Source of the DNA: Eubacteriales bacterium
Lineage (GTDB): Bacteria > Bacillota > Clostridia > Oscillospirales > CAG-382
Length of the DNA stretch: 48,687 nt
Direction: 5' to 3'
Assembly: GCA_045657245.1 (NCBI GenBank)
Contig: JAZOSQ010000012.1
Location: 1 to 48,687, forward strand
Part shown: positions 1-48,687 of the stretch, piece by piece
Numbering within the stretch: the first letter of the stretch is position 1
How the letters are laid out: the number at the start of each line of letters is the position of its first letter
Notes under the pieces: model-generated
Told to the model about the DNA's origin: nothing
Databases searched by the model: none
The model's input: the letters and a program-made list of their open reading frames with translations, nothing else
Position numbers and translations under genes: made by a program

Positions 1-654
1 GGCATCAACTCGAAGATCGCGAAGAATATCTACGAATACCGCACAACCGTTTCAAAATTCAAGACCCGCTCCGAGCTTTTGAAGGTCAAGGGCATCGGTG
101 AAAAGGCATATAAGCAGTGTGTCGGCTTCCTTCGTGTTCCCGAAAGCCGTGAGGTTCTCGACAACACCTCCGTCCACCCCGAAAGCTATGAAGCGGCATA
201 TTCGCTTCTTTCGATTCTCGGATATACAAAAGACGACGTCAAAGAAAGAAAACTTTCCGAGCTCAAAACACGTCTTGAAGAAAAGGGAAAGACGAACGTT
301 GCGAAAGAACTTGGTATCGGTGTGCCCACGCTCGACGATATAATTTCCGAGCTTGAAAAACCCGGCCGCGACCCCCGTGACGAGCTTCCTCCCCAGATTT
401 TACGTACCGATGCGATGGATATTTCGTCGCTTAAGACGGGTATGGAATTTGTCGGCACAGTTCGTAACGTTGCAGACTTCGGTGCATTCGTCGATATCGG
501 TGTTCACCAAGACGGATTGGTTCATATTTCGAAGCTTAGCGATAAATTCGTAAAACGTGCAAGTGACGTTGTAAAGGTCGGCGATATCATAAAAGTCCGT
601 GTTATCGACGTTGACGTTGCAAAAAAACGTATTTCGCTTGAAAAAATACGCTAA
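1..654 (+). CDS. tex: Tex-family RNA-binding transcription accessory protein, 3' part (5' end lies outside the window)
   Basis: Frame is open from base 1 (GINSKIAKNIYEYR...LLKVKGIGEKAYKQCVGFLR). It contains the HhH-like segment, LDNTSVHPESY, KPGRDPR and a C-terminal S1 domain (GTVRNVADFGAFVDIGVHQDGLVHIS). Confidence 0.93.
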   Translation, partial: GINSKIAKNIYEYRTTVSKFKTRSELLKVKGIGEKAYKQCVGFLRVPESREVLDNTSVHPESYEAAYSLLSILGYTKDDVKERKLSELKTRLEEKGKTNVAKELGIGVPTLDDIISELEKPGRDPRDELPPQILRTDAMDISSLKTGMEFVGTVRNVADFGAFVDIGVHQDGLVHISKLSDKFVKRASDVVKVGDIIKVRVIDVDVAKKRISLEKIR

Positions 655-671
655 AAATATTAAAAACCCTA

Positions 672-700
672 TTGAAATCAGAAAAAAAGCGGTGTATAAT
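672..700 (+). promoter_or_regulatory. sigma-A promoter of gdhA
   Basis: TTGAAA (672-677), 17 bp spacer, TATAAT (695-700); RBS GAGGT at 722-726 before ATG 734. Confidence 0.75.
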
Positions 701-712
701 AATTCGTATTAA

Positions 713-2080
<1,368 letters not shown>

Positions 2081-2083
2081 GAT

Positions 2084-2233
2084 ATGGCGAAAAGAAAACC
2101 TATCAAAAGAAGACCTGTCAAACAGAGAAAACCCATAAAACTTATGTCAAAAGGCAAATCGGCGTTGCTGTTTTTTGCATCGCTTGCCGTTCTTATCGGC
2201 GCAATCGTTTTGCTTGTTTTGATGGAAAAATAG
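2084..2233 (+). CDS. small basic single-TM membrane protein (49 aa, not in the ORF track)
   Basis: ATG 3 nt after the gdhA stop. MAKRKPIKRRPVKQRKPIKLMSKGKSALLFFASLAVLIGAIVLLVLMEK* has a K/R-rich N-terminus and a hydrophobic helix. It lies upstream of the terminators. Confidence 0.6.
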   Translation: MAKRKPIKRRPVKQRKPIKLMSKGKSALLFFASLAVLIGAIVLLVLMEK

Positions 2234-2243
2234 ACGATAATTA

Positions 2244-2350
2244 TTCAGGGGACTCAATGAGTCCCCTGAACTTCTCAAAAACTTTTCAAAATAAAATGTT
2301 TTGAAACGAGAGCCCGAGAGAAAAACTTTTTCAAAAGTTTTTCTCTCGGT
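2244..2350. repeat. palindromic intergenic element (two hairpins)
   Basis: Perfect inverted repeat TTCAGGGGACTCA-A-TGAGTCCCCTGAA (2244-2270), then a second stem CCGAGAGAAAAACTTTT...AAAAGTTTTTCTCTCGG. Confidence 0.6.
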
Positions 2351-2370
2351 TTTTATTTCAGCAACAAAAC

Positions 2371-2397
2371 AAAAAAGGCGTCGATTGACGCCTTTTT
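2371..2397. terminator. bidirectional intrinsic terminator between the convergent gdhA and hom units
   Basis: AAAAAAGGCGTC-GATT-GACGCCTTTTT, with A/T tails on both sides. Confidence 0.8.
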
Positions 2398-2410
2398 ATA
2401 TTGGTTTGAA

Positions 2411-3463
2411 TTATTCAAAATATCTGTATTTTTTACCGTTCGGGAGGGTAATCATCTTCGAGGTATCTGCATTGATATCAAGAATGAAACCTTCTTCGCA
2501 ATCCTTACGTGCAACGGTCTTTGCTTTTCCGCTTATTGCACGTTCGATATCACCGCAAACAGCCGCCGCTGTGGGAAGACTGCCCGCGCCCTGACCGTAG
2601 AACACAACCTCACCAACAGCCGAACCCGTAACGCTGACAGCGTTGAACGCTTCTCTGATTGCGTGGAAAAGACTTGTGTTGCCGACAAGGTGGGGTGCAA
2701 CAAGAATCTTTGCCTTGTCGCCGACCTTTTCTGCAACAGCAACAAGACGGATAACACAGCCAAGCTGTTCTGCAAGAGCGATATCCTCGCTCGTTACATC
2801 TTCGATACCTTCAACGTAGGGAATGCTTTCGTAGGAAATGTATTTATCAAAAGCGATACCTGCAAGAATAGCAATCTTTCTTGCGGAGTCAAGACCTGCA
2901 ATGTCTGCGTGGGGGTCTGCTTCTGCATAACCAAGCTCTTGTGCGGACTTAAGCGCTTCTGCGAGGGATTTGCCTTCGCTTTGCATGTGGGTGAGGATAT
3001 AGTTGGTTGTACCGTTCAAGATACCTGCAACACGAACGATATCGTCAGCCATAAAGCAGGAATTGAGAGGCGCGATAATCGGAATACCGCCACCAACGCT
3101 CGCTTCATAAAGATAAACAACGCCTTTTTCTTCCGCGATGCGTTCGAGCTCTGCGCCGAACTTGTCTACAACCGCCTTGTTCGAGGTAACAACGTTTTTA
3201 CCCGCTTCGAGCGCTGCGCGGCTGAACTTATAAGCAACACCGTCGCCACCCATCGTTTCAACAACGATACTTACGCTTTCGTCATTAAGAATTTTGTCGA
3301 AATCGGTGGTGACTCTGTCCCCAAGAGGATGTTCGGGGAACGAGCGAAGGTCGAGAATATATTTAATGTTGACGTCACACAACGGCTTCTTGTTGCAACG
3401 GCTTATTGCTTCATAAACACCGCCGCCGACAGTACCGAAACCGAGAATAGCTATATTTGTCAT
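2411..3463 (-). CDS. hom: homoserine dehydrogenase (short form, no obvious C-terminal ACT domain)
   Basis: IAILGFGTVGGGV, NVVTSNKA, YEASVGGGIPII, GILNGTTNYIL, LGYAEADP, YGQGAGSLPTA. Confidence 0.93.
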   Translation of the reverse strand: MTNIAILGFGTVGGGVYEAISRCNKKPLCDVNIKYILDLRSFPEHPLGDRVTTDFDKILNDESVSIVVETMGGDGVAYKFSRAALEAGKNVVTSNKAVVDKFGAELERIAEEKGVVYLYEASVGGGIPIIAPLNSCFMADDIVRVAGILNGTTNYILTHMQSEGKSLAEALKSAQELGYAEADPHADIAGLDSARKIAILAGIAFDKYISYESIPYVEGIEDVTSEDIALAEQLGCVIRLVAVAEKVGDKAKILVAPHLVGNTSLFHAIREAFNAVSVTGSAVGEVVFYGQGAGSLPTAAAVCGDIERAISGKAKTVARKDCEEGFILDINADTSKMITLPNGKKYRYFE

Positions 3464-3496
3464 AACGTTTCTTCTCCATTTTATAGTATCCTGTTG

Positions 3497-3525
3497 AGTT
3501 TAGCACAAAATCGGCAATATTTCAA
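3497..3525 (-). promoter_or_regulatory. sigma-A promoter of hom
   Basis: Minus strand TTGAAA, 17 bp spacer, TAAACT, with a TGn extension. Confidence 0.6.
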
Positions 3526-3555
3526 GAGTTTTATGGAATAAATATTCTCATATCC

Positions 3556-5919
3556 TTGATTTTTGACTTTGAATGGTGTAATATGTATTCGGATAATTTT
3601 AGATTGGAAGAGTATGCTTTGAAACACATATCGGTCGACAAAATACCTAATACGGTCTATAGATATTTCGAGCACGAAGGCATCGCATTCGATGAGGTGC
3701 TTCTTTCTCTGCGCAGTGATCTTCGTATTGACGGAAGCAGGGGAGATTGCTTTGTGCTTGTCCTCAAAGACCGTTTTGTGATTGCCGAAGGATATATTTC
3801 TTTTTCTTCCGAGGGCCGTAATGCCGACGGAACCGGTATTCGTAATGAGAATTTTGCTGTCACGAGGTTCGAAACAATACTTCTTTCCGATATTGGTGAA
3901 CCAAAAGCAGAACAGTTGATTTCTACGGGTAGAATCGTTTCGAAAATCAACGGTGAAGAAAAACTCATATATAACTTTTCTTCGACATATAAACATTCCG
4001 CTTCGGTCTTTTGCCGTGCGATTTCCGACTTGAAAAAGAAGGGAACGCTTGACGAGGAGATTTATTCCGAGGAGGATTATAAAAAACATTCCTGCCCGAA
4101 ATGTCACAGAAGATATCCCGACGAGGAATTGAAGATTTGCCCTCATTGTATGGATAAAGCAAGTCTTGTCAAACGGCTTTCGGCATTGTTTTTCAGATAT
4201 AAACGCTCGATATTCCTCATTCTCTTTTCGTTTGGGCTTATTGCGGCGCTCGGTGTTTTGACACCTTACGTCAGCAACGAGCTTCTCTATGACAACGTGC
4301 TCGGCAACTCCGATTCGACGTCGATTGACGTTTTGAAAATCGTGTTGTTTATAATCGGAATCCGTCTTTGTATGCTTGTTGTGAATCTTATTTCAAATGC
4401 AATAAGCGCAACCGTCGCTGCTGACGTGACTTACGATTTGAAAAAGATGATATTCAATACGATAAGCAATCTTTCGCTCGGCTTTTTCACAAACCGTCAA
4501 ACAGGCGGTCTTATGACACAGGTAAACCGTGACAGTATAACGCTTTATTGGTTCTTCTGCGACGGGTTCCCATTCCTTGTTTTGAACCTTATTCAGCTTA
4601 CGGTCATAGTTTGCGTTATGTTCAGCCAGAACTTCGTTTTGGCGCTTTATACCTTCATAACGATTCCGATTTTCTTCGGTACGTTCAAGCTTTTGAACAA
4701 CGTTTATGATAAATTCTATGCGAAGGCGTTTTCGAAGGGCAGATCCTTCAACTCGCTCGTTTCCGACGTTTTGAACGGTATGCGCGTCGTAAAATCCTTC
4801 TCCCGTGAGGACGAGGAGGTTCGACGCTTCGGCAAGATAAACGTTGCCGTTGCCGAGGCAAGAAACGATATTCAGGTTTTTTCTTCGAGAACCTTCCCGT
4901 TCCTTAATTATCTTCTCCGTGTCGGCTCTTACGTTGTTTGGGGTGTCGGCGGTTGGCAGGTTATGAACGCAACGGGGGATATGAGTTATGGTCGCTTGAT
5001 GGCGTTTATCGGTTATTTTGCATTGATTTTCGGGCCGATAGAAATGCTTGCAGACGTTTCGAACTGGTGGAGCGAAACGCTTAATGCGCTTCAGCGTCTT
5101 TTCGAAATTCGTGATGCGCAACCCGAAGTCAGAGAATCGGCAAACCCTGTAAAACCCGAAAAATGCGAAGGTTTCGTCGAATTCAAAAACGTTTCCTTCT
5201 CCTATGTTGAAAACCGAAAGGTTATCGATGACGTCAGCTTTTCGATCCCTGCGAACACAACGCTCGGCATCGTTGGTCAGACCGGAGCAGGCAAGAGTAC
5301 ACTTGCGAACCTGATGACACGTCTTTATGATGTGAAAGAGGGAAGTATTCTTATTGATGGGGTTAATATTAAAGACCTTCCCTTCGAATACCTTCGTGAG
5401 AATATAGCAATCGTTTCCCAAGAAACCTATCTTTTCCGTGGCAGTATTCTCGACAATATCCGTTATGCACGTCCGAACGCATCGAAGGATGACGTTATTG
5501 CGGCGGCGAAAGCGGCTTCTGCCCACGATTTCATCGTTAAATACCCCGACGGGTATAACACCCAGATTGGCTTTGGTCAAAAAGAGCTTTCGGGCGGTGA
5601 AAAACAGAGAATCTCAATCGCTCGTGCGATTTTGAGAAACCCGAAGATTTTGATACTCGACGAAGCAACCGCCGCGATGGATACCCAAACCGAGCGCAGT
5701 ATTCAAGAGTCGCTTGATAAACTCACAAAGAATCGCACAACGGTTATTATTGCTCACCGACTTTCGACCTTGCGCGATGCCGATAACCTTGTTGCAATCG
5801 AAAACGGACGCGTTGTCGAAAGCGGAACGGCGGTCGAGCTTTTGAAACAAAAAGGCGTTTATTATAAACTTTATAAACTCCAATCCGAAGCATTGAAAAC
5901 TGCGGGAATTGGTGAGTAA
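3556..5919 (+). CDS. ABC exporter (fused TMD+NBD) with a long N-terminal soluble extension and CxxC..CxxC Zn-ribbon; true start probably 3583 or 3619
   Basis: Walker A GQTGAGKST, signature LSGGEKQR, Walker B ILILDEATA, IAHRLST; six-TM region; CPKC...CPHC precedes the TMD. Confidence 0.9.
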   Translation: MIFDFEWCNMYSDNFRLEEYALKHISVDKIPNTVYRYFEHEGIAFDEVLLSLRSDLRIDGSRGDCFVLVLKDRFVIAEGYISFSSEGRNADGTGIRNENFAVTRFETILLSDIGEPKAEQLISTGRIVSKINGEEKLIYNFSSTYKHSASVFCRAISDLKKKGTLDEEIYSEEDYKKHSCPKCHRRYPDEELKICPHCMDKASLVKRLSALFFRYKRSIFLILFSFGLIAALGVLTPYVSNELLYDNVLGNSDSTSIDVLKIVLFIIGIRLCMLVVNLISNAISATVAADVTYDLKKMIFNTISNLSLGFFTNRQTGGLMTQVNRDSITLYWFFCDGFPFLVLNLIQLTVIVCVMFSQNFVLALYTFITIPIFFGTFKLLNNVYDKFYAKAFSKGRSFNSLVSDVLNGMRVVKSFSREDEEVRRFGKINVAVAEARNDIQVFSSRTFPFLNYLLRVGSYVVWGVGGWQVMNATGDMSYGRLMAFIGYFALIFGPIEMLADVSNWWSETLNALQRLFEIRDAQPEVRESANPVKPEKCEGFVEFKNVSFSYVENRKVIDDVSFSIPANTTLGIVGQTGAGKSTLANLMTRLYDVKEGSILIDGVNIKDLPFEYLRENIAIVSQETYLFRGSILDNIRYARPNASKDDVIAAAKAASAHDFIVKYPDGYNTQIGFGQKELSGGEKQRISIARAILRNPKILILDEATAAMDTQTERSIQESLDKLTKNRTTVIIAHRLSTLRDADNLVAIENGRVVESGTAVELLKQKGVYYKLYKLQSEALKTAGIGE

Positions 5920-5964
5920 AAAAACATTTACCTTATGTTTGTGAGATAAGGAAATAAACAGAAA

Positions 5965-6116
5965 TGTAGGGACAGGCGTCCTCGACTGTCCGTTGCATAA
6001 AATCTCGTTGTTTCAAATGTCTGTGTTATATACTTCAAAGATTTTTTCAAACAACAAAACCAACAAGTTTTTCATAAATCGAGGGAAACGGACCGTCGGG
6101 GACGCCGGTCCCTACA
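5965..6116. repeat. GTAG-type REP doublet (REPIN-like)
   Basis: TGTAGGGACAGGCGTCCTCGACTGTCCG (5965-5992) and its inverted copy CGGACCGTCGGGGACGCCGGTCCCTACA (6089-6116), 3 mismatches in 28 nt; each copy is internally palindromic. Confidence 0.75.
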
Positions 6117-6204
6117 ATGTATGCAACAAATTTTTACGTTTCGCGGGAATGGCGTGGAAATTATAACCCAACCTACACCGTGAAGATGAAAGAAGATAAA
6201 TGTT

Positions 6205-6762
6205 ATGAACGAAAATTTTCTTGATATGGCGGAAGTTACCTATCTAACTCCCGAAAATTCACGTTTTTATCTTACAAAAAACGGGTTCCCTGCGCTTGAG
6301 GCGGTGTTGCCGAAGTTCGGTGACGACCTCGAGGAAGAAGACAAAACCCCGATAAAACAGGATTTCGGCAGGGTGTATTTCCACCGTTGCTTCCCGTTTG
6401 AAAGCCCCGATGAATATATCTCGGTCCTCAACGGCGACGGCAGGGAATATGCGATGATAAGAAAACTGTCTGACCTTCCCGAAGAAGCTCAAAACATCAT
6501 AAAAACCGAGCTCGACAGAAAATATTTCTGTCCCACGATCGAGAAGATATATACGCTCAAAGAAAAACTCGACTATTCCTTCTGGGAAGTCAAGACAAGC
6601 TTGGGCGATATGAATTTCTCGATGCACGATACCTACCGTAATATCGCCCGTGTCGGCAACGGTATGTTGATTTTAACCGACGTTGACGGAAACCGTTTCC
6701 GTATTGAAGACGTTTCAAAACTCGACAGAAAGAGCTTTAAGAAGATAGAACTGTATTTGTAA
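6205..6762 (+). CDS. DUF1854-family protein
   Basis: RCFPFESPDEYISV, ELDRKYFCPTI, WEVKTSLG and LILTDVDGNRFRIEDVSKLDRKS match the DUF1854 pattern. Its stop overlaps the next ATG (TAATG). Confidence 0.8.
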   Translation: MNENFLDMAEVTYLTPENSRFYLTKNGFPALEAVLPKFGDDLEEEDKTPIKQDFGRVYFHRCFPFESPDEYISVLNGDGREYAMIRKLSDLPEEAQNIIKTELDRKYFCPTIEKIYTLKEKLDYSFWEVKTSLGDMNFSMHDTYRNIARVGNGMLILTDVDGNRFRIEDVSKLDRKSFKKIELYL

Positions 6763-8984
6763 TGAAGAAAAAAGCGAGTGAGCCGATTGCCTTGAAAACG
6801 CTCCGTGACGAGCTTAAGAAGGAACTTGGCACCGAAGAAAAAGTTTATATTTTCCCTTACGACCTTTCGTTTGACAACAAGAAGGCCTTTGGTGTTTGCG
6901 CTCTTTTTGACGGAAAGCTCTATTTCAGAGAGGAAAACAAAAGCGAAACGAAGATATTCGAGCTCTCAACCCTCGGAGAAATTCGCTTTGTTCAGAACTG
7001 GGGTTGCGTTTCTATCGAATCGAGCGACGAAAACGGCGATATCGAGCTTTGCCGTGCCGAAATGTCGCTCTGTCAGATATTCCGTAACGCCGTTAAAAAG
7101 CTTGAAGCGGCAAGAAACGGCGAGGATATCCCCGAACCGAAGCTTAATAAATGTCCAAAATGCGGTAAACCTTTTAAGAGAGGTATGACCTCTTGCCTTG
7201 ACTGTACAGACAAGAAAAAGCTTTTCAGACGCCTCGTGCCGTACCTTAAACCGCATATAAAAACCTTGTTACTTGCAGGATTGTTCCTGATTATGATATC
7301 GGGTATAAGCGTTGTGCTCCCGATGATAAATAAGTCGATAATCAACGATTATATCGCTTCTTCGACACCCGCGGAAGACAAAAGCGGGTTCGTCTGGCTT
7401 GTAATTTCGATGGCACTGCTCGGTCTGCTTTCCGCCGTTTGTGCGATGGGCAGAGGGCTTTGCATCGCAAAATCGGGCAAAGGTATGCTTGTGAAACTCC
7501 GCGAAGACGTTTATGGGAAACTCCAAACACTTTCGTTGACGGGGTTGACAAGACGAAGCGCAGGTGAATTGATGCACCGTGTTTCCGAGGACACAAACGA
7601 GATTCGTGATTTCATAATCTGGCTTGTGCCGAGTCTTCTCCAACAGGGCTTGACGCTTGGTACTGTTGCGGTTTTCCTGTTTGCGTTTAACTGGAAATTA
7701 ACTTTAATAGTCATAATCCCGATTCCGTTACTTGCGGTGTTGTTCAGAGTGCTTCATAAGTTCACTCATAAGATATACCGCCGTCAATGGCAAATGGAAA
7801 GCGACGCAGGTACGCTTATGCACGACGTTTTTTCGGGTATGCGTGTTGTCAAGACCTACGGCACCGAAAAGCACGAAGAAGCTCGTTTTGACGTTGCGGC
7901 AAAGCGTATTGCCGATATATCCAAGAAAAACGAACGCACCTGGAACCTCATAATGCCGTTTGCATCGTTTTTGTTGAGCTTCGGTGAGTTTGCCGTGCTG
8001 TTCTTCCTTGGTTGCGAGCTTGTCGGTGACCCGTCGTTTATCGTTTCGGGACAGTCGAATTTCGCGCTCGGTGATTTGATGCAGTTTACGGCATACGTTG
8101 GGCTTATGTACGAGCCGATACGTTGGATGTCGGGTGTGCCTCGCCGTATCGCAAGAGCAACGACGTCACTCGCAAAGATTGTCGAGCTTATCGACGAAGA
8201 AGACGAAATGAAAAACGTCGGCGATTCTTTGGACGGACTCCGCGGCGATATCGAGTTCAAAAACGCTTCGTTTGCATATGAAAACGGAGATAACGTTTTG
8301 AAAAATATAAATCTTAAGATCAACAAGGGCGAAATGGTCGGACTTGTCGGACGAAGCGGTGTCGGTAAGACTACCGCTGCAAACCTCGTGTTGCGGCTTT
8401 ATGACCTGACCGAAGGAAGCTTGACGGTCGACGGAAAAGACGTGAAAGAAATCGACCAATATACCTACCGTTCGAAAATCGGCGTTGTTCTTCAGGAAAC
8501 CTTCCTTTTCAACGGTACGATATATTCAAACATCGCCTATGGCAAACCCGATGCAACACGCGAAGAGGTTATACGTGCGGCAAAGCTTGCCAACGCTCAC
8601 GAATTTATAATGAAACAGCCCGACGGGTATAACACCTATGTCGGCGATAAGGGAAGTACGCTTTCGGGCGGCGAAAGACAGAGAATCGCTATTGCCCGTG
8701 CGATATTGCGTAACCCGAGCATATTGATTCTCGACGAGGCGACGAGCTCGCTCGATACCGAAACCGAGAAGCAGATTCAAGAAGCAATTGCAAGATTCTC
8801 GGGCGGCCGAACTACAATTGCGATTGCACACAGATTGTCAACGTTGCGTAATTCCGATAAGATCGTTGTTTTCGAAAAGGGCAGAATCGAAGAAGTCGGC
8901 TCCCACGACGAGCTTATGCAAAACAAAAACCGCTATTACCGTCTTGTTATGGCACAGAAAAAAGTCAATAAGATGAATAAATAA
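6762..8984 (+). CDS. ABC exporter (fused TMD+NBD) with N-terminal extension and Zn-ribbon; paralog of 3556-5919
   Basis: GRSGVGKTT, LSGGERQR, ILILDEATS, IAHRLST; CPKC...CLDC precedes the TMD. Confidence 0.9.
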   Translation: MKKKASEPIALKTLRDELKKELGTEEKVYIFPYDLSFDNKKAFGVCALFDGKLYFREENKSETKIFELSTLGEIRFVQNWGCVSIESSDENGDIELCRAEMSLCQIFRNAVKKLEAARNGEDIPEPKLNKCPKCGKPFKRGMTSCLDCTDKKKLFRRLVPYLKPHIKTLLLAGLFLIMISGISVVLPMINKSIINDYIASSTPAEDKSGFVWLVISMALLGLLSAVCAMGRGLCIAKSGKGMLVKLREDVYGKLQTLSLTGLTRRSAGELMHRVSEDTNEIRDFIIWLVPSLLQQGLTLGTVAVFLFAFNWKLTLIVIIPIPLLAVLFRVLHKFTHKIYRRQWQMESDAGTLMHDVFSGMRVVKTYGTEKHEEARFDVAAKRIADISKKNERTWNLIMPFASFLLSFGEFAVLFFLGCELVGDPSFIVSGQSNFALGDLMQFTAYVGLMYEPIRWMSGVPRRIARATTSLAKIVELIDEEDEMKNVGDSLDGLRGDIEFKNASFAYENGDNVLKNINLKINKGEMVGLVGRSGVGKTTAANLVLRLYDLTEGSLTVDGKDVKEIDQYTYRSKIGVVLQETFLFNGTIYSNIAYGKPDATREEVIRAAKLANAHEFIMKQPDGYNTYVGDKGSTLSGGERQRIAIARAILRNPSILILDEATSSLDTETEKQIQEAIARFSGGRTTIAIAHRLSTLRNSDKIVVFEKGRIEEVGSHDELMQNKNRYYRLVMAQKKVNKMNK

Positions 8985-9011
8985 TATCATATAAATTTTA
9001 GGAGAAAAACA

Positions 9012-10418
9012 ATGAAAAACACCGAAAAGACAATGGAAAAACTCGTTGCGCTTTGCAAGGGCAGGGGCTTTATTTTCGCAGGTAGCGAAATTTATGGCGG
9101 CCTTGCGAACACTTGGGACTACGGCCCTCTCGGCGCAGAGCTCAAAAACAACATCAAACGTGCTTGGTGGAAAAAGTTCGTTCAGGAAAACCCCTATAAC
9201 GTCGGTCTTGACGCCGCAATACTTATGAACCCTCAAACTTGGGTTGCTTCGGGCCACCTTGGCGGATTTTCCGACCCGTTGATGGACTGTCGTGAATGTA
9301 AGGAACGTTTCCGCGCGGATAAGCTCATCGAAGATTTCTGTGCAGAAAACGGAGTTACTCTCGAAAAGCCCATCGACGCATTCTCTCAGGCAGAAATGAA
9401 GCAGTTCGTTGAAGATAACAATATTAAATGTCCCACTTGTGGCAAGCATAACTTCACCGATATCCGCCAATTCAACCTTATGTTCAAGACCTTCCAGGGT
9501 GTTACCGAAGACGCAAAGAACACGGTTTATCTCCGTCCCGAAACGGCACAGGGTATCTTTGTAAACTTTGCAAACGTTCAGCGTACGACCCGTAAGAAGC
9601 TCCCCTTCGGTATCGGTCAGATCGGTAAGAGCTTCCGTAACGAAATCACTCCCGGTAACTTCATCTTCCGCGTTCGTGAATTCGAACAGATGGAGCTTGA
9701 ATTCTTCTGCGAACCCGGCACCGACCTTGAATGGTTTGAATATTGGAGAGGTTTCTGCCGTGATTGGCTCCTCTCGCTCGGCATAAAAGAAGAAAACCTT
9801 CGTCTTCGTGACCACGACCCCGAAGAGCTTTGCTTCTATTCGAAGGCAACGACCGACCTCGAGTTCCTCTTCCCGTTCGGCTGGGGCGAACTTTGGGGTG
9901 TTGCAGACAGAACCGACTATGACCTTACCCAGCATCAGAACACTTCGGGTAATGATTTGACCTATTTCGATCAGGAAAAGAACGAAAGATATATTCCTTA
10001 CGTTATCGAACCTTCTCTTGGTGTTGAACGTTCGGTTCTTGCGTTCCTCGTTGACGCATACGACGAAGAAGATATCGGTAAAGACGGCAATTCCGACGTT
10101 CGTACCGTTCTTCACTTCCACCCCGCACTCGCACCCTTCAAGGCAGCGGTTCTTCCTCTTTCGAAGAAGCTTGGCGACAAGGCGCACGAGCTTGCAAACG
10201 AGCTTTGCAAATATTTCCCCGTTGACTATGACGAAGCAGGTTCGATCGGTAAGCGTTACCGCCGTGAAGATGAAATCGGTACACCTTTCTGTATCACCTA
10301 TGACTTCGATTCGCTCGAAGATAACTGCGTAACCATTCGTGACCGTGATACTATGGAACAAGTAAGAATGCCTATTTCCGAAGTTAGAGCATACATCGAA
10401 GAAAAAATCAGATTCTAA
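9012..10418 (+). CDS. glyQS: glycine--tRNA ligase (alpha2 type)
   Basis: [76 protein letters not shown]; RBS AGGAG. Confidence 0.97.
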
Positions 10419-10419
10419 T

Positions 10420-10669
10420 TCGGACTTCGCTTTCGGGCAACAACGAAAAATCCGTTTTTTATCTTCGCGGTGTAGGTTAGAGATATTATTTCTCGTTATT
10501 TCCGCGCGGGAATTGGATTCCATAGGTAGAAATCCTTCGGATTTCATTATATCGGATTTTTCTATTGCACTTTTCGACTCCGGTAGTAGATTTCTACAAC
10601 CTGTCGTCGAAAATCGCAATTCTTGCCTCGAAACCGTGCGTCCGTCGGACTTCGCTTTCGGGCAACAAC
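10420..10669. repeat. 25-bp perfect direct repeat pair enclosing a long hairpin
   Basis: TCGGACTTCGCTTTCGGGCAACAAC at 10420-10444 and 10645-10669; imperfect stem-loop at ~10565-10620. Confidence 0.8.
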
Positions 10670-10731
10670 AAATAATAAGGTATTGTTTCGCGGGGCGAGG
10701 GTGAAAAATAAAATCCCCCTTCTCCGCGACA

Positions 10732-11958
10732 ATGAAAAATATGAGCAAATGTATTGTCGTCGGTGGCGGTCCTGCGGGGCTGTTCACCGCAATAAACGCC
10801 GCAAAAAACGGTAACGAGGTTATTCTCATCGAGAAAAACGACCGTTGCGGAAGAAAACTTGATATAACGGGCAAGGGAAGATGTAACGTAACGAATATGT
10901 GCTCCCGTGAGGAATTCTTACAGAACGTTATTGCCAACCCTCGTTTCCTTATGGGCGCGATATCTCGTTTTTCGCCCGAGGACACTGTTGAATTCTTCGA
11001 ATCCGAAGGTGTTCCGACGAAGGTCGAGCGAGGCAACCGTGTTTTCCCTGTCAGCGATAGGGCAAACGATATCACGTCTGCGCTTGTCAACGCTTGCAAG
11101 CGAGAGGGCGTTAAGCTCCTTCGCAAGAACGTCACGGCGATAATCGTTTCCGACGGTAAAGCCGTTGGGGTTCGTTGCGGGAACGAGAGCATCGAGGCGG
11201 ATTCTGTTGTAATCGCTTGCGGTGGCAGTTCCTATCCGAAAACCGGTTCCGACGGAAGCGGACATAAGCTTGCCGAAAGCGTCGGGCATACGGTAACGAA
11301 GATTCGTCCTTCGCTCGTTCCGCTTGTTTCTCCCGATAAGATTTGCTCGGACTGTATGGGGCTTTCCCTCAAAAACGTTGGTGTTTCCTTCTATGGAAAC
11401 GGAAAGAAACCGCTTTATTACGAGCAGGGCGAGATGATGTTCACCCATTTCGGTGTGACAGGCCCTGTTATACTTTCCGCATCGTCATATCTTAAAGATG
11501 AATTCCCATATAAGATGTTCATCGATATGAAACCCGCGCTTGACGAAAAAACACTCGATAAACGACTTCTTCGCGACTTTTCGGAGAACCCGAACCGCGA
11601 TCTCAAAAACGGTTTTTCGGCGCTGTTGCCCTCAAAACTTATAATGCCGTTTATTAAATTGACGGGAATCGCTCCCGAAACAAAGCTCAATTCGATAACG
11701 AAAGAGCAGAGAGCAAAGATTCTTTCGCTTCTCAAAGCGATTCCGATTACAATAAACGGAACACGTCCGATAAACGAGGCGATCGTAACGGGCGGCGGTG
11801 TCGATTGTAAAGAAATCGACCCGAAAACGATGGAATCGAAGCTTGTTAAAGACCTCTATTTCGTCGGCGAGGTTCTCGACGTCGATGCCTATACGGGCGG
11901 ATTTAATCTGCAGATTGCTTTCTCGACGGCTTTCGTCTGCGGAACTTCAATATGGTGA
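10732..11958 (+). CDS. HI0933/BaiN (YhiN)-family flavoprotein; start may be 10741
   Basis: VVGGGPAG, GRKLDITGKGRCNVTN, GGSSYPKTGSDGSG, FTHFGVTGP, VTGGGV, GEVLDVDAYTGGFNLQIAFSTA. Confidence 0.93.
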   Translation: MKNMSKCIVVGGGPAGLFTAINAAKNGNEVILIEKNDRCGRKLDITGKGRCNVTNMCSREEFLQNVIANPRFLMGAISRFSPEDTVEFFESEGVPTKVERGNRVFPVSDRANDITSALVNACKREGVKLLRKNVTAIIVSDGKAVGVRCGNESIEADSVVIACGGSSYPKTGSDGSGHKLAESVGHTVTKIRPSLVPLVSPDKICSDCMGLSLKNVGVSFYGNGKKPLYYEQGEMMFTHFGVTGPVILSASSYLKDEFPYKMFIDMKPALDEKTLDKRLLRDFSENPNRDLKNGFSALLPSKLIMPFIKLTGIAPETKLNSITKEQRAKILSLLKAIPITINGTRPINEAIVTGGGVDCKEIDPKTMESKLVKDLYFVGEVLDVDAYTGGFNLQIAFSTAFVCGTSIW

Positions 11959-11968
11959 TAAACCCAAT

Positions 11969-11999
11969 AAAAAAGAGACTCGAAAGAGTCTCTTTTTTT
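11969..11999. terminator. bidirectional intrinsic terminator
   Basis: AAAAAAGAGACTC-GAAA-GAGTCTCTTTTTTT. Confidence 0.85.
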
Positions 12000-12007
12000 G
12001 TTGCTTG

Positions 12008-12020
12008 TTTGGCGGAGAAG
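12008..12020 (-). repeat. tRNA-3'-end-like 13-mer, left copy (possible att remnant)
   Basis: TTTGGCGGAGAAG is the reverse complement of CTTCTCCGCCAAA. An identical copy lies at 47851-47863. Confidence 0.45.
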
Positions 12021-12112
12021 AAGGTTTTTCCGCAGACTTTATAAGTCCATTCGGCACTTCTCGAGGTGTAAAAAAATGACGGACTCGTTTGCGAATCCGT
12101 CGTGAATTTAAT

Positions 12113-12709
12113 TTATGCGCGTCCTTTTGGGTTGGGGCCGTATTTGTTTTCGCCAAATTCGCTGTCGGAGAGAATAAGCGTCATCGAGATTAATTGTCCA
12201 ACTACCGGAATACATGCCACAAACACAGAACTACCTTCATATCCGGCATCATGTAATCTTCTGACAAGGCCTGACGTTAAACTGAGATACATACAAAGCT
12301 CATATGGCCAGAAGAAAAGATACATAAGAGGAACAAAAGTTGCGACGAGCAACAATAAGGAGCCCATTATGATATGTGCGAGAATACTTAGAAAATATTC
12401 TTTTCTTCTGCTTCGTCCGTGAAAGTTAAATATTTTTTTGAGGGAACTGATATATGCAGTGAACAAATTATAGTTTTCCACTCTTGCTTCGGGAGCGTCT
12501 TTGATTTCTCCATCTTGATTGCGCGCGAATCTATATCCGCATTGTGCACATTTGAATATGATTGTTTTCTGCGGTTTGAAAAAAGATAGATCGTCGCATC
12601 CGCATTTCGGGCAATTTAGTTTCTTTTCGATTTTTACGTCGCAGTAGGGGCATTTTTTCTCACTGTCGGAAATGTTTTTTCCGCAATTGTTGCATTTTAT
12701 TAATGCCAT
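12113..12709 (-). CDS. Zn-ribbon plus DUF805 membrane protein
   Basis: N-terminal CxxC pairs (MALIKCNNCG...CPYC, CPKC...CAQC); DUF805 motifs FHGRSRRKEYF, VRRLHDAG, GENKYGPNP; RBS AGGAG; promoter TTGACA-17-TATATT at 12797-12769. Confidence 0.88.
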   Translation of the reverse strand: MALIKCNNCGKNISDSEKKCPYCDVKIEKKLNCPKCGCDDLSFFKPQKTIIFKCAQCGYRFARNQDGEIKDAPEARVENYNLFTAYISSLKKIFNFHGRSRRKEYFLSILAHIIMGSLLLLVATFVPLMYLFFWPYELCMYLSLTSGLVRRLHDAGYEGSSVFVACIPVVGQLISMTLILSDSEFGENKYGPNPKGRA

Positions 12710-12839
12710 AATTAATTATCTCCTTAAAAAATGAAACATTTTGACATATTATCACGTCATCAAGTAACAATATACCATAGTATTTTTACAATGTCAAGCA
12801 ATTAGGTACAAGCTCTTTTTCGGGTAGTACTTTTTATAT

Positions 12840-13043
12840 AGTGATATTCTGTGCTTTTCGCACAGAGTGATATTTCCCTTTCGGGAAGTGATATTGAAAT
12901 CTTGCGATTTCAGTGGTATTTTATTCGCCCATAAACTGCCGAAGGCAATAGCACTTGGACTTTTGTCCAAATATCACTGCGTAGCAATATCACTCGCCGC
13001 AAGGCGAATAAAACTGCCCAAGTGTCCTTAAGAACACTTGGGC
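12840..13043. repeat. structured array of AGTGATATT / AATATCACT motifs separated by short hairpins (MITE-like or structured RNA)
   Basis: AGTG(A/G)TATT at 12840, 12866, 12887 and 12912; complementary AATATCACT-like copies at 12947, 12970, 12986 and 13007; nearly every spacer is a small stem-loop. Confidence 0.75.
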
Positions 13044-13069
13044 AAAGAGTCTCTTTTTTGTCGGGTGAT

Positions 13070-13726
13070 TTATTGAATATTTTCTTTTTTTGCGGTGATC
13101 GAGTCTTCTTTTGTGAATTCGATTTCTTCTTTCTTGAACACAACCGCAACGGTCTTGAAGAGGATCTTGATATCCATCCACAGGCTGAAATTGTTGATAT
13201 ATTCGAGGTCGAAAGCAATCTTTTCGGTCCAAGTCAAGCCGTTACGTCCGTTGACTTGTGCATATCCCGTAACACCGGGGCGCATCTCGAAACGACGGCG
13301 TTGTTCGGCGGTATAGCTTTCCGCCTGATAAGGTAAGGTGGGACGAGGACCAACAAAACTCATCGTGCCGTTGAGTATATTGAACAACTGCATCAATTCG
13401 TCAAGACTGGTTTTTCTCAAAAACGCGCCGACTTTGGTTATACGTGTCGAAGACGGTTCCAAAAGCTCGCCGTTCGGTTTGTACAATACGCCGTTGACGT
13501 TGTAAGTGCCTTCGGGGGGCAAGGACATTGTGCGGAACTTATAGATATTGAAAACCTTGCCGTCTTTGCCCATACGTTCCTGAACGAACACAGCAGGTCC
13601 CTTCGAGGTCAATTTGATGACGATCGGAATGACGATCAAAACAGGAATCGCGATCAAAAACAGAATGATCAACGAGGCTGCAACGATATCAAAAGCACGT
13701 TTAATAAACAGTTGAAACGATTTCAT
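13070..13726 (-). CDS. priming sugar transferase (polyprenyl-phosphate phosphoglycosyltransferase)
   Basis: IKRAFDI, IYKFRTM, RKTSLDELMQLFNILNGTMSFVGPRP, RPGVTGYAQVNGRN, DIKILFKT. Confidence 0.93.
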   Translation of the reverse strand: MKSFQLFIKRAFDIVAASLIILFLIAIPVLIVIPIVIKLTSKGPAVFVQERMGKDGKVFNIYKFRTMSLPPEGTYNVNGVLYKPNGELLEPSSTRITKVGAFLRKTSLDELMQLFNILNGTMSFVGPRPTLPYQAESYTAEQRRRFEMRPGVTGYAQVNGRNGLTWTEKIAFDLEYINNFSLWMDIKILFKTVAVVFKKEEIEFTKEDSITAKKENIQ

Positions 13727-13743
13727 GTGTGTACTCCATTAGC

Positions 13744-14763
13744 TTATCTATTACTATACATCTTTTCGTAATAGTTTTGATATTCACCCGAAATTATGGT
13801 TTCCCACCATTCGCGGTTGTCAAGATACCATTGAATGGTTTTTTGGATTCCGTCGGCAAACTTGGTTTCGGGCAACCAACCCAATTCGTTATGAATCTTG
13901 GTCGGGTCGATCGCGTAGCGCATATCGTGACCCTTGCGGTCTGCCACATAGGTTATCAAACTTTCGGGTTTGCCGAGCGCCTTGCAGATTATTTTGACAA
14001 TGTCGATGTTCTTCATTTCGTTGTGACCGCCGATGTTATAAACTTCGCCGACACGGCCGTTATGAATAATAAGATCGATCGCTTTGCAATGGTCTTCAAC
14101 ATAGAGCCAATCTCGAACGTTCAAGCCCTCGCCGTATACGGGAAGCGGTTTGTCGTTCAACGCGTTGGCAATCATCAAGGGGATCAACTTTTCGGGGAAG
14201 TGATAGGGTCCGTAGTTGTTAGAACAACGTGACACCGTCACAGGCAAACCGAACGTGCGGTAATATGCCAAAACCAAGAGGTCTGCGCCCGCCTTCGAGC
14301 TCGAATAGGGAGAGCTTGTGTGAAGGGGTGTTTCCTCGGTGAAGAAAAGGTCGGGGCGGTCGAGAGGTAAATCACCATAAACCTCGTCGGTCGAAACCTG
14401 ATGATATCTCTTGATACCGTATTGACGGCAAGCGTCCATAAGAACCTGTGTGCCGAGAATGTTTGTTTTCAAGAATATTCCGGGGTCTTCGATAGAACGG
14501 TCAACGTGACTTTCAGCCGCAAAGTTAACCACGATATCGGGATGTTCTTCTTCAAAGAGATTAAATACCGCGTCACGGTCGCAAATATCCGCTTTTATAA
14601 AACGGAAATTCGGATTTTCCATAACAGGTGCCAAGGTGGACAAATTGCCTGCATAGGTTAGTTTATCCAAGCATACAATGCGATAATCGGGATATTTTTT
14701 CAACATATGGAACACGAAGTTCGAGCCGATAAATCCGGCGCCTCCGGTTACAATGATTGTCAT
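13744..14763 (-). CDS. rfbB: dTDP-glucose 4,6-dehydratase
   Basis: GGAGFIGSNF, DKLTYAGN, AAESHVDRSI, STDEVYG, YSSSK, NNYGPYHFPEKLIP. Confidence 0.96.
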   Translation of the reverse strand: MTIIVTGGAGFIGSNFVFHMLKKYPDYRIVCLDKLTYAGNLSTLAPVMENPNFRFIKADICDRDAVFNLFEEEHPDIVVNFAAESHVDRSIEDPGIFLKTNILGTQVLMDACRQYGIKRYHQVSTDEVYGDLPLDRPDLFFTEETPLHTSSPYSSSKAGADLLVLAYYRTFGLPVTVSRCSNNYGPYHFPEKLIPLMIANALNDKPLPVYGEGLNVRDWLYVEDHCKAIDLIIHNGRVGEVYNIGGHNEMKNIDIVKIICKALGKPESLITYVADRKGHDMRYAIDPTKIHNELGWLPETKFADGIQKTIQWYLDNREWWETIISGEYQNYYEKMYSNR

Positions 14764-14830
14764 GGTGCGTTCTCCTTATAGCCGAAAAGAGTTGAACTCA
14801 ATTCGGTTTCTTATTATAACTTCACAAAAT

Positions 14831-15691
14831 TTATACCAAAGACAGCAAATACTGTCCGTAATCGGTCATTTCTAAACTTTTGCCTAAAGCGCGAAGCTCT
14901 TCGTCGGAAATGAAACCTCGACGCCATGCAATTTCTTCGATACAAGAAATATACAAACCTTGACGGTCCTGAACCGCTTCCACAAATTGAGATGCCTTCA
15001 ACATACCGTCGGGTGTACCTGTGTCAAGCCAAGCGATACCGCGTCCGAGAAGTTCGACACGGAGTTCGCCGGAAGCGAGATATTCGTTGTTGATCGCGGT
15101 GATTTCGATTTCGCCTCTTGCAGACGGCTTAACGTTTTTCGCGATATTAACAACACGGTTGTCATAGAAATATAATCCGGGGACTGCATAATTGGACTTG
15201 GGTTGTGCCGGTTTTTCTTCAATCGAAACAACCTTGCGGTCGGAATCGAATTCAACAACACCAAAAGCACGGGCATCTTTTACGGGATATCCAAAGATGG
15301 TCGCGCCCTTAAGATTGTCGATAGCACGGCGCATATGTTTGGTCATATCCTGACCGAAGAATACGTTGTCGCCCAAAACAAGACAAACGCTGTCGTCACC
15401 GATGAATTCTTCGCCAATTATGAACGCGTCGGCAAGCCCGCGGGGTTGGTCCTGAACGGCATATTCGATCGAAATACCGATTTGAGAACCGTCGCCGAGC
15501 AAGGTTTCATAATCGCCGATATCTTCCGGCGTCGAAATGATCAAAACTTCGCGGATACTTGCGAGCATCAACATCGACAAGGGGTAATAGATCAACGGCT
15601 TGTCATAGATGGGGAGTAACTGTTTGGAAACCGCCTTGGTCATAGGATAGAGTCGGGTGCCTTTACCACCCGCCAAAATGATGCCTTTCAT
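14831..15691 (-). CDS. rfbA: glucose-1-phosphate thymidylyltransferase
   Basis: [50 protein letters not shown]. Confidence 0.96.
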
Positions 15692-15718
15692 ATTGGAAGC
15701 ACCTCCCGGTTTAAGAAA

Positions 15719-16828
15719 TTATTTCAAGATAATATCGCAGATTCTGTCCACGTCTTCGGGGGTCAATTCTGCATATAACGGAAGAGTCAACACGCGTTCG
15801 GCAATCCTTTTTGCGACGGGTGTGTCCTTCTCGGCATTTCCGTAGACGTTTTTATAACATTCAAATTCGTTGGTGAGGGGATAGAAATATTTACGGGCGA
15901 TGATGTTGTTTTCTTCCAAAGCAGAATAAACCTCATCGCGATTTAATTTATATCCGTCGAACACGACGGGGAAATATGCATAGTTGGATTCGACGTCCTT
16001 TTGTTCGGGGCAAAGCTTGATTCCGTCAACGTCGGACAAGCGTTTGCGATATTGCTCGACAGCCAAACGGCGTTTTCCGATCTCTTCGTTCAAATGGCGG
16101 AGATTACAAATGCCCATTGCTGCCTGAAACTCGCTCATTTTTGCGTTAGTTCCGACGTATACACATTCTTCCTGACCTTCCAAACCGAAGCCCTTCATTT
16201 TGTTCAAACGGTCATACAACGAAGCGTCCTTGAAGCTGAGTGAACCGCCTTCGATCGTATTATATACCTTCGTCGCATGAAAACTGAACATCGACACGTC
16301 GCCGAAATTCGAGGAATGTATTCCTTTATAGGTTGCACCGAAAGCGTGCGCGGAATCATAAATGACCTTCAAGTTATGCTTTTTTGCAATACGTTCGATT
16401 TCTTCGACGTCGCAGAAATTACCGTATACGTGAACGGGAACGATCGCGCAAGTGCGAGGGGTAATCAAACCTTCGATTTTGGAAACGTCCATCGTATAGT
16501 CGGTTTCGTTTACGTCGCAAAAGACGGGAACCAAACCGTTACGAACGATTGAATGGGTCGTGGAAACGAAGGTGAAGGGTGTTGTGATAACTTCTCCGCC
16601 TTTCGGGAGATCCATAACGGCGATGGCCTGTTCCAAAGCCAAATGACCGTTTGTGTATAACACAAGGTTCTCTGCACCCAAAAACGCTTTCAAATCGGAT
16701 TCTAATTGGCGGTGTTTCGCACCGTTATTGGTCAACCAACGGCTTTCCCACAACTCTTTGATCTCCTCGCAATATTCTTCAAAAGGAGGCATCGAAGAAC
16801 GGGTGACGTTAATTCTGTTCGTTGACAT
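15719..16828 (-). CDS. DegT/DnrJ/EryC1/StrS sugar aminotransferase (VioA-like)
   Basis: WLTNNG, TTPFTFVST, VHVYGN, DSAHAFG, SFHATKVYNTIEGG, NAKMSEFQAAMG, RKYFYP. Start set at ATG 16828 using the AGGAG RBS. Confidence 0.9.
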   Translation of the reverse strand: MSTNRINVTRSSMPPFEEYCEEIKELWESRWLTNNGAKHRQLESDLKAFLGAENLVLYTNGHLALEQAIAVMDLPKGGEVITTPFTFVSTTHSIVRNGLVPVFCDVNETDYTMDVSKIEGLITPRTCAIVPVHVYGNFCDVEEIERIAKKHNLKVIYDSAHAFGATYKGIHSSNFGDVSMFSFHATKVYNTIEGGSLSFKDASLYDRLNKMKGFGLEGQEECVYVGTNAKMSEFQAAMGICNLRHLNEEIGKRRLAVEQYRKRLSDVDGIKLCPEQKDVESNYAYFPVVFDGYKLNRDEVYSALEENNIIARKYFYPLTNEFECYKNVYGNAEKDTPVAKRIAERVLTLPLYAELTPEDVDRICDIILK

Positions 16829-16870
16829 GATGAAAGTTCTCCTGATATTCAAAAATTCAAAAGGTTTTTA

Positions 16871-18103
16871 TTATTCGAAAAACAACGAGGTCAAGAGATC
16901 GTGTCGCATAATATCGTTTCCGCTGGGATCTAAAACACGGATACGGCTGACAGCAATATCATAATTACGGCAGATTTCTTCTTTTGTGTTGCCCTGAACG
17001 GTGAAACCTGCGATACGGTCGCCGCTGTTTGTAGCACCGCCGATTTTAGCTCCTTGCCATTTGAACACAAAATATTCCGAAATAACGCCTTCTTGCTTCA
17101 ATTCTTCGAATCCGTCCAAACGGTCGTAAACACCGGAAGTACAATAAATGAAAACGTTGGAAATATATTTCGTTTCGGGAGGAGCGATTTCAACGTGAGG
17201 AACCTGTTTCAAGGTAAGGTCGACAACCGCTTTGATAACGTCAAAGCCCGAAACACGTTTTATAAGCTGATATTTAACACCGCCGCCCGTTCTTGCGCTG
17301 AATTCCAAAACATAGACGTGTTCGCCGTCGGAAATCATCTGAATGAGCATCAACGAGTTTTCAAGTCCGAACGCATCGGCGATTTGTTGGGCTGTTTCTT
17401 CAATCTGTCGGCAGACCGAATCCTTTTCCGCAATCGGATATCGGGTTCTGAAAATAACGAATTTATCGTCGTCGGCAATCTTATCGCTGTATGCTGTGGA
17501 CAATACGTGCGCTTTGCCGTGTTCAACCTGTACGTCAACCGTGATTTCGGGGCCTTGAATGAACTCTTCAACAATGGCTGTGTCGGTACGGCTTAATTCC
17601 ACCGCCTGAACAAACGCTTCCTTCAATTCCTGTTCGTTATATGCCTTTTTGACACCCTTCGAGCTGTTGCAATCCACCGGCTTAACGATAACGGGATAAC
17701 GGAAGGAATCAAGTTGAGTCATATCCAATTCACCCATTACGGCGAATTTGGCGGTCGAGATGTTGTTCTTCGCGAACACATCTTTCATATACGACTTGTT
17801 GGTCACGTTAAGCGCAGTTTGATAGTCAAGATAGGTTGGCAACCCCAAGATTTCCGAAACCTTAGCCACTGTCAAAAGAGCTTGGTCGGTGCAAGCGGTA
17901 ATGAGAAAGTCAACCTTCTCATCGCGAGCCACTCGTGTGATTGCATCAACGTCTAATGTGGATTCTTGATAAAATATATCGGCATACGGTTTTGCCACGG
18001 GGTTGGGATAATAGTCAGCCAACACTGTGGTAATTCCACGACTTTTCAGTTCTTGAAGCAGTGCGATTTGAGGGTATCCGCCTGCCAAAACCAAAGCTTT
18101 CAT
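16871..18103 (-). CDS. ATP-grasp domain protein
   Basis: NKSYMK, PVIVKPVDCNSSKGV, IVEEFIQGPE, LEFSARTGGG. Confidence 0.85.
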   Translation of the reverse strand: MKALVLAGGYPQIALLQELKSRGITTVLADYYPNPVAKPYADIFYQESTLDVDAITRVARDEKVDFLITACTDQALLTVAKVSEILGLPTYLDYQTALNVTNKSYMKDVFAKNNISTAKFAVMGELDMTQLDSFRYPVIVKPVDCNSSKGVKKAYNEQELKEAFVQAVELSRTDTAIVEEFIQGPEITVDVQVEHGKAHVLSTAYSDKIADDDKFVIFRTRYPIAEKDSVCRQIEETAQQIADAFGLENSLMLIQMISDGEHVYVLEFSARTGGGVKYQLIKRVSGFDVIKAVVDLTLKQVPHVEIAPPETKYISNVFIYCTSGVYDRLDGFEELKQEGVISEYFVFKWQGAKIGGATNSGDRIAGFTVQGNTKEEICRNYDIAVSRIRVLDPSGNDIMRHDLLTSLFFE

Positions 18104-18137
18104 AATTTATACCTCTGCATTGCGGTAGATTCGGTTA

Positions 18138-19589
18138 TTAACTATGTTTGTGGGCCTTTTTTCGAAGAATACCCATCAACATACGAAACGGCGAGAGTTT
18201 GAATATAATCGAGCCGCCAATATATATGGCAACGCCGATTGCGATTTGCAACGTAATTAATGCAAGCGGACTCAAAGCCAAGAAATGAGGGAGAGCGAAC
18301 ACGGCGCCAAACATAACTCCGGAAAGAACGAACGAGGGTGCGACGTCAAGCATCTGTTCTCCATAGGAATAATCTATCAACTTCTTGCTTGGAGAAGCAT
18401 TGACAAAACTGCTGAGAATCGAAGTGATTGCACCTGTAAGAGCGATGGCTATGGGGGAGTCAAAGCAGGTCACTGCGATTACAAGTGCGGCTATTCCGTA
18501 CATTTTCTTGATGATTTCAAGCTTCAAGAACAAATCGCTTCGTCCGACAGCATTGATTGCTTGTAGGTTGCACGAATGTACCGGATAAAAAGCAAAGGTG
18601 AAGCAATAAATTTGCAGGTACGGAACGCATGGCAACCATTTATCGGTCAACAACAATCGTACCAACGGTTCGGCTACACCCGCCAAACCCGCCATAATCG
18701 GGAAAATAATGTATGCGCTGACTGTGATGGAGTTGCGCATCATCTTTTTGAGAGTGTCTTTATGGTCCTGTTCGGCAGACATAGCGGAAAGCATAACACT
18801 TTGCACGGTGTTGTTGACTGCATTGATGATGAATTGGGGGAACTGTTTTCCGCGGTTATAATGACCGAGGGTTTTGGAATTGTATTTTTTTCCGATGACC
18901 AAGGTACGTAAATCTTGGTACAGCGTGTCAATCAAACCGGAAACCATCAATTTCCAACCGAACGAAAGAAGAATTTTAATGCGTTTCAGGTTGAAAACGA
19001 ACTTTGGGCGCCATTTTACCGTGAACCACATTACGATACACGCAATAACCACGTTTGATGAAAATTGCGCTACCAAAGCCCACAAACCGGCACCGTTCAA
19101 CGCAAGAACAATACCGATGACACCGGAAACAATAACCGCTGCCACGTTGCTGCGAAAAACGTGTTTGAAATCCATTTTTCGGTTTACAATAGCAAGCTGA
19201 ACAGCGTTCAACGAACCGGGGAAGAGGACCAAGCACAAAACTCGGAAGGGAGAAACTAAATCTGGCATTTGGTAAAACGACGCAATCAATGGAGCAGACG
19301 CAAACAAAATGCCGTATATAATTCCGGCGATACCCAAGGACATCCAAAACACCGAAGAATAATCTTCTTCGGTAACGTCCTTATTTTGAACCAACGCTGT
19401 GTTAAAGCCACGTTGAATGAATACATTAGCCAACGTGGTGAAGATGATCATTAAAGAAAGTGTTCCGTAGTGCTCGGGGCTCAATAGACGAGCCAAAAGA
19501 ATTTGAAGCACGAACTGGCTGCCCTGTACGCCGAAGCGTTCCATAAGCTTCCAGCCTAAAGCACTACCGATTTTTTTACTAGAACTCAA
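18138..19589 (-). CDS. wzx: Wzx-type (WzxC-like) polysaccharide flippase
   Basis: LARLLSPEHYG, LVIGKKY...LGHYNRG, LLTDKWLP, GRSDLFLKLEIIKK; about 12-14 TM; TTG start with AAGGAGG RBS. Confidence 0.88.
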   Translation of the reverse strand: MSSSKKIGSALGWKLMERFGVQGSQFVLQILLARLLSPEHYGTLSLMIIFTTLANVFIQRGFNTALVQNKDVTEEDYSSVFWMSLGIAGIIYGILFASAPLIASFYQMPDLVSPFRVLCLVLFPGSLNAVQLAIVNRKMDFKHVFRSNVAAVIVSGVIGIVLALNGAGLWALVAQFSSNVVIACIVMWFTVKWRPKFVFNLKRIKILLSFGWKLMVSGLIDTLYQDLRTLVIGKKYNSKTLGHYNRGKQFPQFIINAVNNTVQSVMLSAMSAEQDHKDTLKKMMRNSITVSAYIIFPIMAGLAGVAEPLVRLLLTDKWLPCVPYLQIYCFTFAFYPVHSCNLQAINAVGRSDLFLKLEIIKKMYGIAALVIAVTCFDSPIAIALTGAITSILSSFVNASPSKKLIDYSYGEQMLDVAPSFVLSGVMFGAVFALPHFLALSPLALITLQIAIGVAIYIGGSIIFKLSPFRMLMGILRKKAHKHS

Positions 19590-19648
19590 CGGAGAGCCTC
19601 CTTAAATGTACGGGAACTTGAGCAACGATAAGGAAGAGTTGTTCAAGA

Positions 19649-20611
19649 TTAATGTTTCACAAGAGAGTATAGCTTCGATACCGTAAGACAGGGAATATAT
19701 CCCATTGCCAAAGATAGGCTTCGGATTTTCAACGATAATCCGGCGCGTTTGTCCTTGAACAAAGGACGAATTAACGGTTTGATTTCGTTACGTACACGTC
19801 GGAATAATTCGCGATCGGTCTTGCCCAAAACCAAACGATGCGCGATATCGATAATTTTCATCGCACAGCGAGCGCGCGCGGCGGGAGCCGCTTCAGGATA
19901 ACGAGCCAATATGTATTCAAGCTGGTTTTTGGTGGCGGTGATGCCATATAAATGTCTTTCGGTGATTACGGCATGGGTTATGCTTTCTTCGCGCTGTCGC
20001 CAAAAATAAATAGCTCGCGTGCCATAAGCCACAGCTTCGGTATCGCCGATTATTTTATGAGTGGTGTCGATATCTTCATATAGTTGACCTGCCGGATAGG
20101 GATAGGTTTCAACCAAATGACGTTTGTATAATTTACCCCACGCGCAGATGCTGATTTTGTTGTAACAAATTTGAGTCAACGCTTCAACGGGAGATAGCTT
20201 TCTGTCGGTCTCCGCTTTTTGTGGGATTATGGGTTCGGAACCGTCCCAAAACAACACGCGTTCCGCAATAGCAACAACCACGTCGTGTTTTTCCGCCAAA
20301 TAAACCAAATATTCGATATAATCCGACGAAACATAGTCATCGGAGTCAATGAACGTGACATATTCGCCGGTTGCGATTTTAACACCTTCGTTTCGAGCGG
20401 CAGACAAGCCGGCATTCGCTTGATGAATGACTTTGGTATTCGGATGTGTTTGTGCATAAATATCGCACATTTCTCCGCAGGTATCGGGAGAACCGTCATC
20501 TACGAGAATCAACTCGAAGTCACGATAGGTTTGTTTATCGATAGAATCCAAGCATATCGGCAGATAGGTTTCCACACGATAAACCGGAATGATTACACTT
20601 ACTTTCGGCAT
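19649..20611 (-). CDS. glycosyltransferase family 2
   Basis: VSVIIPVY, ILVDDGSPD, GLSAARNEG, FIDSDD. Confidence 0.92.
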   Translation of the reverse strand: MPKVSVIIPVYRVETYLPICLDSIDKQTYRDFELILVDDGSPDTCGEMCDIYAQTHPNTKVIHQANAGLSAARNEGVKIATGEYVTFIDSDDYVSSDYIEYLVYLAEKHDVVVAIAERVLFWDGSEPIIPQKAETDRKLSPVEALTQICYNKISICAWGKLYKRHLVETYPYPAGQLYEDIDTTHKIIGDTEAVAYGTRAIYFWRQREESITHAVITERHLYGITATKNQLEYILARYPEAAPAARARCAMKIIDIAHRLVLGKTDRELFRRVRNEIKPLIRPLFKDKRAGLSLKIRSLSLAMGYIPCLTVSKLYSLVKH

Positions 20612-20636
20612 TCAATTATATCTCCTTTGATGATGG

Positions 20637-21590
20637 TTAACCGACAAATTTCACAAGAAGTCGGTACAACCACGGTGCTTTGCACGCCAACACGTCCACC
20701 ATTCTTTTAGGGAAGCTTTTTGATTTGTATATTGTTCTCAAGTCACCGGAGGTCATTGCCTTTAAGTCGCGTTTGCGTTTGGCGAGGTCATAACGGAAAC
20801 GAAGAATACGAGCCGTCACGATTTCGTCATATCGGCGGTCGGTTGCTTCGTTGAACACCGTCAACCCATCGATAAAACGCAAAATAGTTTTTTCACGGTG
20901 AGCGGCATTGTCCATTCGGGAAGTCCAAGAGCCGACGGCGTGGTTGCGGTATACCGTCATCGCGTCTGCGATCATATGAACCTTTCCGCTCATTGCGGAG
21001 TGAATGGCGATTGCATAATCTCCCGCGGGGAAGGAGTTTTTCCATTCGGGAAGATTTTTATAGACGTCGGTACGAATCATGATCGTTCCGAACTGAAAAA
21101 TTCTGCCTTTGCGCTCCAATATTATTTCTTCGAGCGAGAGGTCTGTATCTTGTTGGATTTTACAACGGTTTTCGGTTTTCCCTGTTTTCATGTTCAACCA
21201 TACGCAAGAACAAGCACACAAGGAGTAATCCGGATGAGTGCTGAGAAAATCATATTGTTTTTGAAGCTTCAAAGGATCGGTCCAATAGTCGTCACCTTCA
21301 CAAAAGGCAAGAAACTGTCCTTTTGCACGAGGGAGATTGAAGGTCTGGGAAATTTTGACACCCTTGGAAAATTGGTTTTCTTGTTGATATATCGGTTTGA
21401 TGATATCGGGGTATTTTTCTTCGTATTCCCTTATGATTTCAGCCGATTTATCTGTCGATGCATCATCGTGCACCAAAACTTCAAACGGGAAATCGGTCTT
21501 CTGTTTAACAAATCCTTCCAACGCGTCGCGAACATAACGTTCGTGATTGAATACGTTGCAAATAATGCTGACTTTAATATCCTGAGACAT
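20637..21590 (-). CDS. glycosyltransferase family 2
   Basis: FNHERYV, VHDDASTD, AFCEGDDYWTDPLKLQKQ. Confidence 0.92.
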   Translation of the reverse strand: MSQDIKVSIICNVFNHERYVRDALEGFVKQKTDFPFEVLVHDDASTDKSAEIIREYEEKYPDIIKPIYQQENQFSKGVKISQTFNLPRAKGQFLAFCEGDDYWTDPLKLQKQYDFLSTHPDYSLCACSCVWLNMKTGKTENRCKIQQDTDLSLEEIILERKGRIFQFGTIMIRTDVYKNLPEWKNSFPAGDYAIAIHSAMSGKVHMIADAMTVYRNHAVGSWTSRMDNAAHREKTILRFIDGLTVFNEATDRRYDEIVTARILRFRYDLAKRKRDLKAMTSGDLRTIYKSKSFPKRMVDVLACKAPWLYRLLVKFVG

Positions 21591-21605
21591 TCTTTTTCTC
21601 CTTTA

Positions 21606-22763
21606 TCAGAAGCACCATAGATACGGCATGGTTTGACTTGCGTTACGAATCGCATAAAATGCCAACCAATACATAAGCGCGATACCGACGATTATGCCTC
21701 TTGTGATCCAGTGGGTTTGTTTGTTACAACGGGCATAGGTGCGATCAAAAATACCAATCGTCACAATGTTTTGCAACGAAAAATATGCGGCGATTCGTTT
21801 GCCGAATACGATGAAGGCGGTGAGCTGTTGGAAAATCAAATAGCAAGCCGTGCACACCAAGAAATATTGCAAAAGCGAGTCGGTTTTTTTCAATCTATGG
21901 CGCAAACGATATGCCATTACAAGCTCGAACACCAACAACAAAGAAACAATGCCGGCATAAGATCTTGATTCGGTAACCATATAGAATTTATATTTATCGC
22001 TCAAGATCCCTACAAAAATCAATAGCTGACACAGAGGTTTAAACAACAGTACACCGGAGCCAAGAGCCGTCACGATAAAACGTTGACGTTCTTTTAACGA
22101 CCAAACTCGTTTTTCACCGAAAAATTTGCGTCCTCGGAATTTATATCCTCCGACGGTATATTTGCCGTACATAATATAGTAAATAGCCAATGCGCCGAAT
22201 GCCAACAACGCGGTGGAGTGGATTAAAGATGCTATAATAACCACGACAGAATATCGACGGAATTTCTTCTGCTCGATATCCTGCAAAAACGCAAAAATTA
22301 ATGCCATCGCCATATATTGACGCATGATGTTGAGCGAATGATTGAAGAAAAGCAAGTAAAATAAGGTTATAACCAATAGCGGATCTGCGTGCTTTTTCAT
22401 TCGGAAAGCACCGATATATACCCCCGTGATGATCCATGCATGAGCAAAGAACAGGAATAGTCGAAACCAACCGGTCGTTTGCGCAATTGTTCCCAAGAAA
22501 ATGGCAAACAACGGCTCGGTCCAGTTTTTAAGGTTCAAATATTCCCACAGTGAGTCCGCAGCCATGGCGGTCGGCCAATATTGTTGGTTGTGGACACGAT
22601 AGTTTTCCACGTCGATACCGATACTGTAATCGCGCAACCCGGCCAATATGACGGGCAAAGCGATACTGATGACCATATATGTAATTTTTTTGCGGTGGTC
22701 TGTTTGTTTCAACGCTAAATAGGCGAGAAAAATCGACAGACCAAAACACACAAGATAGGTCAT
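21606..22763 (-). CDS. EpsG-family (Wzy-like) polysaccharide polymerase
   Basis: About 10 TM; LRDYSIGIDVENY, EPLF, NIMRQYMA, IHSTA, C-terminal PY. Start moved to ATG 22763 using the GGAG RBS. Confidence 0.82.
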   Translation of the reverse strand: MTYLVCFGLSIFLAYLALKQTDHRKKITYMVISIALPVILAGLRDYSIGIDVENYRVHNQQYWPTAMAADSLWEYLNLKNWTEPLFAIFLGTIAQTTGWFRLFLFFAHAWIITGVYIGAFRMKKHADPLLVITLFYLLFFNHSLNIMRQYMAMALIFAFLQDIEQKKFRRYSVVVIIASLIHSTALLAFGALAIYYIMYGKYTVGGYKFRGRKFFGEKRVWSLKERQRFIVTALGSGVLLFKPLCQLLIFVGILSDKYKFYMVTESRSYAGIVSLLLVFELVMAYRLRHRLKKTDSLLQYFLVCTACYLIFQQLTAFIVFGKRIAAYFSLQNIVTIGIFDRTYARCNKQTHWITRGIIVGIALMYWLAFYAIRNASQTMPYLWCF

Positions 22764-22833
22764 AAGAAGTTCTCCCAAGGGCAAAATTCGCCGGAAGGCA
22801 CAAATACCCCATAATATACTTATTCTATTTTCC

Positions 22834-22862
22834 AGTATACCCTAAAAGCGAGAGTTTTGCAA
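22834..22862 (-). promoter_or_regulatory. sigma-A promoter of the polysaccharide cluster
   Basis: Minus strand TTGCAA, 17 bp spacer, TATACT. Confidence 0.65.
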
Positions 22863-23140
22863 GATGATTTTCGCGATAAATATACTTTAAATTTGCTTAT
22901 ATTTCAAGAAGTTGTTTTAAATATGAAAAATCGAAATAAACTTTTCGTTTCCGAGTCAAAAAAGAGTTTTCTTTTTGAATAATAGCACATTTCATCCTCG
23001 GTTCTATCAATTGCGCCGATTTTAGATTTAAGAAAGACTTATCAGAAAAAAACCTCGGAATCTTTTGACCCCGAGGGTTTTGTGAATTTTGTAGAGGTGA
23101 CATTGAGAGGGAATCGCGGAGAAATCCCCCTGACAAGAAG

Positions 23141-23169
23141 AAAAAAGCCCGAGGTAAATCCTCGGGCTT
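23141..23169 (-). terminator. intrinsic terminator of the tubulin-like operon
   Basis: AAGCCCGAGG-TAAAT-CCTCGGGCTT stem with a U-tract on the minus strand, ~48 nt past the stop at 23217. Confidence 0.75.
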
Positions 23170-23216
23170 GAAACGTTATGTTTTATCCAACAAGTAAGGT
23201 TTCGTAAAACCTGCAC

Positions 23217-24293
23217 TCATCCGAACGGATAACGGTCGGGTGTGAAGGGCGTATCCTCACAAGTCATCGCATCGCGAGACAACGGATATGCATCCTCGTA
23301 CAAGCAGAAGCCAACACCATAGTCGTCTTGACGATTTCGTGTGATAAGCTCTTCCCGCTTTGCCACGGTCGTTTCGCCAATCAAATATAAATATTGAATT
23401 TCCGCCCATTTTGCCATGCCTTCATAAATCAGCAAACGTTTGCTCTTGGGACATTTTTTAAGGTTTTTATTGTTGTCCCAATGAGTATATTGCCAAATGT
23501 GCGTTAATTCATGAGCGAAGGTTGCAATCAACGAAATTCGAGGAGCGCCATTTTCTAAAATGATGCTATATTTCTTTTTCTTGTTAATGGCAACACCCAG
23601 AATCAACATGCTTTGGCTATCGGCTGTTCCTAAAGGCATTCCTAAACGTTTTTTAAGTTTTCTTTCTTCTGTAACTTCAATAGAAACAGGCACATCGATT
23701 GTTGCAGCAAAGAAGTTTTCCATGTTCAAAGCAACTCTTTGACAAATTTCTTCCGCTTCGGATTTGGTTTTCACGATAGAGCTACTGCAAGTCGTGCAGC
23801 GCATACGACCATCAGGCAAACGATAAAATTCGACACCTGCGATTTCTGCTCCGCAATAAGAACAATACATTTGATTGTTTTTGCTGCTGTCTGACTCGCG
23901 AAAAACTTCAGAATCATGTTTTCCTTCTCTAGCTTGGCGGAGTTCTCCTCCATCAAAGCCCAAAAGATTCAGAAAGTTTTTGGTTTCTTGCAAATCTAAA
24001 GGCGTGCTGCGTTTTCCTTCGCGATATTTAAGATAATATCTTTCGTGGTAAGGAACCTCAGCTTTGGTATTAGATTCAGCAACATCAACCTGCGAAGTTG
24101 TTTCTGCAGTTTCGGTTTCTTCAACAGAATCGAATTCGGTAGCATCAACCTGCGAAGTGATTTCTGCAGCTTCGGTTTCTTCAACAGAATCGGATTCGGT
24201 ATCATCAACCTGCGAAGTGATTTCTGCAGTTTCAGATTCTTCAACAGGAGCATCCTGTTGGAGTTCTTCGGATATAGAGTTGAAATCACTCAT
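23217..24293 (-). CDS. DA1-like zinc metallopeptidase with a CxxC..CxxC Zn-finger and acidic repeat N-terminus
   Basis: YCSYCG...GRMRCTTC; FAHELTHIWQ (HExxH); YEGMAKW; DDYGVGF; RBS GAGGTG; ATG overlaps the upstream stop. Confidence 0.75.
   Translation of the reverse strand: MSDFNSISEELQQDAPVEESETAEITSQVDDTESDSVEETEAAEITSQVDATEFDSVEETETAETTSQVDVAESNTKAEVPYHERYYLKYREGKRSTPLDLQETKNFLNLLGFDGGELRQAREGKHDSEVFRESDSSKNNQMYCSYCGAEIAGVEFYRLPDGRMRCTTCSSSIVKTKSEAEEICQRVALNMENFFAATIDVPVSIEVTEERKLKKRLGMPLGTADSQSMLILGVAINKKKKYSIILENGAPRISLIATFAHELTHIWQYTHWDNNKNLKKCPKSKRLLIYEGMAKWAEIQYLYLIGETTVAKREELITRNRQDDYGVGFCLYEDAYPLSRDAMTCEDTPFTPDRYPFG
24074..24247. repeat. 60-bp tandem repeat, ~3 copies (VEETEAAEITSQVDDTESDS-like)
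   Basis: CATCAACCTGCGAAGT...TTCTTCAACAG recurs with a period of 60 nt. Confidence 0.9.
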
Positions 24294-27200
24294 TCTCGCT
24301 CACCTCAACTTCGTTTTGTGATTCATCAAGATCTGTTACATCATCTTTGGAAGAATCTGCATCGTCCTGCGCTTCGTCAGCTTCGATTGCTTCTTCGGAA
24401 GAATCTGCATCGTCTTGTGCTTCGTCAGCTTCGATTGCTTCTTCGGAAGAATCCGCATCGTCCTGCGCTTCGTCAGACTCGATTGTCTCTTCGGAAGAAT
24501 CTGCCTCAGAAGGTTGATTTTCTACCGCTTCTTCGGTTTCAACCTGTTCGTCAGCTTGTTTCTGTTTCTTAGCAAGTTTTTTCGCTTCTTTTTCGGCCTG
24601 TCGTTGTTCTTTTTCGGCCTGTTTTCTTTCTTTTTCAGCTTGTTTTTTCGCCTGCTTTTCAGCTCGTTTTGCGGCTTTTTCGGCTTTCTTGCGTTGTCTG
24701 GGAGTTAGATTGTCGCCATCCTCCGATGTGGCTCTATCAGAATTATCTTTTGCTTTTTTGTTTTTCTTGAATAATCCTTTGAACCAGCTTGCGATTCTGC
24801 CGAAAAATCCTTTTTTCTCTTTTGTTTCGCCATCTTCGGCATAAACATCGAATTGAGCAGAGTCGTTATCGGATGTGGGCGCGTCTTGTTTGCGAAGACT
24901 TTCTTCGATTTGTTCGTCATTCCAAGCAAGATAATCTGCAATTATTTGGAAAATACGCTCGATATTACGTTCGACAGCAATCAATAGACCGATGTCAAGT
25001 TGGCTATCTTCAAGAATGAAAATACATTTATCTGTATTTTCGACTTCTTCTCCAAACGCAAGACTATAAGTCAACGGAGCATCATATTGTCCCGGTGTTA
25101 CCGCCGAAATGAAAGGTTGATTTTCTGCAAACAAAGTCACAAAGATTTCGTTTAATAGATTGGTTAATGTCATTCTCACAGAATCTGTGAAAGCATCACC
25201 AAGCTTGGAAAAATCGAACTTTAAGATTTGTTTATGGAAATATTCGCGTTTAGGAACGCCATTTACCATAATCACATCGCCGTCATCAAAATCATTATGG
25301 GCGTGTAGTTTCCAATATCCGGGAGTTTCGACACTGAAATCGGCAAATTGATAATGAATGTCAATGTTATTAACCGATTTCAACGCACCCATAGAAGAGC
25401 TATCTTCTATTTTATGCAAGGTGTAATTACGAATTTGACGATATGCCAATCTGCCGCCGATATGTTCTGACGCACGACGTACCAAAATACGGTTATCCGT
25501 GGCATTAGAAATCATTTCGTAATATTTACCATTAAGGGTGAAGAATTGTCCGGGCAAGTATTTTTGATATACGTGACCCTTCAATTCGGTGCCGATATAA
25601 ATATCTCTGTCTTCTTGCTCAGCAATATAACTTGCATTTTGCAAATCGTTCAAGATGATTCTTGAAAAGTTTTCATTTTCGATTGTGTAAACACTTTCGA
25701 ATTTTCCGCTTTCAATATCATATGCACGTGTGAAAAGTATGGTCGAATCTTTTTCGAAGGAAACGTCAACACCAAAACTATTCTTGAACGAAAGAATTGC
25801 GTTTCCGTCCTTATCTTTGGTTTCTTCTTTTCCGAATATTGTACAAATTTCTTCCCAAATTGCGGAAATGGGATCTTTTGTATCGATATTCAACATAACC
25901 AATTGTCGAAGAAGAACTTCTTCTTTGACAGAATCAATACACAACAACAAACACAACGTCAAAATGGAATTACGTTTTGTACGTGCGTAATCGGCTGTAA
26001 TATACGGAATTGCCTTGGCATCCGTTAAAAACAACTTCGAGTTGCTTGACATATATTCTCGCAACATATATTCCGAAGATATGACGTTTACGAATCCTTG
26101 TTGTTCTGTGACTGTAGCGAAATTTCTTCGTGTTTCAAACAAGTTATTACGGTCATCTTCGACAGTAATAAACGAATTATCGCCGACACGTTCGTCACAC
26201 ATGTTTATAGATGTGCGGAAACATTTGTCAAAGGTTTCTTGGTTGGTGGGAAGTTGCGCATAATTAAGCAAATCATAATAATATTGTTTTGCTATCCAAT
26301 GAACATCGCGCACCGGGTATGCTTCGCTACCATACCAAATGGTTTTTTCCACTTGGTTTTTTAATGCGACCATAGAAAATTCGGTACCCATACCCAAAGA
26401 TCTGGATATACCCGGCAATATTCTATGTTGCAAATAATCCTCGTCGGAGGTCCAATACATATAGGAACTCATGCCATGAGGATATTCGGTGGCGGAAACT
26501 TCGGTGATGTTGGTCATTAAAATATGCGAAAGAGCATCTACTAATCCATCGCAGTTGCGGTCGACCGAACAGAATGTGATGTCGCGTTCTTTTCCGCAAC
26601 ATTTAACAAGCAAGTTCAATCCTATTTGAGCAGTGGTAACCAGTTTGGAAGGTTCTACCATAAACACAAAGGATACTTTTCGGAGGAACGCAAGGTTGTT
26701 TTTGTGAATATCCAACGAATGAACGCCGGAGCGTGTGATAATTCCGATGTCGGGAAGATCATCCTCGTTGGTTTTTTCGCCGGTGATGACTCTTATTTTC
26801 CAAAGATCGGGAATGTTTGAAATTCCTTTCATACCTTCGGAACTCCATTTGAGAAGATCATCCTCGGTTCCGTGGCGGCCCAATACAATGAGTATTTTTC
26901 CGCCGGTGAGTAATTCGCGGTTCATTGCATAGAAAATGTAGGGGTTCAGTTTGTCATAAAACGGAGTGTTAAACAACAAACTTTTGCCAACGGATAGGTC
27001 GTAACCACAACGAAGATAGTCTACGTTGGGTTTCAATCCGTTTTCCATTTTATTGCGAATGAACATAGCATAGTTTGCGCCGATATGCTTGCCATTTTTC
27101 TCGAGATCAACCAAAATATCTTCGAGGGCGCCACCCGTCATTCCGCCGTTGTTAACGGTGGTTCCTTCTGCCGCGAGTTTGTCTCCAAACAATAATCTCA

Positions 27201-27921
27201 ACGGTTTACGCAAAAGCGGGTACATTGCAATATGGCGAGCAGAATCCGATTGCATTTCGAATGATGCCTTTTTTTCGTCTGCGCTTATGCCGTCAATAAA
27301 GAAGGCCAATTCGCCAATAATTATAACCGCAAAAACCGGATAGAACGGTGCGCTTATCAAGTTATTCATGCACAAGCCGCAAGAAACGAACAGAGCCACT
27401 CCGGATATGAAACAGCTTCCGTAATATGCAACTTTTATGAAGGTACGGGCCTGACCGTAATGTTCCTTGATATACCAGCAATCGTCCAATTCGTCGTAAG
27501 AGTAGAACAATTCTACCATCGAACGCACAAACGTATTCTTGGGAATCTTTATTCTTCCGATTATTAAAGTCAAAATGCGTTTGGCTATTACATAAAGTAC
27601 AAGCGCTGCGGTATTGAACAATACCAATTCAAGATAGATACCCCAACTTGTATAAATATCGCGGATAAAATTCCCGACCATAGGGAGGTGTATCTTATCG
27701 AATAACACAGCAACCAAAATGAACTTATCATAAATGAATGCCGCCAACTTATCAAGAAATATCAGCAACGTGACACTATATACAACAGCAATTATAGGCA
27801 TTGGATATTGTCGGTTGCGGTTTTCTTTTTTTACGTTGGATTTGCCATTAAAAAATGCAAACAGCACGAAGGGAAGAAATGAAATAACAAATTCTATCCA
27901 AAACAGAATATTACTTTTCAT
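24286..27921 (-). CDS. 1211-aa membrane protein: ~5 N-terminal TM, degenerate SF2 helicase-like core, charged/acidic tail
   Basis: Hydrophobic N-terminus; GKSLLFNTP, FLRKVSFVFMVEP and CSVD fall in the order of helicase motifs I/II/III but lack GKT and DExH; PGQFFTLNGKYY; FILEDSQLDIGLL. Confidence 0.6.
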   Translation of the reverse strand: MKSNILFWIEFVISFLPFVLFAFFNGKSNVKKENRNRQYPMPIIAVVYSVTLLIFLDKLAAFIYDKFILVAVLFDKIHLPMVGNFIRDIYTSWGIYLELVLFNTAALVLYVIAKRILTLIIGRIKIPKNTFVRSMVELFYSYDELDDCWYIKEHYGQARTFIKVAYYGSCFISGVALFVSCGLCMNNLISAPFYPVFAVIIIGELAFFIDGISADEKKASFEMQSDSARHIAMYPLLRKPLRLLFGDKLAAEGTTVNNGGMTGGALEDILVDLEKNGKHIGANYAMFIRNKMENGLKPNVDYLRCGYDLSVGKSLLFNTPFYDKLNPYIFYAMNRELLTGGKILIVLGRHGTEDDLLKWSSEGMKGISNIPDLWKIRVITGEKTNEDDLPDIGIITRSGVHSLDIHKNNLAFLRKVSFVFMVEPSKLVTTAQIGLNLLVKCCGKERDITFCSVDRNCDGLVDALSHILMTNITEVSATEYPHGMSSYMYWTSDEDYLQHRILPGISRSLGMGTEFSMVALKNQVEKTIWYGSEAYPVRDVHWIAKQYYYDLLNYAQLPTNQETFDKCFRTSINMCDERVGDNSFITVEDDRNNLFETRRNFATVTEQQGFVNVISSEYMLREYMSSNSKLFLTDAKAIPYITADYARTKRNSILTLCLLLCIDSVKEEVLLRQLVMLNIDTKDPISAIWEEICTIFGKEETKDKDGNAILSFKNSFGVDVSFEKDSTILFTRAYDIESGKFESVYTIENENFSRIILNDLQNASYIAEQEDRDIYIGTELKGHVYQKYLPGQFFTLNGKYYEMISNATDNRILVRRASEHIGGRLAYRQIRNYTLHKIEDSSSMGALKSVNNIDIHYQFADFSVETPGYWKLHAHNDFDDGDVIMVNGVPKREYFHKQILKFDFSKLGDAFTDSVRMTLTNLLNEIFVTLFAENQPFISAVTPGQYDAPLTYSLAFGEEVENTDKCIFILEDSQLDIGLLIAVERNIERIFQIIADYLAWNDEQIEESLRKQDAPTSDNDSAQFDVYAEDGETKEKKGFFGRIASWFKGLFKKNKKAKDNSDRATSEDGDNLTPRQRKKAEKAAKRAEKQAKKQAEKERKQAEKEQRQAEKEAKKLAKKQKQADEQVETEEAVENQPSEADSSEETIESDEAQDDADSSEEAIEADEAQDDADSSEEAIEADEAQDDADSSKDDVTDLDESQNEVEVSENE
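24349..24504. repeat. 48-bp tandem repeat, ~3.3 copies (ADSSEEAIEADEAQDD)
   Basis: GGAAGAATC(T/C)GC at 24349, 24397, 24445 and 24493. Confidence 0.9.
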
Positions 27922-30016
27922 ATATTCCCTCCATTCTCACTGAAATACGTGTGACATAACTTGACGGTACGGATACAAAATTACCGCCAGAAATAAATTC
28001 AATTTGACGTTTATCCCCAGCAAGGAACGGTGCGGGATATTCAAATTCTAAGGCTTGATCAAAATCATATTCATAGGGACGACACATGGTTTCATCACAG
28101 AAAGTAGAACGATCGCCAAAATAGTCTCCGTAATCTTCAAGAAGTTGTGCACGTCTTTTCTTGATATCTTCTTGATGTTTTTTACGAATGCGCAAACTTC
28201 GTGTATATACATCCAAGTTTTGTGTTGCAAATTTTCGGACCGCATGACCTCTGCGCACATTCGAGGAAGCACTTAAATATTTAGAGAATCGTCTCAGTGA
28301 TGATTGAATGTCGTTTATGATTTCGTGTACAGTATCGTTGTACGCTTTAACAGCTTTTATTAAAGCCGTTCGTAAGAAAAACAAGGTTGCAAGCAAAATG
28401 ATTGCGAGGATACCTGTCATTGAAAGACACAGGACCACCGCTGTGCTGACCGTTTTGAGCGTGTTGTGGTTTGCAAGGAGGAATGGCGAGAAGCACATTA
28501 TATATAAACCAATGCAAATTGCACTCAAAATCATTACGGTTTTTTTGGACATACGACCGCTAATGGCCTTTTTGATTTTCTCAGACTCACTTGATATGCG
28601 TTTGTTGTGCTTAGATACGTCTGTAAAATCCGGGGGCACAGATGCAATCATTTCATCTTCTTCGGAATCGGTATAATCGCGAATATCGTCAATCTGTAAG
28701 GGCGTCAAACGACTGATGTTGATATCAAGCATATCATCAAAAGTAGCCATCTGGTTTACGCTTTTCCTAACAGCGCGAGATTGTTGCTTCGCAATATACG
28801 CAAGAGCCTTTTCGGACTCGCGAAAACTACTGTTCCATTTATGGTATTCATTTTGGGGACTATCGAAAAATAAACCATAATCCTTTTCGGCAAATACCTT
28901 TTCGAAATCGCATGATTCGTCCAACAACACAGGTACATCTTTCGGTGTACAAAACATTGCTTCGGCGGCTTTGTCTGTGAGATCAGCCGGGATTTCTCCA
29001 CGAATCTTTTCCATTTCGGCTTCGATAACCTCATACGTTGACGACAACTTCTTGTCATAAGAGGTTACCATCGTACATAACGGAGCGTCGTCGGTTTCGA
29101 CTTCAAGTTGATATAGACGTCTTGCCTGCAACGCGCTTCCGGGAACCGGATTGGAAATAAAGATTAGAGTCGAAGCCAAAAATCTAATATAGTCGGTACG
29201 ATAATCGCGATGGTGTTTAGGTAGCAAATCAAACACCATAAAGCGCATCTTATCGAAATACATATTACGATCAGCGAATTTTGAATATTCGCTATCTTGA
29301 TATATGTTCCAATAGTCTTCGGGATCGAAATAACTTTTTTCCGTTGTACGAATGGAAATGCATTGTATTTCCGTCGGAAAGGCGATATTCAAAGTATTTC
29401 CTGCGAGAAACTCTCTTCGAATATTTTCCTTCACGCGCAACTCGTTTTTATATTGACTTTTTTCGAGCAACTCTAATCTCGCACTGGGTTTCAAACCATT
29501 TTGGTCGAATTGTTCCATCGCCCAATCTTGAACACTCTGTTTATCCTTAACGTCGTTGAGGATATAGTCTTCGGGTTTAAAACACAACCATGTGGACAAT
29601 TTTTGAAGCGGATTCGTTAGAGCGCTTCTATAAATTTCGGTTTTTTTAGTTGCCACTTCGTCATAGTGCTTTTTCCACTCATTTTCCCATAAATCCCAAG
29701 ATTCATCCTTGTCGGGTTGGGCTTTGGGAGGAGTCATAGCGGAAACGGCACTGTAATCGACGATATCAAAGGGGTTGCGCATCTTTATGCTATCGGAAGT
29801 CACGGGATTAATTATGACTGCGCGCCAAACCTTTTTTCTTCCAACGGCATCCAGCAATCCCGGGACAGAATCGGCAAGATTCTGTCCCATCGGATTCCAA
29901 TAACAAAATGAGATTTCCTTGTTTTTCAGAAACGGTTCAAAAAACAGCTTATTATCCTGCTGTATAGCATCAATATGTTCTTTTTCAGCTATTAAAACTG
30001 TGAACAAATTCATCAA
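27911..30016 (-). CDS. hypothetical 701-aa protein with a 2-TM hairpin flanked by coiled-coil segments
   Basis: Long ORF that overlaps the downstream gene by 11 nt; two adjacent hydrophobic helices (TVMILSAICIGLYIMCFSPFLL / VVLCLSMTGILAIILLATLFFL). Confidence 0.8.
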   Translation of the reverse strand: MMNLFTVLIAEKEHIDAIQQDNKLFFEPFLKNKEISFCYWNPMGQNLADSVPGLLDAVGRKKVWRAVIINPVTSDSIKMRNPFDIVDYSAVSAMTPPKAQPDKDESWDLWENEWKKHYDEVATKKTEIYRSALTNPLQKLSTWLCFKPEDYILNDVKDKQSVQDWAMEQFDQNGLKPSARLELLEKSQYKNELRVKENIRREFLAGNTLNIAFPTEIQCISIRTTEKSYFDPEDYWNIYQDSEYSKFADRNMYFDKMRFMVFDLLPKHHRDYRTDYIRFLASTLIFISNPVPGSALQARRLYQLEVETDDAPLCTMVTSYDKKLSSTYEVIEAEMEKIRGEIPADLTDKAAEAMFCTPKDVPVLLDESCDFEKVFAEKDYGLFFDSPQNEYHKWNSSFRESEKALAYIAKQQSRAVRKSVNQMATFDDMLDINISRLTPLQIDDIRDYTDSEEDEMIASVPPDFTDVSKHNKRISSESEKIKKAISGRMSKKTVMILSAICIGLYIMCFSPFLLANHNTLKTVSTAVVLCLSMTGILAIILLATLFFLRTALIKAVKAYNDTVHEIINDIQSSLRRFSKYLSASSNVRRGHAVRKFATQNLDVYTRSLRIRKKHQEDIKKRRAQLLEDYGDYFGDRSTFCDETMCRPYEYDFDQALEFEYPAPFLAGDKRQIEFISGGNFVSVPSSYVTRISVRMEGIYEK

Positions 30017-30031
30017 CTCCGTTTCTTTTTA

Positions 30032-33000
30032 TTATTTGCCAGTTTCGCTATCCTTAAACTCTTTTGCAACTTTATCCAACAATGCTTCATAATCTTCGGG
30101 TTCGGGAGCGGACAAAATTACATCTCTAATCTTTCTCTGAATGATGTCGATAACGAGGTTTTCGTGTGCAGCGGGAGCACGCAATTTGTCAACATAAAGC
30201 TGATAGTTGCGCTTCAAGAGGTTAAGCTCGTCTGTCAAACGAGTACACAATACAAACTTCGCATCTTCTTCTTTTTCCCACTGACAATATTCTTCGCGGA
30301 ATACATCAATAACAGCTTCTACCATAGCGGTAATTTCAGAGATGTATCTAGCAGAGTTAGGAGATGTACAGTAATACATCAAGGGGATTGCAAACAAGCT
30401 TGTAGCGTTTTCAACGTACAATTTGCCGTCGTCTTCGCGTTCAGCGGGATTCCAGCTCTTGTCGTTCTTGATGCGGTTCACCTTGTTTTCGCGGATTTTA
30501 TCTCTCAATGCATCCAAACTGTTTTGAGTGCCGTCGCAGTTATCGTGAGCTTTAGCTTCGTCGCAATCGGGAAGCATATGCAACAAGTTGAATGTGGACA
30601 TATCCTTGAAGAATTCTGTATGTTCATAGTTACAGTTCTTCGCTTCGCTCATCGCTCTCTTACGACTCTTGATGAGGTTGATGTCTTCGACAACTTTAGA
30701 ATTTACATACAATGCATCCAAAACTTCGTAGAATTCATCACACAAGGTTCCGTTAGGAACGGTCAATTCAACGTCGCGGTTGTTAGAATCGCGATACGAG
30801 AAAACTTTCTTGCCATTTGCTACAGCAGACAAAGATCTTTGCTGGATTGCGTTGTGGATGAGACCATAAACAAAGGCTTTATGTACTTTGCGAATTACTT
30901 GGTCTTGATAGTTGAAGTCCAATTCAGGCATACTCTTGATGGAGTCCCAAGCCTTATCAATGTGCGTAGAAATAGCAGCATTCTTGGTGGAGTCAGGACC
31001 AATTAAACGAGAGTAGTCGGTATATGCCTTGTGATAGGTTCCGGCGTTCTTCTTACCGGTTTCGGTTTCGAACGGAGCCGCAAACTTCTTCAATTTATCG
31101 GGAGTGAGGTTATAAAGTGCGTTGTAGAAACGAATTTCATATTTAGAAACTGTATCTACCGCGTCACCCTTGGGCATGAGGTCCTTAACATTGAATCTGC
31201 GGTTATCCAACAAGCACTTGTTGTACGCACAAACTTTGATTTCTCTGGGTTCTTCGTTGGTTGCACGTTGAACCGAAGGAGCGGCAATACGAGCACCCAT
31301 AGCGATGACTTCCTTGATGTGGCGTTCTGCATCTGCTATAGTAACCTGTTCGAACACCTGAGTATCGCCGTTGTTTTCATTGCGCAAACGGATACGTTCC
31401 TTCAAGCGCTGTTCGAGTTCGATAGCGCCGATGATATCACGATCGATATCGTCGCATTTTTCGTAAACGCTGTTCTTGAAGTATCCCATCAAGATGTCGT
31501 CGAATATATTGACACGACGGTCTTCTTCGATATATCCGCCACCGGTATTATCAAGTTCCATCTTGAATATTGCGTTTTTCTTAACAGCGTCGAAGATACT
31601 ACCATTGATGTCGGAATTCAACATGGTTGTTTCTTTTTGAGCCTTCTGGAGAGAGAAGGTGCTCAATTCTTCCAACAAGTCTTTGGTTGCGCAAATATTC
31701 ATGAAGGAATCGCCCTTCTTGTAACGAAGTTCGTCAACCAAGTCGATCTTCTTGCGGCTGAGGTCCTTAACCTTGTAAACAAAGGTGTTGAAGAAGGTTT
31801 CAAACTGTTCGATAAAGGCTTTAATGTATTCATATGCCTTAACATATGCAGCATGAACAGCGACAGCTTTGCAGTATTCTTCGAGTGCAGCAAAATATCC
31901 GGGGATATCGTTGTTTGCTTCATCGTTAAGAGCACTGTAACCCTTAAATTTATCAAACAAACCTACATTTTCTTTTTCGAGTTCGCCGAGAGCTTCTACG
32001 CCGAACACCTTTTCTTTGACAAACTTGAATTCATATTCTTTGTCTTTATAGTTGTCGATGTTTTCTTTAGCGCGAAGGTGTGCTTCACTCTTAACTTCTT
32101 CGGTGAAGTTGTCAAGCAAACGATACAAAACATAACGAGCTGCACAAGGATGGAAAAGTTCACCCTGAGCGTTGCGCATAAGGCTTTCAATGCAATAGGT
32201 GTCTTTAATTCCGGCTGTGGGCTGTTCGTTGGTGAATTGAGCTTCTACCCAACGACTTACGATGCCTTCGGAGAGGGGAGAACCGTCCTTGCTTTGTGCT
32301 TCGACAATGTCACGATATTGGCTCAATGCGTTAACAGCATCTGCGATTTTGTTTTCGCTTTCGCCAAACGAGGTGTTGCTTTCGAACTGTTTAGCAGCAT
32401 CATAGCAAGAACCGAAACGTTTATCCTGCAAAACAGTGAAGTATGCCTGATTTTCGAAGCTTGTCTTGAAACGCTTAATGCGTGCATCCAATTCTTCAAG
32501 TTCGTAGGTGTTGATAAGGTCTTTAGAGAAGGGATCCTTTGCGTTGACCATGGTATCGCAGAAAACTTTACCATAAGAATCCCATGTGGACATAGGTACA
32601 CCGCGCTTCTTTTGTTCTGCTCTATAAGAACGCACCGCGTTGTCGTATTTTGTCCACTTTGTAGCATCGCCTTCGCCACCGATACTGTCAATAGCGAGGT
32701 CATAAGAAACATAATCTACAATTTTTTCATAAGGATAACGGATAACACCGGCACCGATACCACCGAAACGGTTACGACCATAGTTGCCGGGTTTGGTCAT
32801 TTCCTTAATAATATTATCTTCTACAGAGAATGCCTGTTTCTGCATAGGACCGATATTCTGTTCGTAAAGCGCCTGAGCTGCCTGCTCGACATATTGATCC
32901 TTGCTGATCATAGTGCTGTCTTCGGCGTCTTGACCATCCATAAGGAAACAGAAGTCCATCGGCAACAAGGAGAGAGCTTTTTGGTTATCCGAGCCTGCAA

Positions 33001-33754
33001 TAGATACGTTTACATGGAGGTTGGAGAACTGCTTCAAGTCTTCGTCCAAATCGATAAAGCCCGAGCCCTTCATCATGAATGCGTTCAATTCTTTGATTGT
33101 AGCATAAGCATTGCGTGCTTGGCTATCACGTTCGGTCTGAGAATCAATTACGCTGTCCAAAGTTTCAGGCAACAAAATGAGAGAACGGACAATCAAGCTT
33201 GTGTTAGGATATTTTGCCTTTACATAGTCGCGAATAAACATACTTAAAGGGAGAATAATACCGGAACCGGTACCACCCGATGCAGTAGAAGCAATAACAA
33301 CACGCATTGCCTGCTTCATGTCTTTACCGGTCTTGCGGAAAAGATCATCGATGGAGTCATATAAAGGACGAATCTTACCGGTTTTGATGGTAGCGTTCAA
33401 TGCCAATCTGGAAATTGCACGAACCTGACCAGCACCCTCGGAAACGGTCTTATCATACATAACTGCATTTTTAGGGAACCATTTCTTACGAGCTTCTTCG
33501 TCGTAATCCAAATAACTGCCTACGGTTTGAGTATTGGATGTTTGCACCCAATAAATTTTAGATTTGCCGTTAGCAACATCGGAGAGGTCGTTTACGTTGG
33601 TGTCCAAGCAAAGGAAGTTTATGTTTTCCTTTTCTTCGGGAGCACACAAATCCGCAACTTTTTTCACGATTTTACAACCGGTACCACCTACACCGACGAA
33701 CAATGTAGGAGCTGCAACTTCATTGGGCTTTAATTTTTCTCTTTTGAATTCCAT
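30032..33754 (-). CDS. large tubulin/FtsZ-like GTPase (Tubulin_2-type N-domain plus long helical C-terminus)
   Basis: FVGVGGTGCKIV, CLDTN, EGAGQVR, ASTASGGTGSG (tubulin signature), ILLP, ARNAYATIKEL; RBS GGAG. Confidence 0.85.
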   Translation of the reverse strand: MEFKREKLKPNEVAAPTLFVGVGGTGCKIVKKVADLCAPEEKENINFLCLDTNVNDLSDVANGKSKIYWVQTSNTQTVGSYLDYDEEARKKWFPKNAVMYDKTVSEGAGQVRAISRLALNATIKTGKIRPLYDSIDDLFRKTGKDMKQAMRVVIASTASGGTGSGIILPLSMFIRDYVKAKYPNTSLIVRSLILLPETLDSVIDSQTERDSQARNAYATIKELNAFMMKGSGFIDLDEDLKQFSNLHVNVSIAGSDNQKALSLLPMDFCFLMDGQDAEDSTMISKDQYVEQAAQALYEQNIGPMQKQAFSVEDNIIKEMTKPGNYGRNRFGGIGAGVIRYPYEKIVDYVSYDLAIDSIGGEGDATKWTKYDNAVRSYRAEQKKRGVPMSTWDSYGKVFCDTMVNAKDPFSKDLINTYELEELDARIKRFKTSFENQAYFTVLQDKRFGSCYDAAKQFESNTSFGESENKIADAVNALSQYRDIVEAQSKDGSPLSEGIVSRWVEAQFTNEQPTAGIKDTYCIESLMRNAQGELFHPCAARYVLYRLLDNFTEEVKSEAHLRAKENIDNYKDKEYEFKFVKEKVFGVEALGELEKENVGLFDKFKGYSALNDEANNDIPGYFAALEEYCKAVAVHAAYVKAYEYIKAFIEQFETFFNTFVYKVKDLSRKKIDLVDELRYKKGDSFMNICATKDLLEELSTFSLQKAQKETTMLNSDINGSIFDAVKKNAIFKMELDNTGGGYIEEDRRVNIFDDILMGYFKNSVYEKCDDIDRDIIGAIELEQRLKERIRLRNENNGDTQVFEQVTIADAERHIKEVIAMGARIAAPSVQRATNEEPREIKVCAYNKCLLDNRRFNVKDLMPKGDAVDTVSKYEIRFYNALYNLTPDKLKKFAAPFETETGKKNAGTYHKAYTDYSRLIGPDSTKNAAISTHIDKAWDSIKSMPELDFNYQDQVIRKVHKAFVYGLIHNAIQQRSLSAVANGKKVFSYRDSNNRDVELTVPNGTLCDEFYEVLDALYVNSKVVEDINLIKSRKRAMSEAKNCNYEHTEFFKDMSTFNLLHMLPDCDEAKAHDNCDGTQNSLDALRDKIRENKVNRIKNDKSWNPAEREDDGKLYVENATSLFAIPLMYYCTSPNSARYISEITAMVEAVIDVFREEYCQWEKEEDAKFVLCTRLTDELNLLKRNYQLYVDKLRAPAAHENLVIDIIQRKIRDVILSAPEPEDYEALLDKVAKEFKDSETGK

Positions 33755-33771
33755 GGTGGTTTCTCCTCTAT

Positions 33772-36327
33772 TTATTTCTTTTTAAAATTCAATCTTGTGT
33801 TTACGTTAAAGGTTTTCTTTACACCGGCGGAAGTAATTGTGCCGGAATAAACAACAGGAACACCGTGTTTAAGATTAAGCGGAGCTTTGGACACGGGTTT
33901 GCGCTCTAACACATTTTTATCGTTAAGTACATATCTTGCGCTAGCGATAGTGGCGCTTTCGATGTTGGCGTTGCCGATTTTTTTAACCACACCGGGATTT
34001 ACAACTTCTGCATAGCGTTTTGTCTGTTTTTTATACAAATAACTTTCTTTACCGGGCTTTGCGGGGAAGGCGAGACCAATCTTGTTGCCGCCATATTTAA
34101 CAACGACGTCCGAAGCAGAACCGCTGAAATTACAGAATTTTGTAACATCTTCGCCATCGATAAGCACTCTGCTGTCTCTCTTGGAAATATGAGCATGTTT
34201 AGGCATAACTCTAATATGCAAAATTATCCAAATGATGATTGCCAACAACAATAGGAACAACAACGCTGCTACCCATTTAACCCAAAGCGGAAGATCGCTG
34301 AGAGTGACTGCTTGAGTCGCTTCTGCATAGGTCTTTCTTCCGATTGCATCCTCATACGATGCGGATGCGGTGATTTGATAGTCTCCCTCTTGGATTCCTT
34401 CCGTGGATAAAAACTTGATTTTATATTCGGAAGATTGCGGATTGGGAGTTAGTTTGTATTTTATACCGTTGCAATCCATCGTCAACTTGACAGAAGCGAA
34501 TTCTTCTTCAGTCAAAGGCTTTCCGTTAATGGTTAGCTTTACAATAGCTTCGGGATTTTCTTCAATTTCTTTAATGACGATATAGTCGTTGGGTATAGAT
34601 AATTCCAAGCCCAACTTCTTAAGATCAGAGTTTATCGTGTAAGTAAGATTGCTTCTTGTTTGCGAAGGGTCGCTACCTTTTTGAGTGTATTTTGCGGTTA
34701 TACCAACCTTGAATTCACCTGTCGCAGTATCTTTGGGTGAATTGGGATTCTTATGGTGCAAAGTTAATATATAGTGATCGTCTTTAAGTTCTTTTTTGAT
34801 CTCAACGGCACTCTTTTCAGAATTCCATGTCAACTCTGTACTTTCAAGTTCGGAACCTGTCAAGAGCTCGCCCTTATAATAAACTTTTGCAATAAACGGC
34901 GATCCGCCTTCGAGGTTAAGTAGCGAATAGTTTTCGTCGCCACCGGAAATTTCCAATCTTAAGTCTCCGGCAGGTCGTGCTGCTACTTTTATACCACCCG
35001 ACGGCCATCCAAAGTCAGAAGAGTCTTTTGAAATGGTGTACCCACTCAAATAAGTTACGGTCAAATTAGCATCGAAGGAATCTCCCATGTTTAAGGTAAG
35101 ACTAACTTCTCCGCTGGAGCCTTTTTGACTGATAGGGTATTCTTTACCATTAATGCAATAGCTTCCTTGATATACCGGTTCGCCGAGCAGGTCGGAGGAA
35201 ATCAGCTTTCCTGTTTTTGCATCCTTCATACCGAAGCTGACTTTATATTCACCTTCGTATAATGCATCGGGGTCTACCTCGTTGCCGTCCGCATCTGTAA
35301 ATACGAAATCCAAATCGGCATCGGGCTCATAGTATACTTCGACACTGCTTGCGTTGCCGGAATATTCAATCGTGTAATTTCCTGCCGCGCAATCAGTATA
35401 TGTAACCATCATGCCTTGCAACGACGTATCGGGAACGGCTTTCAGATTGCCTGCGCCCACTGTTGAATATTTTGTCTGTTGCGAACTCACCTTTTGAGAA
35501 TCGGAAATACCGTTGACTTTTAAATTTGATATGTTTTCGCCTTGTACAAAAACAATCAATTTTTTCAAAGACATATCGAAATCGATTTTTTTGCCCGAAA
35601 TTCTATTTTTAGGCAATGTATCTCGTCCGAATATTTGGTTGCACATGAGAGTTAGTGTCGATAATACGTCTTCGGTATTAACGACTTTCTTTTTCACGAA
35701 ATATTTGGATTCAGCGAGACTGGGTAGAGCAGCCTGCGAGCCGATCCCCAAATACATAATGGTTAAGTCTTCGCCGGCCTTTTTGAAACGTTTATCAAGA
35801 ACGCCTATTGTGTCTTTGCACTTCTCGTCGTTTTCAGTAAAAACGTCACCGTCGGTTAAAACAACCAAATATTTTTTGCCACCGCTTATCTTTTGCAATC
35901 CGTTTATTGCACCGTCGATACTTTCTATAGGTGTAAGACCGGTTTCAATTGTGAAGATTTCGCGAATCTGCGATGCTTGAGAGGGGCTCTTGATTTCAAG
36001 AGGAGATTCCATCGAGTATATCTTGTCACCAGATTTACCAAGCTTAATCGGGTGCATTGGATATATTTGCAATGTATCGCCATCGTTAAGCATGGATGCG
36101 AAAACTTCCATAGCATACGTGGCTCTGCACCATTCCAAGACTGGCTTTTTATCCAGCATGTACATCGAACCGGAGTTATCGAAAACGATTGCGATGTTAC
36201 GCGATTCGGTAGGCTTGCTTGCTGCACTGACGTTGCAAGGAACGATCGGCAACATAAGCAACAAAAATGCCATCAAGACAGAACAAATCCACCTTATTTT
36301 GTTGTGTTTCATCGTCATGACCACCAT
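33772..36327 (-). CDS. VWA-domain surface protein with signal peptide and a single C-proximal TM; start may be 36310
   Basis: Signal peptide ...VPCNVSAA; MIDAS residues IVFDNSGSM, TP, VLTDG; beta-rich stalk; TM WVKWVAALLFLLLLAIIIWIIL; basic cytoplasmic tail. Confidence 0.85.
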   Translation of the reverse strand: MVVMTMKHNKIRWICSVLMAFLLLMLPIVPCNVSAASKPTESRNIAIVFDNSGSMYMLDKKPVLEWCRATYAMEVFASMLNDGDTLQIYPMHPIKLGKSGDKIYSMESPLEIKSPSQASQIREIFTIETGLTPIESIDGAINGLQKISGGKKYLVVLTDGDVFTENDEKCKDTIGVLDKRFKKAGEDLTIMYLGIGSQAALPSLAESKYFVKKKVVNTEDVLSTLTLMCNQIFGRDTLPKNRISGKKIDFDMSLKKLIVFVQGENISNLKVNGISDSQKVSSQQTKYSTVGAGNLKAVPDTSLQGMMVTYTDCAAGNYTIEYSGNASSVEVYYEPDADLDFVFTDADGNEVDPDALYEGEYKVSFGMKDAKTGKLISSDLLGEPVYQGSYCINGKEYPISQKGSSGEVSLTLNMGDSFDANLTVTYLSGYTISKDSSDFGWPSGGIKVAARPAGDLRLEISGGDENYSLLNLEGGSPFIAKVYYKGELLTGSELESTELTWNSEKSAVEIKKELKDDHYILTLHHKNPNSPKDTATGEFKVGITAKYTQKGSDPSQTRSNLTYTINSDLKKLGLELSIPNDYIVIKEIEENPEAIVKLTINGKPLTEEEFASVKLTMDCNGIKYKLTPNPQSSEYKIKFLSTEGIQEGDYQITASASYEDAIGRKTYAEATQAVTLSDLPLWVKWVAALLFLLLLAIIIWIILHIRVMPKHAHISKRDSRVLIDGEDVTKFCNFSGSASDVVVKYGGNKIGLAFPAKPGKESYLYKKQTKRYAEVVNPGVVKKIGNANIESATIASARYVLNDKNVLERKPVSKAPLNLKHGVPVVYSGTITSAGVKKTFNVNTRLNFKKK

Positions 36328-36401
36328 CCTTTGTGATGAAAAGGTTTTTCGAAATATGAGCTACATGTCTCGATATTCGATTTTACTAAAATTTTAATAT
36401 C

Positions 36402-36430
36402 ATTTTACCATATTAAAACCAAAAAAACAA
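36402..36430 (-). promoter_or_regulatory. sigma-A promoter of the five-gene tubulin-like operon
   Basis: Minus strand TTGTTT, 17 bp spacer, TAAAAT, with a TGn extension. Confidence 0.55.
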
Positions 36431-36598
36431 CACTTTTGTACATATTTTGTCAAAATTTGACAAATATTTTTTTCACAATTGAGCGTTTTAAATCACGAGA
36501 AGATTTTTCGATAAGGATTGTTTTTAGAAAGACGATAAACATAAGAGGGTTTCTCTTTTGCAAGCGATCTCAGGCGATCTTGTTATTAATAAACGCAC

Positions 36599-36630
36599 AA
36601 AACCCCTGGAGTTTAAAATCCAGGGGCTTT
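36599..36630. terminator. intrinsic terminator after the lipoprotein pair
   Basis: AAAACCCCTGGA-GTTTAAAA-TCCAGGGGCTTT. Confidence 0.7.
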
Positions 36631-36712
36631 GTATTTTCTTTGTTGTTCACAATGGCTTTTCGAAATAAACAATTGCGAAGAATTTATTGTACGAATAGAT
36701 GGTAGAAATCCA

Positions 36713-38752
36713 TTAATCTAATTTCAACACGACCTTTTCCGATTCCATAATGACCTTGTTTTCATCATACAAATCAGTAATGCGGAATATTACTTCCATT
36801 TGCTTTGGTCCATCAGGATCGTCTGTGCTCGTATCGTTTGAAACCTCAAGTAGCGAACATTGACCTTTGCCGGCAACGCCGGAGCCCATATTACGTTCAT
36901 ATGACGTATTTTCGTTCGGTTCGATAATCGCAGAAACTTTTATGTCATGTTCAGTTTCGTTAAATACAGTAAACTTCCATGAAGATTCGCCGGGGAAGTT
37001 TTCGATGCGAATACCGTTTTTCTCCCAAACGGTAATGCCTTTTTGCACAGGATTTGCTGTTCCGTGGGTGTCGAGTTTCACATCGAACCAGTAATAATCA
37101 TATGTATACGAAGCCCAATTGTTATTTTTTCGTACACCAAGCAAAATCTTCAAGGTTTCGATTGACGGATTTGTTGCGGGTTCCAAACGATATTTCGAAA
37201 TATCGCTGATCAGATAACTATAACAACCGCCCGGCACTGTCACAGGGCTATTCATTTTTGTACATACATTGTTTAGCGTTGCTGCAGAAATCGCTACGAC
37301 CTGCTCTTGTTGAGTTAAATTTTCAACTTTATATGTCATGTATAAGGAACTGTCATCTGAATGCAACGAACCTGCACAAAGCAAGGTAAGACGTATTTTT
37401 TCATTTTCGAAAACAACTTGTTCTTTTGCAACAGCATCAAACCCTGGAGTTGTTAAATTGAAATAACCGATATTTGTGGTTCCGAGTGGCCAAGCATCCG
37501 TCATATCAACCGACACCAAAAGATCGGGAAACAAAACCGCGCCTTCTTCTTCTGCGCTTACTAAAAAGCGAATTTGTTTCAGGTCTTTCAATTCAGGCAA
37601 ACCATCATCGAAATCAAACGTCCCTACATAGTTGAGCTCACTGACAAATTTACCGGGTTCAACGGTCAAATAACAAAATTTACTATCGTACAAATTGTCG
37701 TTGATTAAAAGATCAACTGTCTTAACTTGGACATTATGGTTGCGATTGTTTTTCACTTTCAGTGCATAAAATGACTCGCCGTTCCAACTTTTTTCAACGG
37801 ATATATAAACTTCGACACCGTTTTTCTCGAATAGAAGTTGTTCGCGCTCGCCTTTTTCCCATTTGGCGGTTATATCAGGTTCTTCTTTGAGTGCAAAGGT
37901 TGATTCATTTTCGGTGGATGCGCTATTGCTAGTGTCCTTATTCGAATCGTTGTTGGGATTTTCTCCATATGACACCCAATCCGTAACATATTTATCACCA
38001 TTAACATCGGTGATCTCATATATGACGTAATACTCGCCATCTTCAAGCGGAACATATTCCATCTTTATATCTTCGGAAAGAGTATAACTGTATATTAGAA
38101 TATTCGGCGTGGTTCTCCACTCGCTAATGGGAAGCGATTTGTCTTCGTTTGATAGTTCGTAAATGGTGCCTGCTGTTAAAGAGACATTTGCATAATTTGA
38201 AAAATCGGGCAGATTATCATATTTTCCCGAAAACAGTTCTTCGTCGGTTCCTTCGTCTTTCGGTCTCATAGCTTTCAATACGGGTTCGTTAGAAGTGCCA
38301 TCAACCTCGATTAAATATCGATATCCAACATAGCCGGAACTATCATCGTTTGTGACGTTACTTTGCAAAACAGAACTGCCGACAAAACTTAGCGGTTTGC
38401 CTTCTACAACATTCATATCCGACGGAGGATAGCTACTTTCTTCTTTGCCGTCCGATATTTTAATTCCCATACCATTGAATTCAGTGTTCAACACACCGTT
38501 GGAAAAAGTAACAGCACAGTTGCGATATTGTATCCTGTAAAGGTTTGCACCTTCGCGCTTAATAATATGGCTGACTGCCGATTTGTACGTTTTTATTTGT
38601 TCTTCCGTCAACTTGACACAGTGTTTGTTTTCGTTTGATTCGATTTTTGATGTTTCATCAATCGAAGTTTGAGTTGATTCAGCACAAGCGCTTAAAATCA
38701 TGCAAAAGATCACCATAAGAACAATGGCAAGTTTGATTTTTTGAAATCTCAT
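36713..38752 (-). CDS. lipoprotein paralogous to the C-terminal part of the adjacent clostripain-like protein
   Basis: Lipobox LSAC; shares collinear blocks with the 1067-aa protein (EYVPLEDGEYY vs EYAPLANGEYY, among others). Confidence 0.8.
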   Translation of the reverse strand: MRFQKIKLAIVLMVIFCMILSACAESTQTSIDETSKIESNENKHCVKLTEEQIKTYKSAVSHIIKREGANLYRIQYRNCAVTFSNGVLNTEFNGMGIKISDGKEESSYPPSDMNVVEGKPLSFVGSSVLQSNVTNDDSSGYVGYRYLIEVDGTSNEPVLKAMRPKDEGTDEELFSGKYDNLPDFSNYANVSLTAGTIYELSNEDKSLPISEWRTTPNILIYSYTLSEDIKMEYVPLEDGEYYVIYEITDVNGDKYVTDWVSYGENPNNDSNKDTSNSASTENESTFALKEEPDITAKWEKGEREQLLFEKNGVEVYISVEKSWNGESFYALKVKNNRNHNVQVKTVDLLINDNLYDSKFCYLTVEPGKFVSELNYVGTFDFDDGLPELKDLKQIRFLVSAEEEGAVLFPDLLVSVDMTDAWPLGTTNIGYFNLTTPGFDAVAKEQVVFENEKIRLTLLCAGSLHSDDSSLYMTYKVENLTQQEQVVAISAATLNNVCTKMNSPVTVPGGCYSYLISDISKYRLEPATNPSIETLKILLGVRKNNNWASYTYDYYWFDVKLDTHGTANPVQKGITVWEKNGIRIENFPGESSWKFTVFNETEHDIKVSAIIEPNENTSYERNMGSGVAGKGQCSLLEVSNDTSTDDPDGPKQMEVIFRITDLYDENKVIMESEKVVLKLD

Positions 38753-38756
38753 CGTA

Positions 38757-41700
38757 TTATTCTCCCAATTCTGCGCTTAAAAGCGCTGTTTGTGATGCTG
38801 TAAACAATATCTTTGTTTCATCAAAAGTTTTAACCTGGAATCGGACATCAATTTGTTTTGAAAGCAAATCTTCGTCCAAATCGCTAAATATGGTTACAGA
38901 ACCTACGGTGCGTTGATTCGGTCCCAATCTACAGTCCAACGAAGTATAGAGACCCTTGTCGTATAGGATTCCTCCAAAGTAACTTTCCATCACTTCCAAG
39001 CAAATATCTTTGTCGGTAGTGTTTTCTATGACAATCTCCAATTCTCTTTCTTCAACACGTCCGCGAAGATATACGCGAACACCCTGTTCTTCCCACAAGG
39101 CATCACCGAGTTTGAAGGTTTGCTTCTTGCCGTGTTGTTCAAGCTTTACGGGGCACCACAAACAATCGAATTCTTCTGTAAGCCATACTGAATTTGAAGA
39201 AACAACGGCTAAAATAGACATAGAGTGGATTTCTGAAATCGTCCAGTCTTTCAACCAAAAATCACCGAAATACACATGAATATAGCATGCTTCTCCGGGC
39301 TTTAACCTATAGGGACCCTCATATGCGTAGAAATAACACCCATTTATTTCATATCCATATATTGCAAAATCGAGTGTTTTGTCTGATAAATTCTCCGCAA
39401 AAATATAGATAGGGTTTGAATCTTCGCTTTTTTCCGAGTATTTGCCAATACCCATTAAAGTCAATCTAACGTCTTCTGTTTCATAAATGACTTGTTTTTG
39501 GCAAAGTGCGCCTTTATAGGGAACATTAAAAGCAACTTTGTTTTTATTATTTTGGAGAAAATCAATTTTGGGCGCAAATGACATATCTGTCTTTGAAATT
39601 TGAGTTGGCCAAATAATCGCGCCGGAACGGTTATTTTCTATTTCTAATTGAATCTGCAATGTCGATAGGTTTTCTATGGCTTCGGTACACTCTACTATTC
39701 CAAAGTCAATGTGCTTATACATAAAGTCATAAGGGTTGACGTCAAAATTGACAGAGCTTGCGATAAGATTTCCGTTCACCGAAAATGTAGCGCTAACATC
39801 TATTTCAAAATCGTTTGCGTTTTCAACCTCTATAAAATATCTGGTGCCTTCACGTTGGGTATCTTTAACACACAAATATGCTTTTACTCCGTTTTCGCTT
39901 TTAAGCAAAACACGATCTTCGCCATCCTCCCAAACGGATTCGGTGACGGTTAAAGGAGCTTCTTCTTTGGTGCCGTTTTCTACACTAATGGGAAGAAGTT
40001 CGCTACAATAGCTTGTCGCTTGAGAGTCCGTAATTTCGAACATTAAGTAATATTCCCCATTCGCAAGAGGCGCGTATTCGAAGGAATATTCTCGAGCAAG
40101 CGATATAAAATTATATGTGATGTGACCGGTGCTATACCATTGGTCTAACGGCTTAATAACACCGTTATCGTAACGGGTTATATAGCGCGACTGTGCATAA
40201 ACAAACTCGATGGAACCATATTGCGACAAATCCGCTTCTGCAATGCGTCCGCTTTGGACAAGGTCTTCTGTTGAAGACTCAAGATACGGAACGGTTCCCG
40301 ACATTTCAATTTTTTTGGTTTCGCTGTTGAATGTCAAAAGATATCGCCAATAACATATATCGTCCGGCAAATCCTCATCAGCTATATCTGAAGGTTTATA
40401 TCTTATATTGGAAAGCACAAACATACCGCTATAACGATATAATCTGTCTATTTGATCGACAACTGTTAACGGAGGGAGAAATGGTTCTTTTCCTTCAGCA
40501 TATACGTAAATTGCCATTCCGTCATAGTCGGTTTTTAAAACATTATTTTCAAAAACAACGTCCTTGCTACAAAAAACCGGACGATATATATCACCGTTTT
40601 CGCGTTTCATAATGTAATATATTGCCGAACTGTAAGATTTCGCTTGTTCGTCATTTAGCGTGATGCTATAAGTAGTGTCGTTGGTTTGCTCGGGGATCAG
40701 TGATTCTGCGACTTTATCCAATTTATCGTTTTTAAGCCAAGTCTGTTCGTATTTCAATAAATATTTTTGATATTCGTCGAATAGACCCAACTCCGAATAA
40801 ATACGTTTCCAATCTTTTTCATAATAGTTCTTATTAAAGAATGGATAATATAACGACATACCACAACAAGAATTTAGACTTGTTGCGTTTACCATCACCA
40901 TACGGTCAATGACATTCAATAAATTATCCACTAATTGAGGATATTGAGGAGATAATTGCATTGCCATATCTTTAAGGTCGACTAAATCATATTCCGAACC
41001 GGTCGTTGCTCGCCCCAAAGCACGTGTTTCTGCTCGGTTCTTGGCGAGCAAATCATAGTAGTGCTCAACCTCACCTGAAGCGACGGAAAACAAATCGTTA
41101 ATAGCCGTTTCTAATTCGGCGGCATGCGAAAGATCAACAACCGACAATGTTACGTCGTAATTATCATATTTGCGTTTAGTATAGTAGGAATCACACTCTG
41201 TCATATAGCCGTCGGTGATTGATTTCAAGAGCGTGGGTGTTTCAATCTTACCTAATTGAGATAAAAAGCTATAATTCCACCCGAAAGCGGGTTCTATTTC
41301 TTGCGATGCAATCAGATACTTTGCGTGGTCTGCCATAATACAGTTCAGCTCGGCAGAAGCCATTAAACATGCGTCAAAACCAACCCAAGCAAGTTTATTG
41401 TTATCTGAAAAAGAAGAGTTTTTTAACGCTGTTTTTATTTCTGAAAGTAATAGAGCATCATTCTCGTGAACAATATCTTTACCATATCCCATTACCGGAC
41501 CATTGCCGTGATCCCATAAAATCAGCGCAAACTCATCGTTTTGGTAATTTTTCCAACAAAAATTCAAAAATGCGGTTAATTGTTCTGCATCGCCCATAGA
41601 CACATTTTCTTGTGTTTCCACAGACACGAATCCTTGTTTCTGTAACGAAAGTATATTTATGTGTTCCGAACTCAGCTGTTCATTATGCCAATAAGGCGTT

Positions 41701-41960
41701 CCTCCGGCACAAACAACAACTTTGTTCCGTTCTAAATCGATTCCGCTTTCTTCGATTTCTCGAAGGTCGGCACTGGCTGCGCCTGCCTTGGGTTCCAAAT
41801 CTGAACCAACCATATATATCATGAGAGTTGTATTAGCAGGCGATTGACCAAGGATGATCGATGATTCATTCTGCTCTTGGGAATCTGTATTTGTATTACA
41901 ACCAACGAGCATAGAAAATAATATCGCAAACACAACACAAATGGAGAAGACTTTTTTCAC
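38757..41960 (-). CDS. clostripain-related (peptidase C11) cysteine protease lipoprotein
   Basis: Lipobox LVGC; TLMIYMVGSDLE, LILWDHGNG (catalytic His), GFDACLMA (catalytic Cys), ASQEIEP..GWNY; GTG start. Confidence 0.88.
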   Translation of the reverse strand: MKKVFSICVVFAILFSMLVGCNTNTDSQEQNESSIILGQSPANTTLMIYMVGSDLEPKAGAASADLREIEESGIDLERNKVVVCAGGTPYWHNEQLSSEHINILSLQKQGFVSVETQENVSMGDAEQLTAFLNFCWKNYQNDEFALILWDHGNGPVMGYGKDIVHENDALLLSEIKTALKNSSFSDNNKLAWVGFDACLMASAELNCIMADHAKYLIASQEIEPAFGWNYSFLSQLGKIETPTLLKSITDGYMTECDSYYTKRKYDNYDVTLSVVDLSHAAELETAINDLFSVASGEVEHYYDLLAKNRAETRALGRATTGSEYDLVDLKDMAMQLSPQYPQLVDNLLNVIDRMVMVNATSLNSCCGMSLYYPFFNKNYYEKDWKRIYSELGLFDEYQKYLLKYEQTWLKNDKLDKVAESLIPEQTNDTTYSITLNDEQAKSYSSAIYYIMKRENGDIYRPVFCSKDVVFENNVLKTDYDGMAIYVYAEGKEPFLPPLTVVDQIDRLYRYSGMFVLSNIRYKPSDIADEDLPDDICYWRYLLTFNSETKKIEMSGTVPYLESSTEDLVQSGRIAEADLSQYGSIEFVYAQSRYITRYDNGVIKPLDQWYSTGHITYNFISLAREYSFEYAPLANGEYYLMFEITDSQATSYCSELLPISVENGTKEEAPLTVTESVWEDGEDRVLLKSENGVKAYLCVKDTQREGTRYFIEVENANDFEIDVSATFSVNGNLIASSVNFDVNPYDFMYKHIDFGIVECTEAIENLSTLQIQLEIENNRSGAIIWPTQISKTDMSFAPKIDFLQNNKNKVAFNVPYKGALCQKQVIYETEDVRLTLMGIGKYSEKSEDSNPIYIFAENLSDKTLDFAIYGYEINGCYFYAYEGPYRLKPGEACYIHVYFGDFWLKDWTISEIHSMSILAVVSSNSVWLTEEFDCLWCPVKLEQHGKKQTFKLGDALWEEQGVRVYLRGRVEERELEIVIENTTDKDICLEVMESYFGGILYDKGLYTSLDCRLGPNQRTVGSVTIFSDLDEDLLSKQIDVRFQVKTFDETKILFTASQTALLSAELGE

Positions 41961-42027
41961 TTATGTTTTCCTTCTTTCCTTATCGTTACAAAATTACTCG
42001 TTACATGAGGGTTCTAAATACATTATC

Positions 42028-42056
42028 ATAATATCACAAAGATAGGTCTGGTTCAA
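42028..42056 (-). promoter_or_regulatory. sigma-A promoter of the clostripain-like gene pair
   Basis: Minus strand TTGAAC, 17 bp spacer, TATTAT, with a TGn extension. Confidence 0.55.
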
Positions 42057-42332
42057 GTTTTTTTGTATAATCTAGTGTAAAACCGTCGTTGCCATGACTT
42101 TTCAGCTCTGTTTTTTTTGTTCGATTTAAGTATATTACATTGTTTTATATTGTCTGTAATTTGGTAAGCGTATTTGCGAAACCTTTTTCTGTATACGGGA
42201 CATTGTATTAATGTTGCAGAATCGGGGGTTGTTTCCTCGCCGAAAAGCACCAATACAAAGCGGGGTGAACTTCACCCCGCTGTTTCTATCCTATGACAGT
42301 GTTATTTATTTCCGTCTGTGGATTTGGATAAT

Positions 42333-42375
42333 AAAAACTCCTTGTCTTGCGGATTACTGCAAAGCAAGGAGTTTT
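42333..42375 (-). terminator. intrinsic terminator of the RyR/TIR/transporter operon
   Basis: AAAAACTCCTTG...CAAGGAGTTTT stem ~50 nt beyond the stop at 42425. Confidence 0.6.
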
Positions 42376-42424
42376 ATATTTAATTATCTTCGATTATCGA
42401 GACAAGGCAAATGTCCCGTGCTTA

Positions 42425-43558
42425 TTAATGTCTTAGATATGTAACCAACAGCTGAACAATCAAGAATACGGTATTAATTCCTGTAAACATAAGCATATAT
42501 CGTTTGAATCCTTTGGGCTGGTGCTTTAAGAATTCTTTTAAGGTTATCAAGCTCGCCAATGAAGAAATAATTATACCCAAGGAGCCGACATTAACTGCTA
42601 CCAACAAGTCTGCCGAATATGCAACATCAGTAAATTTTGAAAGGAATATAGCCGTAGGAACATTACTGATAAATTGACACGAAACAATACCAGCAGCAAG
42701 CACATTTTCGCCGCTTTCGCCTACAATGCTCTTAATAAAGTCGCTGATCGCCGTTATACGGGCAATATTGCCAGAGAATATAAAGAACACACAGAAAGTA
42801 GCCAGTAATGCATAGTCCACTTCTTTGAAGCGTTTTCTATCCATAATCAAGATGGTTGCAACAACAAGCCCAAGCGCAAGCCAATGATTTATCACGCGGA
42901 AAATGCAAAGTATCACAATAACAAACAACATTGTATACATTGCCAACAGTTTTTTCTTGATATCCGGCTTTTTGTCATTTACTAGGCGAAGTTCCTCATT
43001 TTTGACGAACATGCTGCAAATGAACAGCATCACAAGGATCACTGCAGCCTGAACAAACAGAGCCCACAGGAAGTCTAGCAGACCCATCTCATAGTAGGAG
43101 AACAGGTATAGGTTTTGAGGATTGCCGTAGGGAGTGATCATACCGCCCATATTTGCGGCAATGGTCATCATAATAAAGGTAAATGCCAAGTATTTATCGT
43201 TACCAGTAGAATGCAGAACAATATAAGCCAAGGGCAAGAAGGTAATAAGCGACATGTCGTTTGCCACGATCATATCAAAGAAATATGTACCAAACACTAG
43301 CACACGAATAACGGCTCTTCTAGTGTGGAACAAACCGATCATCTTTCTGGAGATCAGTTCAAATACCTCGGTATACTTCAGACCCGCTACAACGGATAGC
43401 ATGCAAAACAAAGCAATTAGGGTCTTTTCCTCAAAGTAGCCCAGATATTTCGCATCCGGTGGAACGAAGAAACAAGTAACAATCGCTGCGACAATTGCAA
43501 TGGACAGTACTACTTCCTTTTTTGCAAAAGCCCAGATTTTGCCAAAAAACGCTTTCAT
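42425..43558 (-). CDS. ArsB/NhaD/SLC13 (IT superfamily) anion/ion transporter
   Basis: About 11 TM; ANDMSLITFLP, AANMGGMITPYGNPQNLYL, VDYALLATF, SQ-like ISNVPTAIFL, ISSLASLI. Start set at ATG 43558 using the GGAGGA RBS. Confidence 0.88.
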   Translation of the reverse strand: MKAFFGKIWAFAKKEVVLSIAIVAAIVTCFFVPPDAKYLGYFEEKTLIALFCMLSVVAGLKYTEVFELISRKMIGLFHTRRAVIRVLVFGTYFFDMIVANDMSLITFLPLAYIVLHSTGNDKYLAFTFIMMTIAANMGGMITPYGNPQNLYLFSYYEMGLLDFLWALFVQAAVILVMLFICSMFVKNEELRLVNDKKPDIKKKLLAMYTMLFVIVILCIFRVINHWLALGLVVATILIMDRKRFKEVDYALLATFCVFFIFSGNIARITAISDFIKSIVGESGENVLAAGIVSCQFISNVPTAIFLSKFTDVAYSADLLVAVNVGSLGIIISSLASLITLKEFLKHQPKGFKRYMLMFTGINTVFLIVQLLVTYLRH

Positions 43559-43576
43559 GATTTCCTCCACCCAGAA

Positions 43577-45274
43577 TTAGTCATCTCGCTTATCGGAAAT
43601 GCGAGCTTCCTTAATACCGTTGCGATGGCAATATGCCTGGGCTATAGAGCCCTCGTTACAGTAAACAACCACCTTTTCCTCGCAACCGTCGAAGACGCCC
43701 CATCCCAAATCAGTTACGGAGTCGGGGATAATAACGGTGTCCAAGCTGACACAGCCACGGAATGCGCAGTCATCTATCTTGGTTACGGAATCGGGAATTT
43801 CAATCTCATCCAGCAGAACACAGTTGCAGAAAGCACCTTCACCGATTTCATTAACGCTATCCGGCATCGTGATACGGTTCAGTTTCTTACTGTCGCAAAA
43901 TGCCCAGTCGCTAATCTCGGTAACAGAATCAGGAATGTCATACTGCACCTCACGACTATTTGCAGGATATGCAATCAGTTTAGACTTGTTTTTATTAAAG
44001 AGCACATAGTCACTGCCATCACGTTTGTTGGGTTCAGACTTATAGTGCTTATTCTTTGGATCTACACGGACGGACTTCAAGTTTTCGCAACCACGGAAGG
44101 GAGCATCGGAAATACTCACCACAGAGGCAGGAATGGACACGGTTGTCAAAGCCTTACAGTTCTTAAATGCACTCTTGCCAATCTTACGGAGGCCGAGCGG
44201 TAGCGACACATCAACCATATTGACACAGCCATTAAATACCAAGTCATCAATCTTAGTAACATTAGCAGGGATCACAACCTTTTCCAAACCAACACAGTCG
44301 GAAAAAGCATTTTCACCGATAACGGTCAATGCAGATGGTAGATTAATCTCATTTAGACTCTTACAGGAGTTGAACACGCCGCCATACAGCTCGGACATAC
44401 CGTCAGGAAGCTGGACCCGAGACAGATTAGCACAGTTTTCGAAGGCACGTTCGCCAATCTTGATGGCATCATTTGTAACCACCAATTCCGTCATGCTAAC
44501 ACAGTCACGGAATGCGCTTTCGCCGATGCGAGACACCTTGCCAGGAATAAACATAGATTGTAGCTTATTACAACCACGGAAAGCCTCTTCTTCAATTTCT
44601 TCCAGGCCGTCGGGCAGATTGATGATTGTCAACTGCTTTCTGTCTTTGAAAGCACCTGCGCAAACAATACGAACACTCTCGTCCACATCGATGGACTTGC
44701 CATTATCTTCACAGCGTTCCAGCTTACTAGCAGTCTCATCCAGAGTCAAACGATCCATGGTCTCTTCCGGCAAATCCTCTTTCATAGACTTCAAGAGCTT
44801 GTTCATATTATCATAGGTGCTGTGGTGGGTATTGTTGAGCAAAATCGAAAAAGCAGGGGGAACCGCGTCTTCACCTTCTAAGAAGATGGGGAACAATTTT
44901 TTTCCGTACTCCTTGGCAGTGAGGATCTCCATACCGCAGAAGGGAGAGTTCATAGAAGACTTGGACACGAACAACAACACACCTGAGCTTTTCTTAATGC
45001 GCTCACGAAGTTCTTCACGGAAATCATTGCCCACTTCGCAGGACTCATCATACCAGATACGATACTTCATATCGTGCAAGGCATCAAGAACCTTATATAC
45101 TTTATCACAATCTCGGTGGGAGTAGCTCACAAACAAATACTCTTCGTCACCCTTATAGGCCTCGAACTTTGTTGTAGCATCAATATAGTTTTCAATCATT
45201 GCCTTGGCCTGAACCTTAGTCAGAGCCTGGGTCATAGTCTTTCCTTCGATCTGGAGTATTTTTTCATCAGACAT
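43577..45274 (-). CDS. TIR domain plus BspA/TpLRR-type leucine-rich repeat protein, no signal peptide
   Basis: TIR box FVSYSHRD, IWYDE, LLFVSKSSMNSPFCGMEI (putative catalytic Glu), FPIFL; then about 14 repeats of IP..V..I...AF..C..L. Confidence 0.88.
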   Translation of the reverse strand: MSDEKILQIEGKTMTQALTKVQAKAMIENYIDATTKFEAYKGDEEYLFVSYSHRDCDKVYKVLDALHDMKYRIWYDESCEVGNDFREELRERIKKSSGVLLFVSKSSMNSPFCGMEILTAKEYGKKLFPIFLEGEDAVPPAFSILLNNTHHSTYDNMNKLLKSMKEDLPEETMDRLTLDETASKLERCEDNGKSIDVDESVRIVCAGAFKDRKQLTIINLPDGLEEIEEEAFRGCNKLQSMFIPGKVSRIGESAFRDCVSMTELVVTNDAIKIGERAFENCANLSRVQLPDGMSELYGGVFNSCKSLNEINLPSALTVIGENAFSDCVGLEKVVIPANVTKIDDLVFNGCVNMVDVSLPLGLRKIGKSAFKNCKALTTVSIPASVVSISDAPFRGCENLKSVRVDPKNKHYKSEPNKRDGSDYVLFNKNKSKLIAYPANSREVQYDIPDSVTEISDWAFCDSKKLNRITMPDSVNEIGEGAFCNCVLLDEIEIPDSVTKIDDCAFRGCVSLDTVIIPDSVTDLGWGVFDGCEEKVVVYCNEGSIAQAYCHRNGIKEARISDKRDD

Positions 45275-45289
45275 TGTATGTTCCTCCTA

Positions 45290-47227
45290 TTATTTCAATT
45301 TGGTTATTTTATATCGTTTGCCTGCGATATTCCATTTATCGCCAAGAATATCAGGTATTCTTAAAACAAGCTCTCTATCGTATACGGTCGTGTCTTTGCC
45401 CTCTAAATCCAGAGAAAGCTCTTCGAGTTTCTCATATTCGCAAATATATGGATGCATTTTTAATATCGGGCAATTATGTCTTCCCTTGCTAATTCCACTT
45501 GCTCTATATGAATAAACCTCTTCTTTGGTAGATGGTATCCAACCTTCGGTCTCCAGAAAAGCCATCCAACGATCATGCTCCGATATTGAAAGAAGTTCCA
45601 AATATTCTTCTGTATAAAACTCATTTATATTAACAGATTCGCCCTCTGACATATCTGTATAATCCAAGCCCAACAGATTTAACTTATATCGAATATGCAA
45701 AGCATTTGCACGATTAGCTCTTTTGTTCACCTCGAAAATATTATATCGTTTTAGCGCTTCGTGCAGATCGATTTGCCCCTGTGAGAAAATTTCTTCGTAT
45801 GCCAAATGAACGTTTTTCGCCAGCTTTTCCAAATCTGAATCCACCAAGTTTTTATATGTATAAACCTCTTCGAGACTTCCAAATGGAGTCAAATCGTAGC
45901 TCATTTTTCGTTTCGGATTCGATTCTGCAGTAGCTAGGTTTTTGACTATATTGAATTTTGATGCTTCTTTTATATAGCAAAAAATCGGAGGACAGGAATC
46001 AAAACTAGGGCTTAACCGATAGAACAATCTTCTTAGGATTATTCCCCGATTCATAGTTTCATTGTCTGTTGGCTCGCTAACCATCACATACGTTGCATCA
46101 AGACAATTTTCGCTTATCGTATTTATTGCCTCGTTTTCGCTACTGTGATCATAGAAAACAATGTCATACCGTTCGGTGAATAAACCCGGAACTCTAACTT
46201 TCAGATCATCAATTTGTCTTTGTATATTTAGTCCAACTACGGAAATTTTCAGAGAAAATCCGCCAAGTTGCCCGCACCACGCTATCGTTCTTAGCGCAGT
46301 AATATTAACCTCGGATAATCCGTACAATAAAATATGGATTTTATCTTTTGCATACTTGAACAAAGGATATTTATCCAGAAGATTATACAAAAGCATTTCA
46401 TATTCGTTAACACACTGAATATCAAGCATGCCTTTGTTTGCGGAATCTATAAAGACTGAGAAATCATCATATTTTGCGAATTGGAAAATATGAATACGCT
46501 CTTGTTCCGTAGGTTTAAATTCAGAATACTTTTCTATAAGCTGAAGAGTATAACTCAATGATGAATCTTCATTTTCGGAAATGCAGAAAAAGTAGATTTC
46601 TTTCCCTTTTTTACATTTCAAATTCAATTCCGCAATGCTTTCTTCTTTGAATATAAATCCTAATGTATTATCTCGCTCGTTATTAAGCGAATCAATTGTG
46701 CTATTTGCAAAAACAACATCACACATAATTTCTTTCAAGCTTTTTGCGAGGCATAAGGATCGTTCATTCACTTCAGAAAAAATGAACAGTGGCTTTTTGC
46801 GTTTGCTCGCCAAAAATAATTGTATCGACGAAAAACATCTAAATAGTACCGTTATTGCAGTTAGCGCAAAAACAATTGGAATCGCCAAATGCAAAACACC
46901 AAGCAAAACCATATACAAGTTGGCTAAAATGGAATTGTGGATGCCCGAGCATATAATCTCGTAATATTCCATAACGTCCGCATCAATGCTTATTACTCGC
47001 AATACGTTTATTAAATTGCCAATTAAGCCAGACACGAAATCATACGCCGACAAAAATACAGGCAAGTAAACAGTATAAACAGCACAGGATAAACATAATA
47101 CAACAAAAATTACTCTTAACGAACCACTTGCTTTATCTAGATAAGCGCGTACACTAAAAGAAATCAATAAAACTGAAATTATTGCACATATTATCCAAAT
47201 CATTTCTTTCTTCCTTACCTGCGTCAA
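45290..47227 (-). CDS. membrane protein with an N-terminal TM bundle, central RCK/Rossmann-like region and C-terminal RyR-like domain; start may be 47203
   Basis: 3-4 hydrophobic helices; IHILLYGLSEVN; LAKNVHLAY, ANRANALHIRYKL, LSISEHDRWMA..ETEGW, MHPYICEYEKL and YDRELV follow the bacterial RyR pattern. Confidence 0.75.
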   Translation of the reverse strand: MTQVRKKEMIWIICAIISVLLISFSVRAYLDKASGSLRVIFVVLCLSCAVYTVYLPVFLSAYDFVSGLIGNLINVLRVISIDADVMEYYEIICSGIHNSILANLYMVLLGVLHLAIPIVFALTAITVLFRCFSSIQLFLASKRKKPLFIFSEVNERSLCLAKSLKEIMCDVVFANSTIDSLNNERDNTLGFIFKEESIAELNLKCKKGKEIYFFCISENEDSSLSYTLQLIEKYSEFKPTEQERIHIFQFAKYDDFSVFIDSANKGMLDIQCVNEYEMLLYNLLDKYPLFKYAKDKIHILLYGLSEVNITALRTIAWCGQLGGFSLKISVVGLNIQRQIDDLKVRVPGLFTERYDIVFYDHSSENEAINTISENCLDATYVMVSEPTDNETMNRGIILRRLFYRLSPSFDSCPPIFCYIKEASKFNIVKNLATAESNPKRKMSYDLTPFGSLEEVYTYKNLVDSDLEKLAKNVHLAYEEIFSQGQIDLHEALKRYNIFEVNKRANRANALHIRYKLNLLGLDYTDMSEGESVNINEFYTEEYLELLSISEHDRWMAFLETEGWIPSTKEEVYSYRASGISKGRHNCPILKMHPYICEYEKLEELSLDLEGKDTTVYDRELVLRIPDILGDKWNIAGKRYKITKLK

Positions 47228-47285
47228 TATTCGCTTTTTCTATTTCGCATTTTGACATCATCATATACAAAGTTGATATTAATTT

Positions 47286-47314
47286 ATGATATCACGCATG
47301 TAAAATATTGTCAA
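47286..47314 (-). promoter_or_regulatory. sigma-A promoter of the RyR/TIR-LRR/transporter operon
   Basis: Minus strand TTGACA, 17 bp spacer, TATCAT, with a TGn extension. Confidence 0.7.
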
Positions 47315-47492
47315 TGAATTTCTTAATTTGTTTTAATTGTTCATATACAGAGCAAGCTCTTTCTGATGATTGTGTAAACTAAGAGCCGATACCGGGTTTG
47401 CGTTTCTATAGAACTGAGATTGGTTATGAAAGAGAATTTACTTTTCAAATGAAATTCGATATAATTCGAACACTTATATGTAGAGGTGTAAA

Positions 47493-47743
47493 ATGTATAC
47501 TCCTAAAAGTAAAAATCCTAATATCACTCCGCAAATGTTACAAAACGCATTATATATGGTATCCCTGAAAGAGGGACTCGCACATACGCAAGAATTCATT
47601 ACAAAAAACATGGTTTTCGTTTAATTCTTGACGAAGTGAACAGGAAAATATTAGCCTTATCTATAAATGATCAAATTTTATTTAGTATAAATTTTGATGA
47701 TATCGATACAGCTTTTTGCGTAGAAGAGAATGAAAGCAAATAA
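47493..47743 (+). pseudogene. possible frameshifted small gene remnant
   Basis: TATAAT at 47460, RBS GAGGTG, ATG 47493 and stop 47624. An overlapping second frame (...KRIIYGIPERGTRTYARIHYKKHGFRLILDE...) runs to TAA 47743. Confidence 0.3.
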
Positions 47744-47814
47744 TTACTCAGTATGATTGCAAAGCAGGTGAATTTCACCTCGCTTACCGCTCGGCTTCAA
47801 ATCCTTGATGCAAT

Positions 47815-47863
47815 AAAACAAAAAAGCCGTGCTTTGCACGACTTCTTTGTTTTGGCGGAGAAG
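47815..47863 (-). repeat. tRNA-3'-end-like 13-mer (right copy) with adjacent terminator-like hairpin
   Basis: TTTGGCGGAGAAG at 47851-47863, preceded by the hairpin AAACAAAAAAGCCGTGC-TTT-GCACGACTTCTTTGTTT. Confidence 0.45.
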
Positions 47864-48105
47864 GTTCGTTGCCTTCGGGTTCCTACACAGGTTTTATCAT
47901 TTCTTCATCATTCTCAAGAGGTTTTTCAATTGGAAGAATCTTTTGAGAATTTTTAATTGCAAAAATTGGGCAGTTGAAAATTATTCCGTACACATCACGG
48001 ACACATCAAATTGACTTTTTGCCTTGCAATTACTGCCGTTGGACACATGGACATATAGCGCTCTAATCCATTATACATCATTCTCTAAGATGTTGATGAA
48101 ACCGA

Positions 48106-48687
48106 TCACACAACAGTAATATATTTTTCTGCATACTTTTGGTAAATCGATTGATATTCGGAATTGTCTTTTTTATATGCTCGAACCGATTGGTGAAGCG
48201 CCAATGCATTTTCGGTAGATTCAAGGACACAACCTGCAATATTAGAGCAATGGTCGGAAATACGCTCTAAATCGGTAAGAACGTCTGCCCAAACAAAGCC
48301 AAGTTCGATACTGCAAACGCCCTGTTGAAGTCTTATAGTGTGATTGGAACGCAAACGGTCCTTTAATTCGTCGATAATCTGCTCCAAGGGTTCGATTGAG
48401 GTTGCGGAACGGATATCATTGTTTTCAAAGGCCTTCAAAGCCAAAGCGAGAATTTCATTGGTAGCATCGGAAATTATAGTCAATTCTTTTTTCGCCTCAG
48501 CGGAAAATTCAAGATTCTTACTTGCCATTTCCTGAGCAGATTTGGCAAGACCTGCGGTATGGTCGGATATTCGTTCCAAATCACCGATGGTTTTAAGAAG
48601 CTTTGCCGCCGTTGCGCTGTCGCGGTCATTAAGCTTTAATGCGCTTAATTTCACAAGATAATTACCGATAATATCCTCATAATGGTC
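48106..48687 (-). CDS. Na/Pi cotransporter family protein, C-terminal PhoU-like domains (5' end lies outside the window)
   Basis: DHYEDIIGNYLVKL, IGDLERISDH, HTIRLQQGVC, LTDLERISDHCSNIA; the frame stays open to the window edge. Confidence 0.88.
   Translation of the reverse strand, partial: DHYEDIIGNYLVKLSALKLNDRDSATAAKLLKTIGDLERISDHTAGLAKSAQEMASKNLEFSAEAKKELTIISDATNEILALALKAFENNDIRSATSIEPLEQIIDELKDRLRSNHTIRLQQGVCSIELGFVWADVLTDLERISDHCSNIAGCVLESTENALALHQSVRAYKKDNSEYQSIYQKYAEKYITVV

Follow-up and report, generated by a model that had tools for sequence, protein, structure and literature searches.

Introduction

Operons that pair a divergent FtsZ-like GTPase, FtsZl1 (Tubulin_2), with a vWA gene were published as a class by Makarova and Koonin in 2010, with membrane remodelling as the hypothesis for their function (PMC2875224). 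The other genes of these operons are described there as lineage-specific and without recognisable domains, the main text contains neither 'helicase' nor 'protease', and, according to a reviewer comment in the same paper, the locus of Pseudoflavonifractor (then Bacteroides) capillosus was already included in the survey. A second group, described by Kaur, Burroughs, Iyer and Aravind in 2020 (PMC7159879), consists of conflict systems centred on GTPases (DO-GTPase/GAP1-N2) that include tubulin and vWA genes, for which the authors propose NTP-gated assemblies with peptidase-type processing. The MrfA/YprA DUF1998 helicases act in MrfAB repair and in DISARM, Dpd, Druantia and ARMADA defence, with YprA/MrfA-type helicases being core parts of DISARM, Dpd and Druantia (10.1101/2025.09.15.676423); the main text of this 2025 YprA census preprint mentions no tubulin, FtsZ, vWA, transmembrane or peptidase.

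Here we describe a five-gene operon in a window of 48,687 nt, the whole stretch of DNA that was analysed. The operon is a lineage-specific variant of the FtsZl1 (Tubulin_2)-vWA operons and is related to the tubulin-vWA conflict systems of Kaur et al. 2020. With the former, as described in PMC2875224, it shares a divergent FtsZ/tubulin GTPase with large extensions beside a MIDAS-intact vWA gene, several membrane proteins, the additional presence of canonical FtsZ, and a sparse distribution. Unlike them, it has no kinase, P-loop GTPase or OmpA gene, and its partner genes can be assigned: an inactivated MrfA/YprA-type helicase anchored by TM helices, an HExxH peptidase with a Zn ribbon, and a protein with a TM hairpin. 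With the systems outlined in PMC7159879 it has in common Firmicutes hosts and a C-terminally extended tubulin protein beside membrane proteins with extracellular vWA. Unlike those systems, the operon lacks the DO-GTPase/GAP1 core pair as well as FNIII and HSP70 in Pfam searches, none of the five window proteins matching a GTPase family there; a 701-aa protein, a pseudo-helicase and a peptidase stand in their place. A first-pass annotation of this DNA had not recognised the combination with a pseudo-helicase and a DA1-like peptidase as one already described. The general FtsZl1/vWA/membrane class has been in print since 2010, but the specific partner set appears to be undescribed: we found no account of the pseudo-helicase-peptidase set in the literature, and the supplementary families A1-A2 and B1-B9 of PMC2875224 may list such genes unnamed.

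Results

Operon layout and borders

The ORF listing of the window contains five consecutive minus-strand ORFs that span 36327 to 23217, with the following features:

36596..36633, minus strand: intrinsic terminator of the upstream, unrelated 679-aa gene (15-pair stem, 7 GC pairs, T-rich tail)
36395..36470, minus strand: putative promoter region with TTGACA-like and TTGTTT/TGgTAAAAT elements (consensus match by reading the sequence)
33772..36327, minus strand: 851-aa type I membrane protein, VWA-like (translation, MIDAS motif, TM scan, hhalign)
30032..33754, minus strand: 1240-aa cytoplasmic FtsZl1/Tubulin_2 protein (Pfam PF13809, conserved motifs)
27911..30016, minus strand: 701-aa membrane adaptor with a TM hairpin (TM scan)
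24286..27921, minus strand: 1211-aa TM-anchored degenerate SF2 helicase (structural match, alignment)
23217..24293, minus strand: 358-aa cytoplasmic HExxH metallopeptidase (invariant residues, sub-threshold Pfam)
23053..23169, minus strand: two closing intrinsic terminators, at 23169-23145 (10 pairs, 7 GC, T tail) and 23076-23053 (10 pairs, 6 GC, T tail)

The ORF coordinates reproduce the previously annotated spacing, with spacers of 17 and 15 nt and overlaps of 11 and 8 nt, and the last junction is a ATGAGTGA start/stop overlap. GGAG/GAGG Shine-Dalgarno-like motifs precede every start in the junction sequences. The 701-aa ORF opens with TTG-ATG, so the ATG at 30013 is probably the true start, in which case the spacer is 18 nt. 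The terminator at 36633-36596 insulates the operon from the upstream 679-aa gene, and the terminator expected from the first-pass annotation is present as two intrinsic terminators 3' of the peptidase gene. The proposed promoter holds in part: consensus-level elements (TTGTTT, 17 nt, TGgTAAAAT) lie near 36425-36395, within the putative promoter region approximately 70-140 nt upstream of the first gene, but the site is absent from the promoter-scan listing of the region, where promoter-like sites show no excess over shuffled sequence (30 found, 30.2 expected). The spacers, overlaps, ribosome-binding sites and terminators on both sides support an operon unit, and we read the five genes as one self-contained membrane-associated module. 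We are highly confident of its anatomy, and the five-gene anatomy given by the first-pass annotation is correct throughout.

The VWA surface protein and the tubulin-like GTPase

The 851-aa protein consists of a signal peptide, an extracellular VWA-like domain and beta-rich (Ig-like) repeats, with a TM helix at residues 685-703 in the TM scan, followed by a 148-aa cytoplasmic tail that is poorly conserved in the alignment. The MIDAS residues Asp50, Ser52, Ser54, Thr132 and Asp159 are invariant in all 17 aligned members. At E <= 0.1 the window protein has no Pfam match of any kind, and hence none to a VWA model; across the family, VWA_2 is matched by two and VWA by one of the 17 members (E 0.003-0.009). 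Comparison of the family with VWA-positive paralogues by hhalign, in a set that includes a member with a Pfam VWA score of 31 bits (cut-off 23.8), gave a probability of 96.3% and an E of 1.9e-9 over 145 columns including the MIDAS. Motif and profile-profile comparison thus support the VWA assignment and the intact MIDAS that had been annotated, and the protein is predicted to be a receptor that exposes its MIDAS-VWA domain outside the cell and crosses the membrane by a single TM helix.

The 1240-aa protein matches Pfam Tubulin_2 (PF13809) over residues 18-355 with 178.2 bits (cut-off 27; E 3.7e-52), and a whole-genome Tubulin_2 scan points to the same locus. A conserved extension of approximately 850 aa lies beyond the GTPase domain. 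The GVGGTG (residues 21-26) and SGGTGSG (residues 159-165) loops, which correspond to the GGTG and GGTGSG first noted, are invariant in 25 of 25 aligned homologues, as are the T1, T2-like, T3-like and T4 motifs. The sequence search found no solved-structure relative of this protein; in the PDB profile search, T1 and T2 align weakly to FtsZ (E 1.4). Judged by these motifs, the protein is a predicted cytoplasmic tubulin-like protein with an intact GTP-binding signature. Canonical FtsZ is retained elsewhere in the genome (FtsZ_C match, E 7.9e-35).

The membrane adaptor, the pseudo-helicase and the peptidase

The 701-aa protein begins with an alpha/beta domain, continues with long helices and ends in a small beta domain. 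Its TM hairpin (residues 496-514 and 527-545) leaves both termini predicted to be cytoplasmic, in line with the 2-TM coiled-coil protein originally proposed. Structural comparison of the N-domain with tubulin folds gave only a borderline resemblance, and a fold search with the helical part returned generic helical-bundle matches, including talin, vinculin and catenin, not above helical-protein noise.

The 1211-aa protein carries approximately six TM helices in residues 1-214, then in residues ~260-1007 an SF2 helicase that shares the MrfA/YprA (DUF1998) architecture but is catalytically degenerate, and a C-terminal tail with K/E-rich and acidic repeats. The fold test found two RecA-like domains and a DUF1998-type C-terminal module, with a full-length structural match to MrfA/YprA, at approximately 11% sequence identity; the window protein itself has no Pfam match at E <= 0.1 (DEAD/Helicase_C/DUF1998). 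The Walker A motif GxGK[ST] is absent, with N/A-N/T-P-F-Y-x-D-L after strand 1 instead (P in 80, F in 84, Y in 81 and D in 83 of 85 sequences), and motif II is hydrophobic-E-P-S in place of DExH, both positions being placed by predicted secondary structure rather than by residue-level structural alignment. The protein thus appears to be a polytopic-membrane-anchored helicase of MrfA/YprA architecture that has lost both motifs, as the earlier label of TM pseudo-helicase implied. Unlike MrfA/YprA, it has an N-terminal polytopic membrane domain and is partnered by a peptidase, not a nuclease. The DUF1998 module of MrfA binds zinc through four cysteines. The pseudo-helicase, in contrast, has no invariant cysteine for such a site, none being found among the invariant or near-invariant columns of the 85-sequence alignment.

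The 358-aa protein shows an acidic repeat N-terminus, a CxxC...CxxC zinc ribbon, an HELTH motif and a conserved Glu downstream. Residues Cys144, Cys147, Cys166, Cys169, His261, Glu262, His265 and Glu291 are invariant in all 35 aligned members, which bears out the annotated HExxH peptidase and suggests an apparently active zinc-ribbon metallopeptidase. The family has sub-threshold Pfam matches to DUF6055, DUF6782, BSP and DA1-like, and shares with these zincins the HExxH, the downstream conserved Glu and a preceding zinc-binding module; unlike them, no peptidase of the window family reaches the Pfam gathering score. The 'DA1-like' label reduces to a weak resemblance, with PF12315 matching 5 of 35 members, all under the cut-off (best E 6.3e-4), and not matching the window peptidase. 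DA1 carries LIM domains, whereas the zinc module here is a CxxC...CxxC ribbon.

Among 53 loci showing both proteins, the peptidase and the pseudo-helicase are fused in 15 and split in 38, and many pseudo-helicase family representatives are 1400-1600 aa long. The peptidase is either translationally coupled or fused to the dead helicase, and the fusions point to a physical link between scaffold and peptidase. A distant subfamily keeps the VWA protein, Tubulin_2, a 730-790-aa protein and a ~1740-aa protein; the latter combines a pseudo-helicase part (E 5.9e-52 and 5.7e-46), an HExxH peptidase part (E 6e-14 and 1e-13) and a Transglut_core part (E 1.1e-9 and 3.2e-7). From these domain matches, the C-terminus of the scaffold protein appears modular and effector-like.

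Conservation, distribution and neighbourhood

In total, 63 loci were collected, of which 46 are complete and 17 end at contig or locus borders. Gene order and strand are identical in all 46 complete loci, the VWA gene lying directly upstream of the tubulin-like gene in each, so that the arrangement withstands the gene-order comparison proposed with the first-pass annotation. The set recurs as a unit in many species, and every locus that could be identified lies in a single order of Clostridia, with cultured Pseudoflavonifractor among the carriers; going by sequence-record titles, the identified carriers are all gut or rumen Clostridia. Close homologues occur in 4 of 36 other genomes of the genus, in 16 of 400 genomes of an order-level sample (over 9 of 30 families) and in 0 of 400 genomes of a phylum-wide sample. 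The distribution of the cassette is accessory and patchy. Median identity to the window proteins is 49% for the VWA protein, 61% for the 701-aa protein, 65% for the peptidase, 68% for the pseudo-helicase and 79% for the tubulin-like protein, making the surface protein the fastest evolving and the tubulin-like protein the most conserved of the set.

The window's own flanking genes (C11 peptidase, 679-aa ORF, EpsG) lie beside none of the 63 loci. Of the 82 ORFs that flank the cassette most closely in 46 loci, only approximately 14 belong to mobile-element or conflict classes (integrase, XRE-type HTH, HepT, TIR, Fic, nucleases, M78, Macro, patatin, LRR); 41 match no Pfam family at E <= 1e-8, and the others encode transporters or metabolic functions, five Na/Ca exchangers and three CitMHS among them. 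These neighbours thus give no clear sign of a defence island. No operon component matches a defence model of PADLOC-DB 2.0 at E <= 0.001, the sole row being the candidate model PDC-M72B at E 0.01.

Proposed function

We tentatively propose, with slightly less than even confidence, that the module acts as a proteolytic switch in conflict or envelope signalling, triggered at the surface and gated by GTP, and not as a housekeeping cytoskeleton. The VWA ectodomain would bind an external ligand in a metal-dependent manner, candidates being a phage particle, a foreign cell surface or an envelope component. From there the signal would pass to an assembly beneath the membrane, organised on the two membrane anchors as the tubulin-like protein self-associates in a GTP-dependent way; clustering or conformational change on the dead-helicase scaffold would then turn on the peptidase, and in the sister subfamily also a transglutaminase-like domain on the same scaffold, and the peptidase would act on protein targets. 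This reading draws on the operon structure and conserved gene order, the linkage of scaffold and peptidase, the modular C-terminus, the accessory distribution beside a retained canonical FtsZ, the fast evolution of the surface protein, the invariant GTPase, MIDAS and HExxH signatures together with the lost Walker A, and the place of YprA/MrfA-type helicases in defence systems. The chain suggested in the first-pass annotation, from extracellular sensor through polymerising GTPase to protease output, is plausible as a hypothesis, although its 'trans-envelope' should read 'trans-membrane', the hosts being presumably single-membrane Clostridia as judged from taxonomy; that interpretation as a whole is partly supported. 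Against a role in conflict, no component matches a PADLOC model at E <= 0.001 and the neighbourhood lacks a clear defence-island signal; moreover, a structural role in the cell would also fit a tubulin-like protein so strongly conserved and a gene order so rigid.

The most likely competing explanation, which we nevertheless regard as unlikely, is the one that Makarova and Koonin put forward for FtsZl1 operons (PMC2875224), a machine of the housekeeping type that remodels membrane or serves as a cytoskeleton. With the membrane proteins as anchors, the tubulin-like protein would give the membrane its shape or constrict it (vesicles, remodelling independent of septa), and the peptidase would provide maturation or turnover. 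This agrees with the published hypothesis for the class, with membrane proteins making up three of the five by TM scan, with the tubulin-like gene being the most conserved (median 79%) and with the ordinary metabolic and transport genes among the flanking ORFs. A general function would, however, be expected more widely than the sparse, patchy spread seen here (16 of 400 genomes in the order, 4 of 36 in the genus), the fast-evolving ectodomain and swappable enzymatic C-termini look like sensor/effector logic, and it is not obvious what an inactivated helicase scaffold of the defence type would do in remodelling.

A distinctly unlikely alternative is an adhesion-coupled surface system, integrin-like by analogy, in which the MIDAS-VWA would bind a host or particle ligand (for example mucin, plant fibre or another cell), a mechanical or signalling link would reach the sub-membrane scaffold, and the peptidase would shed or reset the receptor. 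The ectodomain of MIDAS-VWA and Ig-like beta repeats with a cytoplasmic tail, the gut or rumen origin of all identified carriers (record titles), and the talin, vinculin and catenin among the 701-aa fold matches (not above helical-protein noise) point in this direction; yet the tail is poorly conserved, no sortase or pilin features were seen, and the dead helicase is left unexplained.

A more elaborate version of the signalling idea, a tubulin-based bacterial immune signalosome reading two membrane signals, is quite improbable as a whole. Here the MIDAS-VWA ectodomain would detect a phage particle or foreign surface outside the cell, and the ATP-dead YprA/MrfA-like helicase, its groove still binding nucleic acid, would detect DNA entering at the inner face. 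Together, the two signals would make the FtsZl1 protein and the 701-aa protein assemble in a GTP-dependent manner, the latter being a degenerate membrane-anchored tubulin-fold partner and the pair resembling an alpha/beta heteropolymer, and assembly would free the tethered metallopeptidase (in the sister subfamily, a transglutaminase-like domain) onto cellular or viral proteins.

It is extremely improbable that the cassette is mobile-element cargo that serves the partition or segregation of a phage or plasmid in the manner of TubZ/PhuZ: tubulin homologues do segregate plasmids and phage DNA, integrases account for 2 of the 82 nearest flanking ORFs and one 'UNVERIFIED: Bacteriophage sp.' record carries a Tubulin_2 gene, but 72,556 plasmid records gave no full-length match (two N-domain-only hits, 27-29% identity), the 'phage' record has LPG_synthase_C and amidohydrolase genes and no phage hallmark among five large ORFs and so resembles a bacterial contig, the cassette has no conserved neighbour that encodes a centromere-binding protein, a replication function or a relaxase, and three of the five proteins are membrane proteins.

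For the proposed proteolytic switch, a further comparison comes from the same genus, which contains a second operon type with a homologous VWA and Tubulin_2 head followed by a DO-GTPase2-like gene (E 8.7e-5; 22.7 bits, below the cut-off of 27) that occurs only in this paralogous type. As that class is outlined in PMC7159879, the second operon type matches the tubulin-vWA conflict systems.

Gene layout and borders of the operon

The operon occupies the minus strand of the window, and its genes (taken from the ORF listing) and bordering terminators (from the terminator scan) are arranged as follows.

36633-36596, minus strand: strong terminator, which ends an unrelated upstream gene
33772-36327, minus strand: VWA protein gene, 851 aa
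30032-33754, minus strand: tubulin-like gene, 1240 aa
27911-30016, minus strand: 701-aa gene
24286-27921, minus strand: pseudo-helicase gene, 1211 aa
23217-24293, minus strand: peptidase gene, 358 aa
23169-23145 and 23076-23053, minus strand: two terminators after the last gene

Spacers (17 and 15 nt) and overlaps (11 and 8 nt) agree exactly with those claimed in the first-pass annotation. Direct reading of the junction sequences revealed ribosome-binding sites of the GGAG/GAGG type, with the last junction forming a ATGAGTGA start/stop overlap. The listed start of the 701-aa ORF, at positions 30013-30016, is a TTG codon with an ATG directly after it and GGAG located 4-7 nt upstream; the true start is probably this ATG, one codon inside the annotated TTG. 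A promoter had also been proposed for the operon; it corresponds only to a consensus-level match in the intergenic sequence, and promoter-like sites in the region are no commoner than in shuffles. The G+C content across the operon is about 40-43%, which does not differ notably from that of the adjoining DNA.

The five genes form a discrete and strictly ordered cassette

An alignment of four homologues of the 701-aa protein served as the query against a set holding a single genome for each prokaryotic species, and yielded 63 loci. Apart from those of Pseudoflavonifractor capillosus ATCC 29799 and P. intestinihominis, all come from MAGs of gut or rumen Clostridia. The content of these loci was determined by tblastn with the five operon proteins and three flanking proteins. 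Conservation of the five-gene order had been set beforehand as a test of the operon, and the same order and strand were found in all 46 complete loci (46/46), while in the remaining 17 of the 63, tblastn showed genes missing solely where the contig or locus ends. By the same search, the flanking genes of the window (C11 peptidase, 679-aa ORF, and EpsG) were found in none of the 63 loci. Since these flanking genes are absent and the order is constant, the five genes constitute a discrete cassette, independent of the downstream EPS cluster and the upstream C11 pair. Continuity with the EPS cluster is ruled out by the two terminators, the intervening stretch of about 430 nt, and the absence of EpsG from the related loci; the C11 peptidase and 679-aa genes on the upstream side are likewise not part of the operon, given the terminator in between and the absence of both genes from the 63 loci.

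The cassette is sparsely distributed, with close homologues in 4 of 36 other genomes of the same genus. The pseudo-helicase profile matched 16 of 400 genomes sampled from the order, representing 9 of 30 families, and none of the 400 genomes sampled across the phylum; many of the genomes in both samples are incomplete. The median identity to the window climbs from 49% for the VWA protein up to 79% for the tubulin-like protein. Carriage by phage or plasmid is not supported.

The VWA and tubulin-like proteins

Hydropathy analysis indicated that the VWA protein consists of a signal peptide, one transmembrane helix (residues 685-703), and a 148-aa cytoplasmic tail. The MIDAS described as intact in the first-pass annotation is so throughout the family, with the D-x-S-x-S, T, and D residues invariant in 17/17 sequences. 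The Pfam VWA models did not match the window protein and gave weak matches in only 2-3 of 17 homologues, and the VWA fold is therefore assigned on the basis of hhalign, in which the protein aligned with the first gene product of a paralogous operon type at a probability of 96.3% (E 1.9e-9); one member of the comparison set passes Pfam VWA. Sequence and profile searches of the PDB with the VWA protein gave no matches.

Within the tubulin superfamily, no branch is more divergent than the FtsZl1/Tubulin_2 proteins, and in the literature searched, no experiments on their function are reported. The Pfam Tubulin_2 model places the 1240-aa protein in this group with a score of 178 bits (cut-off 27). 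Both glycine loops (T1 and T4) and the T2/T3-like motifs are invariant in 25/25 homologues, and the same alignment shows good conservation of the 850-aa extension. No solved relative was detectable by sequence, as the single-sequence PDB search returned chance matches (E >= 0.04) and the profile search reached FtsZ at E 1.4. In the ESM Atlas, the C-terminal extension matched other Tubulin_2 clusters with scores of just 0.79 and 0.76, which serve as a lead only. An ordinary FtsZ is encoded elsewhere in the genome.

A helicase fold linked to a metallopeptidase

Analysis of hydropathy suggested about six transmembrane helices within residues 1-214 of the 1211-aa protein. The soluble part was modelled from an 85-sequence alignment (pLDDT 91.9, pTM 0.91), and the top Foldseek match of the model was the DUF1998 helicase MrfA (E 1.9e-23), while DEAD-box and other SF2 helicases align to the two RecA-like domains only. 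No helicase Pfam models match the protein. In the family alignment, the P-loop position is occupied by a conserved N-x-P-F-Y-x-D-L motif and motif II by a hydrophobic-E-P-S motif. The transmembrane pseudo-helicase proposed earlier is thus borne out by its MrfA-type fold, its membrane helices, and its altered P-loop and motif II; the protein has the architecture of a helicase but almost certainly lacks ATPase activity. A defence-type YprA/MrfA helicase, catalytically dead and bound to the membrane, would here serve as a scaffold for effectors that modify proteins, a fate of this family that is unreported.

The HExxH peptidase call holds, with the CxxC...CxxC ribbon, the HExxH motif, and a downstream Glu invariant in 35/35 sequences. 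Its further description as DA1-like holds only as a weak resemblance, since Pfam DA1-like matched only below its cut-off; matches to DUF6055, DUF6782, and BSP also fell below their cut-offs, and PDB searches returned zinc-ribbon ribosomal proteins only (E >= 0.02). Among the 53 loci showing both proteins, the pseudo-helicase and the peptidase form one ORF of 1430-1600 aa in 15 and are separate, as in the window, in 38. The split point falls in an acidic linker encoded by tandem repeats, and the repeats of the window encode acidic and K/E-rich disordered stretches flanking this point:

24083-24247: tandem repeat, unit of 60 nt
24344-24504: tandem repeat, unit of 48 nt
24579-24646: tandem repeat, unit of 21 nt

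The lengths of homologues vary widely, from 1042 to 1362 aa for the pseudo-helicase and from 286 to 488 aa for the peptidase. The pseudo-helicase family is large in gut metagenomes, where it comprises 604 clusters at 50% identity (E <= 0.001), and the long (fused) form is common among them.

The 701-aa protein

In the model of the 701-aa protein (pLDDT 84.6), an alpha/beta domain at the N-terminus and a small sheet at the C-terminus are accompanied by long helices and a transmembrane hairpin. With this model, Foldseek found nothing at E <= 0.001, and a search of the ESM Atlas with the N-domain gave no usable match. Resemblance to alpha-pore-forming toxins or dynamin-like proteins (E about 0.02, TM around 0.1) was rejected as long-helix noise. 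Comparison by hhalign with the operon's own tubulin revealed no homology, and a tubulin relationship of the 701-aa protein is retained as a hypothesis. Complex prediction for residues 1-400 of the tubulin-like protein with the N-domain (residues 1-345) gave "no answer" (score 0.00), which argues neither for nor against an interaction.

Related operon types

Weak matches in the order-wide search uncovered a distant pseudo-helicase subfamily. In four of the five genomes concerned, its gene follows a Tubulin_2 gene at a distance of 5-9 kb, both being on one strand. The two loci that were fetched, L090 and L091, share an identical four-gene layout including VWA-like and Tubulin_2 genes. A second operon type in the same genus carries a homologous VWA and Tubulin_2 head, followed by a DO-GTPase2-like gene and further uncharacterised genes; the two types were found together in 0 of the 36 genus genomes searched.

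L090 11028-16256 and L091 10685-15919 (distant subfamily, last gene of the four): proteins of about 1740 aa with transmembrane segments, pseudo-helicase, HExxH peptidase, and C-terminal Transglut_core
L017-L021 (second type, same genus), e.g. L019 1226-13977: VWA 879 aa (passes Pfam VWA), Tubulin_2 1190 aa, 566 aa, 224 aa, DO-GTPase2-like 517 aa, 822 aa

A further Tubulin_2 gene, which aligns with 80% of the length of the window protein at 29% identity, is present in a record labelled "UNVERIFIED: Bacteriophage sp." (L089; MT836542.1, 1-9794), where it adjoins LPG_synthase_C and amidohydrolase genes. None of the five large ORFs in this record is a phage hallmark gene, and the sequence probably represents a bacterial contig in a virome sample.

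Proposed function and relation to earlier work

In the mechanism we propose, the MIDAS ectodomain would bind an external ligand, the tubulin-like protein would form a GTP-dependent sub-membrane assembly on two membrane anchors, and the pseudo-helicase would be the scaffold that holds the peptidase, which would be switched on to act on protein targets. We lean tentatively toward a conflict or sensing-switch function. Four features agree with the grammar that Kaur et al. describe for tubulin-vWA-GTPase operons as regulated conflict systems (PMC7159879): enzymatic C-termini that vary, an ectodomain that evolves fast, a sparse distribution, and a helicase fold with ancestry in defence systems, the last according to the 2025 YprA census (10.1101/2025.09.15.676423). 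Two results count against it: PADLOC gave no match for the operon proteins, and the nearest flanking ORFs (n=82) are mostly ordinary genes, with about 14 of mobile or conflict type and 41 without a family. Because of these same results, membrane remodelling, the 2010 hypothesis of Makarova and Koonin (PMC2875224), stays a serious, if less likely, rival, and a role in coupling to adhesion is less likely still.

The operon class itself is already known. FtsZl1 and its vWA operons were defined in 2010, and a reviewer comment in that article places the B. capillosus locus in its data; its main text describes the other operon genes as lineage-specific and without recognisable domains and does not contain the words "helicase" or "protease", while its supplementary tables may hold these genes as unnamed families (PMC2875224). 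In its main text, the YprA census mentions neither tubulin, FtsZ, vWA, transmembrane, nor peptidase (10.1101/2025.09.15.676423). No paper describing the present partner set was found in the literature searched, including work on tubulin, vWA, and defence, and this set is undescribed there. The cassette is a compact, strictly conserved four-/five-gene version with structurally interpretable partners, and its presence in the cultured P. capillosus ATCC 29799 and P. intestinihominis makes both the remodelling (2010) and the conflict-system (2020) proposals directly testable.

Neighbouring genes

Directly downstream of the cassette, on the same strand and behind the two terminators, lies a polysaccharide biosynthesis cluster containing, among others, EpsG, two GT2, flippase, ATP-grasp, aminotransferase, RmlA/RmlB-like, and sugar transferase genes. 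The upstream side carries a close gene pair, in which a 1067-aa Peptidase_C11 (clostripain) is followed 4 nt on by a 679-aa protein without a Pfam or PADLOC family; this pair does not adjoin the operon in any related locus (0 of 63). About 7 kb upstream of the operon, a 565-aa protein combines an N-terminal TIR domain with BspA-type LRR_5 repeats (Pfam TIR_2 1.4e-16, LRR_5 1.9e-78); with its weak ThsB-like and SAVED-TIR PADLOC matches, it is possibly a stand-alone immune or NADase protein.

43577-45274, minus strand: TIR/LRR_5 protein, 565 aa
42425-43570: CitMHS transporter
36713-41960, minus strand: C11 peptidase and 679-aa gene pair
12113-22784, minus strand: polysaccharide biosynthesis cluster

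A CitMHS transporter also adjoins the cassette in three related loci, and in 5 of the 46 loci examined (L026, L035, L043, L051, and L053) the gene immediately downstream encodes a Na/Ca exchanger (Pfam Na_Ca_ex). These neighbours may reflect synteny shared by related species or some connection with divalent cations.

Follow-up and report, generated by a model that had tools for sequence, protein, structure and literature searches.

Type X Thoeris of Bacillus sp. BH32 pairs a TIR protein with an ion-channel effector, ThsK, and the source that describes it gives the signal as unknown (10.64898/2025.12.03.692087). The same source lists 29 types and describes types II, V and VII as having membrane effectors. 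RyR domains are known from phage proteins that are reported to bind or cleave 2'cADPR, 3'cADPR and cADPR (PMC13232231; 10.64898/2026.06.04.730250; both 2026 preprints). RyDEP is described as using H75, W78, H100 and D117 (PMC13232231), and RyR Tad, whose Kd for 3'cADPR is 43 nM, as using H129/W132, K147/H154 and K170/D171 (10.64898/2026.06.04.730250). A direct action of cADPR on the RyR Repeat12 domain itself is presented as unproven in PMC13232231. Among channels that carry an RCK gating ring, CASTOR is described as Ca2+-selective, with the filter ADS(A)GNHA and an essential D265 (PMC6697748). Finally, the FtsZl1 cluster has been predicted to be a membrane-remodelling system (Makarova and Koonin, 2010).

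The locus that we compare with these systems is an operon at positions 42425..47314 of the window, by which we mean the whole 48,687-nt stretch of DNA analyzed (Eubacteriales bacterium, GCA_045657245.1 JAZOSQ010000012.1:1-48687). The source organism is a gut bacterium. Three minus-strand ORFs, in the order g1-g2-g3, are served by one strong promoter and one terminator hairpin (Table 1). The promoter reads TTGACA, 17 nt, TATCAT, with 11 of 12 matches and a TG preceding the -10 box, and is the top-scoring of 23 promoter-like sites within 41900-48100. Shuffled versions of this interval hold a mean of 19.1 such sites, so their number is ordinary and only the quality of this one is notable. The 15-nt gap between g1 and g2 runs from TAA through taggaggaacataca to ATG and the 18-nt gap between g2 and g3 from TAA through ttctgggtggaggaaatc to ATG, each with a GGAGG-type ribosome-binding site inside. 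The terminator hairpin, at about 42330-42380 and followed by UUUUUAUUAU, folds at -20.5 kcal/mol (z -7.8), an energy equaled by none of 200 shuffles; a further GC-rich hairpin lies at 42259-42281. The first-pass annotation had described a single near-consensus promoter, three co-directional genes separated by 15 and 18 bp, and one terminator, and direct reading of the sequence together with the fold energies bears out all of these.

Table 1 Features of the g1-g2-g3 operon, in order of transcription
Feature	Coordinates	Strand	Basis
Promoter, sigma-70-type, TG extension	47286..47314	-	Read in sequence
g1, 637-aa membrane protein: pore-like TM domain, tandem RCK, tandem RyR repeats	45290..47203	-	Model, profile, fold
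g1 residues 1-137, pore-like TM domain	46793..47203	-	Predicted model, structure alignment
g1 residues 138-456, two Rossmann-type RCK domains (gating-ring fold)	45836..46792	-	VIA alignment
g1 residues 457-637, two RyR repeats	45293..45835	-	A3 profile, Foldseek, VIA
g2, 565-aa cytosolic TIR-LRR protein	43577..45274	-	Pfam, hydropathy
g2 TIR domain, residues 48-142	44849..45133	-	TIR_2, ThsB_TIR, PDB profile match
g2 BspA-type leucine-rich repeats, about residues 195-560	43595..44692	-	LRR_5
g3, 377-aa polytopic permease, CitMHS/SLC13 type (ion-transporter superfamily)	42425..43558	-	Pfam
Intrinsic terminator, hairpin and U-rich tract	42322..42380	-	Folding against shuffles

The TIR-LRR protein g2 gave Pfam matches to TIR_2 (1.4e-16), to ThsB_TIR (1.5e-5; 25.7 bits against a cut-off of 21.2) and, in three stretches, to LRR_5 (1.9e-78). 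Its TIR domain carries FVSYS at residues 48-52 and Glu116 within CGMEI. This residue is conserved in 38 of 38 aligned TIRs, and PDB chain 7uxr_A (0.0054) aligns a Glu with it. We take the position of Glu116 to be the catalytic position of TIR domains, and the earlier description of a TIR with FxSYS and a Glu at the usual catalytic position therefore stands. A Kyte-Doolittle scan of g2 found no hydrophobic segment, and neither a signal peptide nor a wall anchor was found. Accordingly, g2 shares the repeat type of the BspA-type LRR surface adhesins but not their location, its N-terminus being the TIR domain, and NCBIfam adhesin models scored far under their cut-offs (119 against 1250). The LRR part is 65-82% identical to that of its orthologues, compared to 41-67% for g1; g2 evolves more slowly than either g1 or g3, and its relatives include more than 120 clusters at 67-83% identity. 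Judged by these identities, the conservation of g2 appears unusual for an arms-race sensor. The third protein, g3, has about 10 hydrophobic segments and matches CitMHS (PF03600) at 6.3e-27 (95 bits against a cut-off of 31.9) over profile positions 9-310 of 336, in agreement with its initial assignment as an ion transporter. Its protein-atlas neighbours are named 'SLC13 family permease', and 100% of them carry CitMHS.

We placed the start of g1 at the ATG at 47203, preceded by aggtaaggaag, which gives a protein of 637 aa; its homologues are mostly 637 aa long and begin MIWII. The TM helices initially ascribed to this protein are present in the structure model (pLDDT 90.5), where residues 1-137 form helices at 2-22, 29-53, 56-71 (pore-helix-like) and 77-87 and a long inner helix at 91-134. 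GsuK chains align with the model from residue 23-29 onward. An acidic loop, S72-I-D-A-D76, lies between helices 56-71 and 77-87, and the corresponding [ST][IL]DAD is the family consensus, kept in 24-25 of 30 sequences. Residues 1-137 contain neither GYG nor GFG, and a TVGYG-type selectivity filter is absent; on this sequence g1 looks channel-like, yet it should not be classed as a K+ channel. Prediction of residues 1-137 in four copies gave a score of 0.59 (runs 0.58, 0.64 and 0.59; best control 0.00), a model confidence that may mirror likeness to, or memory of, solved tetrameric channels. The contacts, which agree by at least 93% among the runs with a partner pLDDT of at least 78, join the pore helix to the inner helix of the adjacent copy, forming a ring. 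The g1 segment thereby reaches the oligomer pass mark, as did 20 of 30 reference proteins solved as homo-pairs and one of 23 solved as single chains.

Tandem Rossmann-type RCK folds follow the putative pore. VIA aligned this part of g1 with 7vm8, the DMI1 gating ring (Z 17.9, rmsd 3.9 A, 295 residues aligned), with CASTOR (Z 17.0-17.1) and with the TrkA chain 6v4l_D (Z 15.7, rmsd 3.4 A, 256 aligned), and the RCK-like middle that had been proposed for g1 is thus corroborated by fold. Among 51 diverse members of the g1 family, eight match TrkA_N, the best at 1e-9. Sequence comparison indicated that the GxGxxG dinucleotide-binding motif is degenerate in both RCK domains: where the consensus of the wider family is VGxGxxG, g1 has FSEVNERS and YGLSEVN, making classic NAD or ATP binding by these domains doubtful.

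The first-pass annotation had also assigned a RyR-type domain to g1. As a single sequence, g1 matched Pfam PF02026 at E 0.27 (12.0 bits, below the gathering cut-off of 27.4), a whole-genome PF02026 scan missed it as well, and four of 51 diverse family members matched RyR at E <=0.01. The assignment fails in this single-sequence test but holds by family profile and fold. All five PDB matches of the A3 family profile are RyR chains (6uhi_A at 5.9e-8; 3nrt, 6uag and 4n05 at 0.002-0.003). Among the Foldseek matches listed for the module, nearly all are RyR structures and the top 11 are RyR Repeat12 chains or a Bt/human RyR chimera. RyR chains also took ranks 1-3 of 48,161 in a wide VIA search, at Z values that are modest in absolute terms: 6.8 for 3nrt_A (rmsd 3.5 A, 86 aligned, 24% identity), 5.8 for 6uhs_A and 4.8 for 4erv_A. 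The top five viral fold matches are phage RyR-domain proteins, at a weak E of 0.14-0.47. Clusters in which 80-83% of members carry PF02026 and 74% TrkA_N are among the atlas neighbours of g1, and the g1 superfamily comprises 1447 cluster representatives at E <=0.001. Repeat 2 of g1 carries E542-H543-x-R545-W546, K582-x-H584 and K603-D604, and the motifs EHxRW, GW, K-x-HP and KD are invariant in the A3 alignment. The invariant H543, W546, K582, H584 and D604 (with K603) fit the ligand-residue motifs of the phage proteins, the correspondence being one of motif and not of alignment.

The three-gene arrangement recurs in other genomes. Full-length g1 orthologues (41-67% identity) occur at 23 loci, of which 12 keep the order g1-g2-g3, two lie on contigs that end within g2, one has a frameshifted g2 and is missing g3, and eight are without g2-g3. 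These eight loci, together with two genomes (G268 and G435) that have g2-g3 without an adjoining g1, lend no support to the expectation that the system depends on all three genes. Wherever g2 is intact and the DNA beyond it can be read, g3 comes next: in the 12 loci, the window, G268 and G435. No g2 orthologue was found in seven of the eight genomes without an adjacent g2, all metagenome-assembled and of unreported completeness. In all, a g2 orthologue was found in two of 401 sampled genomes of the order, a search of 36 further genomes from the genus found no g1 orthologue, and the genomic context of the operon differs between loci.

RyR and TIR genes also meet outside this operon. They adjoin one another in 10 of the 401 sampled genomes, representing eight genera. 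A home-made TIR HMM matched seven of 30 PF02026 loci, scanned with flanks of only 1.5 kb, and TIR genes lie just beyond the flank of an eighth (G055); against a background of 433 kb from other loci, the HMM matched only g2 orthologues and the TIR of G058. Searched the other way, three of 27 non-self TIR loci have g1-family or RyR matches. One 669-aa protein is a fusion of TIR_2 (8.8e-12) and RyR (4.2e-18), and on pNP243 of Butyrivibrio fibrisolvens an annotated TIR protein adjoins a g1-family protein. The RyR proteins directly beside TIR proteins include soluble, HD-like-fused and 92-94-aa standalone forms, the last lying between g1-like and TIR genes in G058 and G321. All of the domain calls made at the outset and the gene linkage were verified, and the observation is confirmed overall.

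The suggested role in defence was not borne out. PADLOC 2023 identified no system, with no matches for g1 or g3 and only weak ThsB-like matches for g2 (best 2e-7), and among NCBIfam models g2 reached ThcB4 only at E 0.03; the models compared were those outside Thoeris types V-XI. The flanks are not defence islands; only five of 125 flanking proteins of other loci matched PADLOC, all of them generic helicase, HTH or ATPase models, and g2 is more conserved than would be usual for a sensor. The remaining genes of the window are housekeeping, and a Pfam search of its larger ORFs detected neither an integrase nor a transposase domain.

We propose that the operon is a Thoeris-like pathway in which a TIR signal gates an RCK-RyR channel, and we give this reading about an even chance. 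As in Thoeris, g2 has a TIR with a conserved Glu, and a candidate effector gene, g1, lies 15 nt upstream of it, although not beside g2 in G268 and G435. The LRR part of g2 would sense a trigger and turn on the NAD-glycohydrolase or cyclase activity of the TIR, whose product would be an ADP-ribose-derived nucleotide, such as 2'cADPR, 3'cADPR or cADPR. This product would bind the C-terminal RyR repeats of g1, which by predicted fold and oligomer is built like the RCK-gated tetrameric cation channels and carries an acidic loop where a TVGYG filter would lie. Once the RyR module had bound its ligand, the gating ring would shift and the pore would open, and the altered ion flux or membrane potential would lead to growth arrest or abortive infection. 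g3 could add another component at the membrane, serving as a co-effector or dealing with the resulting metabolites. The RyR domain of g1 probably reads the nucleotide made by the g2 TIR, and we infer ligand binding by its repeats from residue conservation, gene neighbourhood and the phage RyR binding data. A TIR-made nucleotide acting on a channel-like RyR protein was already part of the first-pass annotation; this idea is now supported in part, with RyR-TIR adjacency, the TIR-RyR fusion and the phage ligand data added to it. ATP and ADP, too, are ligands of RyR Repeat12 domains (PDB titles), and the ligand of g1 therefore need not be TIR-made. The literature searched contained no earlier description of this candidate receptor module and no link between g1-type RyR proteins and TIR genes.

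The gene neighbourhood offers another possible partner for g1, one that the first-pass annotation did not include. A large FtsZl1 (Tubulin_2) cluster lies just downstream of the operon in the window, and in 15 of 21 informative loci g1 orthologues stand at either end of c6-c7(FtsZl1)-c4-c2, in two arrangements, so that their link to this cluster is at least as tight as that to g2-g3. g1 could therefore work with the FtsZl1 cluster as a nucleotide- or ion-regulated channel, with g2-g3 a separate module that tends to insert alongside. Consistent with this idea, a g1-family member in G211, only 22% identical, follows the same cluster with no TIR in the 20 kb read, and g2-g3 occurs without g1 in G268 and G435. 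PF02026 matches occur in nine of 23 other Tubulin_2-positive genomes and 22 of 377 Tubulin_2-negative ones, a comparison that is overstated because related genomes are not independent. FtsZl1 operons have also been described as membrane-protein-rich (PMC2875224). However, this explanation does not account for RyR proteins that lie beside TIRs without an FtsZl1 cluster in the stretches read, or for the TIR-RyR fusion, and g1 shares its promoter and a 15-nt spacing with g2 while the terminator parts the operon from the cluster. We consider it unlikely, and it is compatible with a TIR-gated channel.

Two further explanations keep the genes together and change what they do. The high conservation of g2 across its clusters, the housekeeping character of the chromosomal neighbours, where a defence-island signal was not found, and the ordinary control of K+ or cation transport by RCK proteins (PDB matches) would fit a housekeeping module for signalling and ion homeostasis that is not anti-phage. 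Its LRR would recognize a ligand, cellular or environmental, that is itself conserved, its TIR would tune messengers derived from NAD+, and the ion or anion balance would be controlled by the channel and permease. Such a role sits poorly with the very patchy distribution of g1 and g2, the variable locus contexts and the frameshifted g2 copy. To our knowledge, moreover, every bacterial TIR-plus-partner operon characterized to date is an immune system, and we regard the housekeeping explanation as quite improbable. Alternatively, the RyR module of g1 could be a signal sink, a sponge or a RyDEP-like glycosidase, that damps or terminates the signal and so guards against self-activation, leaving g3, or NAD+ depletion by the TIR, as the effector. 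The matching His and Asp are retained in g1, the standalone RyR proteins of G058 and G321 look more like buffers than effectors, and the invariable partner of g2 is g3, not g1. On the other hand, the RyR repeats of g1 are fused to a full channel and gating ring, a layout typical of a sensor on an effector, and g3 lacks an evident cytosolic ligand-binding domain. A sink strikes us as very unlikely.

The TIR-gated channel can be joined to a broader and more tentative proposal, one that we think possible but hold with less than even confidence: host RyR domains would be the receptors with which bacteria natively read cyclic ADP-ribose signals made by TIRs, and the operon a TIR-to-RyR-gated cation channel pathway. 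If so, the operon would be a prokaryotic counterpart, and a possible evolutionary source, of the animal cADPR/ryanodine-receptor module, and the phage RyR sponges and glycosidases reported in 2026 would be captured copies of host receptor domains. RyR-TIR operons would then make up a new, varied branch within Thoeris-like immunity, spanning membrane RCK-RyR proteins, HD-like-RyR proteins, standalone RyR proteins and TIR-RyR fusions, and may couple to FtsZl1 tubulin-like clusters.

Compared with known systems, the operon shares with Thoeris, above all type X and the membrane-effector types II, V and VII, a TIR with a catalytic-position Glu beside a membrane protein with a candidate nucleotide-sensing domain, encoded in one operon, as well as a patchy taxonomic distribution. 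It differs in that its TIR is fused to BspA-type LRRs, its candidate sensor is a RyR-repeat module on an RCK gating ring, and a third gene, the permease, always accompanies an intact g2; moreover, it is known from sequence alone. In the main text of 10.64898/2025.12.03.692087, neither LRR nor leucine-rich appears, 'RyR' occurs 0 times and 'ryanodine' once, on animal channels. The operon is set apart from type X and the 29 listed effector classes by that main-text description only, and overlap is possible. With RyDEP and RyR Tad, g1 shares the PF02026-type repeat and, by motif match, the His/Trp, Lys/His and Lys/Asp motifs. However, the phage proteins are described as small, soluble homodimers that destroy or sequester the host signal, whereas g1 is host-encoded and has two repeats per chain, in one polypeptide with a membrane pore and RCK domains. 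GsuK, MthK, BK/Slo1, CASTOR and DMI1 likewise have a pore followed by two RCK domains per subunit (Z 15.7-17.9), and CASTOR, like g1, has an acidic filter-like loop instead of TVGYG. By contrast, g1 has an extra N-terminal helix, degenerate nucleotide-binding glycine motifs and an added C-terminal RyR module, and with an identity of only 8-14% its likeness to these channels is one of predicted fold. Database entries named 'RyR domain-containing protein' (TrkA_N and RyR) have the architecture of the g1 superfamily, but within the g1 subfamily the sequences have diverged so far that Pfam recognizes neither domain. Finally, the animal RyR/cADPR pathway also combines a RyR Repeat12-type nucleotide-binding module on a cation channel with a TIR (SARM1-like) source of a cADPR-type signal. 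The pore and architecture of g1 are unrelated to those of the 5000-aa RyR, and the likeness concerns module and logic rather than the channel; at that level, a TIR signal acting on a RyR module would probably parallel the cADPR action thought to occur on animal ryanodine receptors.

Three minus-strand open reading frames lie within 42425-47314 of the window and encode a membrane protein (g1), a TIR-LRR protein (g2) and a permease (g3). The genes are separated by gaps of 15 nt (g1/g2) and 18 nt (g2/g3), and each gap has a GGAGG-type ribosome-binding site. Their promoter is the top-quality site among 23 promoter-like sites in the region, a count that is not above that of shuffles (19.1 +/- 4.6), and none of 200 shuffles folded as well as the terminator hairpin. 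The g1 start at ATG 47203 gives the length of most homologues, and the N-terminus MIWII is found in homologues too; an upstream TTG at 47227 was rejected because homologues start at MIWII. For g3, a GTG at 43570 was rejected since spacing to the ribosome-binding site favors ATG 43558. The first-pass annotation of one promoter, three closely spaced genes and one terminator was thus accurate, as judged by reading the sequence and by the hairpin z score, and the anatomy of the operon is real and conserved.

Features of the operon and of the gene cluster downstream of it
Feature	Position	Strand	Description
Promoter	47314..47286	minus	TTGACA, 17 nt, TATCAT, with TG
g1	45290-47203	minus	637 aa; ATG at 47203 preceded by aggtaaggaag
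g2	43577-45274	minus	565 aa
g3	42425-43558	minus	377 aa
Terminator hairpin and U-rich tract	~50 nt past g3 stop	minus	-20.5 kcal/mol, z -7.8
C11 peptidase	38757-41960	minus	1067 aa; immediately downstream of operon, past terminator
C11 peptidase paralogue	36713-38752	minus	679 aa
c6	33772-36327	minus	851 aa
c7	30032-33754	minus	FtsZl1/Tubulin_2 protein, 1240 aa; 3.7e-52
c4	27911-30016	minus	701 aa
c2	24286-27921, 23217-24293	minus	split into 1211 + 358 aa, roughly 1500 aa together

Scanning a single genome for each species yielded 24 loci, and full-length g1 orthologues (41-67% identity) were present in 23 of them, all in MAGs of uncultured Oscillospiraceae, Acutalibacteraceae, Christensenella and 'Clostridia' from gut or rumen. 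By tblastn, 12 of the 23 have the order g1-g2-g3, and this synteny rules out chance adjacency of the three genes. Two more loci end inside g2, in one (L026) a frameshift interrupts g2, and g3 is missing, and eight carry g1 alone. The conserved three-gene synteny that the first pass proposed to look for holds for the 12 loci and not for these eight. In one g1-only genome (G435) g2-g3 lie on a separate contig; in the remaining seven, whose completeness is unreported, no g2 orthologue was found. Another genome (G268) has g2-g3 without an adjoining g1. Wherever g2 was intact and the downstream DNA readable, g3 came directly next, and we therefore regard g2-g3 as the tightest pair and g1 as a frequent but not obligatory third member. 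In L026 (G439:C24), the g2 orthologue occupies frames of 213 and 340 aa; because g2 is broken and g3 gone while g1 and the c6 gene are left, this locus looks like a decaying copy.

The slowest evolving of the three is g2, with 65-82% identity in its LRR part and 59-75% in its TIR part, compared with 41-67% for g1 and 44-88% for g3, and over 120 clusters in the database are 67-83% identical to it. The distribution is patchy: orthologue-level g2-type TIRs turned up in 2 of the 401 genomes sampled from the order, and a search of 36 further genomes of the genus gave no g1 orthologue. A phage collection of 50,697 records returned one g1 match (24% identity; the metagenomic scaffold is unverified and lacks a TIR within 6 kb), and a collection of 72,556 plasmids also returned one; carriage by phages or plasmids is therefore not typical of the cassette in these two collections. 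G+C is 0.33-0.38 across 45000-48000, covering g1 and the ~800-bp non-coding stretch upstream (47315-48105). The window's first 20 kb, by comparison, has about 0.44-0.48, and the low value is compatible with foreign origin.

As a single sequence, g1 matched nothing in Pfam at E <= 0.1 and nothing in NCBIfam, PADLOC or PDB sequences (0 matches in the PDB), and its C-terminal 203 aa reached E 0.27 at best against Pfam RyR. Against the PDB, a full-length family profile gave weak RyR matches (E 0.062-1.4). Detection by sequence needed a profile of residues 457-637 alone (30 sequences), which matched RyR-domain chains exclusively, with 6uhi_A at the top (5.9e-8) and a Bacteroides thetaiotaomicron 'putative ryanodine receptor' at 0.002-0.003. 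An AlphaFold model of g1 with 30 homologues as input (pLDDT 90.5) has three parts: residues 1-137, with helices 2-22, 29-53, 56-71 and 77-87 and a long helix 91-134; residues 138-456, two Rossmann-type domains matching RCK gating rings; and residues 457-637, which are helical. When the last part was modeled separately (pLDDT 92.5), nearly every row listed by Foldseek was an RyR structure, the first 11 being RyR Repeat12 chains or a Bt/human RyR chimera (best E 0.011). An unbiased VIA search placed RyR at ranks 1-3 of 48,161 chains; its matches 3nrt_A (Z 6.8, rmsd 3.5 Å, 86 aligned, 24% identity), 6uhs_A (Z 5.8) and 4erv_A (Z 4.8) have modest Z values, and it is rank together with the sequence profile that argues for RyR. 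In a viral structure library the five best matches were phage RyR-domain proteins (E 0.14-0.47). Residues 457-637 comprise two RyR repeats, the first with NVH466-LAY469 and ALH503 and the second with E542-H543-D-R545-W546, G554-W, K582-M-H584-P and K603-D604; the motif residues of the second are invariant across the domain profile. The RyR domain read from the sequence at first pass is thus upheld by profile and fold, and not by single-sequence Pfam.

The model likewise favors the RCK-like middle proposed earlier: the predicted gating ring matched DMI1 (7vm8; Z 17.9, rmsd 3.9 Å, 295 aligned), CASTOR (Z 17.0-17.1) and TrkA (Z 15.7), and GsuK chains aligned from residue 23-29 onward across the membrane part (Z 15.6-15.7, rmsd 10-12 Å). 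The g1 superfamily contains 1447 cluster representatives at E <= 0.001. Among 51 diverse members, eight matched TrkA_N and four matched RyR, and protein-atlas neighbors include clusters annotated with both, indicating that g1 belongs, in diverged form, to an architecture already known. We found no account of a prokaryotic RyR domain with RCK among the papers listed by the literature search.

The membrane part of g1 lacks TVGYG, which rules out a K+-selective channel. CASTOR, one of the best fold matches of the gating ring, likewise lacks this motif; its filter is reported to be acidic, ADS(A)GNHA, with D265 essential, and the channel to be Ca2+-selective (PMC6697748). In g1, helix 56-71 is followed by the loop S-I-D-A-D (consensus [ST][IL]DAD in 24-25 of 30 sequences), and the long helix carries conserved Y97, H105 and P109. 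A predicted assembly of four copies of residues 1-137 scored 0.59 (runs 0.58, 0.64 and 0.59), and the highest score among three controls was 0.00. Such a value expresses the model's own confidence, to which solved channels in its training may have contributed. The pass mark was calibrated on solved proteins, with 20 of 30 homo-pairs and 1 of 23 single chains passing. Contact agreement among runs was at least 93% and partner pLDDT at least 78. In the predicted ring, residues 53-74 of one copy contact 73-81 and 91-109 of the next, matching the pore-helix-to-inner-helix packing of tetrameric cation channels. g1 may have some cation preference.

Pfam identified TIR_2 (1.4e-16, residues 48-142) and LRR_5 (1.9e-78) in g2. 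No hydrophobic segment was found, and the protein is therefore cytosolic despite its BspA-type repeats; with no signal or transmembrane segment and an N-terminal TIR, a secreted BspA adhesin is ruled out. Glu116 of the CGMEI motif is present in 38 of 38 aligned TIR segments and aligns with the Glu of the TEYEL motif in PDB 7uxr_A, which we take to be the catalytic position of TIR domains. The g3 protein matched CitMHS with 95 bits (cut-off 31.9) and has 'SLC13 family permease' clusters as atlas neighbors; against PDB sequences it had no match at E <= 1.

The strongest new evidence is the linkage of RyR and TIR genes in other genomes. Among 27 non-self TIR loci, scanned with 1.5-kb flanks only, three had a g1-family or RyR gene immediately 5' of the TIR. 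From the RyR side, PF02026 was found at 34 places in 31 of 401 genomes, and 7 of 30 fetched loci had a TIR inside 1.5-kb flanks; an eighth (G055) had three TIR genes barely beyond the flank. Together the two scans place RyR-TIR linkage in 10 of 401 genomes and in 8 genera. By our own arithmetic (~97 kb of RyR flanks, ~28 TIR places, roughly 800 Mb of sampled genomes), well under 0.1 matches would be expected by chance, and the same TIR HMM run on 433 kb of other loci found nothing beyond g2 orthologues and the TIR of G058. The arrangements vary, and Pfam confirms the following architectures. In G383 a 619-aa g1-family protein precedes a TIR_2-LRR_4 protein, and in G269 and G320 soluble RyR proteins (2.5e-12 and 2.3e-12) precede TIR_2-LRR proteins. 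G058 has two g1-like genes, an AAA-AAA-M41 protein, a 94-aa RyR (5.5e-39) and then a 110-aa TIR (2.8e-22); G321 has a g1-like gene, a 92-aa RyR and then a TIR-TPR. A single 669-aa protein in G071 contains both TIR_2 (8.8e-12) and RyR (4.2e-18) and is a natural fusion of the two. A TIR gene also adjoins a g1-like gene in G314 and G318, with TIR_2 confirmed by Pfam in G314 only, and outside the order an annotated TIR-domain protein adjoins a g1-family protein on Butyrivibrio fibrisolvens D1 pNP243.

Several of these loci have further features. The fusion protein (L113, G071:C1, locus 5799-7805, minus strand) has TIR_2 at residues 390-493, RyR at 590-662 and ~2 hydrophobic segments. In L114 (G055:C1), a run of three TIR-type genes, whose products have 516 aa (with LRR_4), 295 aa and 325 aa, precedes a 660-aa protein with borderline RyR (26.7 bits, cut-off 27.4) and a 527-aa protein with a weak match to DUF4231, a SLATT-related domain. 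The N-terminal part of the soluble RyR protein in L073 (G320:C286, locus 1582-3336) contains by eye an H...HD-type motif, HDVGYP, which suggests an HD phosphohydrolase effector; Pfam called no HD domain at E <= 0.01. Between the two g1-like genes of L109 (G058:C62), at locus 7247-10618, is a gene whose 1124-aa product has two AAA domains, Peptidase_M41 and no transmembrane segment. The standalone 92-94-aa RyR proteins of L109 and L110 (G321:C78) score 126-133 bits against PF02026 and sit between g1-like and TIR genes; their size is like that of phage sponges, and they could serve as buffers of the signal. Of the 34 places matched by PF02026 in the sample of the order, about 18 are in open frames <200 aa.

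Downstream of the operon, the block c6-c7-c4-c2 is conserved and recurs in many genomes beside g1 orthologues, which stand at either end of it in 15 of 21 informative loci. In G211 a g1-family member with only 22% identity follows the block, with no TIR in the 20 kb covered. In other genomes c2 is one ORF of 1437-1571 aa; the window has two, overlapping at 24286-24293, reflecting either a frameshift or a natural split. NCBIfam and Pfam gave just Peptidase_C11, Tubulin_2 and weak metallopeptidase-like matches among the cluster proteins, one of the latter in the C-terminal piece of c2. Tubulin_2 is present in 24 of 401 genomes and co-occurs with PF02026, which is found in 9 of the 23 other Tubulin_2-positive and 22 of 377 negative genomes; this comparison overstates the link, as related genomes are not independent. 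FtsZl1 operons are predicted to act in membrane remodeling (PMC2875224). The rest of the window consists of housekeeping genes. PADLOC named no system for the operon, for which a defence role had been suggested at first pass, or for 132 flanking or cluster proteins, and it matched none of the FtsZl1-cluster proteins.

Phage RyR-domain proteins are reported to bind or cleave TIR-made cADPR isomers (PMC13232231; 10.64898/2026.06.04.730250; 2026 preprints). In the anti-Thoeris protein RyDEP, His75, Trp78, His100 and Asp117 contact the ligand, and six of eight homologues tested bound the signals (PMC13232231); for RyR Tad the Kd for 3'cADPR is 43 nM, and 2'cADPR and cADPR are bound too, the residues involved being H129/W132, K147/H154 and K170/D171 (10.64898/2026.06.04.730250). 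Both preprints describe an unexplained likeness to a nucleotide site of animal ryanodine receptors, and the parts consulted do not mention a cellular RyR-domain protein using a TIR-made signal. Nor did we find host RyR-domain effectors or RyR-TIR operons described in the open-access main texts consulted. The repeated neighborhood, the fusion protein and the ligand data on phage relatives support a coupling of RyR domains to TIR enzymes. As the most likely mechanism, to which we give an even chance, the TIR would make an ADPR-type signal that gates the RCK-RyR channel.

The operon and roughly ten related loci are candidates for cellular RyR proteins that use TIR-made signals, with RyR repeats fused to a channel-like effector beside TIR genes or fused to TIR itself. 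If so, they would provide a new sensor domain and a ligand-gated channel effector for bacterial TIR immunity, explain the source of phage RyR sponges, and flag a bacterial TIR-LRR protein whose arrangement recalls plant and animal receptors. Whether RyR Repeat12 is a genuine cADPR-family receptor is a long-open question in animal Ca2+ signaling, for which the operon would offer a tractable system; we consider the operon of high interest, since reagents for a test already exist. Among known systems, 29 putative Thoeris types have been listed, in a main text that contains neither 'RyR' nor 'LRR'; in type X the partner of the TIR is an ion channel, and the signal is unknown (10.64898/2025.12.03.692087). 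We rate the operon as belonging with Thoeris-like TIR signaling, as a variant.
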